Assembly: GCA_025060595.1 (NCBI GenBank)
Contig: JANXBX010000001.1
Coordinates: 20,459-84,458 of the forward strand
Source of the DNA: Synergistota bacterium
GTDB lineage: Bacteria > Synergistota > GBS-1
Reading direction: 5' to 3'
DNA length: 64,000 nt
Shown: positions 1 through 64,000 of the stretch, piece by piece
Layout of the letters: the number at the start of each line of letters is the position of its first letter
Position numbering within the stretch: position 1 is the stretch's first letter
The notes under the pieces: model-generated
Told to the model about the DNA's origin: nothing
The model's database searches: none
What the model saw: only the letters and a program-made list of their open reading frames with translations
Position numbers and translations under genes: made by a program

Positions 1-918
1 AATAACATCAAGCGGGAAGTTAACCAATAAAAGCCTAAGCTCATTGGCTAAAAACGGACCTAAATCACCGTATTTCAGAAGTTCACTATCTAAGGAATTA
101 TTAACATCATAAAAGAGCCTTCCTACACCACCTGAAAACATGAAGCTATCAGCTTTTACCCCATCCCTCGGCAACTCACCTATAGCAGCCTTCGCAGCTA
201 TAGGATCAGATTCTCCTACAATAATATTTAAAAGCGCAGATGCTAGCCTTTTTGCTATACGCCTAATATCGAAGATAGATAAATAAATTCCTTGTTTTAT
301 TGATATTCCTAAATCTTCACATACAGCCCAACCTATCTCAGTCCAACTTACAACTTCCTGACTATACTCTTTAAACTTTATAACCCTGCTTCCTATATTT
401 GCACAAAAAGTACTTTTAAGCTTACCATTAACAAATATCGCCGCGTTTGTTGTCCCTCCACCTATATCAATATTACAAATCGTCTTATTCCTATCGCGAG
501 AAAAATGAGCTGCACCCGACCCAATCCCTGCAAGATAAGCCTCAAGATGTGGACCAGCGATAGCTACCACAAAAGTTCCAGCTAACGAAGACAAAGCCCG
601 TGCAACCATCTCCGCATTCTTCTTTTTCGCGGTTTCACCTGTTATAATAATAGCTCCCGTTCTTACTTCTTCCGCTTTCACAAGAGCTTTTTCATACTCA
701 CTCCGAACTATACCAACTAGCTTATCAAAATCTATAACATCAATATCAAGCAATGGAGTGAAATACACAGGGCTCCTGTAGATTATCTTTCTACCTATAA
801 TCTTGATCTTAGGAACTACAAACCCAGCTGCTATATTATCTATTTGTAGTCTACTAAGCACAAGAGAGGTTGTAGTTGTACCAATATCAATACCTACACT
901 CAATATTTCCTCAATCAC
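1..918 (-). CDS. EutA-like ASKHA-fold ATPase (ethanolamine ammonia-lyase reactivase family). N-terminal ~305 codons only; 3' end runs off the window.
   Basis: My minus-strand translation reads VIEEILSVGIDIGTTTTSLVLSRL..SPVYFTP..TGAIIITGETAKKKNAEMVARALSSLAGTFVVAIAGPHLEAYLAGIGSGAAHFSRDRNKTICNIDIGGGTTNAAIF. This closely parallels the E. coli EutA N-terminus as I recall it (LSVGIDIGTTTT, SPVFFTP, SGAIIITGESAKTRNA, FVVASAGPHLES, NIDIGGGTSN). GTG start at 918 with GGGAAAGG Shine-Dalgarno upstream. Not in the ORF track because it is partial. Confidence 0.6.
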   Translation of the reverse strand, partial: MIEEILSVGIDIGTTTTSLVLSRLQIDNIAAGFVVPKIKIIGRKIIYRSPVYFTPLLDIDVIDFDKLVGIVRSEYEKALVKAEEVRTGAIIITGETAKKKNAEMVARALSSLAGTFVVAIAGPHLEAYLAGIGSGAAHFSRDRNKTICNIDIGGGTTNAAIFVNGKLKSTFCANIGSRVIKFKEYSQEVVSWTEIGWAVCEDLGISIKQGIYLSIFDIRRIAKRLASALLNIIVGESDPIAAKAAIGELPRDGVKADSFMFSGGVGRLFYDVNNSLDSELLKYGDLGPFLANELRLLLVNFPLDVI

Positions 919-1234
919 AGTACCTTTCCCTTCATGCAGACACACTAATAGAGAGATTAATAACCACTCTTACACTAACCAGGAGGATTAATACTTCATT
1001 GCTCTAATACGGTCTTTTGAGGAAAATTAGAAGAGAATACTCACCCACTCCCCCACCTTATACACCAATTAGTAATTTTAGTATAACCTTAAAACTAGTT
1101 TTCTGTCAAGAGCCTTAATGCTAAAACTAAGCATTATTTTAAGTTATTACTATTCCTATTAAAGCCATTATTTTTAATACTCACTTAGAATACATTATTA
1201 AAACATAATTATTTCCACGGTCAATTCTTCCATA

Positions 1235-1243
1235 TGCTATAAT
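1235..1243 (+). promoter_or_regulatory. Extended -10 element TGcTATAAT for the plus-strand ADH/hydantoinase/deacetylase operon
   Basis: Sequence tgctataat lies about 40 nt upstream of the GGAGGTGA Shine-Dalgarno and the ATG at 1285. The region 992-1248 is a divergent intergenic region. Confidence 0.4.
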
Positions 1244-1284
1244 ACCTTTTGTGTAAAAGCTACTCATGGGAGGTGAACACTAAA

Positions 1285-2505
1285 ATGACAACTCCTTTCA
1301 ATTATATTTTTGGCTTTAGGGCTACACCTCTAAAGTTTGGTGTAGGAGCTACTGAACTACTAGGTAAAGAAGCCAAAAAACTAGGGGTTAAAAATGCGCT
1401 TATAATAGCAGATAACCTGGTATATGAGAAAACAGATGTCATTAAGAGAGCTATAGAATCCTTAGAAAAGGAAGAGATAAAGTATGATATATGGAAGGAG
1501 TTAAAGGGAGAACCAACTGAAGAAGATGTTGATAAAGCCTTAGATTATGTTAAAGGAAAGGACTTTGATGGATTCATTGGGATAGGCGGTGGAAGCGCTA
1601 TTGATCTAACAAAAATCGTAGATGCTTGCTATACTCACAAACCGCAAAGCTTTAAAGATTATCTTGCAAAACCATATGGAAAAGGAGAACCTATACCGGG
1701 ACCGATAAAACCCCTTATAGCCATTCCAACAACATCTGGAACAGGTAGCGAAACCACAAGAGCTGCTGTAATAATAGTTGAAAATGCTAAAGCTACAGCT
1801 TATGATGACTTTATAGCCCCAAAATTAGCTATAGTAGATCCATTAAATACAATAACGATGTCTCCAAAAGTCACTGCTGGTACAGGAATAGATGCTTTCA
1901 CTCATGCTTTAGAGGCCTACTTAGCAAAACCTACTCATCTTATACCCCCTGGCTCAATAGTCACTGGCTCTAACTTACTTGTGGACATCGTATCAGAAAA
2001 AGCAATAGAGCTCATAGGTAAAAGCTTAAGAGTAGCAACCTGGGATGGGAAAAACTTAGACGCAAGGAGCGATATGGCTTTAGCTGCTTATTTAGCAGGC
2101 ATTGCCTTTGATAGCGCAGGACTTCATGTTATACACTCTATCGGACAAGCAATAGGAGCAATAAAGGGTATATCCCACGGAATATCAGTAGGACTTTTCG
2201 CACCTGCCTTCCTGGAGGTTGTAGCTCCAATATGCCCAGAAAAGGTAGCAAAGGTAGCAGAACTTTTAGGTAAAAGGACAAGGGGGTTAGATAAGATTGA
2301 GGCCGCGATGTTAGCTTCCGAAGCTGTTAGAGAGTTACTTAGGGATATAGGTTTCCCAAACGGCCTCTCTGAGTTCGATATCAAAGAAAATGACATATCT
2401 AAATTTGTTGAAGAATCGGTTAGACGACCAAGGATAAACTCACCTATAGCGATAACACCTGAATTAGCAAAAAACATAATAACTAAATCGATAAAAATAT
2501 GGTAG
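1285..2505 (+). CDS. Iron-containing (group III) alcohol dehydrogenase family protein
   Basis: GGGSAIDLTK motif and the Fe-ADH fold along its length. I place the start at the ATG at 1285 (MTTPFNYIFGF), 8 nt downstream of GGGAGGTGA. The ORF-track start at 1249 has no Shine-Dalgarno. Confidence 0.8.
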   Translation: MTTPFNYIFGFRATPLKFGVGATELLGKEAKKLGVKNALIIADNLVYEKTDVIKRAIESLEKEEIKYDIWKELKGEPTEEDVDKALDYVKGKDFDGFIGIGGGSAIDLTKIVDACYTHKPQSFKDYLAKPYGKGEPIPGPIKPLIAIPTTSGTGSETTRAAVIIVENAKATAYDDFIAPKLAIVDPLNTITMSPKVTAGTGIDAFTHALEAYLAKPTHLIPPGSIVTGSNLLVDIVSEKAIELIGKSLRVATWDGKNLDARSDMALAAYLAGIAFDSAGLHVIHSIGQAIGAIKGISHGISVGLFAPAFLEVVAPICPEKVAKVAELLGKRTRGLDKIEAAMLASEAVRELLRDIGFPNGLSEFDIKENDISKFVEESVRRPRINSPIAITPELAKNIITKSIKIW

Positions 2506-4193
2506 AAAGGGAGAATAAAAGTTTAATATTAGGATTAGATGTAGGTGGAACTCACGTAGATGCAGTTGTACTAGAAGGGAAAAGGGTTATAGATAAGGTT
2601 AAGATACCTATAGAAAGCGATGACCTTTTTGAACCAATATGGACTGCCTTATTAAAACTTATAAAAGATAAGAAAGATTCTATTTCCCAAATAAACTTAA
2701 GCACTACAGTAGCAACAAATGCGATAGCTCAGGATAAACTTGAACCAGTAGGTATGATTATAGAAAGCGGACCAGGTGTTGATCTTTCACATCTAACAGT
2801 TAAAGGTGGAGTTTTCTTCATCTCAGGATATATAGATCACAGGGGGGTAGAAATAAAACCCTTTAACACTAACGAAATATTTCTTGCAAAAAATCTATTT
2901 AAAAGCAAAGGGATTAACCTTTGTGGAGTCGTAACCAAATTCTCCGTAAGAAATCCCTCTCACGAAATAAAAATATGGGAGCTACTCAAAAATGATTTTG
3001 AATTCATAAGCTTAGGACATAAACTTTCCGGAAAGCTCAATTTCCCAAGGAGAATTAATACAACATATTTGAATTCAGCAACCTATCCAAGCTTTAAACG
3101 CTTTTACAAGGGAATAATAGAAGCTCTAGAAAAGGAAAAAATAAAGACTCAGGTTAACATTCTTAAAGCTGATGGAGGAACGGTTGAGCTCGAAACCGCT
3201 AAAGACTACCCAGTTTATACAATTCTATCTGGACCAGCAGCAAGTATATTAGGAGCTTTAGCCTTAGGTGTACCTAAAGAGGATGGGATAATCATAGACA
3301 TAGGAGGCACGACCACAGATATAGCTTTTGTAATTCAGGGTATCCCAATGCTTGAACCCTTTGGCATAAAAATAGGAGATTACAATACCTTAGTAAGAGC
3401 CTTATATAGCTTCTCCATAGGTTTAGGAGGAGATAGCGCAATAAAGATTATTAAAGGAAAGTTAAAAATAGGACCGGAAAGGGAGGGATTTCCTAAAGCA
3501 TTGGGAGGCCCATCCCCCACACCAAGCGATGCTATGATAACTTTAGGGCTCCTAGATTTGGGAAATAAAGAGCAAGCTATAAAATCTATAAAAGATATAT
3601 CTATTATCCTGGGCTTAGATACAAAGTCATGTGCAGAACTTATACTAAAGGAAATGGTAGGATCGATTAAAAAGGCTGTTGAAAAAGCTTTAGATAGCAT
3701 AAATAATAAGCCAATTACTACAATCAAAGAGTTACTTTATGGTAAAAAGATTTCACCAAAATTTCTTTTCCTTATTGGAGGGCCAGCTAAAGCACTCGCA
3801 CCCTTTTTAAAAGAAGAATTCGGGGTTCCTTGTTATGTTCCAAAACTTTACGATGTAGCCAACGCCCTAGGAGCAGCACTTGCCAAGAAGACCTTCGAAA
3901 TCAATTTGTTCATCAACACAGCTGATGAAATTCTATCTGTTCCTGAACTTGGAATTTGCAAAAAGATAAATAAGAGCTTTACCTTTGAGGAAGCTCAAAA
4001 ACTTTCCTTAAGTCTCCTAAGAGAATGGGCTCTCTCGAAAGGTATGAGAGAGGAAGAATTTGAAAGTGAAATAATTGAAAGTACCAGTTTTAACATAGTA
4101 AGGGGGTTTTACACTTGTGGGAAAAACATAAGGATAAAAGCTCAAATAAAACCAGGTTTGCTTTTCAGTTTGGGAGAGATCGAAAATGCTTAA
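2499..4193 (+). CDS. Hydantoinase/oxoprolinase (HyuA-like) family ASKHA ATPase
   Basis: N-terminus LILGLDVGGTHVDAVVLEGK, TTVATNAIAQ, and a second phosphate loop IIIDIGGTTTDIAFV. Its start overlaps the upstream stop, so it is probably translationally coupled. Confidence 0.65.
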   Translation: MVERENKSLILGLDVGGTHVDAVVLEGKRVIDKVKIPIESDDLFEPIWTALLKLIKDKKDSISQINLSTTVATNAIAQDKLEPVGMIIESGPGVDLSHLTVKGGVFFISGYIDHRGVEIKPFNTNEIFLAKNLFKSKGINLCGVVTKFSVRNPSHEIKIWELLKNDFEFISLGHKLSGKLNFPRRINTTYLNSATYPSFKRFYKGIIEALEKEKIKTQVNILKADGGTVELETAKDYPVYTILSGPAASILGALALGVPKEDGIIIDIGGTTTDIAFVIQGIPMLEPFGIKIGDYNTLVRALYSFSIGLGGDSAIKIIKGKLKIGPEREGFPKALGGPSPTPSDAMITLGLLDLGNKEQAIKSIKDISIILGLDTKSCAELILKEMVGSIKKAVEKALDSINNKPITTIKELLYGKKISPKFLFLIGGPAKALAPFLKEEFGVPCYVPKLYDVANALGAALAKKTFEINLFINTADEILSVPELGICKKINKSFTFEEAQKLSLSLLREWALSKGMREEEFESEIIESTSFNIVRGFYTCGKNIRIKAQIKPGLLFSLGEIENA

Positions 4194-5496
4194 ATCTCAA
4201 AATAGATTAGCTTTGGTATTTTTCCCGGCCTTCGATTGGGCCATAACCCCAACGCATCCAGAAAGGGAAGAGAGACTTCTATATACATGGGATCAAATCC
4301 TCGAAGAAGGAATTCTCGACATTAACGGAATCGAAGTCTACAACCCAACAATTGCTACAGAGAAGGATATCCAAAGGGTCCATTTTTGCATACCAGATGT
4401 AAGATCAAGAGTTCCACAACCCCACCTGATATCTGCAGGAGGAGCTATAAAAGCAGCAGAATTGGTACTTAAGGGGGAAGCGGATAAAGCTTTTGCAATG
4501 GTAAGACCACCAGGTCATCACGCTCAAAGAGTGGTTTGGGGAGACAGGGGTTTTTGCATAATAAATATAGAAGCCGTTATGATAGAAAATATAAGACAGC
4601 GCTTCGGACATAAAAGAGTAGCTATTGTAGATACAGATTGTCATCATGGAGATGGAACCCAGGATATATATTGGAACGACAGAGATACTCTCTATATATC
4701 TATACACCAAGACGGAAGGACTCTTTATCCAGGAACAGGCTTTCCCGATGAACTTGGTGGACCAGCTGCGATAGGCTATAACATAAACATCCCTCTTCCG
4801 CCAGGAACCGGAGAGGAAGGATTCCTATATGTGCTAGATAATCTTATATTACCCATATTAGAAGAATATAAGCCCGACCTCGTTATAAATTCTGCAGGTC
4901 AGGACAATCACTACACCGATCCTATAACGAACATGAATTTCACAGCCCAAGGTTATGCAAAGCTTACTCAAAAACTCAATCCTGATATAGCCGTATTAGA
5001 AGGGGGTTACTCAATAGAGGGAGCCTTACCTTATGTAAATGTAGGTATAATACTTGCCTTAGCAGGCTTAAACTACTCTAACGTTGTAGAACCAGATTAT
5101 AATCCAGAAAAGCTAAGACAGTCTTCCAAAACCATGGACTATATTAAAAGGCTATGCGACAAAATTTATAATATTTGGAGAAACAGAGAAGTTATAAGAG
5201 ACGAAATGATAAAGGATCAAAAATATATACTGAGAAAGAGAAACGTTTATTATGATACTGATGGGATATTAGAGAAACAAACCCAAATATTTAAGATTTG
5301 CCCCGATTGCTCAGGAGTAAGTACTATAGAGTCAGAATCAGACTGGGGAGCAAAAATTTTTGCTGTAACAATTCCTCGGGATGCTTGTGAAAAGTGCTTT
5401 AATGAAGGCTACAGGCTTTTCGAAGAAATAGAAAAAGAAAAATATTACAGGGTTTATCTTCAAGACAAAGTTAACGATTTCTTCTCAAGTAAATGA
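4186..5496 (+). CDS. Histone-deacetylase/AcuC/acetylpolyamine-amidohydrolase family deacetylase with a C-terminal CxxC..CxxC zinc-ribbon extension
   Basis: Motifs RPPGHHA, DTDCHHGDGTQ and a GxGF-like segment (Zn-dependent deacetylase signature). C-terminal tail CPDCSGV...CEKC. Start overlaps the previous gene's stop. Confidence 0.75.
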   Translation: MLKSQNRLALVFFPAFDWAITPTHPEREERLLYTWDQILEEGILDINGIEVYNPTIATEKDIQRVHFCIPDVRSRVPQPHLISAGGAIKAAELVLKGEADKAFAMVRPPGHHAQRVVWGDRGFCIINIEAVMIENIRQRFGHKRVAIVDTDCHHGDGTQDIYWNDRDTLYISIHQDGRTLYPGTGFPDELGGPAAIGYNINIPLPPGTGEEGFLYVLDNLILPILEEYKPDLVINSAGQDNHYTDPITNMNFTAQGYAKLTQKLNPDIAVLEGGYSIEGALPYVNVGIILALAGLNYSNVVEPDYNPEKLRQSSKTMDYIKRLCDKIYNIWRNREVIRDEMIKDQKYILRKRNVYYDTDGILEKQTQIFKICPDCSGVSTIESESDWGAKIFAVTIPRDACEKCFNEGYRLFEEIEKEKYYRVYLQDKVNDFFSSK

Positions 5497-5498
5497 AT

Positions 5499-6779
5499 TT
5501 ATCTTATAAACCCCAATAATCTTGGTAAAAACATCGATATTGGTTCAAAGAAAGTCACTATAGCTAGGACAGCTATCTCAGCAATAACAAACTTATAAAC
5601 AGAGGCTGCTACCCTCTCTAATGATAATCCGGTTATTCCACAGCTAACGAAAAGACAAACTCCCACAGGCGGGGTAACCATTCCTATGGCAAGATTTAAA
5701 ACCATTATGAAACCAAAGTGAAGCGGATGAACTCCCATTTTAACAGCAATAGGAGCAAGTATTGGAGCTAGTATTATTATCGCAGCACCAGTTTCCATAA
5801 ACATTCCCACTATAAGTAAGAAGATATTTACTAGCAAAAGAAAAACATACTTATTTTGTGAAAGTGTTAAAAATATAGAAGCTATCCTTTGAGGGATCAA
5901 ATTAGCAGCTATAACCCAAGCAAAAACGTTAGCCATAGAAATTATTAAAAGTATAGAAGCAACCGTTACACCACTTTGAAATAAAACTTCTGGAATATCT
6001 TTCCATCTCAATTCTCTATATATAAACTTACCAACTACAAAAGAATATACTACAGCAACTGCTGCAGCTTCAGTAGGAGTGAAAGCACCAAAAAGTATTC
6101 CTCCAAGGATAATTAGCGGCGAAAGCAATGCCCAGAACGCTCCTTTAAATTCTTCCCATACTTTCCTTAAAGAAAAGGCTCCAACTATAGGATAATTCCT
6201 GGTCCTTGACTCAAGAAATATAACAACCATCATAGCCAAGCCAAGCATCACTCCAGGTATAAAACCTGCAGCAAAAAGCCCCCCTATAGAAACTCCTACA
6301 GAAACTCCGTATATAACCATTATTATGCTTGGAGGAATTATGGGACCTATAGTAGCTGCAGCTGCTGTTAAAGCAGCACTAAAATCCTTTTCATAACCGC
6401 TTTTTTCCATTGCAGGTATAAGAATAGATCCAATTGCCGATGCATCAGCAATAGCCGATCCGCTTATTCCAGCGAAAAACATATTAGCAACTACATTAGT
6501 ATGAGCAAGACCACCTTTTATATGTCCGACAAGACTATTAGCAAACCTTATTATTCTTAGCGTGGTACCACCGCGATTCATAAGCTCCCCCGCCAGGATA
6601 AAGAATGGAACAGCCATAAGAGGGAAAGAATCTATCCCCGTGAACATCCTTTGAGTAACAACTTGAAGAGGAACGCCCATTGCAAGTATACAGATAAATC
6701 CTGTTATTCCTAAAACAAAAGCTATGGGAACACCTAATAAAAAGGTAATCGCAAAGGCAAGAACCATAAGAGTTATCAT
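5499..6779 (-). CDS. dctM: TRAP transporter large permease, DctM family
   Basis: 426 aa, about 12 TM segments, typical DctM segments (GITGLSLERV, FMETGAAIIILAPIL). 4-nt overlap with the upstream dctQ. Confidence 0.85.
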   Translation of the reverse strand: MITLMVLAFAITFLLGVPIAFVLGITGFICILAMGVPLQVVTQRMFTGIDSFPLMAVPFFILAGELMNRGGTTLRIIRFANSLVGHIKGGLAHTNVVANMFFAGISGSAIADASAIGSILIPAMEKSGYEKDFSAALTAAAATIGPIIPPSIIMVIYGVSVGVSIGGLFAAGFIPGVMLGLAMMVVIFLESRTRNYPIVGAFSLRKVWEEFKGAFWALLSPLIILGGILFGAFTPTEAAAVAVVYSFVVGKFIYRELRWKDIPEVLFQSGVTVASILLIISMANVFAWVIAANLIPQRIASIFLTLSQNKYVFLLLVNIFLLIVGMFMETGAAIIILAPILAPIAVKMGVHPLHFGFIMVLNLAIGMVTPPVGVCLFVSCGITGLSLERVAASVYKFVIAEIAVLAIVTFFEPISMFLPRLLGFIR

Positions 6780-7300
6780 TTCCCTCTTTCCTCCTCTAAC
6801 TTCTTAAGTTCCACATTAGACGTAGAAAGAAGCCCAATAGAGCGAGAAAGCAGCATTTCTAAAAGATGAAGGAACATATAAAAACAACCAAAAGGAATAG
6901 CAAAATAAGGTATAACCATAGGCAATCCCATTGCAGGAGAAATCTGGTCTTTTAAGGTTAAGAGAAGGTTTATTCCTTGATAAACAAGTAAGAAAAGAAA
7001 AACAATAACAATGATCTCCGAAAAAATTATCAATGATTTTCTCAAGGATAACGGAACCTTGCTTATAAACATGGTAACTCCGATATGCCTTCCCTTTTTA
7101 ACAGCGATACCAGCTCCAAGATAGGTTACCCATACCATCATATACCTTGCTGCTTCTTCAGACCATGTTAAGGGACTATGGAGGATAAATCTAAATATAA
7201 CAGCTAAAAAGGTAACTATACTCATAAAGGCCATTAAAGCAACTAAGCCCCACATGGCAATAGAGTCAAAAATATTTAATAAGTACTTCACAAAAAACAT
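6776..7300 (-). CDS. dctQ: TRAP transporter small permease, DctQ family
   Basis: 174 aa, four predicted TM helices, sits between dctP and dctM. Confidence 0.7.
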   Translation of the reverse strand: MFFVKYLLNIFDSIAMWGLVALMAFMSIVTFLAVIFRFILHSPLTWSEEAARYMMVWVTYLGAGIAVKKGRHIGVTMFISKVPLSLRKSLIIFSEIIVIVFLFLLVYQGINLLLTLKDQISPAMGLPMVIPYFAIPFGCFYMFLHLLEMLLSRSIGLLSTSNVELKKLEEERGK

Positions 7301-7331
7301 CTTAAAATAAAGCCCCCTTTAAAAATTCATT

Positions 7332-7358
7332 GGGGGCAGACTAATTAATTCTGCCCCC
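7332..7358 (-). terminator. GC-rich hairpin (GGGGGCAGA / TCTGCCCCC) between dctP and dctQ. Candidate partial intrinsic terminator or attenuator.
   Basis: 9-bp perfect inverted repeat with a 9-nt loop, followed on the mRNA by a U-rich AAUGAAUUUUUAAA. A second GGGGGC at 7312-7317 can pair alternatively. Confidence 0.5.
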
Positions 7359-7380
7359 ACAAAAGTTAAGAAACTAAAGC

Positions 7381-8415
7381 TTACTTAACCATTTCCTTTT
7401 GCTTAGCTTCTGCCGCTTTAACCACCTCAATAATCTCGTTAACCCACTTCTCCCCTACTTCCTTCTTGACGTATTCTAATACAGCGGGTTGAGAGAGATT
7501 CCTAAACTGCTTTGCTTCCTCAGCATTGGGGACATAAACCTTCATACCCTGCTTTTGAAGATTTACCAAGCCAGTCTGAACCTGCCTCTCTGTTAAAGCT
7601 CTCTGAGCTATCTTAAAGAGCTGGGCTCCTTCATATATAATTAGCTTTTGCTCCTCAGTAAACTTATTCCAAACCTTATCGTTAACAAACATTATAAGCG
7701 GATTATACAGGTGCCCATCTAAAACAACATACTTGGAAACCTCATAGAATTTCATGTTATTGATCAATGTGATTGGACACTCAGCACCATCAACAACTCC
7801 CTGTTGCAAAGCCATATAAAGTTCACCAAAAGCTATAGGTGTAGGAGAAGCACCAAGTGCCTCAACTAATTTCATGTGAGCCGGATTTTCCATGGTTCTG
7901 ATCTTTAACCCTTTCATATCAGCAGGAGATTTTATCTCTTTCTTGATGGTAAAGAAATGCCTGTAACCATTTTCACTTATAGCAAGACAACGTATGCCGG
8001 TTGCTTTTAACATCTCACCCATAAGCTTCTGACCAAATGGACCATCCAATACCTCCCACGCTACATAAACATTCGGAAATAGATAAGGAATATCAAAAAC
8101 CATTATGGGCTTAAATAAGGTAGGAATGGGACCCGTAGTTATAGTACCAAATTCGATAGAACCGATTTTCAAACCTTCAAGTATCTCTTTCTCATTTCCA
8201 AGTTGGGAAGCATGAAAAGCATCAACTTTTATCTCCCCATTAGTTTTAGTGAAAACATAATTAGCAAAAATATCAACAGCTATAACTGTCCTATCCTCAG
8301 GATCTGCAGGCCCGGCATTCGCAAGCTTAAATTTTGTAAGAGCGAAAGAGCTCTCTGAAATAAACAAACCAAACAACACAAAAATTGCTATCAAGAAGCA
8401 GATTCTCCTCAACAT
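7381..8415 (-). CDS. dctP: TRAP transporter substrate-binding protein, DctP family
   Basis: 344 aa with a signal peptide (MLRRICFLIAIFVLFGLFISESSFA) and a DctP-type fold. Confidence 0.8.
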   Translation of the reverse strand: MLRRICFLIAIFVLFGLFISESSFALTKFKLANAGPADPEDRTVIAVDIFANYVFTKTNGEIKVDAFHASQLGNEKEILEGLKIGSIEFGTITTGPIPTLFKPIMVFDIPYLFPNVYVAWEVLDGPFGQKLMGEMLKATGIRCLAISENGYRHFFTIKKEIKSPADMKGLKIRTMENPAHMKLVEALGASPTPIAFGELYMALQQGVVDGAECPITLINNMKFYEVSKYVVLDGHLYNPLIMFVNDKVWNKFTEEQKLIIYEGAQLFKIAQRALTERQVQTGLVNLQKQGMKVYVPNAEEAKQFRNLSQPAVLEYVKKEVGEKWVNEIIEVVKAAEAKQKEMVK

Positions 8416-8505
8416 AAAGTTACACCCCCTCTCCTGAAAACTTTGTTCTTAAGAGGATTATATATCATCTTTTAAAGCTTATCCAGTCCTTAAAAAAAGA
8501 AAAAC

Positions 8506-9495
8506 TTATCTCTTCAAGAATCCCCTCTCGCTAGCTAATATTAAAACCTTTTTAATATCTACCACAAGAGGTCCTCTTCTCGTTACCTGAACTTCCCATT
8601 TCCCATCAGAAAACTCTATTTCCCTTTCTCCATCAAGCGCTATAACCCCTTTGTTAATACTAATAGGATACTTTTTCAAGAAAGCCACTTCAGAAAAACA
8701 CTCCACATATACTTCCTTAACCACACCTGGAACCAAAGGGGCAAAAAGTCTTCTTCCCTCTTTACCCAGCCTTACATAAACTCCTCTATCATCTATCTCA
8801 CTAGTAGGAATGAGGTAACCTCCTATAGAAGAAGCACCTATAGAGTCAGGTTTAGCTATCGTAGAGAAAATTTCTTTCATCTCTTCTGGATGCCATATAG
8901 CTCTTGAGCCTATAAAGGAACAATCAAGCGAAACCAAATCAATCAAAGCTATATCTCTTAACTCCCCCTCCTTAAAGAGTTCTACCCTTTTAGCTCTAAA
9001 ACATCCCTCTTCTTTTGAAACTACACCTTTAGCAATCGCAGCAGCAGCTAGCGCTGCAACAGTACCTTCTATCATATATGGAAAAACGTTATTGGTTCCG
9101 GTAGATATTGGAAGTAAAGGAAGCTCACTATCATGAGAAAGCCCCTTTGCAACTACCCTATTCGTACCATCTCCTCCAAGAGTTATCAAACAATCTACTC
9201 TTTCCCTTTCTAAAATGTGTGCGGCTTTTGTAGAATCATCCTGAGTAAACTCTACACTCATATCTATAATCTCAACCTTTAACCTCATTTTACCTAAGGC
9301 TTTCAAAGCCTTTAAGCCTATCTGAAAATAATCCGGCATAAATAAAACCTCTTTTATACCAACTTCATCAAAAATCGAAAGCATTCTTTTAACTATATTA
9401 ACTTTCTCATTATTATCAAAAACAGAACCATGAGCAACAAGCCTTCTTATATCCTTACCTGATGCTGGATTAGCTATTATCCCTATTCTCCCCAT
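8506..9495 (-). CDS. NAD-kinase-like / AcoX-like protein (GGDGT motif)
   Basis: ITLGGDGTNRVV motif and a kinase-like N-terminus GIIANPASGK. Positioned downstream of the E1 alpha/beta genes, as acoX is in acoXABC-type loci. Confidence 0.5.
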   Translation of the reverse strand: MGRIGIIANPASGKDIRRLVAHGSVFDNNEKVNIVKRMLSIFDEVGIKEVLFMPDYFQIGLKALKALGKMRLKVEIIDMSVEFTQDDSTKAAHILERERVDCLITLGGDGTNRVVAKGLSHDSELPLLPISTGTNNVFPYMIEGTVAALAAAAIAKGVVSKEEGCFRAKRVELFKEGELRDIALIDLVSLDCSFIGSRAIWHPEEMKEIFSTIAKPDSIGASSIGGYLIPTSEIDDRGVYVRLGKEGRRLFAPLVPGVVKEVYVECFSEVAFLKKYPISINKGVIALDGEREIEFSDGKWEVQVTRRGPLVVDIKKVLILASERGFLKR

Positions 9496-9559
9496 AAAAT
9501 ATCTTCCCCCTTTAAAAGAAACTGGGGCCCCTTTGGAAGGAGCCCCAGTAACTTAAGGC

Positions 9560-10540
9560 TTAAAGAATAGACTTTGCAGCCTTGATAATATCCTCAACCT
9601 GAGGTATGACAAACCTCTCAAGGGGTGGAGAAAAAGGTATAGGAACATTTTTACCACAAACTCTCTTAACAGGAGCATCAAGATATTCAAAGGCCTTCTC
9701 CATTATTATTGAAACTATCTCTCCACCAAAACCGTTTCTCTCAACAGCTTCATGAACGACAACAGCCCTATGAGTCTTTCTAACCGAAGCTAAAATTTTC
9801 TCCTCATCAAGAGGGTAAAGCGTTCTAGGATCAACTACCTCAACAGAAAAACCATCCTTCTCAAGAATAGATGCAGCATCTAAAGCTTTATGAACCATCA
9901 AAGATGTAGCTATTATAGTAAGATCCTTACCTTCTCTCTTTATATCTGCAACACCTAGCGGTATTATATACTCTTCCTCTGGAACAGGACCTTTAAAACC
10001 GTAAAGCATCTTATGCTCCAAAAATACAACAGGGTTGTCGTCTCTTATAGAAGCCTTAAGCAAACCTTTAGCATCGTAAGGGGTTGATGGCATTACAACC
10101 TTAAGACCAGGAAGATGAGTAAACCAAGCTTCAAGACTTTGAGAATGCTGAGCCGCAGCAGAAAGCCCTCCTCCCACAGGAGTTCTAATAACCATGGGAA
10201 GTTTAACCTTTCCTCCAAACATATATCTCATCTTAGCTGCTTGATTAGTTATCTCGTCCATTGCTACACCCATGAAATCACAGAACATTATTTCTGCTAC
10301 AGGTCTCATACCTGTGGCAGCAGCCCCAACAGCAGAACCAATTATAGCTGTTTCACTTATAGGTGTATCTCTGACCCTATCATCTCCGAACTCTTCCCAA
10401 AGCCCTTTTGTAACTCCAAAGCAACCACCAAATCTTCCGACATCTTCACCACATATATATACCTTATCATCACGCTTCATTTCCTCCCTTAAAGCTTCCC
10501 TTATCGCTTCCGCATATGTAATCTCTCTCATTCCAAGCAC
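9560..10540 (-). CDS. TPP-dependent 2-oxoacid/acetoin dehydrogenase E1 component beta subunit
   Basis: Transketolase-like pyrimidine-binding and C-terminal domains (ICGEDVG, FGGEIV). The true start is probably MREITY, a few codons inside the ORF-track start. Confidence 0.9.
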
Positions 10541-10543
10541 CCC

Positions 10544-11500
10544 CTAAGCATAAACATCCTCAAGAGCCTCTTCAGGCTCAGGATAGGGGCTATTTTCCGC
10601 AAACCTCACGGCTTCTTCAACTTCCCTAGCTATCATCTCCTCTATATCTCTTATCTTAGCTTCACTCAATATCCCCGCTTTAATAAGCCTCTCTTGAAAA
10701 CGCCTTATTGGACATTTTTTCTTCCATTCCTCTATTTCGTCTTGTGTTCTATAAGTTTGAGGATCCCCCTCAAAGTGTCCCCTCCAACGAGCTGTTTTAG
10801 CCTCTATCAATGTCGGACCCCCACCAGAGCGAGCTTTATTCACTGCCTCCTTAACTGCTTCGTAGACAGCTATAACATCGTTCCCATCTATAACAATCCC
10901 AGGCATACCGTAAGCCGAAGCTCTATCTGCCACATCATCGATCGCCATCCCCTTTCGCTGAGGCATCGATATGCCATACATATTATTCTCGCATAGAAAT
11001 ATAACAGGTAGCTTCCATATAGAGGCCATGTTTAAGCTTTCATGGAAAGTACCTCTATTTGATGCACCATCGCTAAAGAAACATAAAGCAACTCTTCCGT
11101 TCTTTTGTAAATAACTTGATAAGGCTGCACCCGTTGCTATTGGCAAACCAGCACCAACTATCCCATTAGCTCCGAGTATGCCCAGATCTACATCAGCTAT
11201 ATGCATAGATCCTCCTTTACCCTTACAATAGCCGGTCTTTTTACCGTAAAGCTCAGCCATCATATATTTAAGATCTCCGCCTTTAGCTATTAGATGCCCA
11301 TGTCCTCTGTGAGTACTAGTTATATAATCAGTGGGTTCTAAAGCTGAGCAAGCCCCAACAGCTACTGCCTCTTCACCTATGTAAGAGTGAACAAAACCCG
11401 GTATCTTACCTTGAGCAAAAAGCTCCACAACTTTTTCTTCGAACCGTCTTATCCTTAACATAGAAATATACATGTTAATCCACAGTTTTTCCTCACCCAA
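10544..11500 (-). CDS. TPP-dependent 2-oxoacid/acetoin dehydrogenase E1 component alpha subunit
   Basis: TPP-binding region GKGGSMH..GIVGAGLPIATGAA..SDGASNRGTFHESLN. Confidence 0.9.
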   Translation of the reverse strand: MGEEKLWINMYISMLRIRRFEEKVVELFAQGKIPGFVHSYIGEEAVAVGACSALEPTDYITSTHRGHGHLIAKGGDLKYMMAELYGKKTGYCKGKGGSMHIADVDLGILGANGIVGAGLPIATGAALSSYLQKNGRVALCFFSDGASNRGTFHESLNMASIWKLPVIFLCENNMYGISMPQRKGMAIDDVADRASAYGMPGIVIDGNDVIAVYEAVKEAVNKARSGGGPTLIEAKTARWRGHFEGDPQTYRTQDEIEEWKKKCPIRRFQERLIKAGILSEAKIRDIEEMIAREVEEAVRFAENSPYPEPEEALEDVYA

Positions 11501-11522
11501 GGTTCTCCCCTCCTAACTAAGA

Positions 11523-11882
11523 CTACCCGGGAACTTTGACAATTACACAAGCATTAACGACAACAATTTCTGAAGTCTCCCCAAACTTAGGAACATAAAT
11601 CCCGGGCACCTTAAGCCCTCCCTTTTCTAACCTTAACTCCACTTTACCTATGGGAATAGCTTTCTTTATTTCTTCCTCTTCTACCTCGCCTCCCTCAGGA
11701 ATACCAAGTATAACTTCTACAAGAACATCCTCGAGAGGAACGTTCAAAATTTCAATTAAACCACATAAACAAACGCGAGAAATAGCATCTTTAATAGCTT
11801 TTACGCTTGCATTAGTGTAATCTCCTCCATGGAGATCCAACCCCATACCAAACTCGATAACAAATCTTTTATAGTTATTCAT
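11523..11882 (-). CDS. Conserved hypothetical protein (possibly Lin0512-like family)
   Basis: 119 aa with motif GMGLDLHGGDYTNASVKAIKDAI. Overlaps the upstream small gene by 4 nt. Confidence 0.4.
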   Translation of the reverse strand: MNNYKRFVIEFGMGLDLHGGDYTNASVKAIKDAISRVCLCGLIEILNVPLEDVLVEVILGIPEGGEVEEEEIKKAIPIGKVELRLEKGGLKVPGIYVPKFGETSEIVVVNACVIVKVPG

Positions 11883-12184
11883 AGGAAAAACTCATCTCCA
11901 CTCTTTCCGCCAAGCCCAGGATGAAGATCGAATCTAACAACTCCCACACGAGCTTTTCTCTTAACAGCTTTAGCCACCATACTAACACCTTCGTTGCCAA
12001 AGCCACCGCAAAGCTCTATACAAGATATTCCCTCTCTCACTAAATCCACTGCAATTTGAGCACCTTCTTCGTAGCTTCTAACGCCAACCACATGAAGTTC
12101 GACCTCTCCGCTTTTAACCACGGTTCTATCTTTCCGAGAGTCTGCCTGAGGAGCTATAAAAATAAAAGCAGCCCTCAAAGCCAA
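11879..12184 (-). CDS. Conserved hypothetical protein
   Basis: 101 aa, operonic with the previous gene; no recognisable family. Confidence 0.35.
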   Translation of the reverse strand: MALRAAFIFIAPQADSRKDRTVVKSGEVELHVVGVRSYEEGAQIAVDLVREGISCIELCGGFGNEGVSMVAKAVKRKARVGVVRFDLHPGLGGKSGDEFFL

Positions 12185-12207
12185 TATAAGATCACCTCCT
12201 AAACAAC

Positions 12208-13008
12208 TTATATATATGCTGCCTTTATCATACCTCCATCCACATTAATGGCTTGACCTGTTATGTAGCTTGCTTTTTCCGAAGCCAGGAACAAAACCAC
12301 ATTAGCTATCTCCTCAGGATAACCATAACGACCTAGCGGAATATTTCCTTTAGCAAAAGCTTCTATAGCCTCAGCAGAAGATAACCCTAACATTTTACCT
12401 AACTGGTCACCAAGCTGTCCTGGCCCTTCCCATAAAGGAGTTCTCACCGGTCCTGGACAAACAGCATTAACGAGTATCCCATACTTAGCCAAATAATTAG
12501 CAAAATCTTTGGTCACCATGATCACGGCAGCCTTAGCAGTATCATAATCCAGCAATCCACCTGGCTGCTTACCAAATATAGAAGAAATGTTGATAATCCT
12601 TCCCCATTTATTCTCACGCATATAAGGAACCACCGCCCTACTTAAGCGTACAACAGCGTATACCATTAAATCCATATTGAAGAAGAACTGCTCCTCAGGA
12701 AGCTCCATAAGATCGCTAAAGCGCGCAGTTCCAGCATTGTTAACTAAGATATCTATACGACCAAACCTTTTAACCGTTTCTTTTACAAATTTATCTATAT
12801 CCTCCTTCTTAGTTACGTCAGCTCGAACAGCCAAAACTTCAACACCCTTCTTCTTAAGCTCATCAGCAGTCATATACAACCTTTCCTCGTTTATATCGCA
12901 CAAGGACAATTTACAACCTTCATCGGCAAACGCTACAGCACAAGCCTTACCTATCCCCTGAGCCGCCCCAGTAATCATAACGACCTTATTTCTTATACCC
13001 AAATCCAT
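12208..13008 (-). CDS. Short-chain dehydrogenase/reductase (SDR) family oxidoreductase
   Basis: Rossmann motif VMITGAAQGIGKA and a catalytic YxxxK-type region. I place the start at the internal MDLGIRNK, with GGGGGTGAAAGG Shine-Dalgarno 4-8 nt upstream, rather than the ORF-track 13053. Confidence 0.8.
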   Translation of the reverse strand: MDLGIRNKVVMITGAAQGIGKACAVAFADEGCKLSLCDINEERLYMTADELKKKGVEVLAVRADVTKKEDIDKFVKETVKRFGRIDILVNNAGTARFSDLMELPEEQFFFNMDLMVYAVVRLSRAVVPYMRENKWGRIINISSIFGKQPGGLLDYDTAKAAVIMVTKDFANYLAKYGILVNAVCPGPVRTPLWEGPGQLGDQLGKMLGLSSAEAIEAFAKGNIPLGRYGYPEEIANVVLFLASEKASYITGQAINVDGGMIKAAYI

Positions 13009-13134
13009 CCTTTCACCCCCTATAGAAATAATCTCTATAAGATAATATAGCATTAAGGTTTACCTATTCAAGTTCGAAAACATACTTTAAAGCAACCATT
13101 TACCTATATTCTCATAATTTTCTTTCAAATATTT

Positions 13135-14658
13135 TTAAGTTCTCTTCTTCTTCAAAAGTTTCAAAAGTTTACTCATAAAAATGCTCCCTTCTTCTATCTT
13201 AAATCTTCTACACAGTAAAGCATAAGGTAAAAACATAAAAAGAGAAAAAAACATAGAAAGCCAGGAATTACTAATAAAAAGAAGAGCAAAAATGGAAAAA
13301 ACTAGAAAAACCAAAGATGGAAGAAATATCTTAAGGGAATAGAAAAAGAGATCGACATGAACAGACCTCATAGCAAGAGCTCTTTTTAAAAAAAGAAAAT
13401 TCAAAACAAAAGCTATAGATGTAGCAAGCGCAAGTCCAGGAGGACCAAAAAGCTTTCCAAAGATTATATTCAAGATAGCATTAAAGACTACGATCCAAGC
13501 ATTTATTATCGTGGGTGTTTTAGTATCTTTAAGCGCATAAAAAGCCCTCATAAATATATGAACCAGAGCTGAAAAAACAAGACCCACAGAATAAAACCTT
13601 AGCGTCATATAAGTATTTTTAAAAGCCCATTCAGAAAAAGCTCCTCTAAAAAATATGATTTTTACAAGAATTGGAGAATAGAGAAAAATAAATATTGAAG
13701 CAGGTATAACGATAAATAAAGCTATCTTTGAAGCAGATAATAAAGTGTCTTTAAACTCCTTAAGTCCATCTTTTAAAACATCTTGAGAAAGTAAGGGAAG
13801 AGCCACAGTAGAAAAAGAAACAGCAAACACACCCAAGGGAAGTTGATAAAGCCTAAAAGCGTAATTTATAACAGATATACCTCCAGGGGAAAGCAAAGAA
13901 GCTACTATCTTGTCTACAAGATTTTGAACCTGATGTATAGCCAGCCCGAAAGTAAGAGGAGCCATCATTAAAGCTATCCTTCTTATTCCCTCATGGGTAA
14001 AATCCAAAAGAGCCTCATGTCTCCAACCAAGCTTTCTTAGCCATAAAAGCTGAAACAACCATTGCAAAAGCCCACCAAGAGTTGAGCCAATAGCAACGGA
14101 ATATATCCCGAGAGATCTATAAAGAAATAAGGATAAAACTATAATCGAAATGTTGAAGAAAGCAGAAGCCACACCAGGTATGAAAAAGTTACCAAAAGAG
14201 TTTAAAACCCCCATTGTCAAGGCAGCAAGGCTTACAAAAAATATAAAGGGCATGGTTATCTTAGCGAGAGAAACACACAAATTATAAGTATCTAAAGAAA
14301 ATCCGGGTGCTAACAGCTTAACTAAATAGGGAAGAAGAAGATAACCTAAAGGTATAAGTATCCCAAAGAGTAAGAAAAGAAGATTCAAAATAATATTAAG
14401 AAGCTTCCAAGCTCCTTCTCTCCCTTCCTTAATAAGATACTCATTAAAGACTGGGACAAAAGAGGAACCTAAAGCTCCCTCAGCTAGAAGCTGCCTTAAA
14501 AGATTAGGGATAAGAAAAGCGATTAAAAAGGCATCGTAAGCAGGCGTCGCACCAAAGAGAAAAGCCATTACGCTCTCTCTCAAAAGCCCTAAAAATCTAC
14601 TTATCAAAGTTCCAAACATCATTATAATAGCATTAGAAAAGATACCTTTCCTATCCAT
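13135..14658 (-). CDS. murJ: Lipid II flippase MurJ/MviN
   Basis: 507 aa with about 14 TM segments and the MurJ N-terminal pattern (FLGLLRESVMAFLFGATPAYDAFLIAFLIPNLLRQLLAEGAL). Confidence 0.85.
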   Translation of the reverse strand: MDRKGIFSNAIIMMFGTLISRFLGLLRESVMAFLFGATPAYDAFLIAFLIPNLLRQLLAEGALGSSFVPVFNEYLIKEGREGAWKLLNIILNLLFLLFGILIPLGYLLLPYLVKLLAPGFSLDTYNLCVSLAKITMPFIFFVSLAALTMGVLNSFGNFFIPGVASAFFNISIIVLSLFLYRSLGIYSVAIGSTLGGLLQWLFQLLWLRKLGWRHEALLDFTHEGIRRIALMMAPLTFGLAIHQVQNLVDKIVASLLSPGGISVINYAFRLYQLPLGVFAVSFSTVALPLLSQDVLKDGLKEFKDTLLSASKIALFIVIPASIFIFLYSPILVKIIFFRGAFSEWAFKNTYMTLRFYSVGLVFSALVHIFMRAFYALKDTKTPTIINAWIVVFNAILNIIFGKLFGPPGLALATSIAFVLNFLFLKRALAMRSVHVDLFFYSLKIFLPSLVFLVFSIFALLFISNSWLSMFFSLFMFLPYALLCRRFKIEEGSIFMSKLLKLLKKKRT

Positions 14659-14683
14659 AGCCTATGAGAAGGGAGGGATATCC

Positions 14684-15133
14684 CTGAAGAGAATACTCCT
14701 TGGTGTGGGTAATGAACTTCTAGGGGACGATGGTGTAGGCCCTTGGATAGCTAAAAGAATAAATGGAATAAGAGGATGGATAGGGTTAGATGTGGGAACA
14801 GCTCCTGAGAACTTTACTTCCCTCATAAGAAGAGAAAAGCCCTCTCTTCTTGTAATAATCGATGCCACAGAAATGAATTTACTACCTGGAGAAATAAGAA
14901 TGATACCATTAGAGAAAATCCCAAAGTTAACGTACTTTTCAACCCATACACTATCTCTCTCTTTTCTAATAGAAAGCTTAAAAGGTGATGTCAAAAATAT
15001 CCTTTTTATAGGAGTGCAACCCAAGGCTATAGCCTTGGGTTGCACATTATCAGAAGAAGTATTAACTTCAGCTAAAAGGCTTCTTAACTTACTTATATCT
15101 AACAAATTCCTTGAAGAACTCACTTCACTATGA
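14684..15133 (+). CDS. hycI: [NiFe]-hydrogenase maturation endopeptidase (HycI/HybD family)
   Basis: Motif (K)RILLGVGNELLGDDGVG. The conserved N-terminus lies upstream of the first GTG (14705). AGGGAGGG Shine-Dalgarno sits 6 nt before a CTG at 14684. The antisense ORF 14662-15123 is spurious. Confidence 0.7.
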   Translation: MKRILLGVGNELLGDDGVGPWIAKRINGIRGWIGLDVGTAPENFTSLIRREKPSLLVIIDATEMNLLPGEIRMIPLEKIPKLTYFSTHTLSLSFLIESLKGDVKNILFIGVQPKAIALGCTLSEEVLTSAKRLLNLLISNKFLEELTSL

Positions 15134-15521
15134 GAGAATCTGAATATTTATTGTAATCAGCTAATAAAAACTCCGGACTCATGCTTAGACACTTTACTGG
15201 ACAAATATCATTACACTGCGAGCAAAAAGTGCATCTAGCAACATATATTTTTATCTTTTTCTCTGAGGGAAGAAACTCTATAGCACCTGCAGGACAAACC
15301 CTTATACACTGCCTACAACCTATACACTTATCTCTATCGTAAGATATCTTACCTCTAAAGCCTGGCGGAGTCTCTATAGGCGGAATAAGTTTAATTTCTC
15401 CACTTTTAACGGCCTCTAAGAACTCTAAAACCGAATCAGGAGCATACTTTGCAGGAAAAAGATTCGTCTCCGGTCCTCCAAAGAGCTGTTTGAAAAGCTC
15501 AAGAATCATTGGGGTAGCCAT
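15120..15521 (-). CDS. Mbh subunit N-like 2x[4Fe-4S] ferredoxin subunit (NuoI/HycF-like)
   Basis: Two CxxCxxCxxxCP motifs (CIGCRQCIRVCP and CTFCSQCNDICP). Confidence 0.8.
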   Translation of the reverse strand: MATPMILELFKQLFGGPETNLFPAKYAPDSVLEFLEAVKSGEIKLIPPIETPPGFRGKISYDRDKCIGCRQCIRVCPAGAIEFLPSEKKIKIYVARCTFCSQCNDICPVKCLSMSPEFLLADYNKYSDSLIVK

Positions 15522-15539
15522 TCTATAATTGCACCTCCT

Positions 15540-16526
15540 TTAAACTAACTTGTCACAAACCATCAGCAACAAACCAACCATGCTTGTTAAAAGCAAGGGA
15601 AACCAATATAGAGATGCTATCTGGTCAACCTTTAGTCTGGCAAACGCAACCCTAACCAAGGTTACAGAAAAAGTAAGTAAAACTAAAACCTTAATCCAGA
15701 AAAAGAGAAAATCCAAAATATAAGCACCCATTCCTGAGATTCCTAAAATAGAAGAGAGGTTCCATGGAAAAAACAAGTTAACAATTAAAGCGGTCATTCC
15801 TATAGTTTTAACACCATCAGCTATATAAAATAGAGCGTAATTCTTACCAGAGTACTCAACCATCACTCCTTCAGCTATCTCAGTTTCAGCTTCAGCAATA
15901 TCAAATGGAATCTTCCCAAGCTCTGCTGGAGTAACAACAAGTATAGCTATTAGTATCAAAAGAGCGCCAAACACACCTAAAACTCCCAAATTAGACCAAA
16001 TTGGTTTAAGTACATAAGTATATAGTGAAAAGGAAGGGAGATCCGGAAAGGTTTTCGAATAATACCAAGCTAAAGCTATAATAGCAGTAGCTAATGGGAA
16101 TTCATAACTCATCAAAAGAACCATTTCTCTTTGGGCTCCTACTGTAGCAAAGGGAGATCCCGATGCAAAGCCACCAGCAACGATTGCTATAGCAGCAACT
16201 GTAAAAATGTATATAATTAAAATTATATCTCCTCTATCTCCCAAAAGCGGTGGTAAGCTTCCCATCGGTTGATAGAAGAAAAGGCTAATCGAGGCAAGCA
16301 AGGCTAACCAAGGAGCTCCGTTAAATATCCAAGGGACAGCATTTTCTGGAACGATGTTTTCCTTTTGTAAAAGCTTTATAACATCATAGAAGGGCTGAAT
16401 TATAGGCGGTCCAAATCTAGCCTGCAACCTAGCAGCTATTTTCCTATCTATACCTTTGTAAAGGAGCCCCACAAACATAACAAAAATAGAAAGAAAAATG
16501 GTAAGAAGAATCTTTAAGGCTAACAT
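15540..16526 (-). CDS. Mbh subunit M-like membrane subunit (NuoH/HycD family)
   Basis: 328-aa polytopic membrane protein; NuoH-like. Confidence 0.8.
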   Translation of the reverse strand: MLALKILLTIFLSIFVMFVGLLYKGIDRKIAARLQARFGPPIIQPFYDVIKLLQKENIVPENAVPWIFNGAPWLALLASISLFFYQPMGSLPPLLGDRGDIILIIYIFTVAAIAIVAGGFASGSPFATVGAQREMVLLMSYEFPLATAIIALAWYYSKTFPDLPSFSLYTYVLKPIWSNLGVLGVFGALLILIAILVVTPAELGKIPFDIAEAETEIAEGVMVEYSGKNYALFYIADGVKTIGMTALIVNLFFPWNLSSILGISGMGAYILDFLFFWIKVLVLLTFSVTLVRVAFARLKVDQIASLYWFPLLLTSMVGLLLMVCDKLV

Positions 16527-17755
16527 TTTTTCCTCATCCTCCTTGTTTTTTCAACGCTCATCTTATGCAACTCTTCATGAGTCAGTATCTCTTTTCTACC
16601 GGAAGGATAAACAACCGTAACTCTATTGAGACAAGACATACAGGGATCAGTTGAAGCCACTATTATAGGAATATCAGCCACTTCAGCATCTTTAAACATC
16701 GGAACCCACGGTAGCAAGTTGTTATACGTCGGGGCCCTTATTTTCCAAACCGCTAGATTTTCACTACCAGCGACTATCTTAACATAGTGAACATCTTCAC
16801 CTCTTGGTCCTTCGTGCCTACCTACTCCTTCCCCTTCTCCTTTCTTTATGAGATTAAGAAGCTTAACAAGATTCTTTTCATAAACTATGTCTCCTTCAGG
16901 CATCATGGTTAACGCTTTATCTATAAGATCTATAGACTGATCTATCTCAAGAAGACGAACCACAGTTTTATCGTAAACATCTCCTACAATCTCACCTGTA
17001 TATATGTCTGGAGTTATAGCTTTAACACCAATATCTGCATAAGCAATATAAGGCTGATCTTGACGAATATCCTTGGGCACGCCTGAAGCCCTCAAAGTTG
17101 GTCCTACAGCACAAAGAGAAAGAGCGTCTTCCTTACTAAGTATACCTACATTTCTTGTCCTCATCATGAAAGTAGGATCCTCAAGAAGTAAGACCTTTAT
17201 TCTCTCCGAAAGAGTCCTATAGTAATCCAGCGATTTCCATATTTCACGACGGAGCTCCTCATTTATGTCCCTTCTAACGCCCCCTATTTGAACTATAGCA
17301 TAGTTAACCCTATTCCCAGTGATTTTTTCCAACAGATCCATAACGTTCTCCCTGATCTTCCACAATAACATAAACGCAGAATCAAATCCGACTTCATGCG
17401 CTGCAACGCCAGCCCACAATATATGAGAGTGAATTCTCTCAAGCTCAGCCACAATCAATCTTATATACTGAGCTCTCGGGGGAACCTCTATATTAAGAGC
17501 TTTCTCAACAGCAAAAGCCAAAGCCAAAGCATGCGTAACGGAACATATACCACAGATTCGCTCGGAAATATAAAGGCACTGTATAGGATTCCTTCTTGTT
17601 CCTATCCACTCTATACCACGATGAGCGTGTCCAGCGTATATCTTTACGTCTTTAACTCTTTCCCCCTCTATTTCAAAATGAAACTCTATAGGCTCTTTTA
17701 GGGCAGGATGAATCGGCCCTACTGGAACACTATACCCATAGCTTACTTTTCCCAT
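16520..17755 (-). CDS. Membrane-bound [NiFe] hydrogenase large (catalytic) subunit, Mbh/Ech group 4 (NuoD-like)
   Basis: N-terminal RICGICSVTH and C-terminal DPCMSCLNR Ni-Fe ligand pairs are both retained; NuoD-like core. Confidence 0.9.
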   Translation of the reverse strand: MGKVSYGYSVPVGPIHPALKEPIEFHFEIEGERVKDVKIYAGHAHRGIEWIGTRRNPIQCLYISERICGICSVTHALALAFAVEKALNIEVPPRAQYIRLIVAELERIHSHILWAGVAAHEVGFDSAFMLLWKIRENVMDLLEKITGNRVNYAIVQIGGVRRDINEELRREIWKSLDYYRTLSERIKVLLLEDPTFMMRTRNVGILSKEDALSLCAVGPTLRASGVPKDIRQDQPYIAYADIGVKAITPDIYTGEIVGDVYDKTVVRLLEIDQSIDLIDKALTMMPEGDIVYEKNLVKLLNLIKKGEGEGVGRHEGPRGEDVHYVKIVAGSENLAVWKIRAPTYNNLLPWVPMFKDAEVADIPIIVASTDPCMSCLNRVTVVYPSGRKEILTHEELHKMSVEKTRRMRKKC

Positions 17756-17769
17756 ACTTTATAGTCACC

Positions 17770-18291
17770 TCACTCGTTAACCTTTCTAATCAAACTTTGA
17801 GGTCCTTTTTCATCCTTTCTCCATGGATAAATCCCTTCAGGAAAATCATCAGCAAGAAAAACATGTTTTCTTTCCGGAAGGTTCTCATACACAACTCCTA
17901 TCATTTCTTCCTTCTCCTGCTCTGTTATCAAAGCACCTGGAATAAGATGACTTATAGATGGTAATCTAGGATCGCTTTTAGGAACCTTAACCTTAACATT
18001 TATTTGGAGCTCCCTGCTAAACTCTCCCCCATATATAGCAAAATGATATATAACTTGAATATCCTCTCCAATATCCTCAGCAGAAGCAACCATAGAATGA
18101 GGATACTCATCTAGCTCTTTAAGTATTGATACAAACCTCGGTAAAGCGAATGGCTTAATTTCTAACCATATTTCCTTATTTTCCAATTTTTTTACTCCAG
18201 CATTCCAGGTTTTTATTTCACCATTTATAAAATCTTCCCCTAGTCTTTCCTTAACAAGGGAGATTATCTCCTTCGCTTCAAGAATTTTCAT
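17770..18291 (-). CDS. Mbh subunit K-like (NuoC-like)
   Basis: 173 aa, NuoC/HycE-N-terminal-like. Sits between the small and large subunits as in group 4 hydrogenases. Confidence 0.75.
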   Translation of the reverse strand: MKILEAKEIISLVKERLGEDFINGEIKTWNAGVKKLENKEIWLEIKPFALPRFVSILKELDEYPHSMVASAEDIGEDIQVIYHFAIYGGEFSRELQINVKVKVPKSDPRLPSISHLIPGALITEQEKEEMIGVVYENLPERKHVFLADDFPEGIYPWRKDEKGPQSLIRKVNE

Positions 18292-18293
18292 CT

Positions 18294-18737
18294 CTAAGCT
18301 GCCACCTCCTCACCCCTACGTAGCTTCTCAAGCTTTACCCATGCCTGAACAACACCATAAACTATAGCCTCAGGACGTGGTGGACAACCAGGAACATACA
18401 CATCAACGGGTATTATTCTATCTATAGGACCCCATATATTATATGACTCGTAAAACACGCCACCGGTAGAACCACATCCTCCAACAACCATAACAACTTT
18501 GGGATCAGGTATCTGCTCATAAATTCTCTTCAACTTATCAGCCATTTTATGAGTTACGGGACCTGTAACAACTAAAACATCAGCATGACGAGGTGAACCG
18601 ACAAGCCTTATACCAAATCTCTCAGGATCATGACGAGGCATCAAAGCCGCCAGTATCTCTATATCACAGCCATTACAGGAGCCGCTATTAAAGTGGAATA
18701 CCCAAAGAGATTTATGGAAATACTCATTTATCATCAT
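18294..18737 (-). CDS. Group 4 [NiFe] hydrogenase small subunit (NuoB-like, Mbh subunit J-like)
   Basis: Motifs CNGCDIE, GSPRHADVLVVTGPV, GGCGSTGG and VPGCPPRP (proximal [4Fe-4S] ligands). Confidence 0.9.
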   Translation of the reverse strand: MMINEYFHKSLWVFHFNSGSCNGCDIEILAALMPRHDPERFGIRLVGSPRHADVLVVTGPVTHKMADKLKRIYEQIPDPKVVMVVGGCGSTGGVFYESYNIWGPIDRIIPVDVYVPGCPPRPEAIVYGVVQAWVKLEKLRRGEEVAA

Positions 18738-18747
18738 TCAACCCTCC

Positions 18748-19083
18748 CTAAACAAGTAATATTACAAGACCAATTATCATCAACATACCAACAAGCCAAC
18801 CTACATAATCAGAAACATCACCTGTATGCATTTCTATAAGAGGATCATAATAACCCTTTAAAGCCTCAACGAATCCCCAATATATGTTACTTGCTCTTAC
18901 GTGAAGCTCACCCTTTTCAGGAGTAGGATTACCGCTTAAAAAGGGCTTTACCTGCTCTGTTCCTTTTTTGTAATCGCTTCTTCCCTTGCTCCATATCCAA
19001 TAAACCAAGAGAGAGGCCAAAATCATACTCACAAGCCAAACTATAGGATCCCAAAAACCCTGTCCTGTATATATAAGAGTCAT
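18748..19083 (-). CDS. Mbh subunit I-like small membrane protein
   Basis: 111 aa, 2 TM, positionally equivalent to MbhI. Confidence 0.55.
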   Translation of the reverse strand: MTLIYTGQGFWDPIVWLVSMILASLLVYWIWSKGRSDYKKGTEQVKPFLSGNPTPEKGELHVRASNIYWGFVEALKGYYDPLIEMHTGDVSDYVGWLVGMLMIIGLVILLV

Positions 19084-19085
19084 TA

Positions 19086-20645
19086 TTACATCCCTCCCAA
19101 TATCTTAGATACATATGTTGTCTGATCTACCAACGCTTTAGCAGCAGGATCAACAATCGCCTTAACTATAAGCTCGGGGAAAAGCCCAAAGAATACAACC
19201 ACAAAAGCGAGAATTCCCATACCCACAAGCATGCTTGAAGGAACCTCCTTTAACTCCTTATATTCTGGTAATTGAGGTCCAAGAAAAGCGCTCTGGAAAA
19301 TTTTAACGAAAGAAGCAAGAGTTAAGACGCTAACAATCATAGCCATTATCGAAAGTATAGGATTAAATTTATAGACTGACTCGTATATCATGAGCTTGGA
19401 GGCAAAACCATTAAAGGGTGGCAAACCCGCTATAGCCGCAGCTCCAATGATAAAATAAACAGTAGTCCATGGCATATTATGAGCTAAACCCCCAAGCTTG
19501 TTTAAATCCCTCGTACCAGCTCTATAAAAAACAGCACCTGCTGTTAGAAAAAGCAATCCCTTATACATAGCGTGATTTATAATGTGAAATATTCCGCCCT
19601 TCATAGCCATAAGCCCATAATCCTTAAGCTCCATAGGATTGCCGAGAACAGCCAAACCAACACCAACTCCTAAAAGCATGTAACCTGTCTGGGAGATAGC
19701 ATGAAAAGCCATAAGCCTTTTTATCTCCTTCTGAACAAGGGCCATAGTAACACCTATAAACATGGATAAAACTCCAAATATTATAACTATCCAACCAACT
19801 GTAAGCGTGGACATCTTGATCCCAAATAGACTAAAGCAAGTTCTAAACAGACCATACAAACTTGCCTGACTAACGCTCACTAAAACAGCAGTAACCGAAG
19901 CGGGAGCCTCAGCATAAGCATCAGGTAACCACATATGAAGCGGAACAGCACCACACTTTAAAGCAAGGGAAACTACAAGCAAAATTAAAGCAACCTTATC
20001 GGCCCAAGAAAACTCCATCTTTTTAGCGATAGCAGCAAAATTAAGAGCATCATACTTACCATAAAGAAAACCAACTGCAACAAGTACAAACAATGCCGCC
20101 AAGCTACTTACAATCATATATTTTATAGCTGCCTCTATAGATTCTGCTTTGTAATATCTAAAACCTACCAAGGCTACAGAAGCTATAGAAGAGATCTCAA
20201 GGAAAACGAAGAAGTTAAATATATCACCAGTTAGCTCCATACCAAGCATCCCAACAAACATTAAGAGAAACAGAACATAATATTTATCCCTTCCGGTTTC
20301 TCTGCTAGTGTAAGCCATCGAGTAAATAGCACCAGCAAGCGCAGCTATGCTTCCTGAAAGAGCCATAAAGGCGCTCATCCCATCAACCTCAAATATAATT
20401 CTTATAGGGAACTTCATACCTGAGGGGAGTACTAAAGAAGGTAAAGCAGCACCAAATACATAAACTTGAGGCCCTAAAGCTGCAACCCTTCTCATAAGAA
20501 GAATCATCCCGATAGTAGAGAAAACCAAGGAAGCTATAGCCACACCATCTTGAATATATCTATTCCCAAAGACTTTATTAATTAACGGGATTGCAAAGGC
20601 AGCAAAAAGAGGAATAGCTAACACCAAAATAGGTAGATGCTCCAT
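19086..20645 (-). CDS. Mrp/Mnh antiporter subunit D-like (NuoL/M/N family), Mbh subunit H-like
   Basis: 519 aa, 14+ TM, NuoL/MnhD-type proton-pumping fold. Confidence 0.85.
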   Translation of the reverse strand: MEHLPILVLAIPLFAAFAIPLINKVFGNRYIQDGVAIASLVFSTIGMILLMRRVAALGPQVYVFGAALPSLVLPSGMKFPIRIIFEVDGMSAFMALSGSIAALAGAIYSMAYTSRETGRDKYYVLFLLMFVGMLGMELTGDIFNFFVFLEISSIASVALVGFRYYKAESIEAAIKYMIVSSLAALFVLVAVGFLYGKYDALNFAAIAKKMEFSWADKVALILLVVSLALKCGAVPLHMWLPDAYAEAPASVTAVLVSVSQASLYGLFRTCFSLFGIKMSTLTVGWIVIIFGVLSMFIGVTMALVQKEIKRLMAFHAISQTGYMLLGVGVGLAVLGNPMELKDYGLMAMKGGIFHIINHAMYKGLLFLTAGAVFYRAGTRDLNKLGGLAHNMPWTTVYFIIGAAAIAGLPPFNGFASKLMIYESVYKFNPILSIMAMIVSVLTLASFVKIFQSAFLGPQLPEYKELKEVPSSMLVGMGILAFVVVFFGLFPELIVKAIVDPAAKALVDQTTYVSKILGGM

Positions 20646-20651
20646 CTTCCA

Positions 20652-20996
20652 TCACCCTTTCAATTTTCTTAATTCCTTAACATCCAAGGTTCCATAATGC
20701 TTATAGGCCATAACAATTAAGCTCAATAACATCGCAGTTGTAGCAAGACCGATGACGATAGCGGTTAATGTTAGAGCCTGAGGAGTAGGAAGAACCATCT
20801 TTTTTCCAGCAGGCGCCATTGTGTATATAGGAGCAACTGCTCCCTTAACATACCCAAGAGTTATAAGAAAAAGGTTTACCGCCGCCTCCACTATGGATAA
20901 ACCTATAGCTATTTTAATCAAGTTTCTGTTAAACAATATTGCGTAAAGACCTAAGGCTAACATTATACCAACAACAACGAAGGGCATATACTTCAC
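20652..20996 (-). CDS. MnhC-like (NuoK-like) membrane subunit, Mbh subunit G-like
   Basis: 114 aa, 3 TM. Confidence 0.65.
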   Translation of the reverse strand: MKYMPFVVVGIMLALGLYAILFNRNLIKIAIGLSIVEAAVNLFLITLGYVKGAVAPIYTMAPAGKKMVLPTPQALTLTAIVIGLATTAMLLSLIVMAYKHYGTLDVKELRKLKG

Positions 20997-21484
20997 CTTT
21001 TATGCACCTCGCTTTCCTCTTTATTAAATGGTTTCAAGTATGCACCAAGAAACATAAAAAATAGAATCATACTTATACCACCAAAAACCTCAAGTCCAAC
21101 AGCCATATTCATCGGAGGAAGAGTCCCAGCAGTATTCAAATCGCCATCATTTATCCCTAAAGGAACTGGGTTTCCAAAAACTCCTCCAGAGTTAGCTATA
21201 AAGTTATAGAAAAAGGTAGCCCCTATACCTAAGAAAGCTATAGATATAAATAGTATTAGCCCCCCACTTTCTGCAACAGAGAAGAAGGAATCCTTATATT
21301 TCCTAAGAAAATCCTCCTTAGAGAAAGCTACTAAAAAAAGAGCTGTTGATGAGGCTATGACTGCACCTCCCTGGAAACCTCCTCCAGGTGTTAGATGTCC
21401 ATGAATAACAACGTAAAGTCCAAAAACTATGATAGCCCAAAAAGTTAAAGCTGTTATAGTCTTAACTATCTTAGACATGCTCAT
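20993..21484 (-). CDS. MnhB-like membrane subunit, Mbh subunit F-like
   Basis: 163 aa, membrane protein, overlapping starts and stops. Confidence 0.6.
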
Positions 21485-21750
21485 TTTCTCACCACTCCCC
21501 TAAAGGTAGCAGCCACCCCAATAACCGCTGTAAAAAGAACTGTAGCTTCTCCCAAGGTATCAAAACCACGGTAATCAAAAACTATTGATGTAACAACGTT
21601 ATTAGCAGCACACTCTTTCTGAGCATTTTGAATAAAGTAATCATCCATGTCACTTTGAAGCGGCTCCCCAAAGGGGTGAATGGTTGTCAAACCCCAAATT
21701 AATATAAGAGAGAAAAATAAAAAGCTAACCCATTTCAAGGCATTTCCCAT
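21481..21750 (-). CDS. Mbh subunit E-like small membrane protein
   Basis: 89 aa, single N-terminal TM helix. Confidence 0.5.
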
Positions 21751-21753
21751 TTT

Positions 21754-21996
21754 CTAATCCCTCCTAACTCCTCTTAAGGCAAAGATAAAAATCGCAGTAG
21801 TAAGGCCAGCTCCAATACCAGCTTCAGCTATCGCAACATCCGGAGCATGAAGAAGATAAAATTCTAAGGAAAGCACTAAGCTCATAGCAGATAGAGCTAT
21901 AACTGAAGCAAGTAGATTTCTAAGAAAAACAGCAAGATAAGCCGCAATAACCAAAATTATCAACGTAAAGAAGTGAGCCCAATATTCTATACCCAT
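21754..21996 (-). CDS. Mbh subunit D-like small membrane protein
   Basis: 80 aa, 2 TM. Confidence 0.5.
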   Translation of the reverse strand: MGIEYWAHFFTLIILVIAAYLAVFLRNLLASVIALSAMSLVLSLEFYLLHAPDVAIAEAGIGAGLTTAIFIFALRGVRRD

Positions 21997-21999
21997 CTT

Positions 22000-22356
22000 T
22001 CACCACTTCCCTTCTTTCTCCGCAAGCTTATCAACTACGGCCCTCTTAGGCATGACACCACTTCTATGAGCCGCCCTTGCTATAGCATGAGCTCCCGTAG
22101 GGTTAGTTAAAAGCAAAGCTATAAGCGCAAGTATAGCGTGAATAGCAAGAACACAAAATCTTGCTTCACCTGTACTAATCCATTTACTAAATCCGTAGAT
22201 TATTACCCCAAGAGAGGTAAATATAGAACCAAAAGTTGTAGCTTTAGTAGCACCATGCAAACGAGTGTAAACATCCGGAAACCTATAAAGAGCTATAGCA
22301 CCGAGACCATTAAAAGTAATCCCTACTATCAAACACAGTATAATGAGCCCCGACAT
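22000..22356 (-). CDS. MnhG-like subunit, Mbh subunit C-like
   Basis: 118 aa, 3 TM plus a charged C-terminal tail. Confidence 0.6.
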   Translation of the reverse strand: MSGLIILCLIVGITFNGLGAIALYRFPDVYTRLHGATKATTFGSIFTSLGVIIYGFSKWISTGEARFCVLAIHAILALIALLLTNPTGAHAIARAAHRSGVMPKRAVVDKLAEKEGKW

Positions 22357-22358
22357 AT

Positions 22359-22664
22359 CTAAATCCCCCTTTCTAAGTAACGAGCTATAAACAAAGTCGC
22401 TATGAAAGAAAGAAGAGCATAAACTATAGCTATATCCACGTAAATAACAGAGTCAAAAGCAGCTCCAAAAACTATCATTGCAGCAACAACATAAGTATTA
22501 ACGGTATCTAAACCTACAACCCTATCTGGAACAGTAGGTCCCAATGCAGATCTCCCTATAGCCAAGAAACTAAATATAACTAAAAACACACCTGTTATCA
22601 TAAACCATACGCTCAAATCCATCATTCTATTATCCTCCTTGCCCATTGGGGAAAATCTCCACAA
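22359..22664 (-). CDS. MnhF-like subunit, Mbh subunit B-like
   Basis: 101 aa, 3 TM. Confidence 0.6.
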   Translation of the reverse strand: MWRFSPMGKEDNRMMDLSVWFMITGVFLVIFSFLAIGRSALGPTVPDRVVGLDTVNTYVVAAMIVFGAAFDSVIYVDIAIVYALLSFIATLFIARYLERGI

Positions 22665-23128
22665 ATCTCTTGAGGTTCTGGTTCAAGATTTTTAACGTCG
22701 ATCCAGTGAACATAAAGTTCGTTTTCATTCTCATCCACATCTACACTTAAGGTACCAGGTGTTAACGTTATAGAATTAGCTAAAAAAGTTAAAGCCATGT
22801 CTTTTCTAAGCCCTGTTTTGATCTTAACTATACCCGGATTTATATTGCCTGTAAAAACTCTAATTGCCACATCTATATTAGCCTTAGCCATAGCTATAAA
22901 GAATGGGACAAATAAATAGTACAAAAAGAGCACCCACCTATAAGGGTTTAAAAGAGTAGCAGGAATATATTCTCCAAAAACCTTACCTCCAGCCAAACCA
23001 GCCACAAACGCAACTGGGATACCGATCACGAGTTCACCCAAACTCCACAAACCAATATCTCCACTCCCAATCGTTAGAACCAGATAAAGTAGATAAGATA
23101 AAATTGTGACGGCTATATAAGATCCCAC
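22622..23128 (-). CDS. MnhE-like subunit, Mbh subunit A-like
   Basis: 168 aa, first gene of the 14-gene block. GTG start with GGAGGG Shine-Dalgarno. Confidence 0.6.
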   Translation of the reverse strand: MGSYIAVTILSYLLYLVLTIGSGDIGLWSLGELVIGIPVAFVAGLAGGKVFGEYIPATLLNPYRWVLFLYYLFVPFFIAMAKANIDVAIRVFTGNINPGIVKIKTGLRKDMALTFLANSITLTPGTLSVDVDENENELYVHWIDVKNLEPEPQEICGDFPQWARRIIE

Positions 23129-23215
23129 TTAGACCATCCCTCCTTCCAAGGAAGCTTCCGAAGCTTTATTTTATCACATTTTCTCGAAAAGAGAAAAAGA
23201 AATTTGCTTTAAAAG

Positions 23216-24094
23216 TTATACAAAACTGCCCTTACCAATCAAAATAACCTTACCACCAACTAAAACTTCTATTTCTTCTTCTTTCCTATTAGTTTTCAGG
23301 AAAAGAAGAGATGGCCTTCTAACCTCGTATCCCTGCTCAACTTTGATATTGATTTCATCACTTCCAAAATACTTATACTTAGAAAGATATGCCGCTAAAC
23401 ATCCATTAGCACTTCCTGTCGCAGGATCCTCAGGAACACCATAATAATAGGCAAAAACCCTGACACTTAAAGAAGTATCTGGTCTCCTTGTTTCTGGACA
23501 AAAAGCTAAAATAAGCTTCGCGTTAAGTTTTTCCACTAAGGAATTATATTTATCCACATTTACTCTAATTCTCTTCAGTGCAAGCAAGCTTTTCAATGGA
23601 ACTATTAGAGCAGGAAGACCAGTTGATACCTCTTCTATAGGAAATCTCTCATCTAAATCTTCTACAGCTAATCCTAAAACATCTACCATAACACTCTTTT
23701 CAACTCTTTCACCGAAAGAAGGAGATCTTTGCCTCATCCACAAAACTTTTTCACCTCCACTTCCTGAAAAGAAAACAGGTATTTGCCCAACTTTTAGATT
23801 CAAGATTACTCTTTCAACCTCCCTCTTTATAATTTCCTGTTGAACCACAAACGCAGTTCCTAAGGTAGGATGACCAGCAAAGGGAACCTCACACTCTGGG
23901 GTAAAAATTCTAACATCATAACTACCACTCTTCTCTTGTGAAGAAACAAAGGTGGTTTCAGAATAGTTCATTTCCCTCGCTATAAGTTGCATTTCCTCAG
24001 GAGGTATATTCTCAGCATCAAGAAAAACAGCAAGCTGATTCCCCGAGTATTTATTTTCAGCAAAAACATCAACTATGAAAAAGTTTTTAACCAT
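23216..24094 (-). CDS. PhzF-family isomerase (diaminopimelate-epimerase-like fold)
   Basis: Start MVKNFFIVDVFAE and ...SETTF motif are typical of PhzF. I place the start at the internal ATG at 24094, with GGGAGG Shine-Dalgarno upstream. Confidence 0.75.
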   Translation of the reverse strand: MVKNFFIVDVFAENKYSGNQLAVFLDAENIPPEEMQLIAREMNYSETTFVSSQEKSGSYDVRIFTPECEVPFAGHPTLGTAFVVQQEIIKREVERVILNLKVGQIPVFFSGSGGEKVLWMRQRSPSFGERVEKSVMVDVLGLAVEDLDERFPIEEVSTGLPALIVPLKSLLALKRIRVNVDKYNSLVEKLNAKLILAFCPETRRPDTSLSVRVFAYYYGVPEDPATGSANGCLAAYLSKYKYFGSDEINIKVEQGYEVRRPSLLFLKTNRKEEEIEVLVGGKVILIGKGSFV

Positions 24095-24167
24095 AATCCA
24101 TACCTCCCTTAAGAAAGCTATCAAAATGATAGCACAAAAATTTGATTTAAAAGTTGCTTTCGGAAAA

Positions 24168-24196
24168 TTGACAGACTTTAAAAATTAACCTATTAT
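24168..24196 (+). promoter_or_regulatory. Sigma70-type promoter TTGACA-17-TATTAT upstream of the globin-sensor gene
   Basis: TTGACA at 24168-24173, 17-nt spacer, TATTAT at 24191-24196. Shine-Dalgarno AAAAAGGAGG at 24215-24224, ATG at 24233. Confidence 0.5.
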
Positions 24197-24232
24197 GAAA
24201 AAAAACCTCTCATAAAAAGGAGGCTTTACAGC

Positions 24233-24946
24233 ATGATTGAAGAAAAAAAGATTAATTTCAAAAAAAGGTTCATCGATCTTAAAGAGGAAGAAGAACAAGC
24301 ATTAATGGAAGCAAGTAGCTTTTTTGATAAGAGAGTTTCAGAATTAAGCGAAAAGCTCTTTTCCCACCTATCTCGCCTAGGAGAAAAAAGCCATTTTAAG
24401 CTGAAAGAAGACTGGAGGGAAATAATAAATGAGTATCTTAAAAGTCTCTTTAAAGATCCTGTAGACGATGCTTACCTTGATAAGAGAAGCTCCCTTGGAG
24501 AAAAAATTTATAATAAGGGTATAGCAATAGAAGGCTTCATAGGCATTTATAACCCAATAATTAAAGCCATACTTGAAACAGCTTTTGAAGTATATAGAGA
24601 AGAAAAAGAAAAAATAATTCTCCTAATAGCTTCTATCTTTAAGAGAATTAACCTTGATATCCAATTAATCGTAGAAGAATATATGAATTTGATAGGCAAG
24701 GGAATAGCTGAAGCAAGCGAGGATCTTAAAAATATAGTTAAAACCATATATAAGATCGCAGGACAGACAAAGTTAATAGCCTTAAACGCAGCAATTGAGG
24801 CTGCTCGAGCAGGAACATCAGGAAAAACCTTCACCGTTGTTGCCCAGGAGATAAGTAAATTAGCAGCTTCCTCAGCAAAGGCAGCTGAAGAGGCTGACGA
24901 AATGATAAGAAAGCACTTAGAGAGCTTTGTTAAAGGTTGGGAGTAA
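24233..24946 (+). CDS. Globin-coupled-sensor-like protein: sensor-globin domain fused to only the conserved tip segment of an MCP signalling domain
   Basis: The C-terminus [51 protein letters not shown] is the highly conserved MCP core. The N-terminal ~160 aa resembles the HemAT-type sensor globin (..[13 protein letters not shown]..). Only 237 aa in total. Confidence 0.55.
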
Positions 24947-24952
24947 ATATAA

Positions 24953-25672
24953 ATGGATGCAATTCAGATATCAGAAGAAAAACCTCCCAGTCTTATACTT
25001 GCAATATGTTTGGTAACCCTAGGAATACTTTCAGAAATAATTTTGATACCAGTGTTTTCAACACTAACATCAGATTTACCAATCTTTTTAGAGAAGAAAG
25101 AGTTAGTCAAATCAATTAACTTAATTACCTTATCGCTATTTATAAAAATAGCAGCAGGAATTCTACAACTAATACTTCTATACTCTTGGAGTAAAGCATT
25201 AGAAAGAAACATTAAAAACACTATGTTAGTTTTCCAATTAGTATACGAAAATATTAATGAAGACAAAAGAGGAACTCTATCCCTCTTTTTATTTAGGCTT
25301 TCTCAAATGAAAATAAACTCTTGGGCTTTTCCCATTTATGCGTTTCTTTATGCTTTTGGAGCTATAATTCCTGTATTAAATGTAATGAATATACCAGCAT
25401 TAATATTCTTAGCCATATACTTACACTCGTTATTTTCCGTGAGTTCTGACCTTTCAAAGTTTAAAAATATGATCTACTTCCATCTCTTAGGTGGCATACC
25501 ATTCCCAATACCAGAAATAAGAGAAAGAAACGTAATAGTAGTTGCTATACTTTCCATCATAACACTCAATATATATTGGCTTTACCTCCTGATAAAGCTC
25601 ACCAAAGAAATATCAAATTTCATAAACGCCGATATGAAAATAAGAAAACACTTAACAGAGACTTTAAAATAA
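24953..25672 (+). CDS. Hypothetical polytopic membrane protein (about 6 TM)
   Basis: 239 aa, begins 6 nt after the previous stop; no recognisable family. Confidence 0.45.
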   Translation: MDAIQISEEKPPSLILAICLVTLGILSEIILIPVFSTLTSDLPIFLEKKELVKSINLITLSLFIKIAAGILQLILLYSWSKALERNIKNTMLVFQLVYENINEDKRGTLSLFLFRLSQMKINSWAFPIYAFLYAFGAIIPVLNVMNIPALIFLAIYLHSLFSVSSDLSKFKNMIYFHLLGGIPFPIPEIRERNVIVVAILSIITLNIYWLYLLIKLTKEISNFINADMKIRKHLTETLK

Positions 25673-25706
25673 AGAGGGGATCACCTTTTAAAAGGTGATC
25701 CCCTCT
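25673..25706. terminator. Bidirectional intrinsic terminator between convergent genes
   Basis: Perfect 13-bp inverted repeat AGAGGGGATCACC-TTTTAAAA-GGTGATCCCCTCT, flanked by T/A runs on both strands. Confidence 0.7.
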
Positions 25707-25725
25707 TTAGCTTACCGCGTTATTT

Positions 25726-26658
25726 CTAGACAGTTTCCCCACACATTTTAAGAACGAAGTTCCATTCCCTATCTACATGCTTCTGTATTTCATCAATAAG
25801 ATGTCTTTTTTCAGGAACAAATAGGTGACGGAACCTTCCCTGAATTTTCAGGAATTCTTCGATAGGTTTTTTCTCCTTAGGTTTGTAAGAAAGCTTCCAC
25901 TCGTCATTGATAATTTCAAACACAGGCCAGAAGCAAGTGTCAACAGCAAGCTTACAGAGTTTAATCATATCTGCAGGATCTACCCTCCAGAACCTTACGC
26001 AAGGAGCAAGGACGTTTATAAAGGCAGGTCCCGGTGTCTCGATAGCTTTCCTTACCTTATTAACCAGATCTAGAGGGTTATGTAATGTAGTTTGAGCAAC
26101 ATAAGGTATATGATGACCAGCAACTATAGCAGTCAGATCCTTTCTCCACTGTGTTTTACCAGGTATAACTTTTCCAACAGGTGCAGTAGTTGTATCAGCA
26201 CACATCGGAGTTCCTCCGGATCTCTGAGCCCCTGTATTCATATAACCCTCATTGTTATAGCATATGTATAGGAAATCATGTCCTCTCTCAAGGGCTCCAG
26301 AAAGCGACTGAAGTCCTATATCGTAGGTTCCACCATCACCGCCAAAAGCCACAAACTTCACATCTTTGCTTATCTTACCCTTCTTTTTTAGAGCCCTATA
26401 GGCAGCTTCTACTCCAGATATCGTAGCAGCAGCATTCTCGAAAGCGCTATGAATCCAGGAAACTCTCCAAGCAGTATAAGGGTAAATAGTTGTAGAAACC
26501 TCAAGACAACCCGTAGCACAAGAAACCACAACAGGCTCATTAATAGCGAGCATGGTTAGTCTGGCCGTTAAAGCTGCTCCACAACCAGGACACAATCTAT
26601 GTCCATAAACGAACTTTTCTTCCCTTTTAAGAAGGTCTCTAACAGTTAAAGGCATCAA
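25726..26658 (-). CDS. porB: Pyruvate/2-oxoacid:ferredoxin oxidoreductase beta subunit (TPP-binding)
   Basis: Motifs CPGCG.., GDGG.YDIGLQ (TPP-binding) and CYNNEGYMNTG. Confidence 0.9.
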   Translation of the reverse strand: MMPLTVRDLLKREEKFVYGHRLCPGCGAALTARLTMLAINEPVVVSCATGCLEVSTTIYPYTAWRVSWIHSAFENAAATISGVEAAYRALKKKGKISKDVKFVAFGGDGGTYDIGLQSLSGALERGHDFLYICYNNEGYMNTGAQRSGGTPMCADTTTAPVGKVIPGKTQWRKDLTAIVAGHHIPYVAQTTLHNPLDLVNKVRKAIETPGPAFINVLAPCVRFWRVDPADMIKLCKLAVDTCFWPVFEIINDEWKLSYKPKEKKPIEEFLKIQGRFRHLFVPEKRHLIDEIQKHVDREWNFVLKMCGETV

Positions 26659-26669
26659 AGCACACCTCC

Positions 26670-27836
26670 TTATTCCCTAACCCCGAGATACTTCTCTTCC
26701 TTGGATATATTACCATTCATCAAATCCTCATAAACGCTTCTTATAAGAGATGGAGGAGTATCTCTTCCTCCAAGACCATAGATATAAGATGCTAAAACAG
26801 GTTTCGCCTTTACATCATAAAGTGCAGACTTTATTTCACAGAAGAGAGGAGCTTCTGCACCTACAGAGTAAGCCCTATCTAAAACAGCCACAGCCTTCTT
26901 ACCTTCTAGAAGACGAGATATTTCTTCTTTGGGGAACGGACGATAAAGTCTTATCTTAAGTAGACCAACCTTTTTACCTTGAGCCCTTAATTCCTTAACA
27001 ACATGCTTTGTAGTTCCAGCTGTGGAAGACATAACAACTATTACATATTCAGCATCATCCATGTAAAACCCCTCAACTTTAGGATATTTTCTACCTGTAA
27101 TTTTAGATAGCTCTTCAGCTACCTCCTCGTAAGCCTTCGGAACATGCTTCATTGCCTCAAACTGTTGACGTTTATGCTCAAAGTAGTAATCAAAAAGATC
27201 AAGAGCTCCATAAGTCTTCGGATTATCAGTATCAAGTAAAGGATTCCAAGGCTTAAACTCCCCTATAAACTTCTTAACCACCTCATCATCTAATATCTCA
27301 ACAGGTTCAACTCCATGAGAGGTTATAAACCCGTCTTGGCAAACCATAACAGGTAAACGAACATCTTCACGCTCTGCAAGTCTTATAGCCAAGATGGTAT
27401 GATCGTAAACCTCTTGAGCTGTTTCACTATAGATCTGGATCCAACCAGAATCCCTCTCCGCCATTGTATCAGCATGATCACAATGTATGTTTATAGGAGC
27501 AGAAAGAGCTCTATTAACCACACCCATAACAATCGGTAGCCTTAAGCCAGATGCTATATAAACTACCTCGTGCATCAAAGCCAAACCCTGAGCAGATGTA
27601 GCAGTCATAACCCTTGCACCTGCAGCAGAGGCTCCAACGCAAGCCGACATAGCAGAGTGCTCACTCTCAGCAGTGACAAGCTCGGTATCTACAAGACCGT
27701 CGGCAACAAATTCAGCAAAGGTCATCATTATCTCCGTCTGAGGAGTTATGGGATAAGCAGCAACCACATCAGGGTTAATTTGTCTCATAGCCTCAGCAAA
27801 GGCTGCATTACCAGTCAAAGGTATTTTCTTTTTCAT
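26670..27836 (-). CDS. porA: Pyruvate/2-oxoacid:ferredoxin oxidoreductase alpha subunit
   Basis: 388 aa; N-terminus LTGNAAFAEAMRQINPDVVAAYPITPQTEIM is typical of PorA. Confidence 0.9.
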   Translation of the reverse strand: MKKKIPLTGNAAFAEAMRQINPDVVAAYPITPQTEIMMTFAEFVADGLVDTELVTAESEHSAMSACVGASAAGARVMTATSAQGLALMHEVVYIASGLRLPIVMGVVNRALSAPINIHCDHADTMAERDSGWIQIYSETAQEVYDHTILAIRLAEREDVRLPVMVCQDGFITSHGVEPVEILDDEVVKKFIGEFKPWNPLLDTDNPKTYGALDLFDYYFEHKRQQFEAMKHVPKAYEEVAEELSKITGRKYPKVEGFYMDDAEYVIVVMSSTAGTTKHVVKELRAQGKKVGLLKIRLYRPFPKEEISRLLEGKKAVAVLDRAYSVGAEAPLFCEIKSALYDVKAKPVLASYIYGLGGRDTPPSLIRSVYEDLMNGNISKEEKYLGVRE

Positions 27837-28135
27837 TTCTTCTCACCTTCCTCAAAAAGTGACTCCGGTTTCATCTCTATAGCACTTTTTGGACAAATAG
27901 CAGCACAGACTCCACAACCTTTACAATAATCATAATTTATACCACTTACCTTATTGTCCCTTACAAGAATAGAGCCATCCGGACAGTGAAGCCAACACAT
28001 AAAACAATTTATGCATTTATCCTTATTCCATACAGGTCTTATACTTCTCCACGTCCCAGTTTTATACTTAATGCTGTTTCCCGCTTCAAGTATTACACCC
28101 CCAGGCGGGAGTTCCTTCCAACCCTTAAGACTCAT
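27833..28135 (-). CDS. porD: POR delta subunit (2x[4Fe-4S] ferredoxin)
   Basis: Motifs CINCFMCWLHCP and CKGCGVCAAICP. Confidence 0.85.
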   Translation of the reverse strand: MSLKGWKELPPGGVILEAGNSIKYKTGTWRSIRPVWNKDKCINCFMCWLHCPDGSILVRDNKVSGINYDYCKGCGVCAAICPKSAIEMKPESLFEEGEKK

Positions 28136-28713
28136 TCTCCCTGCACCTCCTCATAGCCACGGCGCATGGCCCTTAGATTCGCTTCCACTCTCTCAGGAGT
28201 AAGTCTCCCCTCAAACTTACTTCTAAAATGTTCCTCAAAGCTTCTAAGAGGAACTTCCCCTATTATCTTAGCAAGAGCCCCAAGTATCGGCGTATTAGGG
28301 AAATTAACTTTCATTTCCTCAAGAGCAATCTTAGTAGCATCAACAACATAAACTTTCTGAGACTTCAAGCCTAATTTTCTCTTCACATCAGCAGGAGTCA
28401 ATGTGGTATTTACAAGCAGTACGCCGTCTTCTTTTAAACCCTCAGCTACATTAACAGCTGTAAGCAATGTAGGATCAATTACCACAACAATATCAGGATT
28501 CTCTACCTGACAGTGAAGTAAAATTTCCACCTTACTTAACCTATCAAAGGCTTTCATAGGAGCTCCCGACCTCTCCGCGCCATACTCAGGAAAGGCCTGA
28601 ATGTGATATCCCTGCTCAAAAAACACCTCAGCTAAAATCTGGGCCCCTGTTTTAGCCCCTTGGCCTCCTCTACCATGCCAACGTACTTCAATGAGCCTCT
28701 CCAAGACCTTCAC
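28132..28713 (-). CDS. porG: POR gamma subunit
   Basis: 193 aa with the N-terminal GRGGQGAKTGAQILAE motif. Confidence 0.85.
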   Translation of the reverse strand: MKVLERLIEVRWHGRGGQGAKTGAQILAEVFFEQGYHIQAFPEYGAERSGAPMKAFDRLSKVEILLHCQVENPDIVVVIDPTLLTAVNVAEGLKEDGVLLVNTTLTPADVKRKLGLKSQKVYVVDATKIALEEMKVNFPNTPILGALAKIIGEVPLRSFEEHFRSKFEGRLTPERVEANLRAMRRGYEEVQGE

Positions 28714-28776
28714 CTCCCAACCTTAAGCCAAATAAACCCTTAGTATTATACCCTTACAACCCTAACTTTTCAATCT

Positions 28777-29409
28777 CTAAACCTCTTCGACAACAAAATC
28801 TATCAAATGTTTGGTTTCATTAAGTAAAACCAAGGTGAAACCTCTTTCCCTTCTATACTCAACGATACTATAAGAAGCCGTGTCAAAATGAAACTTCCAG
28901 AAATAAGGTTTCTTAACCTCAAACATAGCTGCAAAGAGAGGTTTCAAAACTGCCCTATGAGTAACAATAGCTATCGTTTCCCTCTCATGCTTCTCAAGAA
29001 TCTTTAACAAGGCAGAAAAAGCTCTTTCTTTAACGTCATCTACCTTCTCCGCCCCAGGAATATTCAGATCCTCTGGAACTGTAATCCAGATTTTCCATTC
29101 GCGTGGATACTCTTTTTCTATCTCCGTTTTAACCCTGCCCTCCCAAAAGCTAAGAGAGATGTTATTAAAACCTTCCTCCACTATGGGAGTTAAATTATGA
29201 GGTTCTCCTATTATCTCTGCGGTTTTTAATGCCCTTAGAAGAGGGCTCGTATAAATCGCATTAATCTTAAATTTCTTTATCTCATCTCTTAGAAGTTCAG
29301 CCTGTTTTATTCCATTTTTGTTTAAAGGAAAATCTATTCTTCCCCTAAAAAGACCTACTCTATTACCCTCACACTCACCATGTCTCACAAAAATAAGGGT
29401 GGTTTTCAC
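28777..29409 (-). CDS. Histidine phosphatase superfamily (phosphoglycerate-mutase-like) protein
   Basis: N-terminus LIFVRHGECEGN (RHG catalytic motif); 210 aa. Confidence 0.75.
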   Translation of the reverse strand: MKTTLIFVRHGECEGNRVGLFRGRIDFPLNKNGIKQAELLRDEIKKFKINAIYTSPLLRALKTAEIIGEPHNLTPIVEEGFNNISLSFWEGRVKTEIEKEYPREWKIWITVPEDLNIPGAEKVDDVKERAFSALLKILEKHERETIAIVTHRAVLKPLFAAMFEVKKPYFWKFHFDTASYSIVEYRRERGFTLVLLNETKHLIDFVVEEV

Positions 29410-29452
29410 AGCTTCACCTCCCTACATACAATGAATCTCTTTCAAAATTATA

Positions 29453-30754
29453 TCAGTTTTTTCTTAAAACAGGTAGCAATTTATGACCTTCTGGAATAAT
29501 ATAAGTAGAGGGGTTAGGGCCAAGCAAACTCTTAGCTTCCTCTATTCCTTTCCTCAAGCTTCTTACCGGTTCCATACCCATTTTTTTAACCTCATCTTCA
29601 GGCAAATTAGAGATAAGATAAACCTTAAACTTTTCCGCTATCAGCGCCATATGAAAAGCCATATGCCCACCTATAGTATAATTTTCTCTTAAAGCCATCT
29701 CTCTTTCCTTACTATCTCGATAATTAACAAGGGTTTGATAAAAATCCTCATTACCTATGCCCTCTCTACATTCAGATAAAAGTATTATGACCCCTCCCTC
29801 TTTAGTAGCTTTTTCTGCGTTATAAAGTGTTTTATAAGTTTGATAAAGATTTATATCTTCAGGATAACCGCCACAAGAGATTATCGTAAGTTCAGCAAGC
29901 TCTTCTATTTCAACACTACAATACTCATTATAGAGTCTTGCGCCTTCCTCATGAGCAGCCACATAATCTCCTGCAACAACATGAGCTATCTTTCTTTCTG
30001 GATTCACAATAGTGTTAATAAGAAAAGCCGGCTTTATAAAGCTTGCTACCTCAAGAGCATCTTCGCTTACTCTGTTACCACGCATTACACCTGAACAAAC
30101 TGATGGATCAAGACCTTTACCAGGTTCAGGATGAAGAGCAAGCCCGTGATTTTTCATTATAGAGTCCCTTGAGGAAACACCAGGCATTATCGATTTTTTC
30201 CCTCCACCAAAACCATATAAGAAGTGATGAACTATTCCACCAGTTAAAATGACCTTGTCAGCTTCAAGAAGTCTCCTGTTTATCTCCACAGGAGTTCCAT
30301 AGCTTGTCTTTCCAAGATAAACAACTTCCTTTTTGTTTCGAGCACGATGGTTATATATTCTTCCTTTAAGAAATGCGTAAGCTTCCTTCCCGAGAATTTT
30401 TTCAAACTCTTCCTCAGTATGATCCCGATGATCACCATTAGCACAAATAGCAAATATATCTTCATCTATAACACCAGCGTTCTTAAGTTCCTTCAAAATA
30501 AACGGCATAAAAACATGATGTCTAACCCAAAGTCTCGTCATATCGCTAAAGAGAATGCATACCTTTTCTCCCTTCTTAACTATTTCCCTTAAAGGAGCAG
30601 AGTTTATAGGTTTAGTAAGGGCCTCTATAACTGGTTTTTCTTCGCTCTGATGTTTTGGCATTTCCTTGGGCTCTAGGATCCCTATTATATTATCCAACTC
30701 ATAATCGAACTCTATAAAACCATTTCCAAATGCCAAGCCAAAAGGTTTTTTCAT
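29453..30754 (-). CDS. larA: Lactate racemase LarA family protein (Ni-pincer-nucleotide-dependent; DUF2088 plus LarA C-terminal domain)
   Basis: 433 aa. The architecture and its position at the end of an lct-like operon match LarA/LctF. Confidence 0.7.
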   Translation of the reverse strand: MKKPFGLAFGNGFIEFDYELDNIIGILEPKEMPKHQSEEKPVIEALTKPINSAPLREIVKKGEKVCILFSDMTRLWVRHHVFMPFILKELKNAGVIDEDIFAICANGDHRDHTEEEFEKILGKEAYAFLKGRIYNHRARNKKEVVYLGKTSYGTPVEINRRLLEADKVILTGGIVHHFLYGFGGGKKSIMPGVSSRDSIMKNHGLALHPEPGKGLDPSVCSGVMRGNRVSEDALEVASFIKPAFLINTIVNPERKIAHVVAGDYVAAHEEGARLYNEYCSVEIEELAELTIISCGGYPEDINLYQTYKTLYNAEKATKEGGVIILLSECREGIGNEDFYQTLVNYRDSKEREMALRENYTIGGHMAFHMALIAEKFKVYLISNLPEDEVKKMGMEPVRSLRKGIEEAKSLLGPNPSTYIIPEGHKLLPVLRKN

Positions 30755-30773
30755 TTTTTTTTCGCCTCGCTTT

Positions 30774-32192
30774 TTAAAATATCTTACCAGGATTCATTAT
30801 ATTATTAGGATCAAAAACTCTTTTCATCTTCTTCATCAATTCTACTTCTTTTCTTTTGGTTTCATTTAAGACCCTTTTCTTAAGAAGACCTATCCCATGC
30901 TCGCCGCTTACAGCTCCACCAAGCTCTGCTGCTTTTAAAGCTAACTTATCAAGAATCTCCTCAGAGATATATCTCCATTCCTCCAAAGATACATGCGATG
31001 GTTTTAAAGGAGCTGGGTGGAGGTTACCATCAGCTACATGAGCTGCAACTGGAATTTTAACTTTATACTCATTTGACATCTCACTCAAAAAGGACATCAT
31101 ATCAGGAATACTTGATGTAGGAAGAACCACATCCCCTGTGGAAACATAAGGATCAACTGCCTTAAGAGCCTCAAGCCATGTTCTTCTAACCTTCCAAATG
31201 CTTTCAGAGGCGCTTCTATTATCAGCTACAAAAACATCAATTGCTCCTTTAGACAATAATGCTTTTCCCACTTTTTCATAAATATTTTCCAATTCCGTTC
31301 TATTTTTTCCTTCCAGCTGAACTATTAAGAAAGCCTCAGCCTCGCCTTGAAACGGAAAACTCGTGTTGTTATACTTAGCACTAAGCTCAATAGAAACCTT
31401 ATCTATAAACTCTAAAGCTGATGGAAGTTCTTTACTTTCCATTAGGATCAAAGGCACGCTATCTACAGCATCCTCTACCTTCTTAAAAGGAATCAATAAA
31501 TCTACCGTTTTGCCCGGTAATGGTATCAAGTTAAGGTAAATTTTAGAAAACACCGCTAAGGTCCCTTCAGAACCTACTAACAGCTTCACAAAGTTATAAC
31601 CGCTTGAATCCTTTCTTCTTTTACCTCCAAATATTACAACCTCCCCATTAGGAAATACAGCTTCTATTCCTAAAACATGGTGTCCCGTACTTCCATATTT
31701 TATTACCTTACTCCCTCCCGCATTTGTCGCCACATTTCCTCCTATAAAACTTGTCTCAACGCTCATAGGATAACCTGCATAATATAATCCCTCCTCCATA
31801 ACTCTCCTACACAAGTCGTTTGTTACAACCCCTGGTTCAACCACAGCAACAAGGTTCTTCTTATCCACCTCTATAACTCTATTCATCCTTTCCAAGGAAA
31901 GAACTATTCCACCAAATAGAGGGATGCAACCTCCTGAAAGTCCACTTCCCGCGCCTCTTGGAGTAACAGGTATCTTTTCCTCATTTGCCAATTTCATTAT
32001 CTCTGAAATCTGCTCAACCTTTTCAGGTTTAACAACTACATCAGGCATACGAGCATAGTATTTGAAAGCCGATTCATCATGAGAGTAGGCCTCAAGAGCA
32101 TCTTTATCTTCGTAAATAACCCCTCTTTCTCCAACTATCCTTATCAACTCCCTAACAAAGGAGGGAGTAACCTTCCCAAATTCCTCAATCAT
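30774..32192 (-). CDS. FAD-binding (PCMH-type) D-lactate/glycolate oxidase family dehydrogenase (GlcD-like), LctD-like
   Basis: FAD_binding_4 region PRGAGSGLSGG, and GGSISGEHGIG-like segment GGAVSGEHGIGLLK. Confidence 0.85.
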   Translation of the reverse strand: MIEEFGKVTPSFVRELIRIVGERGVIYEDKDALEAYSHDESAFKYYARMPDVVVKPEKVEQISEIMKLANEEKIPVTPRGAGSGLSGGCIPLFGGIVLSLERMNRVIEVDKKNLVAVVEPGVVTNDLCRRVMEEGLYYAGYPMSVETSFIGGNVATNAGGSKVIKYGSTGHHVLGIEAVFPNGEVVIFGGKRRKDSSGYNFVKLLVGSEGTLAVFSKIYLNLIPLPGKTVDLLIPFKKVEDAVDSVPLILMESKELPSALEFIDKVSIELSAKYNNTSFPFQGEAEAFLIVQLEGKNRTELENIYEKVGKALLSKGAIDVFVADNRSASESIWKVRRTWLEALKAVDPYVSTGDVVLPTSSIPDMMSFLSEMSNEYKVKIPVAAHVADGNLHPAPLKPSHVSLEEWRYISEEILDKLALKAAELGGAVSGEHGIGLLKKRVLNETKRKEVELMKKMKRVFDPNNIMNPGKIF

Positions 32193-32193
32193 A

Positions 32194-33210
32194 CTATCTT
32201 CCCTCCTTATAACTTTTAAGCCTCTCTATTAAAAGAGGAACCACTTCAAACAAGTCTCCTACTATTCCAAAATCACAAACCTTAAATATGTTAGCCTCAG
32301 GATCATTATTTATAGCAACGATCGTCTCAGAGGAGGACATACCAGCAATATGTTGAACAGCACCAGAGATCCCTATAGCCATATAAAGCCTTGGGCTAAC
32401 CGTCTTCCCACTTAAACCTACCTGATGAGGATAGGATACCCATCCCATATCAACAGCAGATCTCGAAGCTCCTAAAGCCCCTCCCAAGAGCCTAGCAAGC
32501 TCACGAACCATCCCAAAGTTCTTCTCGCCTTTAAGTCCTTTACCACCAGATACAACTACATCAGCCTCCTGAATGGGAGCCTCCAACGAATTATCTTTAA
32601 TAAATCTAACAAATCTTACTTTAGACTCATAAAGGCTTTCAGGATACTCCTTTAATATAATTTCCCCAGAACGAGATGTATTCCTTGACAGTGGTTTCCT
32701 CGATCTAGGTCGAACGGTGGCCATTTGCGGTCTATGATTGGGAGTTTTAATAGTAGCCATTACATTACCCCCAATAGCTGGTCTCGTTTGAAGAAGAAGC
32801 CCCGTCTCAGGTTCTATATCGAGTCCAGTACAATCAGCTGTAAGGCCAGTCCTTATTCTTGCAGCAAGTATAGGCATAACAGTCCTGCCAACTGTAGTTG
32901 CCGAAGCAATAAATATCTCTGGGTTAAACTCTTTTACCAGTTCCTCAAGAACACGGGCATAAGCATCAGGCTTAAAACGCTCAAGGAGAGGATGATCCAC
33001 AAGGTAAACTTTATCAGCCCCTCTATATATTAACTCCCTTACTTTATCCTTTAGCCCACAACCTATAATAACACTTGAAAGCTTAACACCAAGCTTGTCT
33101 GCAAGCTCTCTACCCCAATTTAAAAGCTCATAAGAAACAGAGCTTATTTCGCCCTCCCTTTGCTCTCCAAGAGTCCATACCTCCCTAAGTATTCCAGATT
33201 CGTTCATCAA
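32194..33210 (-). CDS. etfA: Electron transfer flavoprotein alpha subunit
   Basis: C-terminal FAD-binding region AIGISGAVQHIAGM. Confidence 0.9.
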   Translation of the reverse strand: MMNESGILREVWTLGEQREGEISSVSYELLNWGRELADKLGVKLSSVIIGCGLKDKVRELIYRGADKVYLVDHPLLERFKPDAYARVLEELVKEFNPEIFIASATTVGRTVMPILAARIRTGLTADCTGLDIEPETGLLLQTRPAIGGNVMATIKTPNHRPQMATVRPRSRKPLSRNTSRSGEIILKEYPESLYESKVRFVRFIKDNSLEAPIQEADVVVSGGKGLKGEKNFGMVRELARLLGGALGASRSAVDMGWVSYPHQVGLSGKTVSPRLYMAIGISGAVQHIAGMSSSETIVAINNDPEANIFKVCDFGIVGDLFEVVPLLIERLKSYKEGR

Positions 33211-33218
33211 AATCCCTC

Positions 33219-34013
33219 CTATAATATTCCCTTACTTTCAAGAAAAACTATAAGCTCACTAACTGCCTTATAGGGATCCTTGCCAGAAATGATTTTCCCA
33301 CCTCTTGATAACTTAGGATAAAATATTTTAACAACTCTTGTAGGAGAACCCTCTAATCCTATTAATTTCCTATCCAGGTTCAGCTTTTCCACTGTTAGAA
33401 TCGGAATCTGAATCTCCTTAGCCCTAAGCTTTCCAGAAAGATTAGGTAATCTCGGTTCATTTATTTCTTTTACTACACTTAACAATGCAGGTAAATCCGT
33501 TTCAACTACCTCATACCCTCCTTCAACTACCCTCCATACCCTTATATATCCCCTTTCGAGCTTTTCTATTTTACTTACATAAGTTAGAGCTGGAATTCCA
33601 AGAAAAGAGGCAACACTTGGTCCAACCTGACCAGTTTCCCCATCTGTAGCTCGTTCGCCACAAAATATAAGATCGAATCCTCCTAGATACTTTATGGCTT
33701 CTGAGAGAGTATAAGCAGTAGCCCATGTATCAGATCCTGCAAGAAGCTTATCGGAAATAAGATAACCTTCATCACAACCCATAGATATAGCATCTTTAAT
33801 AGCATCAGCTGCCATAAGTGGTCCCATAGATATCACGGTAATCTTGGCATCTCCACCCATACGCTCTTTAACTCGAACGGCTTCCTCAACAGCATACATA
33901 TCTAATGGGTTAAGCTCCGCCTCCATTTCTGTTCTTATCATGGTTCCAGTCTTCTCATCCATCTTTACCTTATCCGTCGCAGGAACCTGTTTCACCAATA
34001 CACAAATTTTCAA
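33219..34013 (-). CDS. etfB: Electron transfer flavoprotein beta subunit
   Basis: N-terminus MKICVLVKQVPATD, typical of EtfB. Confidence 0.9.
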   Translation of the reverse strand: MKICVLVKQVPATDKVKMDEKTGTMIRTEMEAELNPLDMYAVEEAVRVKERMGGDAKITVISMGPLMAADAIKDAISMGCDEGYLISDKLLAGSDTWATAYTLSEAIKYLGGFDLIFCGERATDGETGQVGPSVASFLGIPALTYVSKIEKLERGYIRVWRVVEGGYEVVETDLPALLSVVKEINEPRLPNLSGKLRAKEIQIPILTVEKLNLDRKLIGLEGSPTRVVKIFYPKLSRGGKIISGKDPYKAVSELIVFLESKGIL

Positions 34014-34675
34014 GGTTCTCCCCTCCCAATCCCCTTAATTCTCTTAAGCACATTTTCTATATGCTCCCTCATAAGCTCTTCCACTTCCTCAGCCTTTTTC
34101 TGACTAACGAGACTTATGATCTCTTCGTGATCTTTAAGAGAGCTCTCCATAACCCCAGGAACATAAAGAGACTTAAGCCTATAAGCATCAATATAAGACA
34201 TCATACTCTCAAGCACCTTTAAAAGCCTATCATTTCCGGAAAAGGCCCAGATAAACTTATGGAAACTCGCATCTAAATCAGCATAAGCTATAACATCTTT
34301 TCTCTCACATGCTAATTTCATCTCTTTCAGTTTAAGATTTAACTTCTCTATCTCAGTGATGCCACATCTACTCGTAAATAGCCTTACTGCAAGTCCCTCT
34401 AAAGCGCTCCTTATTTGAAAGACATCCTCTATATCCTTCAAGGAAATTTCAGCCACAAAGGCACCCTGATTGGGAAGAAGTTCTACCAATCCTTCCGCGG
34501 CAAGACGATGAATAGCTTCTCTCACCGGTGTTCTACTTGTGCCTAACTGAGAAGCAAGCTGAGACTCTACCAATCTACTACCTCCTTTAAGATCCCCTTT
34601 TAAGATAGCCTCCTTAAGAATCTCATAAACCTTATGATTCAGCAGATCCCGTCTTTCAACCTTCCGTAGAGATAT
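34010..34675 (-). CDS. GntR/FadR-family transcriptional regulator (LctA-like), with FCD ligand-binding domain
   Basis: HTH LVESQLASQLGTSRTPVREAIHRL. The in-frame conserved N-terminus (RKVERRDLLNHKVYEILKEAILKGDLKGG) extends 34 codons upstream of the ORF-track TTG (34573). A near-cognate ATA at 34673-34675 has a GGGAGGTGA Shine-Dalgarno 6 nt upstream. Confidence 0.75.
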   Translation of the reverse strand: MSLRKVERRDLLNHKVYEILKEAILKGDLKGGSRLVESQLASQLGTSRTPVREAIHRLAAEGLVELLPNQGAFVAEISLKDIEDVFQIRSALEGLAVRLFTSRCGITEIEKLNLKLKEMKLACERKDVIAYADLDASFHKFIWAFSGNDRLLKVLESMMSYIDAYRLKSLYVPGVMESSLKDHEEIISLVSQKKAEEVEELMREHIENVLKRIKGIGRGEP

Positions 34676-34690
34676 TTACCATCACCTCCC

Positions 34691-34718
34691 TGTGGTATAC
34701 TGTATACAGTATACCACA
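34691..34718. promoter_or_regulatory. 28-bp perfect palindrome TGTGGTATACTGTATACAGTATACCACA, candidate GntR/FadR-type operator of the lct-like operon
   Basis: Exact reverse-complement symmetry, TGGTATAC...GTATACCA, immediately upstream of the regulator's Shine-Dalgarno. Confidence 0.6.
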
Positions 34719-34738
34719 AGCGGCTTAAAAAATAAAGC

Positions 34739-35860
34739 TCACCTTAAAAGATGTATATTTCCTATAGCAACGTTTTTCAAGCCCATTTTTATAGCCACAT
34801 CATAACATCTATAAGCTAGCTCTTTAGACGTTAATGGCAAATCACTCATATAAAAATGGGGGTAAAAAGCAAGCAACCTGTAAGGGATATTCTTATCTAT
34901 TTGGGCTATAAATTTAGCTATCCCCTCTACCTCTCTCTCATCTATATAACCAGGGATGAGCAATGTGCTTGCTATAAGGAGAGGAACTTGAGGTCTTCTA
35001 TCTATATACTGAGCTATAAAAGCAAAATTATCGAGTATCCTTTCATTAGAAATTCCTGTTAATGCAACGTGAAGGTTTTTATCCCAGGCTTTTAGGTCAA
35101 TTTTTATACAACCTCCAGAAATCAAGGAAAGCTCAATCACCCTCTTTAGAAGCTCTCTATTCATTAAGCCATTGGTCTCCCAACATATTCTTAAAATTCT
35201 TCCCTTAGTGTTCTCTAGAGTTTTTTCAGAAACTTTTATAGCAAAGGGAAGTTGAGGGGATGGATCTCCACCGAAAAAGCAAATACATGAAACTTTGAAG
35301 TTTACAGAATCAACTAGCTCTTCCACTTTTCTAGTCTCAGATCTAAGGCTAAGCTCCTTAAATTGCCAGTTCTGACAGAAAAGGCAATTCAAGCTACAGG
35401 CGTGGAAGAATACAGCTAAGTTATAATAACCATATTCAGGACCATTTTTATAAGCGTACTGAGGATAACCACAACCGGTTCCTGCAGGACATACCCAATC
35501 AGCCACGCAATTAGTAGGAAGAGGATCTAAATACCACGAAACCTTAGCTTCCTCAGATAATGGACCTATCAACCTCCCACCAATATTCCTCCTCAATCCA
35601 CAAAATCCAACCTCACCCTCAGGGACTTGACACTCATTAGCACATAAATTACACTTTAACCCTAAAGGATCATGCGGAATAGGAAATGGAAGGTGGTATT
35701 TCTCTCTACTTTCCCTATGAGCTTCCTGAACAAAGGGAAAGGCCTCTTCTGGAAAATTTCTGATACAATTCAAACAAACTTTTAAAAACTTTGAAACTAT
35801 GGGAAGCTCTTTTCTACATATCTGACAGATCATTTCAAAATCCCAAAAACATTTTATCAT
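34739..35860 (-). CDS. Radical SAM protein, PflX-like (homologue of pyruvate formate-lyase activating enzymes)
   Basis: CxxxCxxC cluster CSLNCLFCQNW plus an N-terminal Cys-rich region. Confidence 0.65.
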   Translation of the reverse strand: MIKCFWDFEMICQICRKELPIVSKFLKVCLNCIRNFPEEAFPFVQEAHRESREKYHLPFPIPHDPLGLKCNLCANECQVPEGEVGFCGLRRNIGGRLIGPLSEEAKVSWYLDPLPTNCVADWVCPAGTGCGYPQYAYKNGPEYGYYNLAVFFHACSLNCLFCQNWQFKELSLRSETRKVEELVDSVNFKVSCICFFGGDPSPQLPFAIKVSEKTLENTKGRILRICWETNGLMNRELLKRVIELSLISGGCIKIDLKAWDKNLHVALTGISNERILDNFAFIAQYIDRRPQVPLLIASTLLIPGYIDEREVEGIAKFIAQIDKNIPYRLLAFYPHFYMSDLPLTSKELAYRCYDVAIKMGLKNVAIGNIHLLR

Positions 35861-35866
35861 AAAGAG

Positions 35867-36817
35867 GTGAAAGACTTGAAGCTCTGTAAAATTTGTAAGA
35901 AAAAGTCTGTAGTATTTTTAAAGTCACATAGAATAGCCCTTTGCGAGGATCATCTTAAGAGCTTTGTAGAAAAAAGAGTGATTGAAAGCATAAAATCTTA
36001 CAAAATGATAAATAATGGAGAAAAGGTTCTTATAGCCGTGTCAGGAGGAAAAGATAGTCTAAGTTTATGGCAGATATTAACAAACATCGGATATGAAGCT
36101 GATGGTATGTTTATCGATCTTGGAATACCAGGATTCTCCCAGGAATCCTGGAAAAAGTGCGAAAATTTATCTAATAAACTCTCTAGAAAGCTTTTTAAAG
36201 TAAATTTAGAGGAAATCCTAGGTATGAACTTGCTTAGTATATCGAAGTTAGAGAGAAGAGTACCATGCGCATTCTGCGGCATGATAAAAAGATATATTAT
36301 GAATAACTTTGCTTTGCAAAACGGCTATAAAGTTATAGCTACGGGACATCACCTTAATGATGAGTGTTCGATTCTCCTTGGAAACATACTTAATTGGCAA
36401 GTGGAATACCTAAAGAGACAGAATCCAACCCTTGAAGAATCTAATGGCTTTGTTAGAAAGATAAAACCGCTTGTCTTATGCAGTGAAGAAGAAATAGAAA
36501 GTTACGCTAAAATTATGAACATAGATCATGTCGGTAAAGGCTGTCCGCTTTCTGAGGGAGCCACATCACACTTTTATAAAAGTATTATAAACCAAATAGA
36601 AGAAAGAATGCCCGGAACTAAGCTACGCTTTTACAAGGGTTTCTTAAAAATCAAAAATGACATTTTCGGAGAAGAAAAACCAGCTCAACTTAAGCCCTGC
36701 ATTAAGTGCGGATACCCCACAACAACTGAAGTGTGTTCTTTCTGTAGACTTCTTGATAGAATAAAAGCTAAATCTCAAATTTCGAAAGAAAATCTTCAAA
36801 AGAGCGAGGAATCCTAA
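35867..36817 (+). CDS. PP-loop ATP pyrophosphatase of the TtuA/TtcA/NcsA tRNA-thiolation family
   Basis: PP-loop VSGGKDS, an N-terminal CxxC..CxxH zinc finger (CKICKKK...CEDH) and a C-terminal CxxC..CxxC (CIKCGY...CSFC). Confidence 0.7.
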   Translation: MKDLKLCKICKKKSVVFLKSHRIALCEDHLKSFVEKRVIESIKSYKMINNGEKVLIAVSGGKDSLSLWQILTNIGYEADGMFIDLGIPGFSQESWKKCENLSNKLSRKLFKVNLEEILGMNLLSISKLERRVPCAFCGMIKRYIMNNFALQNGYKVIATGHHLNDECSILLGNILNWQVEYLKRQNPTLEESNGFVRKIKPLVLCSEEEIESYAKIMNIDHVGKGCPLSEGATSHFYKSIINQIEERMPGTKLRFYKGFLKIKNDIFGEEKPAQLKPCIKCGYPTTTEVCSFCRLLDRIKAKSQISKENLQKSEES

Positions 36818-37856
36818 TTCTTACATAAGAAGAGTTAAGACCTGTAAAGTTCTTACCATCAATGCAAAGTATCCCTCTTTCCTTAAAATAAAGATAAAGG
36901 TTCTCTTTCTCTCTCCACAAAAGAAAAATAGGAACGCTTAAGCTGGTTTTAGAGCAATCAAAGCCTCTATCACAAAGAAACCTTATGACTTTTCCTTTTA
37001 TTTCTGCTATGTAAGCCCTGCTTTCTTCTATAAGGGATATGTTTTTTATTGCTTTTAAAGCTATTTCTTCAGAAAGGGAACTTATAGCAAATGGTAAGTT
37101 TACCTTGGAGTATAATTTTTTAAGCTCTCTACCCTTTATAACAGCGTACCCCACCCTTAAGCCTGCTAAGCCAAAACCCTTAGAGAAAGATCTTACAACT
37201 ATAAGATTAGGATAATCAAGATTAATAGCGGAACTCTCATCATCGATGAAATCTCCATATGCTTCGTCTATCACAACTATAACCCCCAATTTATAAGCCT
37301 TATCTAATATAGCCCTTATACTCTCTATCGGAATTAATTGACCTGTAGGATTATTGGGATTATCTATGTAAATAAGAGCATACTCTTCAGAAAGCTTGTC
37401 CAAAAACATATCAGCATTAAACTCAAAGCCGTCTTTAGGACTTAAAGGAAGATATTCATATACACCGCCACAAATCTTAACCTCAGTGATGTACTCCGTA
37501 AACTGAGGGGTATAGCCTAAGACCAAAGAGTTTTCCTTAAGAAAGGCTTTGTTTATCTTCTCCAAACATCCCATTGAACCAGAACCTACAAAAACATCTT
37601 CCTCTTTAAAGCGATTTTTCCATCTTTCCACAAGAGCCTGTTTAAGACGATGATGATAAGGATCAGGGTAACTGCTTAAATCGAAACCTTCTAAATCTAA
37701 ACCCTCTAAAATATTCTTAAATACCCCAAAAGGATTTTGCCCCAGGGAACAATCAAGCAAGTTGTTCCCTGGGCTTTCTTCTTCAACATAACTTTCCCTC
37801 TCCAAAACAAGTAAACTTCTCCTTATTTTATTTCCGGACAGATAAAAACTTACCAT
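36768..37856 (-). CDS. Class I/II PLP aminotransferase (HisC / CobD-like)
   Basis: Motifs [10 protein letters not shown] and [18 protein letters not shown] (PLP-lysine). Its 3' end overlaps the convergent TtuA-like gene by 50 nt. Confidence 0.7.
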
Positions 37857-39262
37857 CCCCTTAGAAATCTTAAAACCTCATCAGAAACCTTCCCATCACG
37901 AACGTCCCTCATAGAGGACTCTATTACATCCAGAGCTCTTTCTAGTTCCTCTTCTTTTATTGTCAAAGGCGGGGCGATTCTTAAAACGTTTCCTCCCTTA
38001 CCAAAGGTTACCAATATAAGTCCCTTCTCCCAAGCCCTCCAACAAATCTTAAGAGCTGTATTCCTATCGGCCTCTTTTTTATCCCTATCTTTGACTATAT
38101 CTATACCTATTAAGAAGGCCACTCCTCTTACATCACCTATGAAACCAAATTCATCTTTCATCCTATTAAATTCATCTAAAGCTCTCTTCCCAAGCTTATT
38201 CGCCCTTTCAAGAAGGCCTTCCTCTTCCACAACTTCAATCGTAGCCAGAGCTGCTCTTGCATTAACAGCATGTCCACAATGCGTGAAAACAAAAAGTGGT
38301 GGAGGAACACTTTCTATTATATCCTCTTTACCAATAGTAGCCGAAATAGGCATACCTCCTCCCAAGGCTTTTGCAGTAACTATAATATCCGGAACAACAT
38401 CGAAATTCTCTATAGCCCACCACTTACCTGTCCTTCCTATACCGGTCTGGACCTCTTCATCCACTAAAACTATTCCATATTTATCGGCTAAGTTTCTTAA
38501 GCCTACGATAAATTCTTTAGGAGGAATAACTACCCCAGCATCTCCCTGCATGGGTTCAAAAACTATAGCAGCAACGTCACCATCAAGTTCCTTAATTTTG
38601 CTTTCGATTTCCTCCAAAGCTTTAGAGCTCAAGACCTTAGGATCCTTGTATCCATCGATATTCCAAATATTTCTATAGGGATCAGGATATTCGACGAAGT
38701 GAACATCAGGTATAGGGAAAACCTTTCCTCTAACCTCAGGTTTAACTATACCTGTTAAAGACAAGGAACCATAAGTTGTACCATGGTAAGAATCCCTGAA
38801 AGCTATAACCTTTCTCCTACCTGTATAAGCCCTTGCAGCCTTAATTGCAGAATCGACCCCATCAGAGCCAGAAAACCCAAAGGTAACCCTCTTCTTGAAA
38901 TTACCAGGAGTTATCTGAGCAAGCTTTTTAGCTAACTTAACGGGTGGCTCCTCATAGAGATAAGCGATAGTGTAGTTTAAAACTTTCTCCACCTGATCCT
39001 TTATAGCTGCTACTACCTTAGGATGCCTGTGCCCTACATTATAGACACAAGCGCTAGTTAAGAAATCTATATACTCGTTTCCATCCTTATCCCAAACTTT
39101 AGCACCCTCAGCTCTTTCAACACATAATGGATAATACTTAAGACCTGAAGCAGATGCTATATACTCATCAGAGTCTTTAACCTGCTTCAGATTCTCACTA
39201 ACCTTAATAGACACATACCTCTCTACATCTTCCCACCGCATAAGAACACCCCCCATAATCAA
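37850..39262 (-). CDS. Class III PLP aminotransferase (acetylornithine/GABA/omega-aminotransferase family)
   Basis: Motifs [16 protein letters not shown] and [13 protein letters not shown]. Confidence 0.85.
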
Positions 39263-39386
39263 ACTTTTGATTAAAGCTCTTTTCTTACCCTCAATTCGCT
39301 ATCCTTATAATACCAAATAGCAACAAAAGAAACAAAGTAGATTAGCAAAAATGGGGAGGTTAAACCTCCCCATTTTAACCAAAAGC

Positions 39387-41072
39387 TTATTCATTAAGCA
39401 AAATAGCTCCCCTATTAGCTGAAGTAACGAGCTTAGCATACCTGGCTAAATATCCAGTTCTATACTTGGGAGGTGGCGGAGTCCAACGAGATAACCTTCT
39501 TTTTATTTCCTCATCAGAAACACGAAGGGTAAGCTTTCTATTTGGTATATCTATTTCTATTTCATCCCCATCTTCAACTATAGCTATGGGTCCTCCTCTT
39601 TGAGCCTCAGGGGAAATATGCCCTATAACCGCACCCCTACTTGCTCCAGAGAATCTTCCATCGGTAACCAAAGCAACGCTCCCATCAAGTCCCATTCCGG
39701 CAATCGCAGAGGTAGGTCCAAGCATCTCCCTCATTCCAGGGCCACCCGCTGGTCCCTCATATCTAATTACAACTACATCTCCTTCTCTAATCTTTTTACC
39801 ATATATAGCTTCTATGGCTTCCTCCTCAGAATTAAAAACCTTCGCCTTACCTACATGATAAAGCATCTCCTTCTTTACTGCAGACTCCTTAACCACAGCG
39901 CCATCAGGAGCAAGATTCCCCCAAAGTATAGCAAGTCCACCTCTTGGACTATAAGGATCTTCAACGCTTCTTATGACACTCCTATCAAGAACCTCTGCCT
40001 TCTTTATAAGTTCCCCCATAGTCACTCCCATAACAGTTAGTGCATCAAGATGAAGAAGGCCAAGCTTTGAAAGCTCTTTTAATACCGCTGGTATCCCTCC
40101 AGCTCTGTTTAAATCCTCTACATGTTGTTTACTTGCAGGAGAAATCTTACATAAAGTTGGGGTCTTCTTTGAAAGCTCATCGAACTTAGACAAGGGAAGC
40201 TCTATACCAGCCTCATGTGCTATAGCGGTAAGATGCAAAACTGAATTAGTAGAACCACCAAGGGCAAGATCTAAAACTATAGCATTTTCAAAGGCCTTTT
40301 CTGTCATTATATCCCTTGCTTTTATACCTTTTTGCACCATTTCAACTACCCTAATCCCAGCCCTAAAAGCTATTCTCTTTCTTATTCCATCGAACCCAGC
40401 TGGAACGGTACCATTTCCGGGAATGGCCATACCAAGCCCCTCTGATAAACAGTTCATCGTATTAGCGGTAAACATTCCCGCACAGGAACCGCAGCCAGGA
40501 CAAGCAACCATAGCAAGACCCTCAAGATCTTCCTCCGTTATTTCTCCCTTCTTTTGTTTTCCTACCCATTCAAAAACAGTAGAAAGATCTACACTTTCCC
40601 CCTTATACAAGGAGGAAAACATAGGGCCACCGCTAACTATAGCTGCAGGAATATTAAGTCGAGCAGCAGCCATAAGCATTCCGGGTATTATCTTGTCACA
40701 ATTGGTGATAAGAACAACACCGTCAAACTGATGGGCATTAACCATAAGCTCTATAGAATCAGCAATAACTTCCCTTGAAGGAAGAGAACTTTTCATTCCC
40801 TCATGACCCATGGCAATTCCGTCACATATACCTATAACAGGGAATTCTACGGGTGTCCCACCAGCATACATTACCCCTCTTTTTGCAGCATAAGAAATAA
40901 GATCAAGATGAACGTGTCCAGGGATAATTTCGTTTGCAGCATTAACGATACCTATAATTGGCCTTTTAAGCTCCTCTGGAGAATACCCTAGAGCATAAAA
41001 AAGCGACCTATGAGGAGCCCTTTCAACCCCTTCGACCACCTTTCTACTTCTTAACATTAGAATCACCCCCAT
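39387..41072 (-). CDS. ilvD: Dihydroxy-acid dehydratase
   Basis: ILVD/EDD signatures [27 protein letters not shown] and [12 protein letters not shown]. Confidence 0.9.
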
Positions 41073-41145
41073 TACTTAACATAATGGCGGGGTAGCTTTT
41101 CACCACCCCGCCAATTCATAAACACGTATGCTAACTAAAGCAGAT

Positions 41146-42192
41146 TTATGGTTTCGGCCAAACTGATCTAAACTTCTCCTTGAAACCATTATAAGATTCC
41201 AAAACCTTAGCGGTGAATGGATCTTTCTTCGCCTGTTCTGCATAATACTTATCAGCCTCTGCTATAAAGGCATCTTCTATCTCCTTAGGTAACTGAAGAA
41301 CCTGAATTCCAGCCTTACGGAACTTTTCCAAGGCCTCCAGGTCTGCCTTTACAGCCCTAGCATAGTAAGCAAAGGCTTCCTCGCTCCAAGCAGCTTCTAT
41401 AATGTTCTGCAAATCTTTAGGAAGTTCTTCCCATTTCTTCTTATTGAAGAAGAACGGATTCCATTCATAAGGATGCCTTACTGGAGAGAGATAGATGTAC
41501 TTTCCAGCCTCCTGAAGACCCATAGTCCAGTTAACAGCAGGACTCGCTACTTCATAAGCATCGATAACACCACGATGCATGGCCTCGAAAACCTCACCAA
41601 CAGGCATTAACGTACAGGCAGCTCCTAACCTATCTAAGATAGCCGCACCATCTCCAGCCGAGCGAATCCTCATTCCCTTAAGATCCGCAACAGTCTTAAG
41701 AGGTTTGTTAGTAGTAAGGAATATCTCTGGCGGTGCCATCTGACCAGCGCTTCTAAGTATCTGAACGTTATAATCCTTTACCATTTCTAATATAAGCTCA
41801 TGTCCTCCTCCTTCGAGAACCCAAAGTAAGGCTTCAGCTGGAGACATACCAGCGGGTTTAGCCGTAAATATAGGAGCTGCAGGCCACCTATCTCTATAGT
41901 ACATATAACAGGTATCAGCAAAGTCTAGAACCCCCCTATGAACTCCATCTAGTTCTTTAGTAGCTGGATAAATAGCTCCCGCTGGATTAACCTTAAGAAC
42001 CAACCTCCCACCACTTGCAGCCTCAGCTCTCTGACAAGCCCGTACTAAAGACTCATAGAAAACGTTTCCTGACGGCATACGAGATTGACCTGTAAAGGTA
42101 TAGACCTTCTGCTGCTGTGCATAAGCTAACCCGACAAAAAGAGCAACTATTAGGCAAACAACTACTATTAACCACCATACCCTTTTCTTCAT
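41146..42192 (-). CDS. TRAP transporter substrate-binding protein, DctP family (second system)
   Basis: 348 aa with a signal peptide and SBP fold. Confidence 0.8.
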   Translation of the reverse strand: MKKRVWWLIVVVCLIVALFVGLAYAQQQKVYTFTGQSRMPSGNVFYESLVRACQRAEAASGGRLVLKVNPAGAIYPATKELDGVHRGVLDFADTCYMYYRDRWPAAPIFTAKPAGMSPAEALLWVLEGGGHELILEMVKDYNVQILRSAGQMAPPEIFLTTNKPLKTVADLKGMRIRSAGDGAAILDRLGAACTLMPVGEVFEAMHRGVIDAYEVASPAVNWTMGLQEAGKYIYLSPVRHPYEWNPFFFNKKKWEELPKDLQNIIEAAWSEEAFAYYARAVKADLEALEKFRKAGIQVLQLPKEIEDAFIAEADKYYAEQAKKDPFTAKVLESYNGFKEKFRSVWPKP

Positions 42193-42221
42193 GACTCACC
42201 TACCTCCTCTCTTTAAAATTA

Positions 42222-43562
42222 CTAACGAGTAAACATCTTGCTTGGCAGCCAAAGAATTATCTGCGGGAAGGCTACACACAAGGCTAACCCAATCATTATC
42301 AAAACTATAAAGGGTATAACACCACGAATAATATGATTTGTCTCTATACCGAGTTCCGGTGGAGCTGTACCTTTAAGGAAAAATATAGCATAAGCAAAAG
42401 GTGGCGTTAAGAAGGACATCTGAAGGTTCACGCAAACCATCATAGCAAACCATATAGGATCAAATCCTAATTTTGCTGCAATAGGAGTAACGATAGGTAC
42501 AAGAAGGAGAACTATACCAAGCCAGTCTATGAACATGCCAAGGAAGAAAAGTATAGCCATTATTACAATAAATACTCCCCACTTTCCTCCAGGCGATTTC
42601 AGTATTAGGTTTCCTACCACATCACCGCAACCAGCCTTAAGAAAAACTCCTACAAAGGCAGAAGCCATCGCTAATATAAGGAAAACCATTCCGCTTAAGC
42701 GAAATGTATCAATAGCAACGCTTTTTAGTATCCCCCAACTAAACCTACGATAAGCTATAGCTAAAATGATGGCTGCAAAGCTTCCAACGGCCGCTGCTTC
42801 CGTTGGGGCTGCTATACCAAAAAATATACTACCAAGAACAGCTAAAATCAATATAACTGGTGGAACAAGAGAAACAAGAAGCATCTTAAGTTTCCTCGAT
42901 AAGGGTATACCTATGATTTCCTCAAGAGGGACAGCCGGACCAGCATCCTTGTTTATCAAACAGTAAATAAGTATGTAAAGACAATAGAGGAAAGAAAGTA
43001 AAAATCCAGGGAAAAACGCTCCAAAGAAAAGCTTACCTACGGAAATACCCGCAGCAGGTCCATAAACTACAAGCATTATGCTTGGAGGGATGAGAATTCC
43101 TAAAGTACCTGCAGCACAAACAGTACCACTAGCTAAAGCTTTATCATAGCCTCGCTTAACCATAGGACCTAAGGCAAGCAAGGCCAAAGCTGTAACAGAA
43201 GCAGCTATGACACCTACACAAGCTGCCAAAATCGTACCCATTAAAACGGTAGCTACAGCGAGCCCTCCACGCAATCTGCCAAGCAAGATATAAAGGGTCT
43301 CGAAAAGACTCTCCGTTATTCCAGATCGCTCAAGCATATTACCCATGAACACAAAAAGAGGAATAGCCAATAAAGTATAGTTAGTAATCTGAGCAAATAT
43401 TCGGCTATAATATAGCTCTATGGTGCTGGGAAGACCAAAAACCAAGGCTCCTAACGCAAATCCGACAGTACCTATACCTAAGGCAAATGGAAAACCGCTT
43501 ATAACTGCTAAGAAAACCCCTAAAAACATTAAGACAGTGATAGTCTCCGGAGTAAGAATCAT
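42222..43562 (-). CDS. TRAP large permease DctM (second system)
   Basis: 446 aa polytopic; DctM family. Confidence 0.85.
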   Translation of the reverse strand: MILTPETITVLMFLGVFLAVISGFPFALGIGTVGFALGALVFGLPSTIELYYSRIFAQITNYTLLAIPLFVFMGNMLERSGITESLFETLYILLGRLRGGLAVATVLMGTILAACVGVIAASVTALALLALGPMVKRGYDKALASGTVCAAGTLGILIPPSIMLVVYGPAAGISVGKLFFGAFFPGFLLSFLYCLYILIYCLINKDAGPAVPLEEIIGIPLSRKLKMLLVSLVPPVILILAVLGSIFFGIAAPTEAAAVGSFAAIILAIAYRRFSWGILKSVAIDTFRLSGMVFLILAMASAFVGVFLKAGCGDVVGNLILKSPGGKWGVFIVIMAILFFLGMFIDWLGIVLLLVPIVTPIAAKLGFDPIWFAMMVCVNLQMSFLTPPFAYAIFFLKGTAPPELGIETNHIIRGVIPFIVLIMIGLALCVAFPQIILWLPSKMFTR

Positions 43563-44065
43563 AACGACTCACCCTTTATCGCGTAATAAACATTACGAAT
43601 GAAAAAAGCAACCCCTTGAAGGAAAAACAATAAAAAGCCTATAAAGATTATTGTCCTTAAAGGATAAAGTGGAGGATAAACATATGTGGTTGCTGATGTT
43701 TCTTTAATAGAGATTGAGAAAACCATCCAAGAATAAGAAGAGGTAACCATCGTACCTATTAAAGGAAAGAAAAGAAAGATAGAACCTATAGCATCTATTA
43801 ACGCTCTCCCCCGAGGGGATAAACGAGCGTAGAGGATGTCAACACGAGTATGAGCATTCCGAAGAAGCACATAGCCCCATGATAAAACATACATGGCTGC
43901 TCCTGACATAATTATAAGCTCATACTCCCATGCAGTAGACTGATGAAGAAGGTATCTTCGAATGACACCTATAACTCCTATTAAAACTAAAACCGCAGCT
44001 AACCACCCAACTTGCATTCCTATCTTCTCATTAACAAGATCGATGAATTTAAGAATGCTTCTCAA
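43559..44065 (-). CDS. TRAP small permease DctQ (second system)
   Basis: 168 aa, 4 TM; gene order here is Q-M-P. Confidence 0.7.
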   Translation of the reverse strand: MRSILKFIDLVNEKIGMQVGWLAAVLVLIGVIGVIRRYLLHQSTAWEYELIIMSGAAMYVLSWGYVLLRNAHTRVDILYARLSPRGRALIDAIGSIFLFFPLIGTMVTSSYSWMVFSISIKETSATTYVYPPLYPLRTIIFIGFLLFFLQGVAFFIRNVYYAIKGESL

Positions 44066-44150
44066 ACAGAACCACCCCCTTTTTATACCCTAACCCCCAT
44101 ATCAAGCTGAACAAAAACCTTCACTTATACTAAAACCCAGTACACTATTC

Positions 44151-44180
44151 ATTATACACCTATGAAAATTATAGCGTCAA
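44151..44180 (-). promoter_or_regulatory. Sigma70-type promoter (TTGACG-18-TGTATAAT) for the dctQMP operon
   Basis: Minus-strand TTGACG at 44180-44175 and extended -10 TGTATAAT at 44158-44151. About 80-nt leader to the dctQ ATG, with AGGGGGGTGG Shine-Dalgarno. Confidence 0.45.
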
Positions 44181-44603
44181 GGTACAAATCCCCTTGATAC
44201 AAAAACTTTTTAAACACTAAATATCAGGATTACCACTAAAGCTTCTTCTAACATAATACCTAAAAAATTAATTCAGCATACCTATACAGGAGAATCTTGT
44301 CCCCATCTTTAATCCAGGGGGCAAAGGCGAGTGCCAAATTTATAAGAGCAGAGTAAAGAATATAGAAAACAAGATGGTGGTTGTCGACATTACTACACAT
44401 GAGATCCTAAGATACTTAAACCTGTAATAATTGATTCTGAAATACAGCTTTATGAAGATAAAGAAATGAATAACTATAGCAAGAGAAGCTCAGCGAATTT
44501 TTAATAAGTCAAAAAGAAGCTGTCAAAAGCTCAATAAAAAGAAGTTAAGAGAGGAACAACTAAAGAAATGGTGAAAATAAAGAAAGAGGGAAAGAACCAA
44601 GCA

Positions 44604-46046
44604 TTAACGCCTGTAAGTTTCAGGAAGGAATATAAGCAATATAGCGTAAAGCTCAAGTCTTCCAGCTACCATACAGAAGCTTAATAACCACTTAGCAAAC
44701 GGATTAAAGAAAGCGTAGTTTTCGGCAGGACCAACCCTTCCTAGACCAGGTCCAATATTTCCTAAGGTAGCTGCAACTGAAGCTATAGAGGTGATTAGGT
44801 CATATCCCATAGCAGCTATTACCAAAGACGATACAATAAAAACTAACATATAAATCATAAAAAAGCTTAAAACAGAATCAACCATGTTAGAGTGAAGCGG
44901 TTTACCATTTAACTTAATAGATATAACAGCTTCAGGATGAACTAACCTATAAAGCTCTTTCTTAAAAACCTTAAGCAAGATTAAAATTCTAACGTGTTTC
45001 ATGGCTCCTCCTGTAGATCCAGCGCACCCACCGACAAACATTAAAATCAAGAGAAGATACTGAACAAAGGGAGGCCATGATGAATAATCTGTAGTAACAT
45101 AACCTGTAGTCGTTAGGATAGAAACTATCTGAAAAGAGGCATAGCGAATAGAGTCTCCTATATTACTATAAGTTCCACTTAAATACAAAAACACCGTAGC
45201 AAAGACTACACCAACTAACACAAAACCTACATAAAACCTAAACTCATCGTCTTTAATAAACCCCTTTAGATCTCCCTTTAACGCGCGATAATGAAGAGCA
45301 AAGTTGGCTCCTGCTATGAACATAAAAGCTGTTATAACTATTTCAAAGTAAAGATTATTATAATAACCTATACTTTTATTAAAGGGTGAAAAACCACCTG
45401 TTGCAACAGTTCCAAAGGTGTGACACAAAGCCTCATATAAGTTCATACCACCCACATAAAGCAAGATGGTTTCAGCTGCCGAAACTATGAAATAAACTTC
45501 CCAAAGTATCTTTGCAGTCTCTCTAACACGAGGTTTTATCTTTTCCGCCACAGGACCCGGAACCTCAGCCTTAAAAAGGTGCATACCACCAACACCAAGA
45601 GCCGGAAGAATAGCAAGAGAAAGAACTATTATTCCCATACCACCAAGCCAATGAGTAAAATCTCTCCAAAAAAGTATCCCCTTGGGGAGAACTTCTATAT
45701 CTTTAAGTATACTTGCTCCTGTAGTAGTAAAACCCGACATAGACTCAAAAAAACAATCAACGTACTGCTCAAAAAATCCACTGAAGTAATAGGGAAGCGC
45801 CCCTAAAGCAGCACAACCCAACCACCCAAAGGCAACAACCCCAAAACCTTCCTTTGGAGTAAACTCCTCTCCTTTCTCCCCAAGAAGTATTAAAGAGCTA
45901 CCTGAAGCTATAGATACAAGAATAGCTTTAATAAAAGGAAAAGCACTTTCATTAAAATAATACGACCAAGCCATAGAAGGGATCATTGATAAACCTAAAA
46001 AGAGGAAAAGCCAGCCTACTGGATATGAAACAACTCTGAACCGCAA
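44604..46046 (-). CDS. trkH: Trk/Ktr-type K+ transporter membrane subunit
   Basis: 480 aa with repeated M1-P-M2 units (GFTTTGAS, TTTGY, LGNIGPGLG selectivity-filter glycines). Confidence 0.85.
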   Translation of the reverse strand: MRFRVVSYPVGWLFLFLGLSMIPSMAWSYYFNESAFPFIKAILVSIASGSSLILLGEKGEEFTPKEGFGVVAFGWLGCAALGALPYYFSGFFEQYVDCFFESMSGFTTTGASILKDIEVLPKGILFWRDFTHWLGGMGIIVLSLAILPALGVGGMHLFKAEVPGPVAEKIKPRVRETAKILWEVYFIVSAAETILLYVGGMNLYEALCHTFGTVATGGFSPFNKSIGYYNNLYFEIVITAFMFIAGANFALHYRALKGDLKGFIKDDEFRFYVGFVLVGVVFATVFLYLSGTYSNIGDSIRYASFQIVSILTTTGYVTTDYSSWPPFVQYLLLILMFVGGCAGSTGGAMKHVRILILLKVFKKELYRLVHPEAVISIKLNGKPLHSNMVDSVLSFFMIYMLVFIVSSLVIAAMGYDLITSIASVAATLGNIGPGLGRVGPAENYAFFNPFAKWLLSFCMVAGRLELYAILLIFLPETYRR

Positions 46047-46048
46047 CT

Positions 46049-47407
46049 TTAAGATTCTCCCCTTTCAGAAAACCACTCTGGAATTTCCTTAATCATTTCG
46101 CCCATCAAGAAAACCACAGCTTCATCTCCCTCTTCAAGTTTCGTTTCGCCTCGAGGAATTATAACATCCTCCCCTCTAACGATAGCTCCCACAAGAAAAC
46201 CCTCAGGTAACGGAAGATCACGCAATCTACCTTCCGTGATTCTCGCACCCTTACCAACTTTAACATCTACAACTCTAGCATTAGCTTCCTCAACCAGAGC
46301 AATCGATAAAATATCCTCTCGCCAAACATGCTTAAGTATACTACTTGCCGTAGCAAGTCTCGGGTTAACTATTGCATCGATCTTCTCAAGATAATCTACA
46401 AGCTTAACATAATCAGACTTTTTAACTAAAGCTATTCCCTTTTTGGCACCCTGGCTTTTTGCGAGAAGAACGGAAAGAAGATTCACTTCATCATTTTGAG
46501 TCAAAGAAACAAAACCATCTACTTCAGAAACTCCTTCTTTTTTAAGAAGAGCTAAATCCGTTCCATCTCCCTGAATTACCAAACTGGAAGAAAGACTATC
46601 TGCAAGCATACCACATCTTTCAGCACTCTTACTTATTACTTTCAAACCAGAAAAGCCATGCTCCTCTAACATCTTAGCAAGCCAATAAGTCGTTTCCCCT
46701 CCCCCAATAAGCATTATTTTCTTAGGCTTTTTCCACTCAGCCCCTAAATAGATGGAAAGCTTATAAAGATCCTCTCTCTTCCCTACTACAAAAACTTTAT
46801 CTCCAGCTTCTATTTTATTTCTACCATGCGGGATAAAAGCTCCACCACCACGTATAATACCTACTACTAAGAAAGTGCCATCAATCTCTTTAGATATCTC
46901 AACTAAGCTTTTCCCTAATGCAGGAGCATCACTTGAAACCCTAAGTAAATATACTACAACCCTACCAGAAGCAAACTCCATAACCTGAGATGCTGGAGGA
47001 ACCTGAAGCAGGTGAAATATCTCAGAGGCGACCACCCTTGTAGGGTTAATAATTAAATCTATACCTATTCTTTGAGCAACCATTCCTGTAGGTTCATCAT
47101 ACTCCAAAGTTTGAACTCTTGCTACAACTCTCTTAACGCCGAGCTGTTTAGCTATAAGGCAAGCTACGATGTTAGTTTCATCACTATCTGTAACGGCTAT
47201 AAGCATGTCAGACTCGCTAACTCCTGCTTCTTCAAGAACGGAAAGTTGGGAACCACTTCCTTGTATAGCAAGTACATCAAGTCTTTCTTGAATATCGGAG
47301 ATCCTTTTCTCATCTTTGTCTATAACCACAACATCATGTCCCTCATTGGAAAGAACCTTTGCAAGATTAAAGCCTACTTCTCCAGCACCCACAACTATAA
47401 CCCTCAT
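46049..47407 (-). CDS. trkA: TrkA K+-uptake regulatory protein (two RCK_N plus RCK_C repeats)
   Basis: Rossmann motifs VVGAGEVG and MLIGGGETTY. Confidence 0.85.
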   Translation of the reverse strand: MRVIVVGAGEVGFNLAKVLSNEGHDVVVIDKDEKRISDIQERLDVLAIQGSGSQLSVLEEAGVSESDMLIAVTDSDETNIVACLIAKQLGVKRVVARVQTLEYDEPTGMVAQRIGIDLIINPTRVVASEIFHLLQVPPASQVMEFASGRVVVYLLRVSSDAPALGKSLVEISKEIDGTFLVVGIIRGGGAFIPHGRNKIEAGDKVFVVGKREDLYKLSIYLGAEWKKPKKIMLIGGGETTYWLAKMLEEHGFSGLKVISKSAERCGMLADSLSSSLVIQGDGTDLALLKKEGVSEVDGFVSLTQNDEVNLLSVLLAKSQGAKKGIALVKKSDYVKLVDYLEKIDAIVNPRLATASSILKHVWREDILSIALVEEANARVVDVKVGKGARITEGRLRDLPLPEGFLVGAIVRGEDVIIPRGETKLEEGDEAVVFLMGEMIKEIPEWFSERGES

Positions 47408-48718
47408 CTAACGCCCCTCCTCATCTAAAGAAATAATAAGTTGAGCAAGCCTTAAGCCAATACTATCAACGAGCAATGGATCTTTCCCTTCAACCATAAT
47501 TCTAATGAGAGGCTCCGTTCCAGAGGGCCTTAAAACGACACGCAGACTCTTTTTCCAGCTTTCCGAAATCCTATTTAACTCCTCTTGAAGCAAAGCTGAT
47601 GAAATAATGCTGTTTTTATCTTTAACCCTTATATTCCAAATTCTTTGTGGGTAACGGGGAAAACTATCTATATAATGTTCAAGGCTCTCACCGAAGGTTA
47701 GTATCTTTATTGCTGTAACCATACCGTCACCCGTACAAACTTCAGGTCTAAAGATTACATGGCCTGAAGGCTCTCCTCCTAAAGGCAAATCCCTTTTTTT
47801 CACCTCTTCATAAACCCACCTATCTCCTACAGGAACCCTTATAAAGCCTATTTTCATGGAAGACAACACTTCCTCTAGTCCAAGGTTGCTCATTACCGTT
47901 CCAACCACAGCACTAGGCTTAAGTTTTGAAGCTGCAAGATAAAGAATCACATCCCCATCAGCTATCATACCTCGTGAATCAGAAAGCATAACCCTATCTC
48001 CATCACCATCGAAAGCAAAACCCAGATAAGCTTCTTCTCTCGCCACTGCCGATACCATCTCACCTGTAGAGGTAGATCCCACTCCAGCATTTATATTTAT
48101 TCCATCAGGTTCACAACCTACTTTTATAACCTCAGCACCAAGGTTTTCAAATACTAAGGGAGCTATCTCAAATAAAGCACCATTAGCAGCATCAACTACA
48201 ACTTTTAAGCCATCAAGTTTAAGACCCTTGGCTACTTTAAGAAGAAAAGGAACATAGTATTCCTTTGGATCTACCTTATAGAGCTTGCCCAAATATATCC
48301 CTGTTGGCAACCCCCAATCTTTTTCAAGCATCCTTTCTATCATTAATTCTGACTCAGGAGACAATTTCTCTCCAAACGAATTAAAAAACTTCACCCCATT
48401 ATACTCATAAGGATTGTGTGAGGCAGAAACTACTGCTCCGCCATCAGCTTTAAGCTCCCTAACTAAGAAAGAAATTCCTGGTGTAGATAAGATTCCAACA
48501 TCGATTACATCACAACCAGATGAAAGAAATCCTGCTATTAACGCAGAGATAAGAGCATAGCCACTTAAGCGAGTATCCTTACCAACTACCACTATAGGTT
48601 TCTCTTTACTCTCCTTAAGCAAAAAACCATAAGCTCTAGCTACTTTTAAAACCACCTCTGGCTTCATGTTTCCCGAGTTAGCTATATCTCTAATTCCATC
48701 AGTTCCAAAAAGCTCCAT
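47408..48718 (-). CDS. glmM: Phosphoglucosamine mutase
   Basis: Phosphoserine loop SASHNPYEYNGVK. Confidence 0.9.
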   Translation of the reverse strand: MELFGTDGIRDIANSGNMKPEVVLKVARAYGFLLKESKEKPIVVVGKDTRLSGYALISALIAGFLSSGCDVIDVGILSTPGISFLVRELKADGGAVVSASHNPYEYNGVKFFNSFGEKLSPESELMIERMLEKDWGLPTGIYLGKLYKVDPKEYYVPFLLKVAKGLKLDGLKVVVDAANGALFEIAPLVFENLGAEVIKVGCEPDGININAGVGSTSTGEMVSAVAREEAYLGFAFDGDGDRVMLSDSRGMIADGDVILYLAASKLKPSAVVGTVMSNLGLEEVLSSMKIGFIRVPVGDRWVYEEVKKRDLPLGGEPSGHVIFRPEVCTGDGMVTAIKILTFGESLEHYIDSFPRYPQRIWNIRVKDKNSIISSALLQEELNRISESWKKSLRVVLRPSGTEPLIRIMVEGKDPLLVDSIGLRLAQLIISLDEEGR

Positions 48719-48721
48719 ATT

Positions 48722-49951
48722 TCATCCTCCTTCCTTAACGATTGAAACTTTTACCATTTCAGGAGTAACAGAAATCACTTCTAAACCAGGAGGTAGGGAA
48801 ATAGATACCGGAAGAGTGGCTTCCTTAACATCCACACCCGAAACATCTACTAGAACTAAAATATCCTGAATATTAAGAGACATTATCTTAGTGTACGGAC
48901 CTTTAACCTTAACTTTAACATGATTAGGAGATACTCTCCACTTCAAAAAGACGCTGCTACCATGAATTCTAACAGGAAGAAAATACTCCCTCTCCAAAAC
49001 TCTTTCCTTAAGCTCCACTATTACTCTAATATTAGGTTTTTCAACGAACTTTAACTCTGCAGGGGCAGAAAGAGTCATATCAAAAATCTCTGTCTTACTA
49101 AGCTCGGAAACATCTAGCGGCGGCGTCACTATCTCATTTATCTTATCTAATGCAGAAGATGGTCCCATTACAGTAATATGAGATGGAATCGCTTCAACAG
49201 AAACGATTTCAAAAGCTTCATTGGGCTTCCCCTTTATATCTACTTTAACCTTGACTATCTTAGTTGGCCACCCAGGTTTTAAAGAAACAGAAGCTCTAAC
49301 TCTAGATGGTATTATCATAAGCTCAGATAAAGAATTTTCAGAAACTCCTTCCGCTCTTAGCTCTAAAACAGCATCGATATTTCCCACAGCCCCACCAATA
49401 TTCAAGGTAGCAAAAACGTAAGGCACCTTCTCCACCACATCCTTAGGACCTCTAATGATCACGCTGTTAGGAACCGCTTTCACCTCATTAACCAAAAAAC
49501 CTTCAGCAGGATTTCCCACCGTTAAAACTCTTACAGGAACCTCTCGATCTATAAGCTCCCTTATGGACACCACTAAAAAGGGGGGTTTAATCCTAACTAC
49601 ATGAACTCCAGGAGGAACAAGAGCCTGAACTTGAAGCCTATATATACCTGGATTCAAGCCCTGAAGATCCACAAAGGCTTCAAGATCTCTTGATGTTAAT
49701 CCTCCCAAAACATTTTTACCCCCCTTTAAGTTAAGCTCGACGCTTTTGGTTTCATACTCTACTAAGATCTTCTCAGGGGGATTCTTGACCTTTACAGGAA
49801 CTTCAATTATTCTCTCCACAACTTGTGGCCCCTCAATCCACACCGTATAGTACCAAAATATTATAGAAATCATTAAAGAAACTATTAATAAAAAAAGCTT
49901 ACTTTCAAGGATATTCCATATGCCCCTCAACTCTATTCCCCCTTCAACCAA
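48722..49951 (-). CDS. cdaR: YbbR-domain protein CdaR (regulator of CdaA)
   Basis: N-terminal TM helix plus repeated YbbR-like beta domains; positioned between cdaA and glmM. Confidence 0.75.
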   Translation of the reverse strand: MVEGGIELRGIWNILESKLFLLIVSLMISIIFWYYTVWIEGPQVVERIIEVPVKVKNPPEKILVEYETKSVELNLKGGKNVLGGLTSRDLEAFVDLQGLNPGIYRLQVQALVPPGVHVVRIKPPFLVVSIRELIDREVPVRVLTVGNPAEGFLVNEVKAVPNSVIIRGPKDVVEKVPYVFATLNIGGAVGNIDAVLELRAEGVSENSLSELMIIPSRVRASVSLKPGWPTKIVKVKVDIKGKPNEAFEIVSVEAIPSHITVMGPSSALDKINEIVTPPLDVSELSKTEIFDMTLSAPAELKFVEKPNIRVIVELKERVLEREYFLPVRIHGSSVFLKWRVSPNHVKVKVKGPYTKIMSLNIQDILVLVDVSGVDVKEATLPVSISLPPGLEVISVTPEMVKVSIVKEGG

Positions 49952-50721
49952 GACAAAAGCCTATCTTTAAAGTTCTCTCTTTGTTTAGTGAAATAGTATC
50001 TTTCAAGAAGCCTTCTTATAGCCTCCTCATTAAGATTCGTTACCAATCTACCATTAACTGCAAAAGAAACTTCTCCCCTTTCCTCTGAAACCACTAAAAC
50101 CCAAGCATCTGTAACCTCACTTAGCCCTAATGCAGCCCTATGTCTTGTACCAAACCGTCTATCTATCTCTCTATCAGACAGCGGGAAAAAACAACTTGCA
50201 GCTAAAATTTTATCCTCCCTAATTACAACAGCACCATCATGAAGCGGACTTCTAGGATTAAAGATCGAAAGAATAAGCTCAGCAGATATCTCTGCACCTA
50301 ATTTGACACCCTTATCCCAAAAATCCTTTAAGCTGCTCTTCCTCTCGAAAGCAATTATAGCACCTATTTTACTCTCTCTAAGAGAAGTTATAGCAATAAA
50401 AAGCTCACTAACGATCTGAGCTCCTCTCCTGGGAGAAACCCCTTTACTCTCCCAAAAACCCCCTCCCAGCCCTTCAAGACCTCTTCTAAGCTCCGGTTGA
50501 AAAACTATAGGTATGACTATAAAAGACAAACTTATGACTCTTTCAAGAAAGTAACTTATAGCCTGAAGCCCCATAAATTTTGCTAATCCATTCAAGAGAA
50601 GAATCAAAAGAAGCCCTTTAACAAGTTGAAATGCTCGCGTTCCTCTCAAAAAGAGCAAAACCCTATAAACAACATAAGCTATTATTAAAATGTCCGCAAT
50701 ATCCTGCCACCTAAGAGGCAT
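49933..50721 (-). CDS. cdaA: Diadenylate cyclase CdaA (DAC domain)
   Basis: DAC motifs GAIIAFER, LHDGAVVI and GTRHRAA; three N-terminal TM helices. Confidence 0.9.
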   Translation of the reverse strand: MPLRWQDIADILIIAYVVYRVLLFLRGTRAFQLVKGLLLILLLNGLAKFMGLQAISYFLERVISLSFIVIPIVFQPELRRGLEGLGGGFWESKGVSPRRGAQIVSELFIAITSLRESKIGAIIAFERKSSLKDFWDKGVKLGAEISAELILSIFNPRSPLHDGAVVIREDKILAASCFFPLSDREIDRRFGTRHRAALGLSEVTDAWVLVVSEERGEVSFAVNGRLVTNLNEEAIRRLLERYYFTKQRENFKDRLLSWLKGE

Positions 50722-52204
50722 TCCTCCCCACCTTTCCCTCTATCTCCTCAAGAGCTTTATGCGCCTCCTCATCCGTTGGATATACCTTAAGAACCTTTAA
50801 CCACTCTACTTCCGCTTCCCTAAACATTCCTCTTCTCATATACCCTCTTGCTAAGAGCCTATGTGCTTCCACATGCTCAGGCTTAAACTTCAAATCCGCC
50901 TTAGATATGGAAATCTCTTGCCTTGAAATTTTATCGATCGCTTCGAGAGCTTCCTTATCCTCCGGATCGATATCCAAAATGTTCCTCCAGCAAGAAACCG
51001 CATCCTCAAATCTCCCCTGCCTATGGTAAAGCTTTGCAAGCTGCCTTAAGATATCCACATTCCTAGGCTCCTTATGTGACAACTCCTCAAGAATAGCCAG
51101 TGCCTTACCAGGCTCCCCTATCTTTATATAACTCATGGAAAGCAAAAGAGAAATTTCTCTATCACTAAAACCCCCTTTTATTGCATCCTCAAAAACATTC
51201 GTAGCATTCTTAAACCTTTCCACGAACATATAACTTTTACCGAGAAGATAGTAAAGATCTCTACTTTTAAACTCCTTACTTTTTGCTTTTTCAAGAAATT
51301 CTATAGCCTTGTCATAATCCCCCACTCTATAATAATGCCCCCCTATAAGATAATAAACCTCACCATTCTCTATTCCAAGTTTCAAAGCTTTCTCCGCCTC
51401 TTGTAAAACCATCTCCCACGCATCTTCCTTAGCGTAAGCCCAAGCCATCTTAAGATGAATATCTCCCCTTTCTGGGAAGATCTCGGCAGCCTTTCTCCAT
51501 GACATTAAGGCTTTAACCCAAAGTTCCTTAGAAGCATAAGAATCTCCCAAGAAAATATAAGCATTAACATCTTGAGGGTTCAATTTTATTACTTCTTTCC
51601 AGATGTCTATAGCTCTGGAATAAAAGCCTCTTTCCATACAAAGCAAAGCTAGATTAACCTTAGCACCATAATGATTAGGATTCACCTTAACTGCCTCCTC
51701 TAATTTTTCCATAGCCTCATCTATCAACCCTTGCTTTAGAAAGACAACAGCAAGATCATTGTAAGCATCTGCATTATAAGGATTAACCTTTATAACCTTC
51801 CTATAGCAATTCACAGCCTCATCAAGTCTTCCTATTTCATCATATACGTAGCCCATATTCCACCAAGCTCTATCAAAATTAGGATTTAATTCCACAGCTT
51901 TCTTAAACTCCCTAAGCGCTTCCTCCACCCTCCCAAGCTTAAAAAGAATCTCCCCTAAGAGATTCCTCGCCTCTACGTAATAAGGATCTATAAAAACGGC
52001 CTTTTCGATCTCCCTTTTTGCCTCTTCCACATTCCCAATGTTTAACAAAGCTAATCCCAGCTTATATCTATACTCACTATTCTTAGGATCCATGCGAATA
52101 AGGGTTTTACCTATAGATATGGCTTTACTCCATTCCCCCCTATCTACAAGCTCCCTAAACTCCTTTTCTAAAACTTCCTTTTCTTCCAAACGTTCTCCCC
52201 CCAT
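50711..52204 (-). CDS. Tetratricopeptide-repeat protein
   Basis: About 13 TPR units (W-LG-Y-A-F-P-type spacing); overlaps the cdaA start by 11 nt. Confidence 0.75.
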   Translation of the reverse strand: MGGERLEEKEVLEKEFRELVDRGEWSKAISIGKTLIRMDPKNSEYRYKLGLALLNIGNVEEAKREIEKAVFIDPYYVEARNLLGEILFKLGRVEEALREFKKAVELNPNFDRAWWNMGYVYDEIGRLDEAVNCYRKVIKVNPYNADAYNDLAVVFLKQGLIDEAMEKLEEAVKVNPNHYGAKVNLALLCMERGFYSRAIDIWKEVIKLNPQDVNAYIFLGDSYASKELWVKALMSWRKAAEIFPERGDIHLKMAWAYAKEDAWEMVLQEAEKALKLGIENGEVYYLIGGHYYRVGDYDKAIEFLEKAKSKEFKSRDLYYLLGKSYMFVERFKNATNVFEDAIKGGFSDREISLLLSMSYIKIGEPGKALAILEELSHKEPRNVDILRQLAKLYHRQGRFEDAVSCWRNILDIDPEDKEALEAIDKISRQEISISKADLKFKPEHVEAHRLLARGYMRRGMFREAEVEWLKVLKVYPTDEEAHKALEEIEGKVGRNAS

Positions 52205-52260
52205 GAAAGTTAAGCTTGCTGTGGGAGTCGCTTATAAACCCCCACAGCTTTAACTATCCC

Positions 52261-53871
52261 CTATTGCTTTAATAACTCATCGCTAGGCTTAAATTCAACA
52301 TCAAGGCTCTTTAAATCGGTTGGCTTACCTAATACTCTAACTACAAGAATAAGCATTCCAAATATCATTAAAAGAGAAATCCCAGGATTAAGCCCATAAC
52401 CCGCAGGTATATAACCAACCAGTGCAGCAACTACTGCCACAGTAATAGCATAAGGTAGCTGAGTATTAACATGATCCATATGATCACAAACTGAAGCCAT
52501 AGAGGACATTATGGTAGTATCAGATATAGGAGAACAGTGATCACCAAAAACAGCCCCTGTAAGCACAGCACCTATAGTTGGAATTAACGGAGCACCAAGA
52601 GCATTAGCTAAGGGAACAGCAAGAGGCATGAGAATTCCCATCGTCCCCCAAGACGTTCCAGTAGCAAAGGAAACAAAAAGCGCTACCACAAAGACAACCA
52701 ACGGAGCAAACTGAGGTAAAAGACGCCCTTTAGTTAGACCTATTATATATTCAGCTGTTTTCATGTCATCGCATACTCCTTTTATAGACCATGCAAGAGT
52801 TAGAATAATAAGAGCTATTATCAAGCTCTTTGCTCCTTCTACCCAGGCTTCGAAAGCTTGGGATAAGGTCAAAATTCTTTGAGAAATGGCCAGCAATATA
52901 GCAACAGCACTCGTAGTAAAGGAAGACCATAATAAGACAAGGGATGCATCCGCATTACCTATAGCATCACGAATTCCTGAAAAGGTAAAAGGTTTTTCAA
53001 GCCCTCCGCCATTATACCAAAGACCGACCAAAGTAACGATTATCATAGTTAAAATTGGAAGCCAAGCATTTATAGCCCTTATAGACTTTCCTTCAGGAAC
53101 ATAAAACTTGGCTAACTCAGGCGAAGCCAAAGGCTTAGCATCATCCCTCAAAAGCTTACCTGTGGTTCTAGCTCTAACTTCAGCTTGATACATAGGACCA
53201 TAATCCCTTTGAAGCAAGATTATTACGAGAACCATGAAAACAGCTCCTAAACAATAAAACCTATAAGGAATGCTCTTTAAAAAGATAAGATAAGCGTTCT
53301 CCTGAATCCCTACCTTCTCAAGAGCCTGCTGAATTAAACCCAATTCGTACCCTACCCATGTTGATATTATAGCCCAACTTGCTACAGGAGAAGAAGTAGA
53401 ATCAACTATATAAGAAAGCTTTTCTCTTGAAACCCTTAAGCTATCTGTTAAAGGTCTCATAGTATGCCCTACTAAAAGGGTATTTGCATAATCATCAAAA
53501 AATACTATCAGGCCCATAAGCCATGAAAAAAACTGAGCTCCTCTTGGAGTCTTAGCTCTCTTAGCTAAGCTTTGAGCTATCGCTAATGTTCCTCCGCTCC
53601 TACTCATTACACCAACTGCACCAGCTAAAGTCATAGAGAAAATCAATATTGACATGTTCCACGTCCCCCCATCCTTGGGGACAAGGGCTCTTAAAACGTA
53701 ACTATCAAAGGTAGAAAGGAAACCACTCCATGGGTTCCAACCAGCAAGAATTGTTGCTCCAATCCATATACCCATGAATAGGGAAAAAAGTACTTCCTTA
53801 GTCAAAAAGCAAAGTAAAATAGCCAAAACTGGGGGCAGTAGCGATAAAAAACCATATGGATGTACATCCAT
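52261..53871 (-). CDS. Na+/H+ antiporter NhaC family transporter
   Basis: 536 aa, about 12 TM, NhaC-type. Confidence 0.75.
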   Translation of the reverse strand: MDVHPYGFLSLLPPVLAILLCFLTKEVLFSLFMGIWIGATILAGWNPWSGFLSTFDSYVLRALVPKDGGTWNMSILIFSMTLAGAVGVMSRSGGTLAIAQSLAKRAKTPRGAQFFSWLMGLIVFFDDYANTLLVGHTMRPLTDSLRVSREKLSYIVDSTSSPVASWAIISTWVGYELGLIQQALEKVGIQENAYLIFLKSIPYRFYCLGAVFMVLVIILLQRDYGPMYQAEVRARTTGKLLRDDAKPLASPELAKFYVPEGKSIRAINAWLPILTMIIVTLVGLWYNGGGLEKPFTFSGIRDAIGNADASLVLLWSSFTTSAVAILLAISQRILTLSQAFEAWVEGAKSLIIALIILTLAWSIKGVCDDMKTAEYIIGLTKGRLLPQFAPLVVFVVALFVSFATGTSWGTMGILMPLAVPLANALGAPLIPTIGAVLTGAVFGDHCSPISDTTIMSSMASVCDHMDHVNTQLPYAITVAVVAALVGYIPAGYGLNPGISLLMIFGMLILVVRVLGKPTDLKSLDVEFKPSDELLKQ

Positions 53872-53895
53872 GTCTTATCTCCTCCTTTCAAAAAC

Positions 53896-54963
53896 TTAGT
53901 TTATAAAAACCTTACTCACATATGGAGATGTAGAAGCAAGAAGCATAGCTCCATAACTCAAGTTAAAGGTGAGAATGTCACCTACCTTTAAGGGGATAAG
54001 GCAATCGCTAACATCAAGAATAGTATGATCGCTTGATCCTCCTAGGACGTTAATACCTTCGAGCTGAGGGATTAACCCGTCAATATCCACATCTTGTCTA
54101 CCTAATGCCAATATAGCTTTCTTTCTCACCCCCTTATCCTCAAAGCAGGTTTTTTTCCCAAAAGCATCTTTTCCTCTCTCTCCTATTGGGAAAGAAGGTT
54201 TAAACTTGAGCTCTACTATTTCAGCTTTAAGTAAAAAAGTATCCTGTCTCAAGTAAGAAATCTCCCTATCCCTACTTGAGTCTTTGCCCAGAAGTATAGC
54301 CTCTCCTACCCTAAGTTGGTTTATCCCTTTTGGCATAACTCCTTTCTCTAGAAGATATAAACTAACGGTTCCTCCAACCGAAACTATAGGAATATCAAAT
54401 TTAGTATACTCTCGAGCTAAGGAAGCATAGTTTACTAACATAGATAAAGACTCCTCTGTAGGAAGAATGCCACTAAAACAACCGAAATTAGCTCCTATAC
54501 CCCAAAGCTCTACACTCTTAAGAGCTTTGAAAATATCTAAATAGGATAAAAGATTGGTTGGCCATATACCTTCCCTTAGATCTCCCATATCTATCATTAG
54601 AACCGCTCTAAACCTCTTTCCAAGCCCACCAGCTCTCTCATCCAAAGCCCTTATAACGCTTATATCACTAACCAAGGCTATATCAGCAAGCTCAACAACA
54701 TCCCTAATCTCCGAGAGCATAGGTATTCTTAAAAGCATAAGAGGGCAGGCTATTCCTGCCCTCCTAAGCTTCTTTACATTTTGAATCCTTGAATCTCCTA
54801 GCACTTTCACCCCAGCATCAAGAAAAGCAAAAGCTACTTCTGGAAGAGCAGAACATCCTTTAACAACACCAACAAGATCTACATCGCTCTTATTACAAAG
54901 CTCAAGAACCTTAGAGGCATTTTCTTTTATTCTTTCAAGATATATCTCCAAAGCGGGGTACAT
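53896..54963 (-). CDS. PLP-dependent amino-acid racemase-like protein (alanine-racemase N-terminal fold, COG3457-like)
   Basis: PLP-lysine context VVKGCSALPEVA..; 355 aa. Confidence 0.65.
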   Translation of the reverse strand: MYPALEIYLERIKENASKVLELCNKSDVDLVGVVKGCSALPEVAFAFLDAGVKVLGDSRIQNVKKLRRAGIACPLMLLRIPMLSEIRDVVELADIALVSDISVIRALDERAGGLGKRFRAVLMIDMGDLREGIWPTNLLSYLDIFKALKSVELWGIGANFGCFSGILPTEESLSMLVNYASLAREYTKFDIPIVSVGGTVSLYLLEKGVMPKGINQLRVGEAILLGKDSSRDREISYLRQDTFLLKAEIVELKFKPSFPIGERGKDAFGKKTCFEDKGVRKKAILALGRQDVDIDGLIPQLEGINVLGGSSDHTILDVSDCLIPLKVGDILTFNLSYGAMLLASTSPYVSKVFIN

Positions 54964-54965
54964 AA

Positions 54966-55904
54966 CTAAATCACTATCAACGCCAATATAGCCTTGTGAG
55001 CATGAAGCCTGTTCTCAGCCTCATCAAAAACCACAGAAAGCGGTCCATCTATAACATCATCAGTTATCTCTTCCCCTCTATGCGCAGGAAGACAATGCAT
55101 TACTATAACATCATCCTTAGCAAGAGAAACTAAAGCAGAATCTACCCTATATGGCTGAAAAAGCCTTACCCTTTCTTCCCTTTCAGATTCCTGCCCCATA
55201 CTTACCCAAACATCAGTATAAATTATATCCGCACCCCTAACTCCCTCTTTAGGATCGTTCACTATTTCTACCTTAGAGCCACTTCTTTTAGCAAACTGCT
55301 TTGCTCTCTCCAGTACATCCTCATCAGGGTAGTAGCCTTTAGGGGTACATATCGTTATATCCATACCCATTATGGTGGAGCCATAAAGAAGAGAGTGAGC
55401 CATGTTATTAGCCCCATCACCTACGTAAACCAATTTTAACCCTTCAAATCTCCCTTTCTTCTCCCAAATAGTTAAAAGATCTCCCAAAACTTGGGTTGGG
55501 TGACATTTGTCAGAAAGACCATTTATAACAGGAACTGAAGAGTACTTGGCAAGCTCCTCTACTGTAGAATGTGAGTAAACTCTTGCCATTATACAATCAA
55601 CATACCGTGAGAGAACCCTTGCCGTATCCGCTAGTGTTTCTCCCCTTCCAAGCTGAAGATCATTCTTACTTAAGTAAAGCGCATATCCTCCAAGTTGATA
55701 CATAGCTACTTCAAAAGAAACCCTTGTTCTCGTCGATGGCTTCTCAAAAATCATCGCAAGCGTTTTTCCAGCAAGAAGAGGTGGAAACTCTCCCCTTTTA
55801 GCCTTAAGTTTAAGATCTCTAGCGGTTTCAAGAAAGGTTTCTATCTCCTCTCTTGTAAAATCCGCAAGGGTCAAAAAATGCCTACCCTTTAGTTTACATA
55901 CCAT
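54966..55904 (-). CDS. argF: Ornithine carbamoyltransferase
   Basis: Motifs STRTR, HPTQ and HCLP. I place the start at MVCKLKGRHFL, with GGAGG Shine-Dalgarno about 10 nt upstream; the ORF-track start at 55931 is too far upstream. Confidence 0.85.
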   Translation of the reverse strand: MVCKLKGRHFLTLADFTREEIETFLETARDLKLKAKRGEFPPLLAGKTLAMIFEKPSTRTRVSFEVAMYQLGGYALYLSKNDLQLGRGETLADTARVLSRYVDCIMARVYSHSTVEELAKYSSVPVINGLSDKCHPTQVLGDLLTIWEKKGRFEGLKLVYVGDGANNMAHSLLYGSTIMGMDITICTPKGYYPDEDVLERAKQFAKRSGSKVEIVNDPKEGVRGADIIYTDVWVSMGQESEREERVRLFQPYRVDSALVSLAKDDVIVMHCLPAHRGEEITDDVIDGPLSVVFDEAENRLHAHKAILALIVI

Positions 55905-55920
55905 CTGTATAAAACCTCCT

Positions 55921-57126
55921 TCAGGCTCCATATTTCTTTAGCCTTAAAGCATTTGCTAGAACTAAAGGCATAAGGTCAACAGCGTTCATTACACCTAAGC
56001 TCCCTCTTAAGCATTCGGATTCCCCAAATTTAGAGACCTTGCTTGGCAAAACATAAGGAGACCATAGCAATACCGGCACTGGATGCCAGCTATGAGCTTT
56101 AAGCAAAGACGGGGTTGAATGGTCCCCAGTAATAACCAGAACATCAGGTTTAGCTTCAATTAAGATTGGTATAGCCTTATCCACTTTCTCTATCATTTCT
56201 ACCTTTTTATCGAAGGCTCCATCTTCGCCGTAAGAATCGGTTTTCTTTATATGAATATAGAAGAAATCATATTTATCCCGATTATCTTTTACTACTTTAA
56301 AGGCATCCTCAGGTTCCGGTCCTGCACTCAAGGAGCTCATACCAAGAAGCTGAGCTAAACCTCTGTACATAGGATAATAAGCTACCGAAGCACACCTTAG
56401 TCCATAAAGCTCCTCCATGCTTGGTATATCTGGTGGAAGAGAAAAACCCCTTAAAAGAATAGTATTAGCCGGAAACTCATCTTTTAAGACCTCCGTAGCC
56501 ATGTCTATAAACTTATTAACTATCTCTTCAGATCTTTTAGCTTCAGGAGATAGGGCTCTAGCCTTTTCAACAGGCAAACCATTTTTCTGAGGATCTGCGT
56601 CAGTGAGCTTATCAGAAAGATTTTCACCCCTAAAAACAATCGCAAACCTATGTTCCATACCTGGATAAAGAAAAACCTGAACCCCATCTATCTCCTTTAT
56701 CTTATCGGCAAGCTTGGCCGTTAGCTTCTGATTAACTTCTGTAGAAATTCTCCCAGCTCTCCTATCAGTTATAATACCATCTTTCAGAGTAGCGTAATTC
56801 CCTCTACAGGTTAAATCTCCCTTCCTAACATCAGCCCCAACTCCAAGCGTTTCTAATATCCCTCTACCGATGTCATATTTAAGAGGATCATAACCAAACA
56901 GAGCTAAGTGACCTGCTCCACTTCCAGGAGTTAAACCTGGAAAGATCGGATGAAGGAGTCCACAAGCCCCATCATAAGCAAGCTTATCCATGTTAGGAGT
57001 ATAAGCAGCTTCGAGCTCAGTCTTACCGTTCACTGGCAATCCCCCGATTCCATCCACTACCAAGAAGAATATCTTAGTGTTCGCATCCCTTATTACAAGA
57101 TCCCTTAATACAGACTCCCTGTCCAT
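55921..57126 (-). CDS. apgM: Archaeal-type cofactor-independent phosphoglycerate mutase family protein (ApgM family)
   Basis: Metalloenzyme/alkaline-phosphatase-like core (DGIGG..., ITGDHSTP). I place the start at MDRESV, with AAAGGAGGGGG Shine-Dalgarno 5 nt upstream. Confidence 0.75.
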   Translation of the reverse strand: MDRESVLRDLVIRDANTKIFFLVVDGIGGLPVNGKTELEAAYTPNMDKLAYDGACGLLHPIFPGLTPGSGAGHLALFGYDPLKYDIGRGILETLGVGADVRKGDLTCRGNYATLKDGIITDRRAGRISTEVNQKLTAKLADKIKEIDGVQVFLYPGMEHRFAIVFRGENLSDKLTDADPQKNGLPVEKARALSPEAKRSEEIVNKFIDMATEVLKDEFPANTILLRGFSLPPDIPSMEELYGLRCASVAYYPMYRGLAQLLGMSSLSAGPEPEDAFKVVKDNRDKYDFFYIHIKKTDSYGEDGAFDKKVEMIEKVDKAIPILIEAKPDVLVITGDHSTPSLLKAHSWHPVPVLLWSPYVLPSKVSKFGESECLRGSLGVMNAVDLMPLVLANALRLKKYGA

Positions 57127-57148
57127 CAATTCCCCCTCCTTTAAAGCC

Positions 57149-59239
57149 CTACCTCTTCTCCTCTTCCTGCTCTCTTTGAGCTTCCTCAATTATTCTTTTA
57201 GTTATCTCAGGAGGAACCTCTTCATAATGAGATAGATTCATTCTAAAACTTCCTCTTCCAGAGGTAATTGAGCGAAGAGTTATAGCATAGCGAGCCATCT
57301 CCGCCATAGGAACTAAGGCTTTTACCGTTTGAAGCCTTCCTCTCGCTTCAATACCTAGAATCCTCCCTCGCCTGCTATTTAAGTCCCCCATAACATCGCC
57401 AAGATAATCCTCAGGTACGGTTACCTCTACCTCCATTATTGGTTCAAGCAAAACAGGGTTAGCCTCAGAAATACCTTTCTTAAAGGATAGAGATGCTGCT
57501 ATTTTAAAGGCCATCTCTGAAGAGTCTACTTCGTGATACTTCCCATCGTAAAGAACAGCTTTAAAATCTACAGTGGGATAGCCTGCTAAAACACCCTTCT
57601 GCATAGCCTCCCTCAATCCCTTTTCAACCGCAGGTATATACTGCTTAGGAACAACTCCACCGACGATTCTATCCTCGAATTGAAAACCGCTCCCCCTCGG
57701 CAGAGGCTCATACTCAATCCAGACCCACCCATACTGACCACGACCTCCACTCTGCTTAACGTATTTACCCTCTGCCTTAGATCTACCTTTTATTGTCTCC
57801 CTATAAGGTATCTTAGGCATTCTAACATTAAGTTCAACATTGTACCTCGACCTCATCCTGTCTATGGCAACCTCAAGATGAATATCTCCCATACCAGCTA
57901 TAATTGTGTCTCCCGTTTCAACATTCTTGTAAGATTTAAAGGTAGGATCCGCTTCCATAAGCCTCTGAAGAGCATTGCTAAGGCGATCTTCGTCACCCTT
58001 GGTTTTAGGCTCTATAGCTAAGAAATAAACTGGATCTGGAAATGTAACGCTTGGGAAAACTATAAGAGCATCCTTAGAGCATAAAGTATCTCCAAAACCG
58101 CTAACCTTAGGTTTTGCTATAACAACTATATCTCCAGCAATAGCCTTTTCAGCCTTAACAAGAGATTTACCGAGAGGATAAGACAAGTTACTTAGTCTTT
58201 CTTCTTCTCCTTTTGTAGAGTTAAAAACAGTCGCATCAGCTTGGACCTCTCCTGACCAAACCCTCAAATAAACGAGCTTACCTACATATGGATCTAAAGC
58301 TACTTTAAATACCCAAGCAGAAAAAGACCCTCCCGAGTTTGCCTTTCTTTCCATTTCCTCTTTACTATCAGGATGGATCCCCTTAACAGGAGGCCTTTCT
58401 ACAGGAGATGGAAGAAGATCTACTATATATTCCATAAGTTGCTTTATCCCAATATTCTCAGTAGACGAACCACATAAAACAGGGATTATTTCTCCCTTTA
58501 GCACCGCTTTCCTCATTGCCTTAACTATTTCATCTGGAGACACCTCTTCTCCGTTAAGATACCTCTCCATAAGCGATTCATCAGTTTCTACGACCTTTTC
58601 TACAAGCATCTCCTTCATCTCAGAAACTCTATCTTTCAAATCAGCAGGAATCTCTTCTTCCTTAAACTTTCCGCTCCTATCTTTCTCGTAAACATAAGCC
58701 TTGCCTTTGAGAAGATCAATGACACCCTTAAAAGTTTGCTCAGATCCTATAGGAATGAGTATAGGAATAGCATCTCTGGAAAGGTAATCCTTTATCATTT
58801 CATAAACCCTATAAAAATCTGCTCTCTCCCTATCAAGCTTATTTACGAAAACCATTCTTGGCAAACCAAGCTCAGCAGCATATTCCCACGTCTTTTCTGT
58901 ATTAACTTCAACACCAGAGACAGCACAAACCACACTTATCAAGCTATCGCAAACCCTTATCGAAGCAAGAACCTCTCCTATAAAATCAGCATAACCAGGC
59001 ATATCTATAACATTTATCCTTTTGCCCTTATAATCAACAAAGCCAACCGCAGCGTTAATGGAGATTTTTCTCTTAATCTCATCAGGATCAAAATCCATAA
59101 CAGTATTACCCTCATCAACTTTCCCTAACCGCGTAATAGAACCTCCATTAAAAAGAATGGCTTCCGCTAACGAAGTTTTACCAGCACCACCATGAGCTAT
59201 CAAACCTACATTTCTAATGTCAGAAGAGTTATACCCCAT
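57149..59239 (-). CDS. Elongation factor G family GTPase (EF-G paralogue)
   Basis: G-domain motifs AHGGAGKTS and DMPGYADF; domains II-V present. I place the start at MGYNSSDIRN, with AAGGAGGAGG Shine-Dalgarno upstream. Confidence 0.8.
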   Translation of the reverse strand: MGYNSSDIRNVGLIAHGGAGKTSLAEAILFNGGSITRLGKVDEGNTVMDFDPDEIKRKISINAAVGFVDYKGKRINVIDMPGYADFIGEVLASIRVCDSLISVVCAVSGVEVNTEKTWEYAAELGLPRMVFVNKLDRERADFYRVYEMIKDYLSRDAIPILIPIGSEQTFKGVIDLLKGKAYVYEKDRSGKFKEEEIPADLKDRVSEMKEMLVEKVVETDESLMERYLNGEEVSPDEIVKAMRKAVLKGEIIPVLCGSSTENIGIKQLMEYIVDLLPSPVERPPVKGIHPDSKEEMERKANSGGSFSAWVFKVALDPYVGKLVYLRVWSGEVQADATVFNSTKGEEERLSNLSYPLGKSLVKAEKAIAGDIVVIAKPKVSGFGDTLCSKDALIVFPSVTFPDPVYFLAIEPKTKGDEDRLSNALQRLMEADPTFKSYKNVETGDTIIAGMGDIHLEVAIDRMRSRYNVELNVRMPKIPYRETIKGRSKAEGKYVKQSGGRGQYGWVWIEYEPLPRGSGFQFEDRIVGGVVPKQYIPAVEKGLREAMQKGVLAGYPTVDFKAVLYDGKYHEVDSSEMAFKIAASLSFKKGISEANPVLLEPIMEVEVTVPEDYLGDVMGDLNSRRGRILGIEARGRLQTVKALVPMAEMARYAITLRSITSGRGSFRMNLSHYEEVPPEITKRIIEEAQREQEEEKR

Positions 59240-59243
59240 AATT

Positions 59244-60464
59244 TTAACCTCCTCCTTTACATAATATTCCAATTGCCTCTATATGAGACGTCTGAGGGAA
59301 CATATCAACCCATTTAAGGGCTACTAAATTATAGCCCGCTTCTTTCAAAACATTCGCATCCCTTGCCAAAACGGGAGGATGACAAGAAACGTAAATCAGC
59401 TTTCTTATGTTACTTCTTTTAATGGCATCTATCACTTCCTTTCCCATTCCTTCTCTAGGCGGGTCAGCAACAAGAGCCTCAGCTTCAAAATCAAATAAAA
59501 GAGAAGGGAAAATTCGCCCTACGTCTCCTCTTATAACTTCCACTTTTCCTAAAAGGCCATATCTGCGAAGATTTTCCTCCGCATCTTCAACTGCAGAACT
59601 ATTTACCTCTATAAGCTTAACCTCCTTACCATCAATAGCAAGCAACATAGCTAAAATTCCAACCCCACCATAAAGATACCATACTTTCTTAACTTCCTTA
59701 AGCTCCTTGACTATAAAAAAATAAAGCTCTTCACCTACCTTAGGATTAACCTGTGAGAAAGAATCATAAGAAAATCTAATGTCAAGATTGCACCATTTCC
59801 CAAATATATAAGGCTTTCCTTTCAAAACAGACTTCCTTTCAATTATGGAAAAAGGAAGCTCCTTAAGTTTTTCTCTCTTCCTTTTCTTCACCCCCTCCTT
59901 AATATGAACAAGAACTTCACCACTTCCATAACTACATATAATAGAAATCTCTTCCCCTTTTTCGAAACCTCTTATCTCCTCTAAACTCCTTTTAGCCTCA
60001 TTTATGGAAGACACAAGAATTGGACAATCTCCAACCCAAACAATTTCATTGGTTCCTTCTTTAAAAAAACCTAACCTTCCTCTATGATCAGAATGAAAAC
60101 GAGCTCTATATCTATAACCCCACGGCTGCCCTTCAGAAATCAATTCCGGTTTAATAGAAAAACCCCCTATTCTCTTAAAAACATCCTCTAAAACCTGATT
60201 TTTAAGGCAAATTTGAGCTTCGTAGGATATATGTTGCCAATCACACCCCCCACAAATTCCAAAATACGAACATCTTGGAGAAACTCTAAAAGGAGAAGGC
60301 TCTATGACCTCCACAATATTAGCAAAAGAATAACTTTTCCTTCTATCCTTTATCCTAGCCTCAACTACCTCTCCACTAATACCCCCTTTAACAAATATGA
60401 GACCATCCGGTGTTCGACATAATCCATATCCGCCATAAACCATCTTTTCAATAAAAAGCCTCAT
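59244..60464 (-). CDS. 23S rRNA (uracil-C5)-methyltransferase RlmD/RumA family (TRAM + [4Fe-4S] + SAM MTase)
   Basis: TRAM domain at the N-terminus, a CxxxxxxCxxC cluster (CSYFGICGGC) and a C-terminal MTase. Confidence 0.8.
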   Translation of the reverse strand: MRLFIEKMVYGGYGLCRTPDGLIFVKGGISGEVVEARIKDRRKSYSFANIVEVIEPSPFRVSPRCSYFGICGGCDWQHISYEAQICLKNQVLEDVFKRIGGFSIKPELISEGQPWGYRYRARFHSDHRGRLGFFKEGTNEIVWVGDCPILVSSINEAKRSLEEIRGFEKGEEISIICSYGSGEVLVHIKEGVKKRKREKLKELPFSIIERKSVLKGKPYIFGKWCNLDIRFSYDSFSQVNPKVGEELYFFIVKELKEVKKVWYLYGGVGILAMLLAIDGKEVKLIEVNSSAVEDAEENLRRYGLLGKVEVIRGDVGRIFPSLLFDFEAEALVADPPREGMGKEVIDAIKRSNIRKLIYVSCHPPVLARDANVLKEAGYNLVALKWVDMFPQTSHIEAIGILCKGGG

Positions 60465-61900
60465 GAAAGAGCTTTAAGCTCCTCCTCCAATACTTTTCTT
60501 ACTACAGCCGGATTAGCTTTTCCTTTCGTTACCCTCATAACCTGCCCCAAGAGAAAATTAAATGCTTTATCTTTACCACTTAAGTAAGAATGAACCGCAT
60601 CTTGATTCTCAGCTAAAACGGACTTCACCGCTTCCCTTATCGCACTTTCATCACTAACCTGCTCTAATCCTTTAGATTTAACTATTTCATGAGGAAACCT
60701 CCTCAATCTAACGGCTTCCTCAAAAACGGATTTCGCAATTTGAGCGTTTATCACCCCATTATCAAGAAGCTCCAATATTTCTTTAAGATAAGGAACCACA
60801 AAAACGCTTTCCTCTATTCTAAGATTAAGCTCATCAACTATCCTAAGAAACTCCACTTGAAGCCAATTAGAAACCTCTTTCGGCCTACCTATCTCTCTAA
60901 CACAGGTATCAAAGAGATCTCCTAGGGGCTTAGAAGAGCTTAAAACTGAAACTTCATAATCCCCTAAGCCATAGTCTCTTTTCCACCTTTCTCTTCGAGC
61001 CTTCGGAAGCTCTGGCATAGTTGCCCTTATCTCGCTAATAAGCTCATCAGTAATAGTCAATGGCAATAAATCAGGCTCAGGAAAATAACGATAATCATGA
61101 GCTTCTTCTTTACCTCTTAAAGAGGTGGTTATACCCCTTGAATCATCCCAATGTCTTGTCTCTTGAACAACTTCTCCCCCAGAAAGAATCGTATCTATCT
61201 GTCTTCTAATCTCGTAAGCCAAGGCCCTTTCAATAGCCTTAAAGGAGTTCATGTTTTTGATCTCCGTTTTTGTACCCCATTTACCATCAACGGATATAGA
61301 TATATTAGCATCACATCTTAAGGAACCTTCTTCCATATTACCATCTGAAACCCCTATATGTTGAACCAAGCTCCTTAACTCCATAACGAAAGCTTTAGCT
61401 TCCTCTGGAGAGGAAATATCAGGTTCTGTAACTATTTCTATAAGAGGGACACCACACCTGTTAAAGTCAACTAAAGAGTATTGCGCTCCTTCTAGCCTAC
61501 CAGTCTTTGTAGGGTGAACAAGCTTTCCTGCATCTTCTTCCATATGGATCCTTCTTATCCTAACTTTTTTACCATTAACTTCAAGATAACCATGCACCCC
61601 TAATGGTATATCGTACTGAGATATTTGGTAAGCTTTAGGAAGATCAGGATAGAAATAGTTCTTTCTATGAAACCTCGTTTTTCTTAATATATTACAATTT
61701 AAAGCTATAGCAGCCCTAAGGGCAAGCTTTAAAGCCTCCTTATTAAGAACAGGAAGAGAACCTGGAAGTCCTAAGCAAACAGGACAAACTATAGTATTAG
61801 GCTCCCTTCCCACATAGTCAGTAGGACAAGAACAAAAAAGCTTGGTCCTCGTGAGAAGCTGACAGTGTATTTCAAGACCTATAACAGGCTTAAGCTCCAA
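60461..61900 (-). CDS. gatB: Asp/Glu-tRNA amidotransferase subunit B
   Basis: N-terminus MELKPVIGLEIHCQL; the GatB fold continues to the YqeY-like C-terminal domain. Confidence 0.95.
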   Translation of the reverse strand: MELKPVIGLEIHCQLLTRTKLFCSCPTDYVGREPNTIVCPVCLGLPGSLPVLNKEALKLALRAAIALNCNILRKTRFHRKNYFYPDLPKAYQISQYDIPLGVHGYLEVNGKKVRIRRIHMEEDAGKLVHPTKTGRLEGAQYSLVDFNRCGVPLIEIVTEPDISSPEEAKAFVMELRSLVQHIGVSDGNMEEGSLRCDANISISVDGKWGTKTEIKNMNSFKAIERALAYEIRRQIDTILSGGEVVQETRHWDDSRGITTSLRGKEEAHDYRYFPEPDLLPLTITDELISEIRATMPELPKARRERWKRDYGLGDYEVSVLSSSKPLGDLFDTCVREIGRPKEVSNWLQVEFLRIVDELNLRIEESVFVVPYLKEILELLDNGVINAQIAKSVFEEAVRLRRFPHEIVKSKGLEQVSDESAIREAVKSVLAENQDAVHSYLSGKDKAFNFLLGQVMRVTKGKANPAVVRKVLEEELKALS

Positions 61901-61906
61901 GGAAGA

Positions 61907-63388
61907 TCACCTCCCGTATGGCCTATAAGCGTGAAGTTCTGTTTCTCTTTCAAAAGCTGATGCTACTTTCAAAAGACCAAATTCATCTAAAGCCCTACCC
62001 ATAATCTGAATTCCTATTGGTAACCCCTCTTGAGAAAAACCACCATTTATCGATATAGCAGGTATACCAGCTAAGTTAACTGGAACCGTGAATATATCCG
62101 AAAGATACATAAGTAGAGGGTCCTCCACCTTCTCCCCTATCCTAAAAGCCGGAGTTGGCGATGTAGGTGTTAGAATGTAATCTACAACTTTAAAAGCTTC
62201 ATCAAAATCCATTTTAACGAGTCTTCTAACCTTAAGAGCTTTAAGATAGAAAGCATCATAATACCCAGCACTCAGAACGTAAGTGCCTATCATTATCCTC
62301 CTTTTCACCTCATCACCAAAACCGTTTGTTCTTGTTTCAAGATACATTTCCCTCAATGACTCCCCTTTAATCCTCAAACCGTATTGTACACCGTCATATC
62401 TAGCAAGGTTAGAACTCGCCTCAGCCGGAGCAATTATGTAATAAGTAGGAAGCGCATATTCCGTATGAGGTAACGATATCTCACATATCTTTGCCCCAAG
62501 CCTTTCAAAAGCTCTCTTTGCCTCCTCTACTACTTTAGCTACCGAAGGATCAAGAGCTTCACTTATATATTCTTTTGGTATACCGAGCTTTATACCTCTA
62601 AGATCCCCAGCTTCACAGGCATCAAGATAATTAGGTAAGGACACATTAAGCGAGGTCGAGTCCATGTCATCCTTTCCAGCTATAACTTGAAGCAACAAAG
62701 CACAATCCTTAACATCCTTAGTCATAGGCCCTATCTGATCTAATGAAGAAGCATAAGCTATAAGGCCATACCTTGAAACCAAGCCGTATGTGGGTTTCAA
62801 CCCCACTATCCCACAGAAAGAAGCAGGTTGCCTAACTGATCCTCCCGTATCAGAACCCAAAGAGAGTATAGTTTCACCAGCTGCAACTGCTGCAGCCGAT
62901 CCACCGCTTGAACCACCTGGGACACGTTCCAAACACCAAGGATTTCTTGTAGGACCAAATGCCGAGTTTTCCGTTGATGAGCCCATAGCAAACTCATCTA
63001 GGTTGGTTTTGCCTATAATTATAGCTCCGGCCTTTTTAACCCTATTTACAACAGTAGCATCATATGGAGGATAAAAACCTTTTAAAATCTTAGAGGCACA
63101 AGTAGTTTCTACACCTTTGGTGCAGATGATATCCTTGATCGCAATCGGAATTCCTCCCAAGGGAAGATCTTCACCCTTTTCTAATCTTCCTCTAATAATT
63201 TTTGCTTGATCATAAGCTTCTTCTTTCAAAATCGTTATATAGGAATGCAGATCCCTTTCAACCTCATCTATTCTTCTAAAAATGGAATCGAGTATATCCT
63301 CTGGAATTATCTCCTTTTTATCTATCATCTCCTTAAGTCTCCATGCAGGTAGATCACATAGTTCCAAGTTATATCCCTCCTCATTCAA
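61907..63388 (-). CDS. gatA: Glutamyl-tRNA(Gln) amidotransferase subunit A (amidase signature)
   Basis: Amidase signature GGSSGGSAAAVA; KD..C..G catalytic context. Confidence 0.95.
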   Translation of the reverse strand: MNEEGYNLELCDLPAWRLKEMIDKKEIIPEDILDSIFRRIDEVERDLHSYITILKEEAYDQAKIIRGRLEKGEDLPLGGIPIAIKDIICTKGVETTCASKILKGFYPPYDATVVNRVKKAGAIIIGKTNLDEFAMGSSTENSAFGPTRNPWCLERVPGGSSGGSAAAVAAGETILSLGSDTGGSVRQPASFCGIVGLKPTYGLVSRYGLIAYASSLDQIGPMTKDVKDCALLLQVIAGKDDMDSTSLNVSLPNYLDACEAGDLRGIKLGIPKEYISEALDPSVAKVVEEAKRAFERLGAKICEISLPHTEYALPTYYIIAPAEASSNLARYDGVQYGLRIKGESLREMYLETRTNGFGDEVKRRIMIGTYVLSAGYYDAFYLKALKVRRLVKMDFDEAFKVVDYILTPTSPTPAFRIGEKVEDPLLMYLSDIFTVPVNLAGIPAISINGGFSQEGLPIGIQIMGRALDEFGLLKVASAFERETELHAYRPYGR

Positions 63389-63668
63389 CTATTCTAGGAA
63401 CCTTTATATAACCAAATTCCCTTTCCGGAGCCATTTTTAAAACATCTTCTTGATCAAGACCTTCCCTAACTTCATCTTCTCTTAAAGGAGTCGACTCTTC
63501 TATAACATGACTTAGAGGCTCAATTTGCGTGGTATCAAGCTCTTGCAACTTAGTGAAATAATCAAGAATTCTACTAAAATGCTTAAGCATTTTCTCTTTC
63601 TCTTCTCCTTTCAAATCCAGATTAGCTAATTTCATAACGTGCTCTACATCTTCCATAGTTACTCTCAT
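63381..63668 (-). CDS. gatC: Asp/Glu-tRNA amidotransferase subunit C
   Basis: About 95 aa, overlapping gatA. The ATG at 63668 has AAGGAGG Shine-Dalgarno 9 nt upstream. The ORF-track TTG at 63677 has no Shine-Dalgarno. Confidence 0.85.
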   Translation of the reverse strand: MRVTMEDVEHVMKLANLDLKGEEKEKMLKHFSRILDYFTKLQELDTTQIEPLSHVIEESTPLREDEVREGLDQEDVLKMAPEREFGYIKVPRIVE

Positions 63669-63682
63669 AAAATCCAACCTCC

Positions 63683-64000
63683 TTAAAAGAGAGTAAGTCC
63701 CTTCTCCCGTTTAACCTCCACTCCTGCTTCCTTCAATTTCTCAAGAAACTCTTCTTCCTTCAAAATAGGAATTCCTAAAAGCAGAGCCTTATCATACTTG
63801 GAACCAGGGTTCTCCCCAACTATGACTAAATTAGTTTTTCCGCTTACGTTATCCAAAACCTGTGCTCCAAGACTCTCGACAAGCTGAGAAGCTTGTGCTC
63901 GAGTAAAATTCTTAAGCTCCCCAGTGAAAACTACAGTTTTACCTTTGAAAAAGTTTTCCCTAATTTCCTTAGGAATCTCTTTCTCTTTACCAAGATTTAC
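63683..64000 (-). CDS. ligA: NAD-dependent DNA ligase LigA, C-terminal BRCT domain (5' part lies outside the window)
   Basis: My translation reads ...[69 protein letters not shown]..., which is BRCT-like. Stop at 63683. Confidence 0.65.

Follow-up and report, generated by a model that had tools for sequence, protein, structure and literature searches.

A string of minus-strand genes in an uncultured Synergistota bacterium has the appearance of a lactate-utilisation operon that is missing its permease. What do these genes encode, how might they be controlled, and how would their substrate enter the cell? The first gene of the string, within the 64-kb stretch of DNA analysed here (the window), encodes a GntR + FCD regulator, an analogue of LctA (34010 to ~34675; Pfam GntR 4.4e-19, FCD 1.5e-25). 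It is followed by the genes for a putatively bifurcating, LctB-like EtfB (33219-34013; Pfam ETF, best PDB matches CarD and LctB), an LctC-like EtfA of 338 aa (32194-33210; Pfam ETF and ETF_alpha), an LctD-like FAD-dependent D-lactate dehydrogenase (LDH) of the VAO/GlcD fold (30774-32192; Pfam FAD_binding_4 and FAD-oxidase_C) and a LarA-superfamily nickel-pincer 2-hydroxyacid racemase of an LDH-linked clade (29453-30754; Pfam Lar_N and LarA_C). These domains and their order bear out the original prediction of a GntR/EtfB/EtfA/FAD-LDH/LarA operon arranged as in A. woodii, minus the permease. The stop codon of the regulator is overlapped by 4 nt by etfB, and the two genes are predicted to be translationally coupled through this overlap.

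The string continues with a histidine-phosphatase-family protein (28777-29409; Pfam His_Phos_1) and porCDAB, which encodes a four-subunit 2-oxoacid (pyruvate):ferredoxin oxidoreductase (25726-28713; Pfam and NCBIfam). The phosphatase gene is kept between the racemase and por genes in five Synergistota lineages among those examined, and the por genes are syntenic with the lct genes in orthologous loci. A promoter-like TTGAAA-17-TATAAT lies ahead of the por genes at 28773-28745. Just past the porB stop at 25726, between convergent genes, a perfect GC-rich palindrome of 40 bp (25670-25709) is a probable bidirectional terminator closing the lct-por string. In our view the locus likely represents an Lct-type operon for the use of lactate, a new member of a familiar kind.

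Among solved structures in the PDB, A. woodii LctD (7QH2_C, 1e-101) is the best match to the LDH. For both Etf subunits, the scores with bifurcating Etfs are roughly double those with canonical ones: EtfA with 251-308 versus at most 163 bits, EtfB with 172-200 versus at most 87 bits. EtfB carries DGETGQVGP in place of the b-FAD motif DGDTAQVGP (PMC9232219) and has the invariant glycine of bifurcating Etfs (PMC9232219; PMC12630350). By sequence, EtfAB is thus of the bifurcating type, which supports this part of the original prediction. EtfA, however, aligns to residues 72-393 of LctC (7QH2_A) and 66-392 of CarE and is without the N-terminal [4Fe-4S] ferredoxin domain, which is essential in A. 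woodii, where its removal abolishes confurcation (PMC9232219). It could be argued from this that the Etf is a plain, non-confurcating carrier passing the electrons of lactate to another acceptor, like that of the lct cluster of Fusobacterium nucleatum, and some lct clusters do contain canonical Etfs (PMC12630350). Such a role is unlikely: the b-FAD motif, the invariant glycine and the scores of both subunits speak against it, the operon has no gene for Bcd or another acceptor, and bifurcating Etfs that have no ferredoxin domain exist, e.g. 4KPU and 5OL2 (PMC9232219).

The racemase bears on the question of the substrate. Its H109, H177, K187 and H203 are invariant and match the LarA residues responsible for catalysis and NPN binding. 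Among NCBIfam models and characterised enzymes it scores best against LarAH10 and the malate racemase Mar2, and it misses the cut-offs of both LarAH10 (490 bits, cut-off 540) and LarA (318 bits, cut-off 460). Synergistota are typically amino-acid fermenters, and the operon might oxidise other 2-hydroxyacids, for example 2-hydroxybutyrate, 2-hydroxyisovalerate or phenyllactate derived from amino acids, with a racemase for hydrophobic 2-hydroxyacids and with the neighbouring 'POR' handling the resulting 2-oxoacids. A characterised LarAH10 member does take hydrophobic 2-hydroxyacids and not lactate (PMC11770544), PorC falls into the pyruvate/2-ketoisovalerate subfamily of NCBIfam, and the clade of a nearby TRAP binding protein includes keto-acid binders (7UG8). 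Against this stand the missed LarAH10 cut-off, the closeness of the LDH to a lactate enzyme, the Lactate_perm gene inside the sister operons, and the company kept by racemase relatives in Bacillota and other groups. An FAD-LDH gene adjoins 16 of the 19 metagenomic relatives (45-52% identity), often together with LctP, and three further relatives (48-54% identity) also flank one. These observations make a substrate other than lactate rather unlikely. The enzyme is probably a lactate racemase, a role that rests on genomic context. The label 'LarA' given to it originally is at odds with the curated LarA cut-off and the better LarAH10 and Mar2 scores.

The control region of the operon contains a perfect 28-bp palindrome, TGTGGTATACTGTATACAGTATACCACA, composed of three GTATAC hexamers with 7-bp spacing. 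It lies at 34691-34718, exactly where it had been reported, and is abutted on the minus strand by GGGAGG (34690-34685), which includes the Shine-Dalgarno GGAGG of the regulator (34685-34689); all orthologous loci have GGAGG or GGGGG there. The longest palindrome in 200 shuffles is 24 bp, and perfect palindromes of 28 bp or more number just three in the window, this one among them. The search for further half-sites that had been proposed covered the window: the full palindrome, even at 3 mismatches, and its central 14-mer each occur there only once, and the bare 8-mer half-site has three other copies, two of them within ORFs.

The core of the palindrome, TATACTGTATACA, stands unchanged ahead of the orthologous regulator gene in six Synergistota lineages, in which the intergenic DNA flanking it has diverged. 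Within it, a predicted extended -10 element, TGgTATACT (34708-34716, minus strand), is conserved as TGGTATACT in five of the six. At least 50 exact copies of a 20-bp core, GTATACTGTATACAGTATAC, occur in unrelated phyla, compared with about 0.5 expected by our own calculation (596 Gb x 0.25^20). GntR/FCD paralogues are found at 20 of these 50 or more loci, in about 16 cases immediately adjacent, and these paralogues sit beside unrelated catabolic genes. In 10 unrelated loci, versus 2.1 expected, a TTGACA-like -35 box lies 16-18 nt upstream of the first TATACT. These observations suggest that the palindrome is most likely the operator of a GntR/FCD repressor. Since the 20-mer accompanies many unrelated GntR/FCD genes across phyla, it would represent a generic class of GntR/FCD operators, the specificity of which would reside in the effector domain and not in the DNA site. 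For the same reason the half-site is no signal specific to lactate. As the palindrome overlaps a -10-like element, the regulator would most naturally control the whole operon, its own gene included.

The palindrome could in principle act as RNA instead, either terminating or processing the transcript of the radical-SAM gene, whose stop codon lies 20 nt before it, or masking the ribosome-binding site of the regulator, the Shine-Dalgarno of which follows directly. It would form a 12-bp hairpin in a region with an MFE of -30.9 kcal/mol (z = -4.95). Nevertheless, a U-tract after the palindrome is absent on both strands, the region matches no Rfam family, and right-arm substitutions in the orthologous loci L010 and L012 are without compensation in the left arm. 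L010 retains the core despite a divergent upstream gene and a consensus TTGACT-17-TATAAT promoter just upstream, and in unrelated phyla the identical 20-mer stands beside GntR/FCD genes and as far from -35 boxes as a -10 element would. An RNA function is therefore highly improbable, and the palindrome is treated below as an operator.

The protein predicted to bind this operator belongs, as a GntR + FCD protein in Pfam, to the FadR subfamily. Of the autoregulated FadR-subfamily switch originally proposed, the subfamily is thereby confirmed, and autoregulation is what the phylogenetic footprint and its -10 overlap most naturally suggest. The regulator reaches no NCBIfam equivalog, nor any curated model of a lactate regulator (for LldR, 62 bits where the cut-off is 311), and its nearest solved relatives are without a known lactate link. 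NanR is its second-best NCBIfam match (4.2e-24), and it remains below the cut-offs of both the GntR and NanR families. The operators of B. subtilis GntR and E. coli NanR, the latter being (GGTATA)x3, consist of GTATAC- or GGTATA-like hexamers that overlap the promoter. All three regulators are FCD-type GntR proteins. The operator in the window differs from the other two in that its three hexamers are self-complementary, spaced by 7 bp and joined in one perfect palindrome.

The start codon of the regulator is unusual. There is no in-frame ATG, GTG or TTG between the stop at 34676-34678 and a TTG at 34573, use of which would truncate the wHTH by its first helix; the NCBI annotation has a CTG start at 34642. 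If the start codon were indeed gone, the regulator would be unmade, or truncated and blind to DNA, leaving the operon permanently on and the palindrome as a relic. This is very unlikely. The ORF is uninterrupted, and the stretch ISLRKVER, which precedes any canonical start, is conserved in its amino acids with synonymous changes. The related lineages L006, with ATT at the start position, and L003, with ATA there and TTG two codons later, share the situation, and L002, a separate assembly of run SRR15826899, is identical; the missing canonical start is thus neither a recent lesion nor an assembly error. Furthermore, among the orthologous loci the palindrome is most perfect in this very lineage. 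Translation of the regulator likely begins at an AUA at 34675, 9 nt past GGAGG.

Searched by tblastn with a sister operon's LctP, the 64-kb window gave no match, in agreement with the original prediction. Four sister lineages (L010, L011, L070 and L072) have LctP between the LDH and the racemase, in the slot of A. woodii lctE (order: bioRxiv 10.1101/2020.01.23.904417), and an NJ tree places together the lineages of the window's subclade that have no permease, five in all. As the sister lineages keep the gene, the missing permease is probably a loss specific to one subclade and not a feature of the system. Genes for LctP and larBCE could lie elsewhere in the genome, beyond the window.

The transporters named in the original prediction, two TRAP systems (5499-8415 and 41146-44065) and an NhaC-family protein (52261-53871), are all present, along with TrkH/TrkA (44604-47407), which it had left unmentioned. 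The second TRAP system (dctQ, dctM and dctP, minus strand; Pfam DctP, DctM and DctQ) is the best candidate for lactate uptake in place of LctP. Its DctP (41146-42192), 6.4 kb upstream of the operon, has as its best PDB match the lactate-binding TTHA0766 of Thermus thermophilus (2ZZV; 3.6e-38, ~320 aligned residues), with which it shares the region of the carboxylate-binding Arg. Over 159 residues it is 90.6% identical to the fragment of a syntenic gene in L006, a lineage without the permease; the permease-bearing L010 has a different TRAP at this position. The similarity to TTHA0766 is only moderate, however, and the neighbouring genes point equally to 2-oxoacids and lactate: since ilvD and aminotransferase genes adjoin it, the system may serve 2-oxoacid uptake instead.

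It is then possible to describe how the operon might work. Lactate would probably be taken up by a carrier other than LctP, with the TRAP system as the best candidate. The nickel-pincer racemase would interconvert L- and D-lactate, and the complex of the LctD-like dehydrogenase with EtfAB would oxidise the latter, with reduced ferredoxin oxidised at the same time to drive the uphill reduction of NAD+ (electron confurcation). The porCDAB enzyme would then convert pyruvate to acetyl-CoA and regenerate the reduced ferredoxin. The repressor encoded by the first gene is expected to bind the triple-GTATAC palindrome over its own extended -10, thereby shutting off the entire translationally coupled operon, its own gene included. 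Binding of a carboxylate effector, most likely lactate, to the FCD domain would release it.

The closest characterised system is lctABCDEF of A. woodii (LctA, regulator; LctBC, EtfBA; LctD, LDH; LctE, permease; LctF, racemase; 7QH2, the Ldh-EtfAB structure). The two operons share the order regulator-EtfB-EtfA-LDH-...-racemase, a GntR-family first gene and a bifurcating-type Etf with the b-FAD motif. The operon in the window differs in having no permease gene, no [4Fe-4S] ferredoxin domain in EtfA, a racemase that by NCBIfam scores belongs to another LarA clade, and a fusion to the His-phosphatase and porCDAB genes. Its regulator gene also overlaps etfB, which leaves the DNA ahead of the regulator gene as the sole intergenic control region; A. 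woodii LctA reportedly binds between lctA and lctB.

The sister operons of L010/L011 (GCA_053987915.1, GCA_053994735.1), L070 and L072 are orthologous to that in the window (identities of 65% for the regulator, 70-84% for EtfB/EtfA/LDH and 63-71% for the racemase). L010/L011 share its operator core, downstream His-phosphatase and por genes. Besides the LctP that the sister operons carry, L010 has a Yip1-domain membrane protein between LDH and racemase. Its operator is preceded by a distinct consensus promoter, and its regulator begins with a canonical GTG. The lct clusters of Fusobacterium nucleatum and Anaerostipes likewise pair an FAD D-LDH with EtfAB, are lactate-induced and in some species include a racemase; they contain Bcd and an EtfB without the invariant glycine, whereas the operon in the window has no Bcd and keeps the glycine (PMC12630350; PMC7702098).

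The genes from the regulator to porCDAB are tightly packed on a single strand, the minus strand. A regulator with GntR and FCD domains (34010 to about 34675) is followed by EtfB (33219-34013), whose gene overlaps the regulator's stop by 4 nt, then by EtfA (32194-33210), a FAD_binding_4/FAD-oxidase_C dehydrogenase (LDH, 30774-32192), a Lar_N/LarA_C protein (the racemase, 29453-30754), a histidine-phosphatase-family protein (28777-29409) and porCDAB (25726-28713). The order regulator-EtfB-EtfA-FAD-LDH on one strand is the Lct-type arrangement, for which the lctABCDEF gene order of A. woodii is the reference (bioRxiv 10.1101/2020.01.23.904417). The original prediction of an Lct-like operon, with the LarA-type gene at its end, is borne out in gene content, order and strand, and its interpretation is found to be largely right. 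Horizontal transfer of the locus was considered and rejected, as the composition profile is uniform and contains no island; the G+C content of the window is 39%.

The sequence confirms that a perfect 28-bp palindrome, TGTGGTATACTGTATACAGTATACCACA, is located directly at the Shine-Dalgarno of the regulator and fills exactly positions 34691-34718, with GGGAGG abutting it on the coding (minus) strand. The palindrome consists of three self-complementary GTATAC hexamers with 7-bp spacing, and it exceeds the longest palindrome found in any of 200 shuffles (maximum 24 bp). The search for further half-sites that accompanied the original prediction gives a divided result. The window contains no second copy of the full 28-mer or the central 14-mer when up to 3 mismatches are allowed, or of GTATACNGTATAC with up to 2 allowed. 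The bare 8-mer half-site TGGTATAC has three further copies (12658, 62062 and 62576), of which two are inside ORFs and all three are taken as chance occurrences. Three Logan contigs from one related lineage (L003, L004 and L005, from three runs) all end inside the palindrome, starting at the same 8-mer, and the perfect palindrome seemingly breaks short-read assemblies.

The orthologues of the regulator form six close groups at 60-81% identity, after which the identity drops to 46%, and their contigs carry the same operon. An alignment of the upstream regions shows the block TATACTGTATACA unchanged in every lineage, amid intergenic DNA that has diverged. The segment TGGTATACT, which fits an extended -10 element (TGnTATAAT), is kept in five of the lineages. 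The sixth lineage (L010/L011) has no co-directional gene upstream, and a consensus TTGACT-17-TATAAT lies a few bases upstream, so that the conserved core is positioned just downstream of the -10. The region of the palindrome also folds well as RNA, and no intrinsic terminator is predicted at it. Recognition of the DNA by a protein is nevertheless favoured over an RNA hairpin, because the core is conserved, because of the promoter layout in L010/L011, and because the left arm contains no changes that would compensate those in the right arm (GTCCAC in the related lineage L012, ATCTAC in L010). The palindrome thus has the attributes of an autoregulatory operator: it is upstream of the regulator, it is conserved in the orthologues, and it lies over promoter elements.

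The same operator is not restricted to Synergistota. When one representative genome of each GTDB species, in a set without the MAG of the window, is searched for exact copies of the 20-bp core GTATACTGTATACAGTATAC, it is found in at least 50 loci (L014-L063), all from species representatives of many phyla, including Chloroflexota, Bacteroidota, Ignavibacteria, Proteobacteria, Bacillota, Patescibacteria and others. The number of copies expected by chance is estimated as about 0.5 (596 Gb x 0.25^20). A GntR/FCD protein, 30-35% identical to the regulator of the window, is encoded in 20 of these loci, and its gene immediately adjoins the palindrome in about 16 of the 20. In 10 loci, the palindrome's first TATACT is preceded at a distance of 16-18 nt by a hexamer that agrees with TTGACA in at least 5 of 6 positions, compared with 2.1 loci predicted from shuffled flanks. 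The genes near the core copies are mixed and include those for an aminotransferase, a DAO-type oxidoreductase, a DUF4147/MOFRL (glycerate-kinase-type) protein, a CoA-transferase, solute-binding proteins, a fumarase/aspartase-type lyase and a GHMP kinase, as well as an EtfB-led operon. The operator is not present in the Bacillota-type lactate clusters L064-L066. Judged from these sequences, the predicted 20-bp core is a real and widely used GntR/FCD operator, placed over the -10 and serving unrelated catabolic genes. As it stands beside such unrelated genes, it represents a generic class and not a lactate signature.

In one Thermodesulfobacteriota MAG, the 20-mer occurs in two contigs. In one of them it has TTGACA-17 upstream and stands ahead of the EtfB-led operon (L060, 1494-1742); in the other (L023), the genes behind it include those for a LemA-family protein and a DUF362/Fe-S protein. 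The two copies may constitute a small regulon. More broadly, GTATACTGTATACAGTATAC may define a cross-phylum class in which a large GntR/FCD subgroup acts on an embedded -10, and by analogy with NanR such proteins would possibly bind the triple GTATAC as several dimers. Literature searches on LctA/GntR and on the operator strings returned nothing usable; the natural points of comparison are the site bound by LctA in A. woodii and the GntR operator of B. subtilis.

The regulator was predicted to belong to the FadR subfamily, and both of the domains that this implies are found, an N-terminal GntR winged helix-turn-helix (wHTH, PF00392, 4.4e-19) and a C-terminal FCD domain (PF07729, 1.5e-25). Its scores do not reach the cut-offs of the curated NCBIfam families for lactate and 2-hydroxyacid regulators, namely LldR (61.9 against 311), GlcC (52.3 against 301) and PdhR (47.1 against 330). 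The start of its reading frame is unusual. A TAA stop (34676-34678) is followed directly by ATA (34675-34673), and the frame contains no ATG, GTG or TTG ahead of the TTG at 34573, a start at which would cut away the first helix of the wHTH. An out-of-frame ATG at 34682 opens an ORF of only 8 codons, and the NCBI annotation places the start at a CTG (34642). The ATA is located 9 nt past GGAGG, and the residues from it onward, ISLRKVER, are kept in the orthologues with synonymous codon changes. At the start position, the related lineage L006 has ATT, with no canonical alternative behind the Shine-Dalgarno. L003 reads ATA there and has a TTG two codons further on, and the start is GTG in L009, L010 and L012. 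An assembly error as the source of this frame was rejected, since the identical sequence is found in a separate assembly (run SRR15826899) and the arrangement recurs in two related lineages. The most economical reading of these sequences is a near-cognate AUA/AUU start, which in the Lct regulators of this subclade may be a built-in way to keep the autorepressor scarce.

The LDH has A. woodii LctD as its best PDB match (7QH2_C, 1e-101, 344 bits, residues 26-471). For both EtfA and EtfB, the scores against bifurcating Etfs (CarED, 4KPU, 7KOE, 5OL2 and LctCB) are roughly double those against canonical ones. The b-FAD motif DGDTAQVGP contains a Gly that separates bifurcating from canonical Etfs (PMC9232219; PMC12630350), and the EtfB motif DGETGQVGP matches it at 7 of 9 positions with the Gly retained. 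By motif and scores, the Etf is predicted to be of the bifurcating type. EtfA, however, differs from its A. woodii counterpart LctC. It has 338 residues, its alignment to LctC begins only at LctC residue 72, and the N-terminal [4Fe-4S] ferredoxin domain (C(x)17CxxCxxC) is not present; as only 8 nt separate etfB from etfA, there is no room for one. Deletion of this domain of EtfA in A. woodii abolishes confurcation (PMC9232219). Since bifurcating Etfs that have no ferredoxin domain exist (4KPU and 5OL2), its absence is a difference from A. woodii and not a disqualification.

The operon was also predicted to have no lactate permease, and this holds true: the gap between the LDH and racemase genes is 19 nt with no permease gene in it, and no LctP homologue is found in the 64-kb window. 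In the sister operons L010/L011/L070 and L072, LctP is located exactly between the LDH and the racemase, as is lctE in A. woodii, and in L010 it is accompanied by a Yip1-domain gene. In a neighbour-joining tree of the racemases, the window groups with four other permease-less lineages; LctP is present both in the sister group and in the outgroups. Loss of the permease in the subclade of the window is therefore the parsimonious reading of the tree.

The nearest TRAP system (41146-44065) might provide an alternative route for lactate. The best solved relative of its DctP (41146-42192) is the lactate-binding TTHA0766 of Thermus (3.6e-38). This DctP is 90.6% identical over 159 residues to a syntenic gene fragment in the permease-less L006, while the identity of the lct regulators is 69%; the permease-bearing L010 has a different TRAP type at the syntenic place. 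Given the small sample and the position of the TRAP genes among ilvD and two aminotransferase genes, the sequence association is suggestive only. The permease-less operon may depend on such a TTHA0766-like TRAP, with high-affinity uptake feeding a confurcating LDH devoid of the ferredoxin domain. The window also encodes an NhaC-family carrier (52261-53871), and this family includes the malate/lactate antiporter MleN.

The racemase scores below the curated LarA cut-off (NCBIfam NF033504, 317.6 against 460 bits). Its best NCBIfam match is LarAH10, a family of hydrophobic 2-hydroxyacid racemases (NF052525, 489.9 bits, under the cut-off of 540), and its best match among structures is the malate racemase Mar2. 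The characterised LarAH10 does not racemise lactate (PMC11770544). The residues H109, H177, K187 and H203 align to His108, His174, Lys184 and His200 of LarA (2YJG, L. plantarum numbering) and are invariant in 15 members of the clade. In LarA, His108 and His174 are catalytic, Lys184 tethers the NPN cofactor and His200 is a Ni ligand. No LarB, LarC or LarE gene was found among the scanned window ORFs of at least 120 residues.

It is the genomic context of its relatives that settles the substrate toward lactate. Three relatives at 48-54% identity, one of them from the cultured Dethiobacter alkaliphilus, adjoin a FAD-LDH and Lactate_perm, and in two of these cases a GntR/FCD gene is found there as well. 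A metagenome scan with an alignment as the query yielded 80 loci (a single-protein query yielded none), among which 16 of 19 relatives at 45-52% identity flank a FAD-LDH, often followed by LctP; for most relatives at 44% identity or less, this flanking gene is missing. These sequence contexts speak in favour of a distinct LDH-linked clade, with lactate as the predicted substrate.

The histidine phosphatase (28777-29409) is PspA/CobC-like but falls under every NCBIfam cut-off. In five of the examined Synergistota lineages, its gene is retained with the racemase on one side and porC on the other; it is not present in the Bacillota-type lactate clusters. A promoter-like TTGAAA-17-TATAAT precedes porC. 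Just past porB, between it and a convergent DUF4234-like ORF, a perfect 40-bp GC-rich palindrome, TAAAGAGGGGATCACCTTTTAAAAGGTGATCCCCTCTTTA (25670-25709), is probably a bidirectional terminator. No Rfam family is found across the whole window. The por genes are closely followed by one that encodes a protoglobin-MCP signalling-domain protein (a globin-coupled sensor, 24233-24946).

Two divergent genes, one of the radical-SAM type and the other a TtuA-like PP-loop gene, are located just upstream of the lct operon (34739-36817). The former (34739-35860, minus strand) has weak AmmeMemoRadiSam/activase similarity, under the cut-offs, and in the window, as in L006, L009 and L012, it comes immediately before the regulator. 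The TtuA-like gene is adjacent in L006, as in the window, and about 4 kb further upstream in L009 and L012; in L010, a PP-loop gene is present and a metallo-beta-lactamase replaces the radical SAM.

A membrane-bound [NiFe] hydrogenase/Mrp-antiporter-like (Mbh/Mrp-type) cluster occupies 15120-23128. It contains a Complex1_49kDa/NiFeSe large subunit, 20- and 30-kDa subunits, NADHdh, Proton_antipo_M, MnhB and MNHE, and is consistent with ferredoxin-dependent H2 production and a ferredoxin-based fermentative lifestyle. At its end is a perfect 32-bp palindrome, GTGCAACCCAAGGCTATAGCCTTGGGTTGCAC (15014-15045), within two overlapping ORFs that have no Pfam matches (14662-15123, minus; 14705-15133, plus).

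By combining these observations, it is possible to propose how the operon might function. Most likely, the GntR/FCD autorepressor would occupy the triple-GTATAC operator that overlies the extended -10 in the lct promoter, and a carboxylate effector, presumably lactate, would release it. The racemase would then supply D-lactate to the confurcating LDH-EtfAB, and porCDAB would oxidise the pyruvate and give back reduced ferredoxin. The compact lct-por arrangement makes this ferredoxin cycle between pyruvate and lactate oxidation explicit. That all three elements, a cross-phylum triple-GTATAC class, an autorepressor with a near-cognate start and a confurcating LDH supplied by a TRAP system, hold together is a tentative and rather doubtful proposal. 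If the cross-phylum class is true, regulons could be read straight from uncultured genomes. As a practical gain, a 20-bp operator common to many GntR/FCD regulators in several phyla could seed regulon prediction in uncultured bacteria.

The well-studied LDH/Etf module for lactate oxidation is thereby extended to thermophilic Synergistota. This kind of system is already known and its current understanding is not overturned. What is added is of moderate and specialist significance: the permease was probably lost in one subclade, EtfA lacks a ferredoxin domain, the racemase belongs to a distinct LDH-linked clade, the operator is of a generic kind, and the regulator has an odd start codon. Two components regarded as integral in A. 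woodii, the ferredoxin domain of EtfA and a permease encoded in the operon, appear to be dispensable or replaceable in nature. Compared with the lctABCDEF operon of A. woodii, that of the window is without these two components, whereas the order regulator-EtfB-EtfA-LDH, the LctD-homologous LDH and the bifurcating-type EtfB are the same in both.

Follow-up and report, generated by a model that had tools for sequence, protein, structure and literature searches.

Does the presence of a K+ uptake system in the operon of a c-di-AMP synthase mark a signalling unit, in which the messenger acts on a transporter made from the same mRNA, or do the transporter genes lie there for other reasons? The question is raised by a block of six genes, TPR-cdaA-ybbR/cdaR-glmM-trkA-trkH, all on the minus strand at 52204..44604 of a 64,000-nucleotide window (the whole stretch of DNA analysed, to which all positions refer) from a Synergistota bacterium contig (JANXBX010000001.1). 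In gene order, the features are:

52208..52255, minus strand: stable hairpin in the spacer between an upstream PF03553 transporter gene and the TPR gene (MFE -24.9 kcal/mol, z = -3.13)
50711..52204, minus strand: TPR-repeat protein gene, 497 aa by longest open reading frame (Pfam TPR_2 5.8e-63, TPR_1 and others)
49933..50721, minus strand: cdaA, membrane-anchored diadenylate cyclase, 262 aa (TIGR00159, 234.1 bits, cutoff 188.8)
48722..49951, minus strand: cdaR/ybbR, CdaA regulator, four YbbR repeats (PF07949, 1.6e-31 in four stretches)
47408..48718, minus strand: glmM, phosphoglucosamine mutase, 436 aa (TIGR01455, 458.9 bits, cutoff 447.55)
46049..47407, minus strand: trkA, tandem-RCK gating subunit, 452 aa (NF007039, 470.7 bits, cutoff 293)
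44604..46046, minus strand: trkH, K+ translocating membrane subunit, 480 aa, TTG start (TIGR00933, 339.8 bits, cutoff 331.15; PF02386, 7.6e-77)

Curated profile matches above their cut-offs upheld the identities that an earlier, sequence-only reading had given to all six genes, and direct reading of the coordinates, stops and starts confirmed the codirectional, tightly joined layout that it had described. By profile match CdaA combines a DAC domain (PF02457, 1.4e-40) with CdaA_N (PF19293); its DGA and RHR motifs are present, with H161-D162-G163 and T192-R193-H194-R195 invariant in alignment A1. GlmM has four PGM_PMM domains and a SASHNP active-site motif read from the sequence. The Trk system consists of a tandem subunit with the domain order RCK_N1-RCK_C1-RCK_N2-RCK_C2 (PF02254 twice and PF02080 twice, the latter at 4.3e-22 in two stretches) and an adjoining TrkH-family membrane subunit.

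The junctions, in gene order, measure -11, +2 or -19 (depending on the cdaR start), +3, 0 and +2 nt, with ribosome-binding sites embedded in the gene before. The TPR stop (TAG 50713..50711) falls beyond the cdaA ATG (50721), an overlap of 11 nt by direct reading; glmM, the third gene of the cdaA-cdaR-glmM module, begins at ATG 48718, 3 nt after the cdaR stop (TGA 48724..48722); the trkA ATG (47407) abuts the glmM stop (TAG 47410..47408) with no gap; and trkH begins at TTG 46046, 2 nt after the trkA stop (TAA 46051..46049). Two starts probably differ from those of the longest reading frames. The YbbR-repeat gene, directly downstream of cdaA, probably starts at TTG 49930 (402 aa), 2 nt past the cdaA stop, instead of at TTG 49951, which gives the 19-nt overlap; the shorter form is preferred because the ribosome-binding site AAGGGGGA precedes it and because the gene is arranged alike in the related locus L001, where the cdaR reading frame begins directly past the cdaA stop. 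Similarly, the TPR gene probably starts at TTG 52189 and not at ATG 52204, since GGGGGGAG precedes this codon and it agrees with the start in L003 in an alignment of the upstream regions.

With such junctions, the six genes are probably co-transcribed as an operon, and the single transcription unit previously proposed was strengthened by what was found at its most critical point, the boundary between glmM and trkA. An internal terminator there was rejected: no terminator-like structure was present, the fold being no better than that of shuffled sequence (z = +0.37). Within the last part of glmM, shortly before the trkA ATG, lies a sigma-70-like match (TTGGCT-16-TATTAT at 47460..47433). As an internal promoter it would divide the block into two transcription units, with trkAH driven independently of cdaA; this we regard as very improbable, and the match was rejected as a promoter. 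It agrees at 9 of 12 positions only, promoter matches in the region are as frequent as expected from shuffling (27 vs 22.5; terminator matches, 12 vs 9.2, likewise show no excess), and its hexamers are not conserved in the related loci L001, L003, L092 and L093, unlike the ribosome-binding site. Moreover, gaps of 0-5 nt, or a 4-nt overlap, favour translational coupling.

At the other end, the hairpin at 52208..52255 is probably the 5' boundary of the unit, where it would either terminate the upstream unit or form part of the 5' UTR. The corresponding spacer also contains a hairpin, unrelated in sequence, in L001 (-26.7, z -5.6), L003 (-30.7, z -4.9) and L093 (-30.1, z -3.4). No promoter for the operon was located, and since the space between the hairpin and the probable TPR start is only some 25 nt, transcription may enter the unit from upstream, or may begin at a promoter within the preceding gene. 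Neither a c-di-AMP riboswitch (ydaO/kimA class) nor any other Rfam family reached its gathering score in the whole window; at E <= 1, positions 43900-54100 gave a chance snoRNA match only. The upstream gene is NhaC-like, of family PF03553 with weak ArcD-like similarity, and follows genes for an OTCase and an ornithine-racemase-like protein, an arrangement that looks like an ornithine/arginine module. This context, the ArcD-like similarity and the strong hairpin before the TPR gene led us to reject an "ion-homeostasis island" that would include the NhaC-like gene.

A single unit does not carry with it the stoichiometric co-expression of signal producer and effector that had been claimed, since co-transcription does not set protein ratios. 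The trkH start (TTGCGnTT), together with its ribosome-binding site, is kept in all five loci, 0-2 nt past the trkA stop, and the TTG start of cdaR is probable; both TTG starts may lower translation. CdaA being an enzyme, its protein level does not in any case fix how much signal is made.

The arrangement of the block exceeds chance and recurs in five related loci. All six genes are intact in these distinct relatives (L001, L002/L003, L092 and L093; TrkA 73-83% identical), the glmM-trkA junction measures -4 to +5 nt across them, and the ribosome-binding site in the glmM 3' end is kept in every member. The slot after trkH varies among relatives, and in L092 the block is intact despite rearranged downstream genes and an extra upstream gene. 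However, the neighbourhood of about 20 kb is syntenic as a whole in this clade, so that the block owes part of its conservation to inheritance and gives modest evidence of selection only.

Beyond the clade the picture is different. We compared 84 other cdaA loci, 4 from other Synergistota and 80 metagenomic, the latter being the most similar CdaA matches (37-50% identity), so that distant phyla lie outside the sample; a contig scan with a single CdaA protein returned one close relative only. The cdaA-cdaR-glmM core was present in all of the 84 loci with enough downstream sequence, and no homologue of TrkA, TrkH or PF03553 appeared in their fetched flanks, even at E <= 1e-2. The four other Synergistota loci read orr-like–cdaA–cdaR–glmM, followed in most by galU and glmS. 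The cdaA-trk linkage is conserved in the five close loci and absent from the 84 others; among the loci compared, the linkage is confined to this lineage, and its absence elsewhere, four Synergistota included, indicates that it is not a widely selected arrangement. We lean slightly towards regarding the cassette as the widespread cdaA-cdaR-glmM module with additions specific to one lineage, a deep uncultured clade that NCBI labels Synergistota.

This narrow distribution also fits a less favoured explanation, which we consider possible but rather unlikely: that adjacency is an accident of rearrangement without signalling meaning, with trkAH placed behind glmM in the stead of galU-glmS and simply read through, and with TrkA gated by ATP/ADP as in Vibrio and blind to c-di-AMP. 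The Vibrio tandem type of TrkA, the partly inherited synteny and pocket residues for c-di-AMP that are not clearly conserved all point the same way, but the closeness of the junctions and the ribosome-binding site kept in every member argue against it, as does a block that outlasts local rearrangements in L092. Alternatively, the linkage might coordinate K+ uptake and turgor with cell-envelope synthesis, trkAH being tied to peptidoglycan-precursor genes and cdaA lying nearby merely via glmM. It is glmM, not cdaA, that trkA abuts here, and in a different Synergistota-labelled lineage (L004/L005) trkA lies 10 nt after murJ, the lipid II flippase gene. However, these are two examples only, no trk gene stands beside glmM in any of the 44 other loci whose sequence runs on for at least 2.8 kb after glmM, and the idea is compatible with c-di-AMP control; as an explanation in its own right we find it improbable.

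By analogy with other RCK_C proteins, TrkA is a candidate c-di-AMP target. Both of its RCK_C domains show detectable similarity to those by which BusR and CpaA bind c-di-AMP (E ~1e-3 to 5e-3), with RCK_C1 matching BusR 7b5w at 1.4e-3 and CpaA 5f29 at 2e-3, and RCK_C2 matching CpaA at 4e-3. The Arg/Asn pair that we take to be the signature of KtrA-type proteins is not apparent in this TrkA, and a comparison of clade and outgroup across 119 TrkA sequences yielded no decisive c-di-AMP-binding signature. RCK_C domains are known to bind c-di-AMP and occur in several K+ transporters that this messenger regulates, and the BusR pocket residues I153/G154/V158/A164/T165/I166/P181 (PMC8517857) correspond to L/V/K/F/L/V/G in RCK_C1, a loose match in which hydrophobicity is partly kept. 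RCK_C1 has no clear pocket signature, and even proven binders show poor conservation of the pocket; these are mostly single-RCK KtrA/KtrC/CabP/TrkA proteins of ~220 aa forming octameric rings and include the single-RCK TrkA of S. mitis (PMC12453120). [quoted passage not shown]

The TPR gene is the second departure from the usual module. Repeat matches cover most of the 497 aa of its product, in which neither a signal peptide nor a membrane helix was seen by eye. The gene overlaps cdaA by the same 11 nt in L001, L002/L003, L092 and L093, and no TPR homologue adjoins cdaA in the loci outside the clade. Such a soluble protein, translationally coupled to CdaA, would most simply be a protein-interaction partner of the cyclase complex, and the conserved coupling nominates it as a possible new cyclase partner. 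The more specific role of input domain, suggested by the sequence-only reading, would be conjecture drawn from a single feature, the strictly conserved overlap.

In the account towards which we lean slightly, one transcript would run from the TPR gene to trkH; CdaA would produce c-di-AMP, modulated by membrane-bound CdaR and cytosolic GlmM by analogy with Firmicutes; and c-di-AMP would bind the RCK_C domains of the TrkA ring, upon which TrkH would close. If c-di-AMP does close TrkH, higher expression of the operon would bring more capacity for K+ uptake and, with it, more of the enzyme whose product restrains that uptake. The operon would then act as a K+/turgor module that limits itself and is linked to the supply of cell-wall precursors. 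A bolder proposal, which we put forward tentatively and with less than even confidence, is that the six genes constitute a self-contained K+/turgor homeostat, in which the TPR partner, CdaR and GlmM set CdaA activity and c-di-AMP directly gates the tandem-RCK TrkA-TrkH system encoded on the same mRNA.

Control of K+ uptake by c-di-AMP has been worked out mostly in Firmicutes, on single-RCK KtrA-type proteins, and to our knowledge it has not been shown in bacteria for a Vibrio-type tandem TrkA. We found no description in the literature of an operon in which a diadenylate cyclase is encoded together with its transporter target, and nothing relevant on operons that join cdaA to trk genes, or on c-di-AMP in Synergistetes. 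The operon is of interest as independent evidence, from gene neighbourhood, that such control may also operate in a distant, uncultured phylum of diderm type and with a tandem TrkA. It places the signal maker beside a likely signal target, which extends the known picture without changing it, and as a compact six-gene cassette it is cleanly testable in E. coli, which is not known to make c-di-AMP.

Compared with known systems, the core of the locus is that of the Firmicutes cdaA-cdaR(ybbR)-glmM operon (Bacillus subtilis, Listeria, Staphylococcus): the same three genes in the same order and tight packing, a CdaA with an N-terminal membrane domain and a DAC domain bearing DGA/RHR, a four-repeat CdaR and a GlmM equivalog. 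It differs by the TPR gene, with its 11-nt overlap into the start of cdaA, and by trkA-trkH directly after glmM; neither extension was seen outside this clade among the loci compared. The best solved relatives of TrkA are the Vibrio structures 4g65 and 4j9u (E ~1e-75, residues 1-437), which share its tandem architecture and TrkH partner. Vibrio and E. coli are not known to make c-di-AMP, and their tandem TrkA is gated by ATP/ADP; the clade TrkA has changes of its own, with T240 in place of the third Gly of the second GxGxxG, an E341-K342 insertion and, in RCK_C2, differences at R378, D381, T422 and G436. With the c-di-AMP-gated KtrAB, KtrCD and CabP/TrkA-TrkH systems of Firmicutes it shares an RCK_N-RCK_C protein paired with a TrkH/KtrB-type subunit, RCK_C domains related to those of BusR and CpaA, and a CdaA in the same organism. 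Theirs, however, are single-RCK proteins of ~220 aa whose genes lie outside the cyclase operon, whereas here a 452-aa tandem protein of the Vibrio type is encoded inside it. Haloferax offers precedents for both of the ideas combined in our proposal, a two-RCK binder (HVO_1057/HVO_1058) and cyclase-effector cotranscription (dacZ-mscS2), but in an archaeon, with DacZ in place of CdaA and with cyclase and Trk genes in separate operons. With a TPR gene in front of the usual three-gene c-di-AMP operon and a Trk system behind it, the locus is a variant of known biology and not a new kind of system.

The minus strand of the window between 52204 and 44604 is occupied by six open reading frames, and curated profiles confirmed the identities claimed for them in the sequence-only reading.

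Genes of the six-gene block
52204..50711, minus strand, TPR gene, 497 aa
50721..49933, minus strand, cdaA, 262 aa
49951..48722, minus strand, ybbR/cdaR, 409 aa
48718..47408, minus strand, glmM, 436 aa
47407..46049, minus strand, trkA, 452 aa
46046..44604, minus strand, trkH, 480 aa

CdaA scored 234 bits against TIGR00159 (cutoff 188.8), with its catalytic motifs DGA and RHR invariant in the CdaA alignment (A1), and GlmM scored 458.9 bits against TIGR01455 (cutoff 447.55), with its SASHNP site seen in the sequence. TrkA reached 470.7 bits with NF007039 (cutoff 293) and carries two RCK_N and two RCK_C domains, TrkH reached 339.8 bits with TIGR00933 (cutoff 331.15), and four YbbR repeats were found in CdaR by profile. 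The tight junctions described earlier were also borne out: the TPR gene and cdaA overlap by 11 nt, the trkA ATG directly follows the glmM TAG (gap 0 nt), and 2 nt separate the trkA TAA from the TTG of trkH; cdaR and glmM are spaced by 3 nt. Judging from the sequence, the true start of cdaR is probably TTG 49930, preceded by AAGGGGGA and lying 2 nt past the cdaA stop, as in the related locus L001, and that of the TPR gene is probably TTG 52189, preceded by GGGGGGAG, the same start as in the related locus L003.

We checked whether an internal promoter or terminator splits glmM from trkA, and none was supported. Neither the promoter scan (27 matches vs 22.5 in shuffled sequence) nor the terminator scan (12 vs 9.2) gave an excess; the sole promoter-like match by the glmM-trkA junction, TTGGCT-16-TATTAT (9/12 positions), was not found conserved in four relatives, and the RNA fold at the junction was no better than shuffles (z +0.37). 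A purine-rich ribosome-binding site in the final glmM codons is conserved in relatives. The six genes form a compact unit, probably co-transcribed and translationally coupled. Its 5' boundary is probably a hairpin at 52208-52255 (-24.9 kcal/mol, z -3.1), in the spacer between the PF03553 transporter gene and the TPR gene; hairpins in the same spacer at L001 8474-8503, L003 5146-5184 and L093 5165-5190, located by RNA folding, ranged from -26.7 to -30.7 kcal/mol (z -3.4 to -5.6). Strong and GC-rich, the hairpin lies directly past the transporter gene in every clade member examined, with stems unrelated in sequence between genomes, so that structure is conserved without sequence conservation; T-rich tracts follow some of these hairpins and are absent after others. 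The promoter scan of the region located no promoter for the unit, and since only ~25 nt separate the hairpin from the probable TPR start, the promoter would lie ahead of the hairpin, or there would be a degree of read-through. An Rfam search of the window and operon region detected no element, including the c-di-AMP riboswitch.

For both TrkA and CdaA of the window, NCBI has identical entries, labelled "MAG: Synergistetes/Synergistota bacterium". The TrkA clade is tight (eight 90%-identity clusters, 73-100% identity, next relatives at most 46%) and includes one partial TrkA, from the NCBI record "bacterium 42_11"; the next CdaA relatives, at 47-53% identity, include the cultured Synergistota Jonquetella, Thermovirga, Acetomicrobium, Aminobacterium and Dethiosulfovibrio. 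The complete block is present in the clade loci L001, L002/L003, L092 and L093. In the window and in all of these loci the TPR/cdaA overlap is 11 nt, the glmM-trkA junctions measure 0, -4, +3, +1 and +5 nt, and the trkH start TTGCGnTT is conserved 0-2 nt past trkA. Public gene calls in L002, L092 and L093 (~11362-11422) place the trkH start at an ATG inside the gene (460 aa); the TTG start with its ribosome-binding site, 60 nt upstream of that ATG and 2 nt past trkA, is conserved in all clade members (480 aa).

The block has stayed intact despite changed surroundings. In L092 an extra gene precedes the TPR gene and the dctPQM/ilvD region is rearranged. In the slot behind trkH, relatives carry one or two convergent genes and the window only a 540-nt non-coding stretch. 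The extra L092 gene (4830-5249) encodes a 139-aa bPH_7 (bacterial PH domain) protein and overlaps both the transporter and TPR genes. In L001, L002/L003, L092 and L093 the slot encodes, convergent to trkH, a KaiC-like ATPase of 285 aa, either alone or accompanied by an HTH_7 protein of ~119 aa. Between trkH and dctQ in the window (44066-44603), an 18-aa stretch on the plus strand (~44415-44468) matches the L003 ATPase at 67% identity (E 0.003), suggesting that a gene has been lost here and has left a decayed trace; a promoter-like TTGACG-18-TATAAT lies ahead of dctQ at 44180..44151. Upstream of the block are the following genes.

52261-55931, OTCase, ornithine-racemase-like PLP enzyme and PF03553 transporter

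The PLP enzyme scored 406 bits with NF040742, below the cutoff of 480, and the transporter has weak ArcD-like similarity; together they suggest an ornithine/arginine module and not one for ion homeostasis.

Whether the cdaA-trk linkage extends to related genomes had been left as a question: it is kept in the clade loci and absent from the non-clade loci searched. We searched the flanks of 84 non-clade cdaA loci (80 metagenomic, fetched with the CdaA alignment, and four from Synergistota), 44 of which reach at least 2.8 kb past glmM, and found no homologue of TrkA, TrkH or the PF03553 transporter in any (E <= 1e-2), nor a TPR homologue beside cdaA; the 80 metagenomic loci were those with the most similar CdaA (37-50% identity), and the result holds for these rather than for distant phyla. 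Two more distant TrkA loci had no cdaA nearby. The four Synergistota loci read orr-like–cdaA–cdaR–glmM, followed in most by galU and glmS, and in many other Synergistota loci cdaA comes directly after an orr-like gene. Given this order and the missing linkage, the six-gene arrangement looks derived: by gene-order comparison, trkAH appears to have taken the place of galU-glmS behind glmM in the window's lineage, and the TPR gene, with the transporter gene ahead of it, appears to have entered between cdaA and the orr-like gene. In L004 (8425-12784) and L005 (8094-12453), from a different Synergistota-labelled lineage, trkA-trkH lies 10 nt behind murJ, which encodes the lipid II flippase; this is a second instance of Trk genes adjoining a gene of the peptidoglycan pathway.

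RCK_C is a known c-di-AMP-binding domain, found in several c-di-AMP-regulated K+ transporters (PMC8517857), and some RCK_C proteins do not bind the nucleotide (PMC12699388). In the window TrkA, both RCK_C domains match the c-di-AMP-binding RCK_C of BusR and/or CpaA; its closest solved relatives are Vibrio TrkA structures, and the BusR pocket residues correspond by alignment to L/V/K/F/L/V/G. Set against 111 TrkA sequences of the outgroup, the clade showed no telling gain of binding residues; clade-specific changes fall in RCK_N2 and RCK_C2. Invariant substitutions occur at residues 240, 341-342, 378, 381, 422 and 436, most differing from >80% of the outgroup: Thr240 takes the place of the third Gly in the second GxGxxG motif of the Rossmann type (GGGETT), the pair E-K is inserted at 341-342 in RCK_N2, and R378, D381, T422 and G436 differ in RCK_C2.

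In the mechanism we propose, CdaR and GlmM, and possibly the TPR protein, would tune CdaA output, which may in turn close the TrkA-gated TrkH pore, so that the operon would supply K+ uptake capacity along with its negative regulator. The earlier interpretation holds in part: co-transcription stands as probable; "stoichiometric co-expression" is unjustified because translation efficiencies may differ (the trkH TTG start is conserved and that of cdaR probable) and because CdaA is an enzyme, so that the amount of signal is not tied to the amount of protein. The block is of most use as a compact cassette in which c-di-AMP gating of a tandem TrkA could be tested, and for its TPR protein, a candidate partner of CdaA. 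In Haloferax volcanii, the two-RCK protein HVO_1058 binds c-di-AMP and is cotranscribed with a TrkH-type subunit, and dacZ is cotranscribed with mscS2 (PMC12699388). What we describe here is the cdaA-cdaR-glmM operon in a new form, restricted to one lineage and linked to a standard TrkAH system; it is in keeping with established c-di-AMP/K+ biology and does not challenge it.
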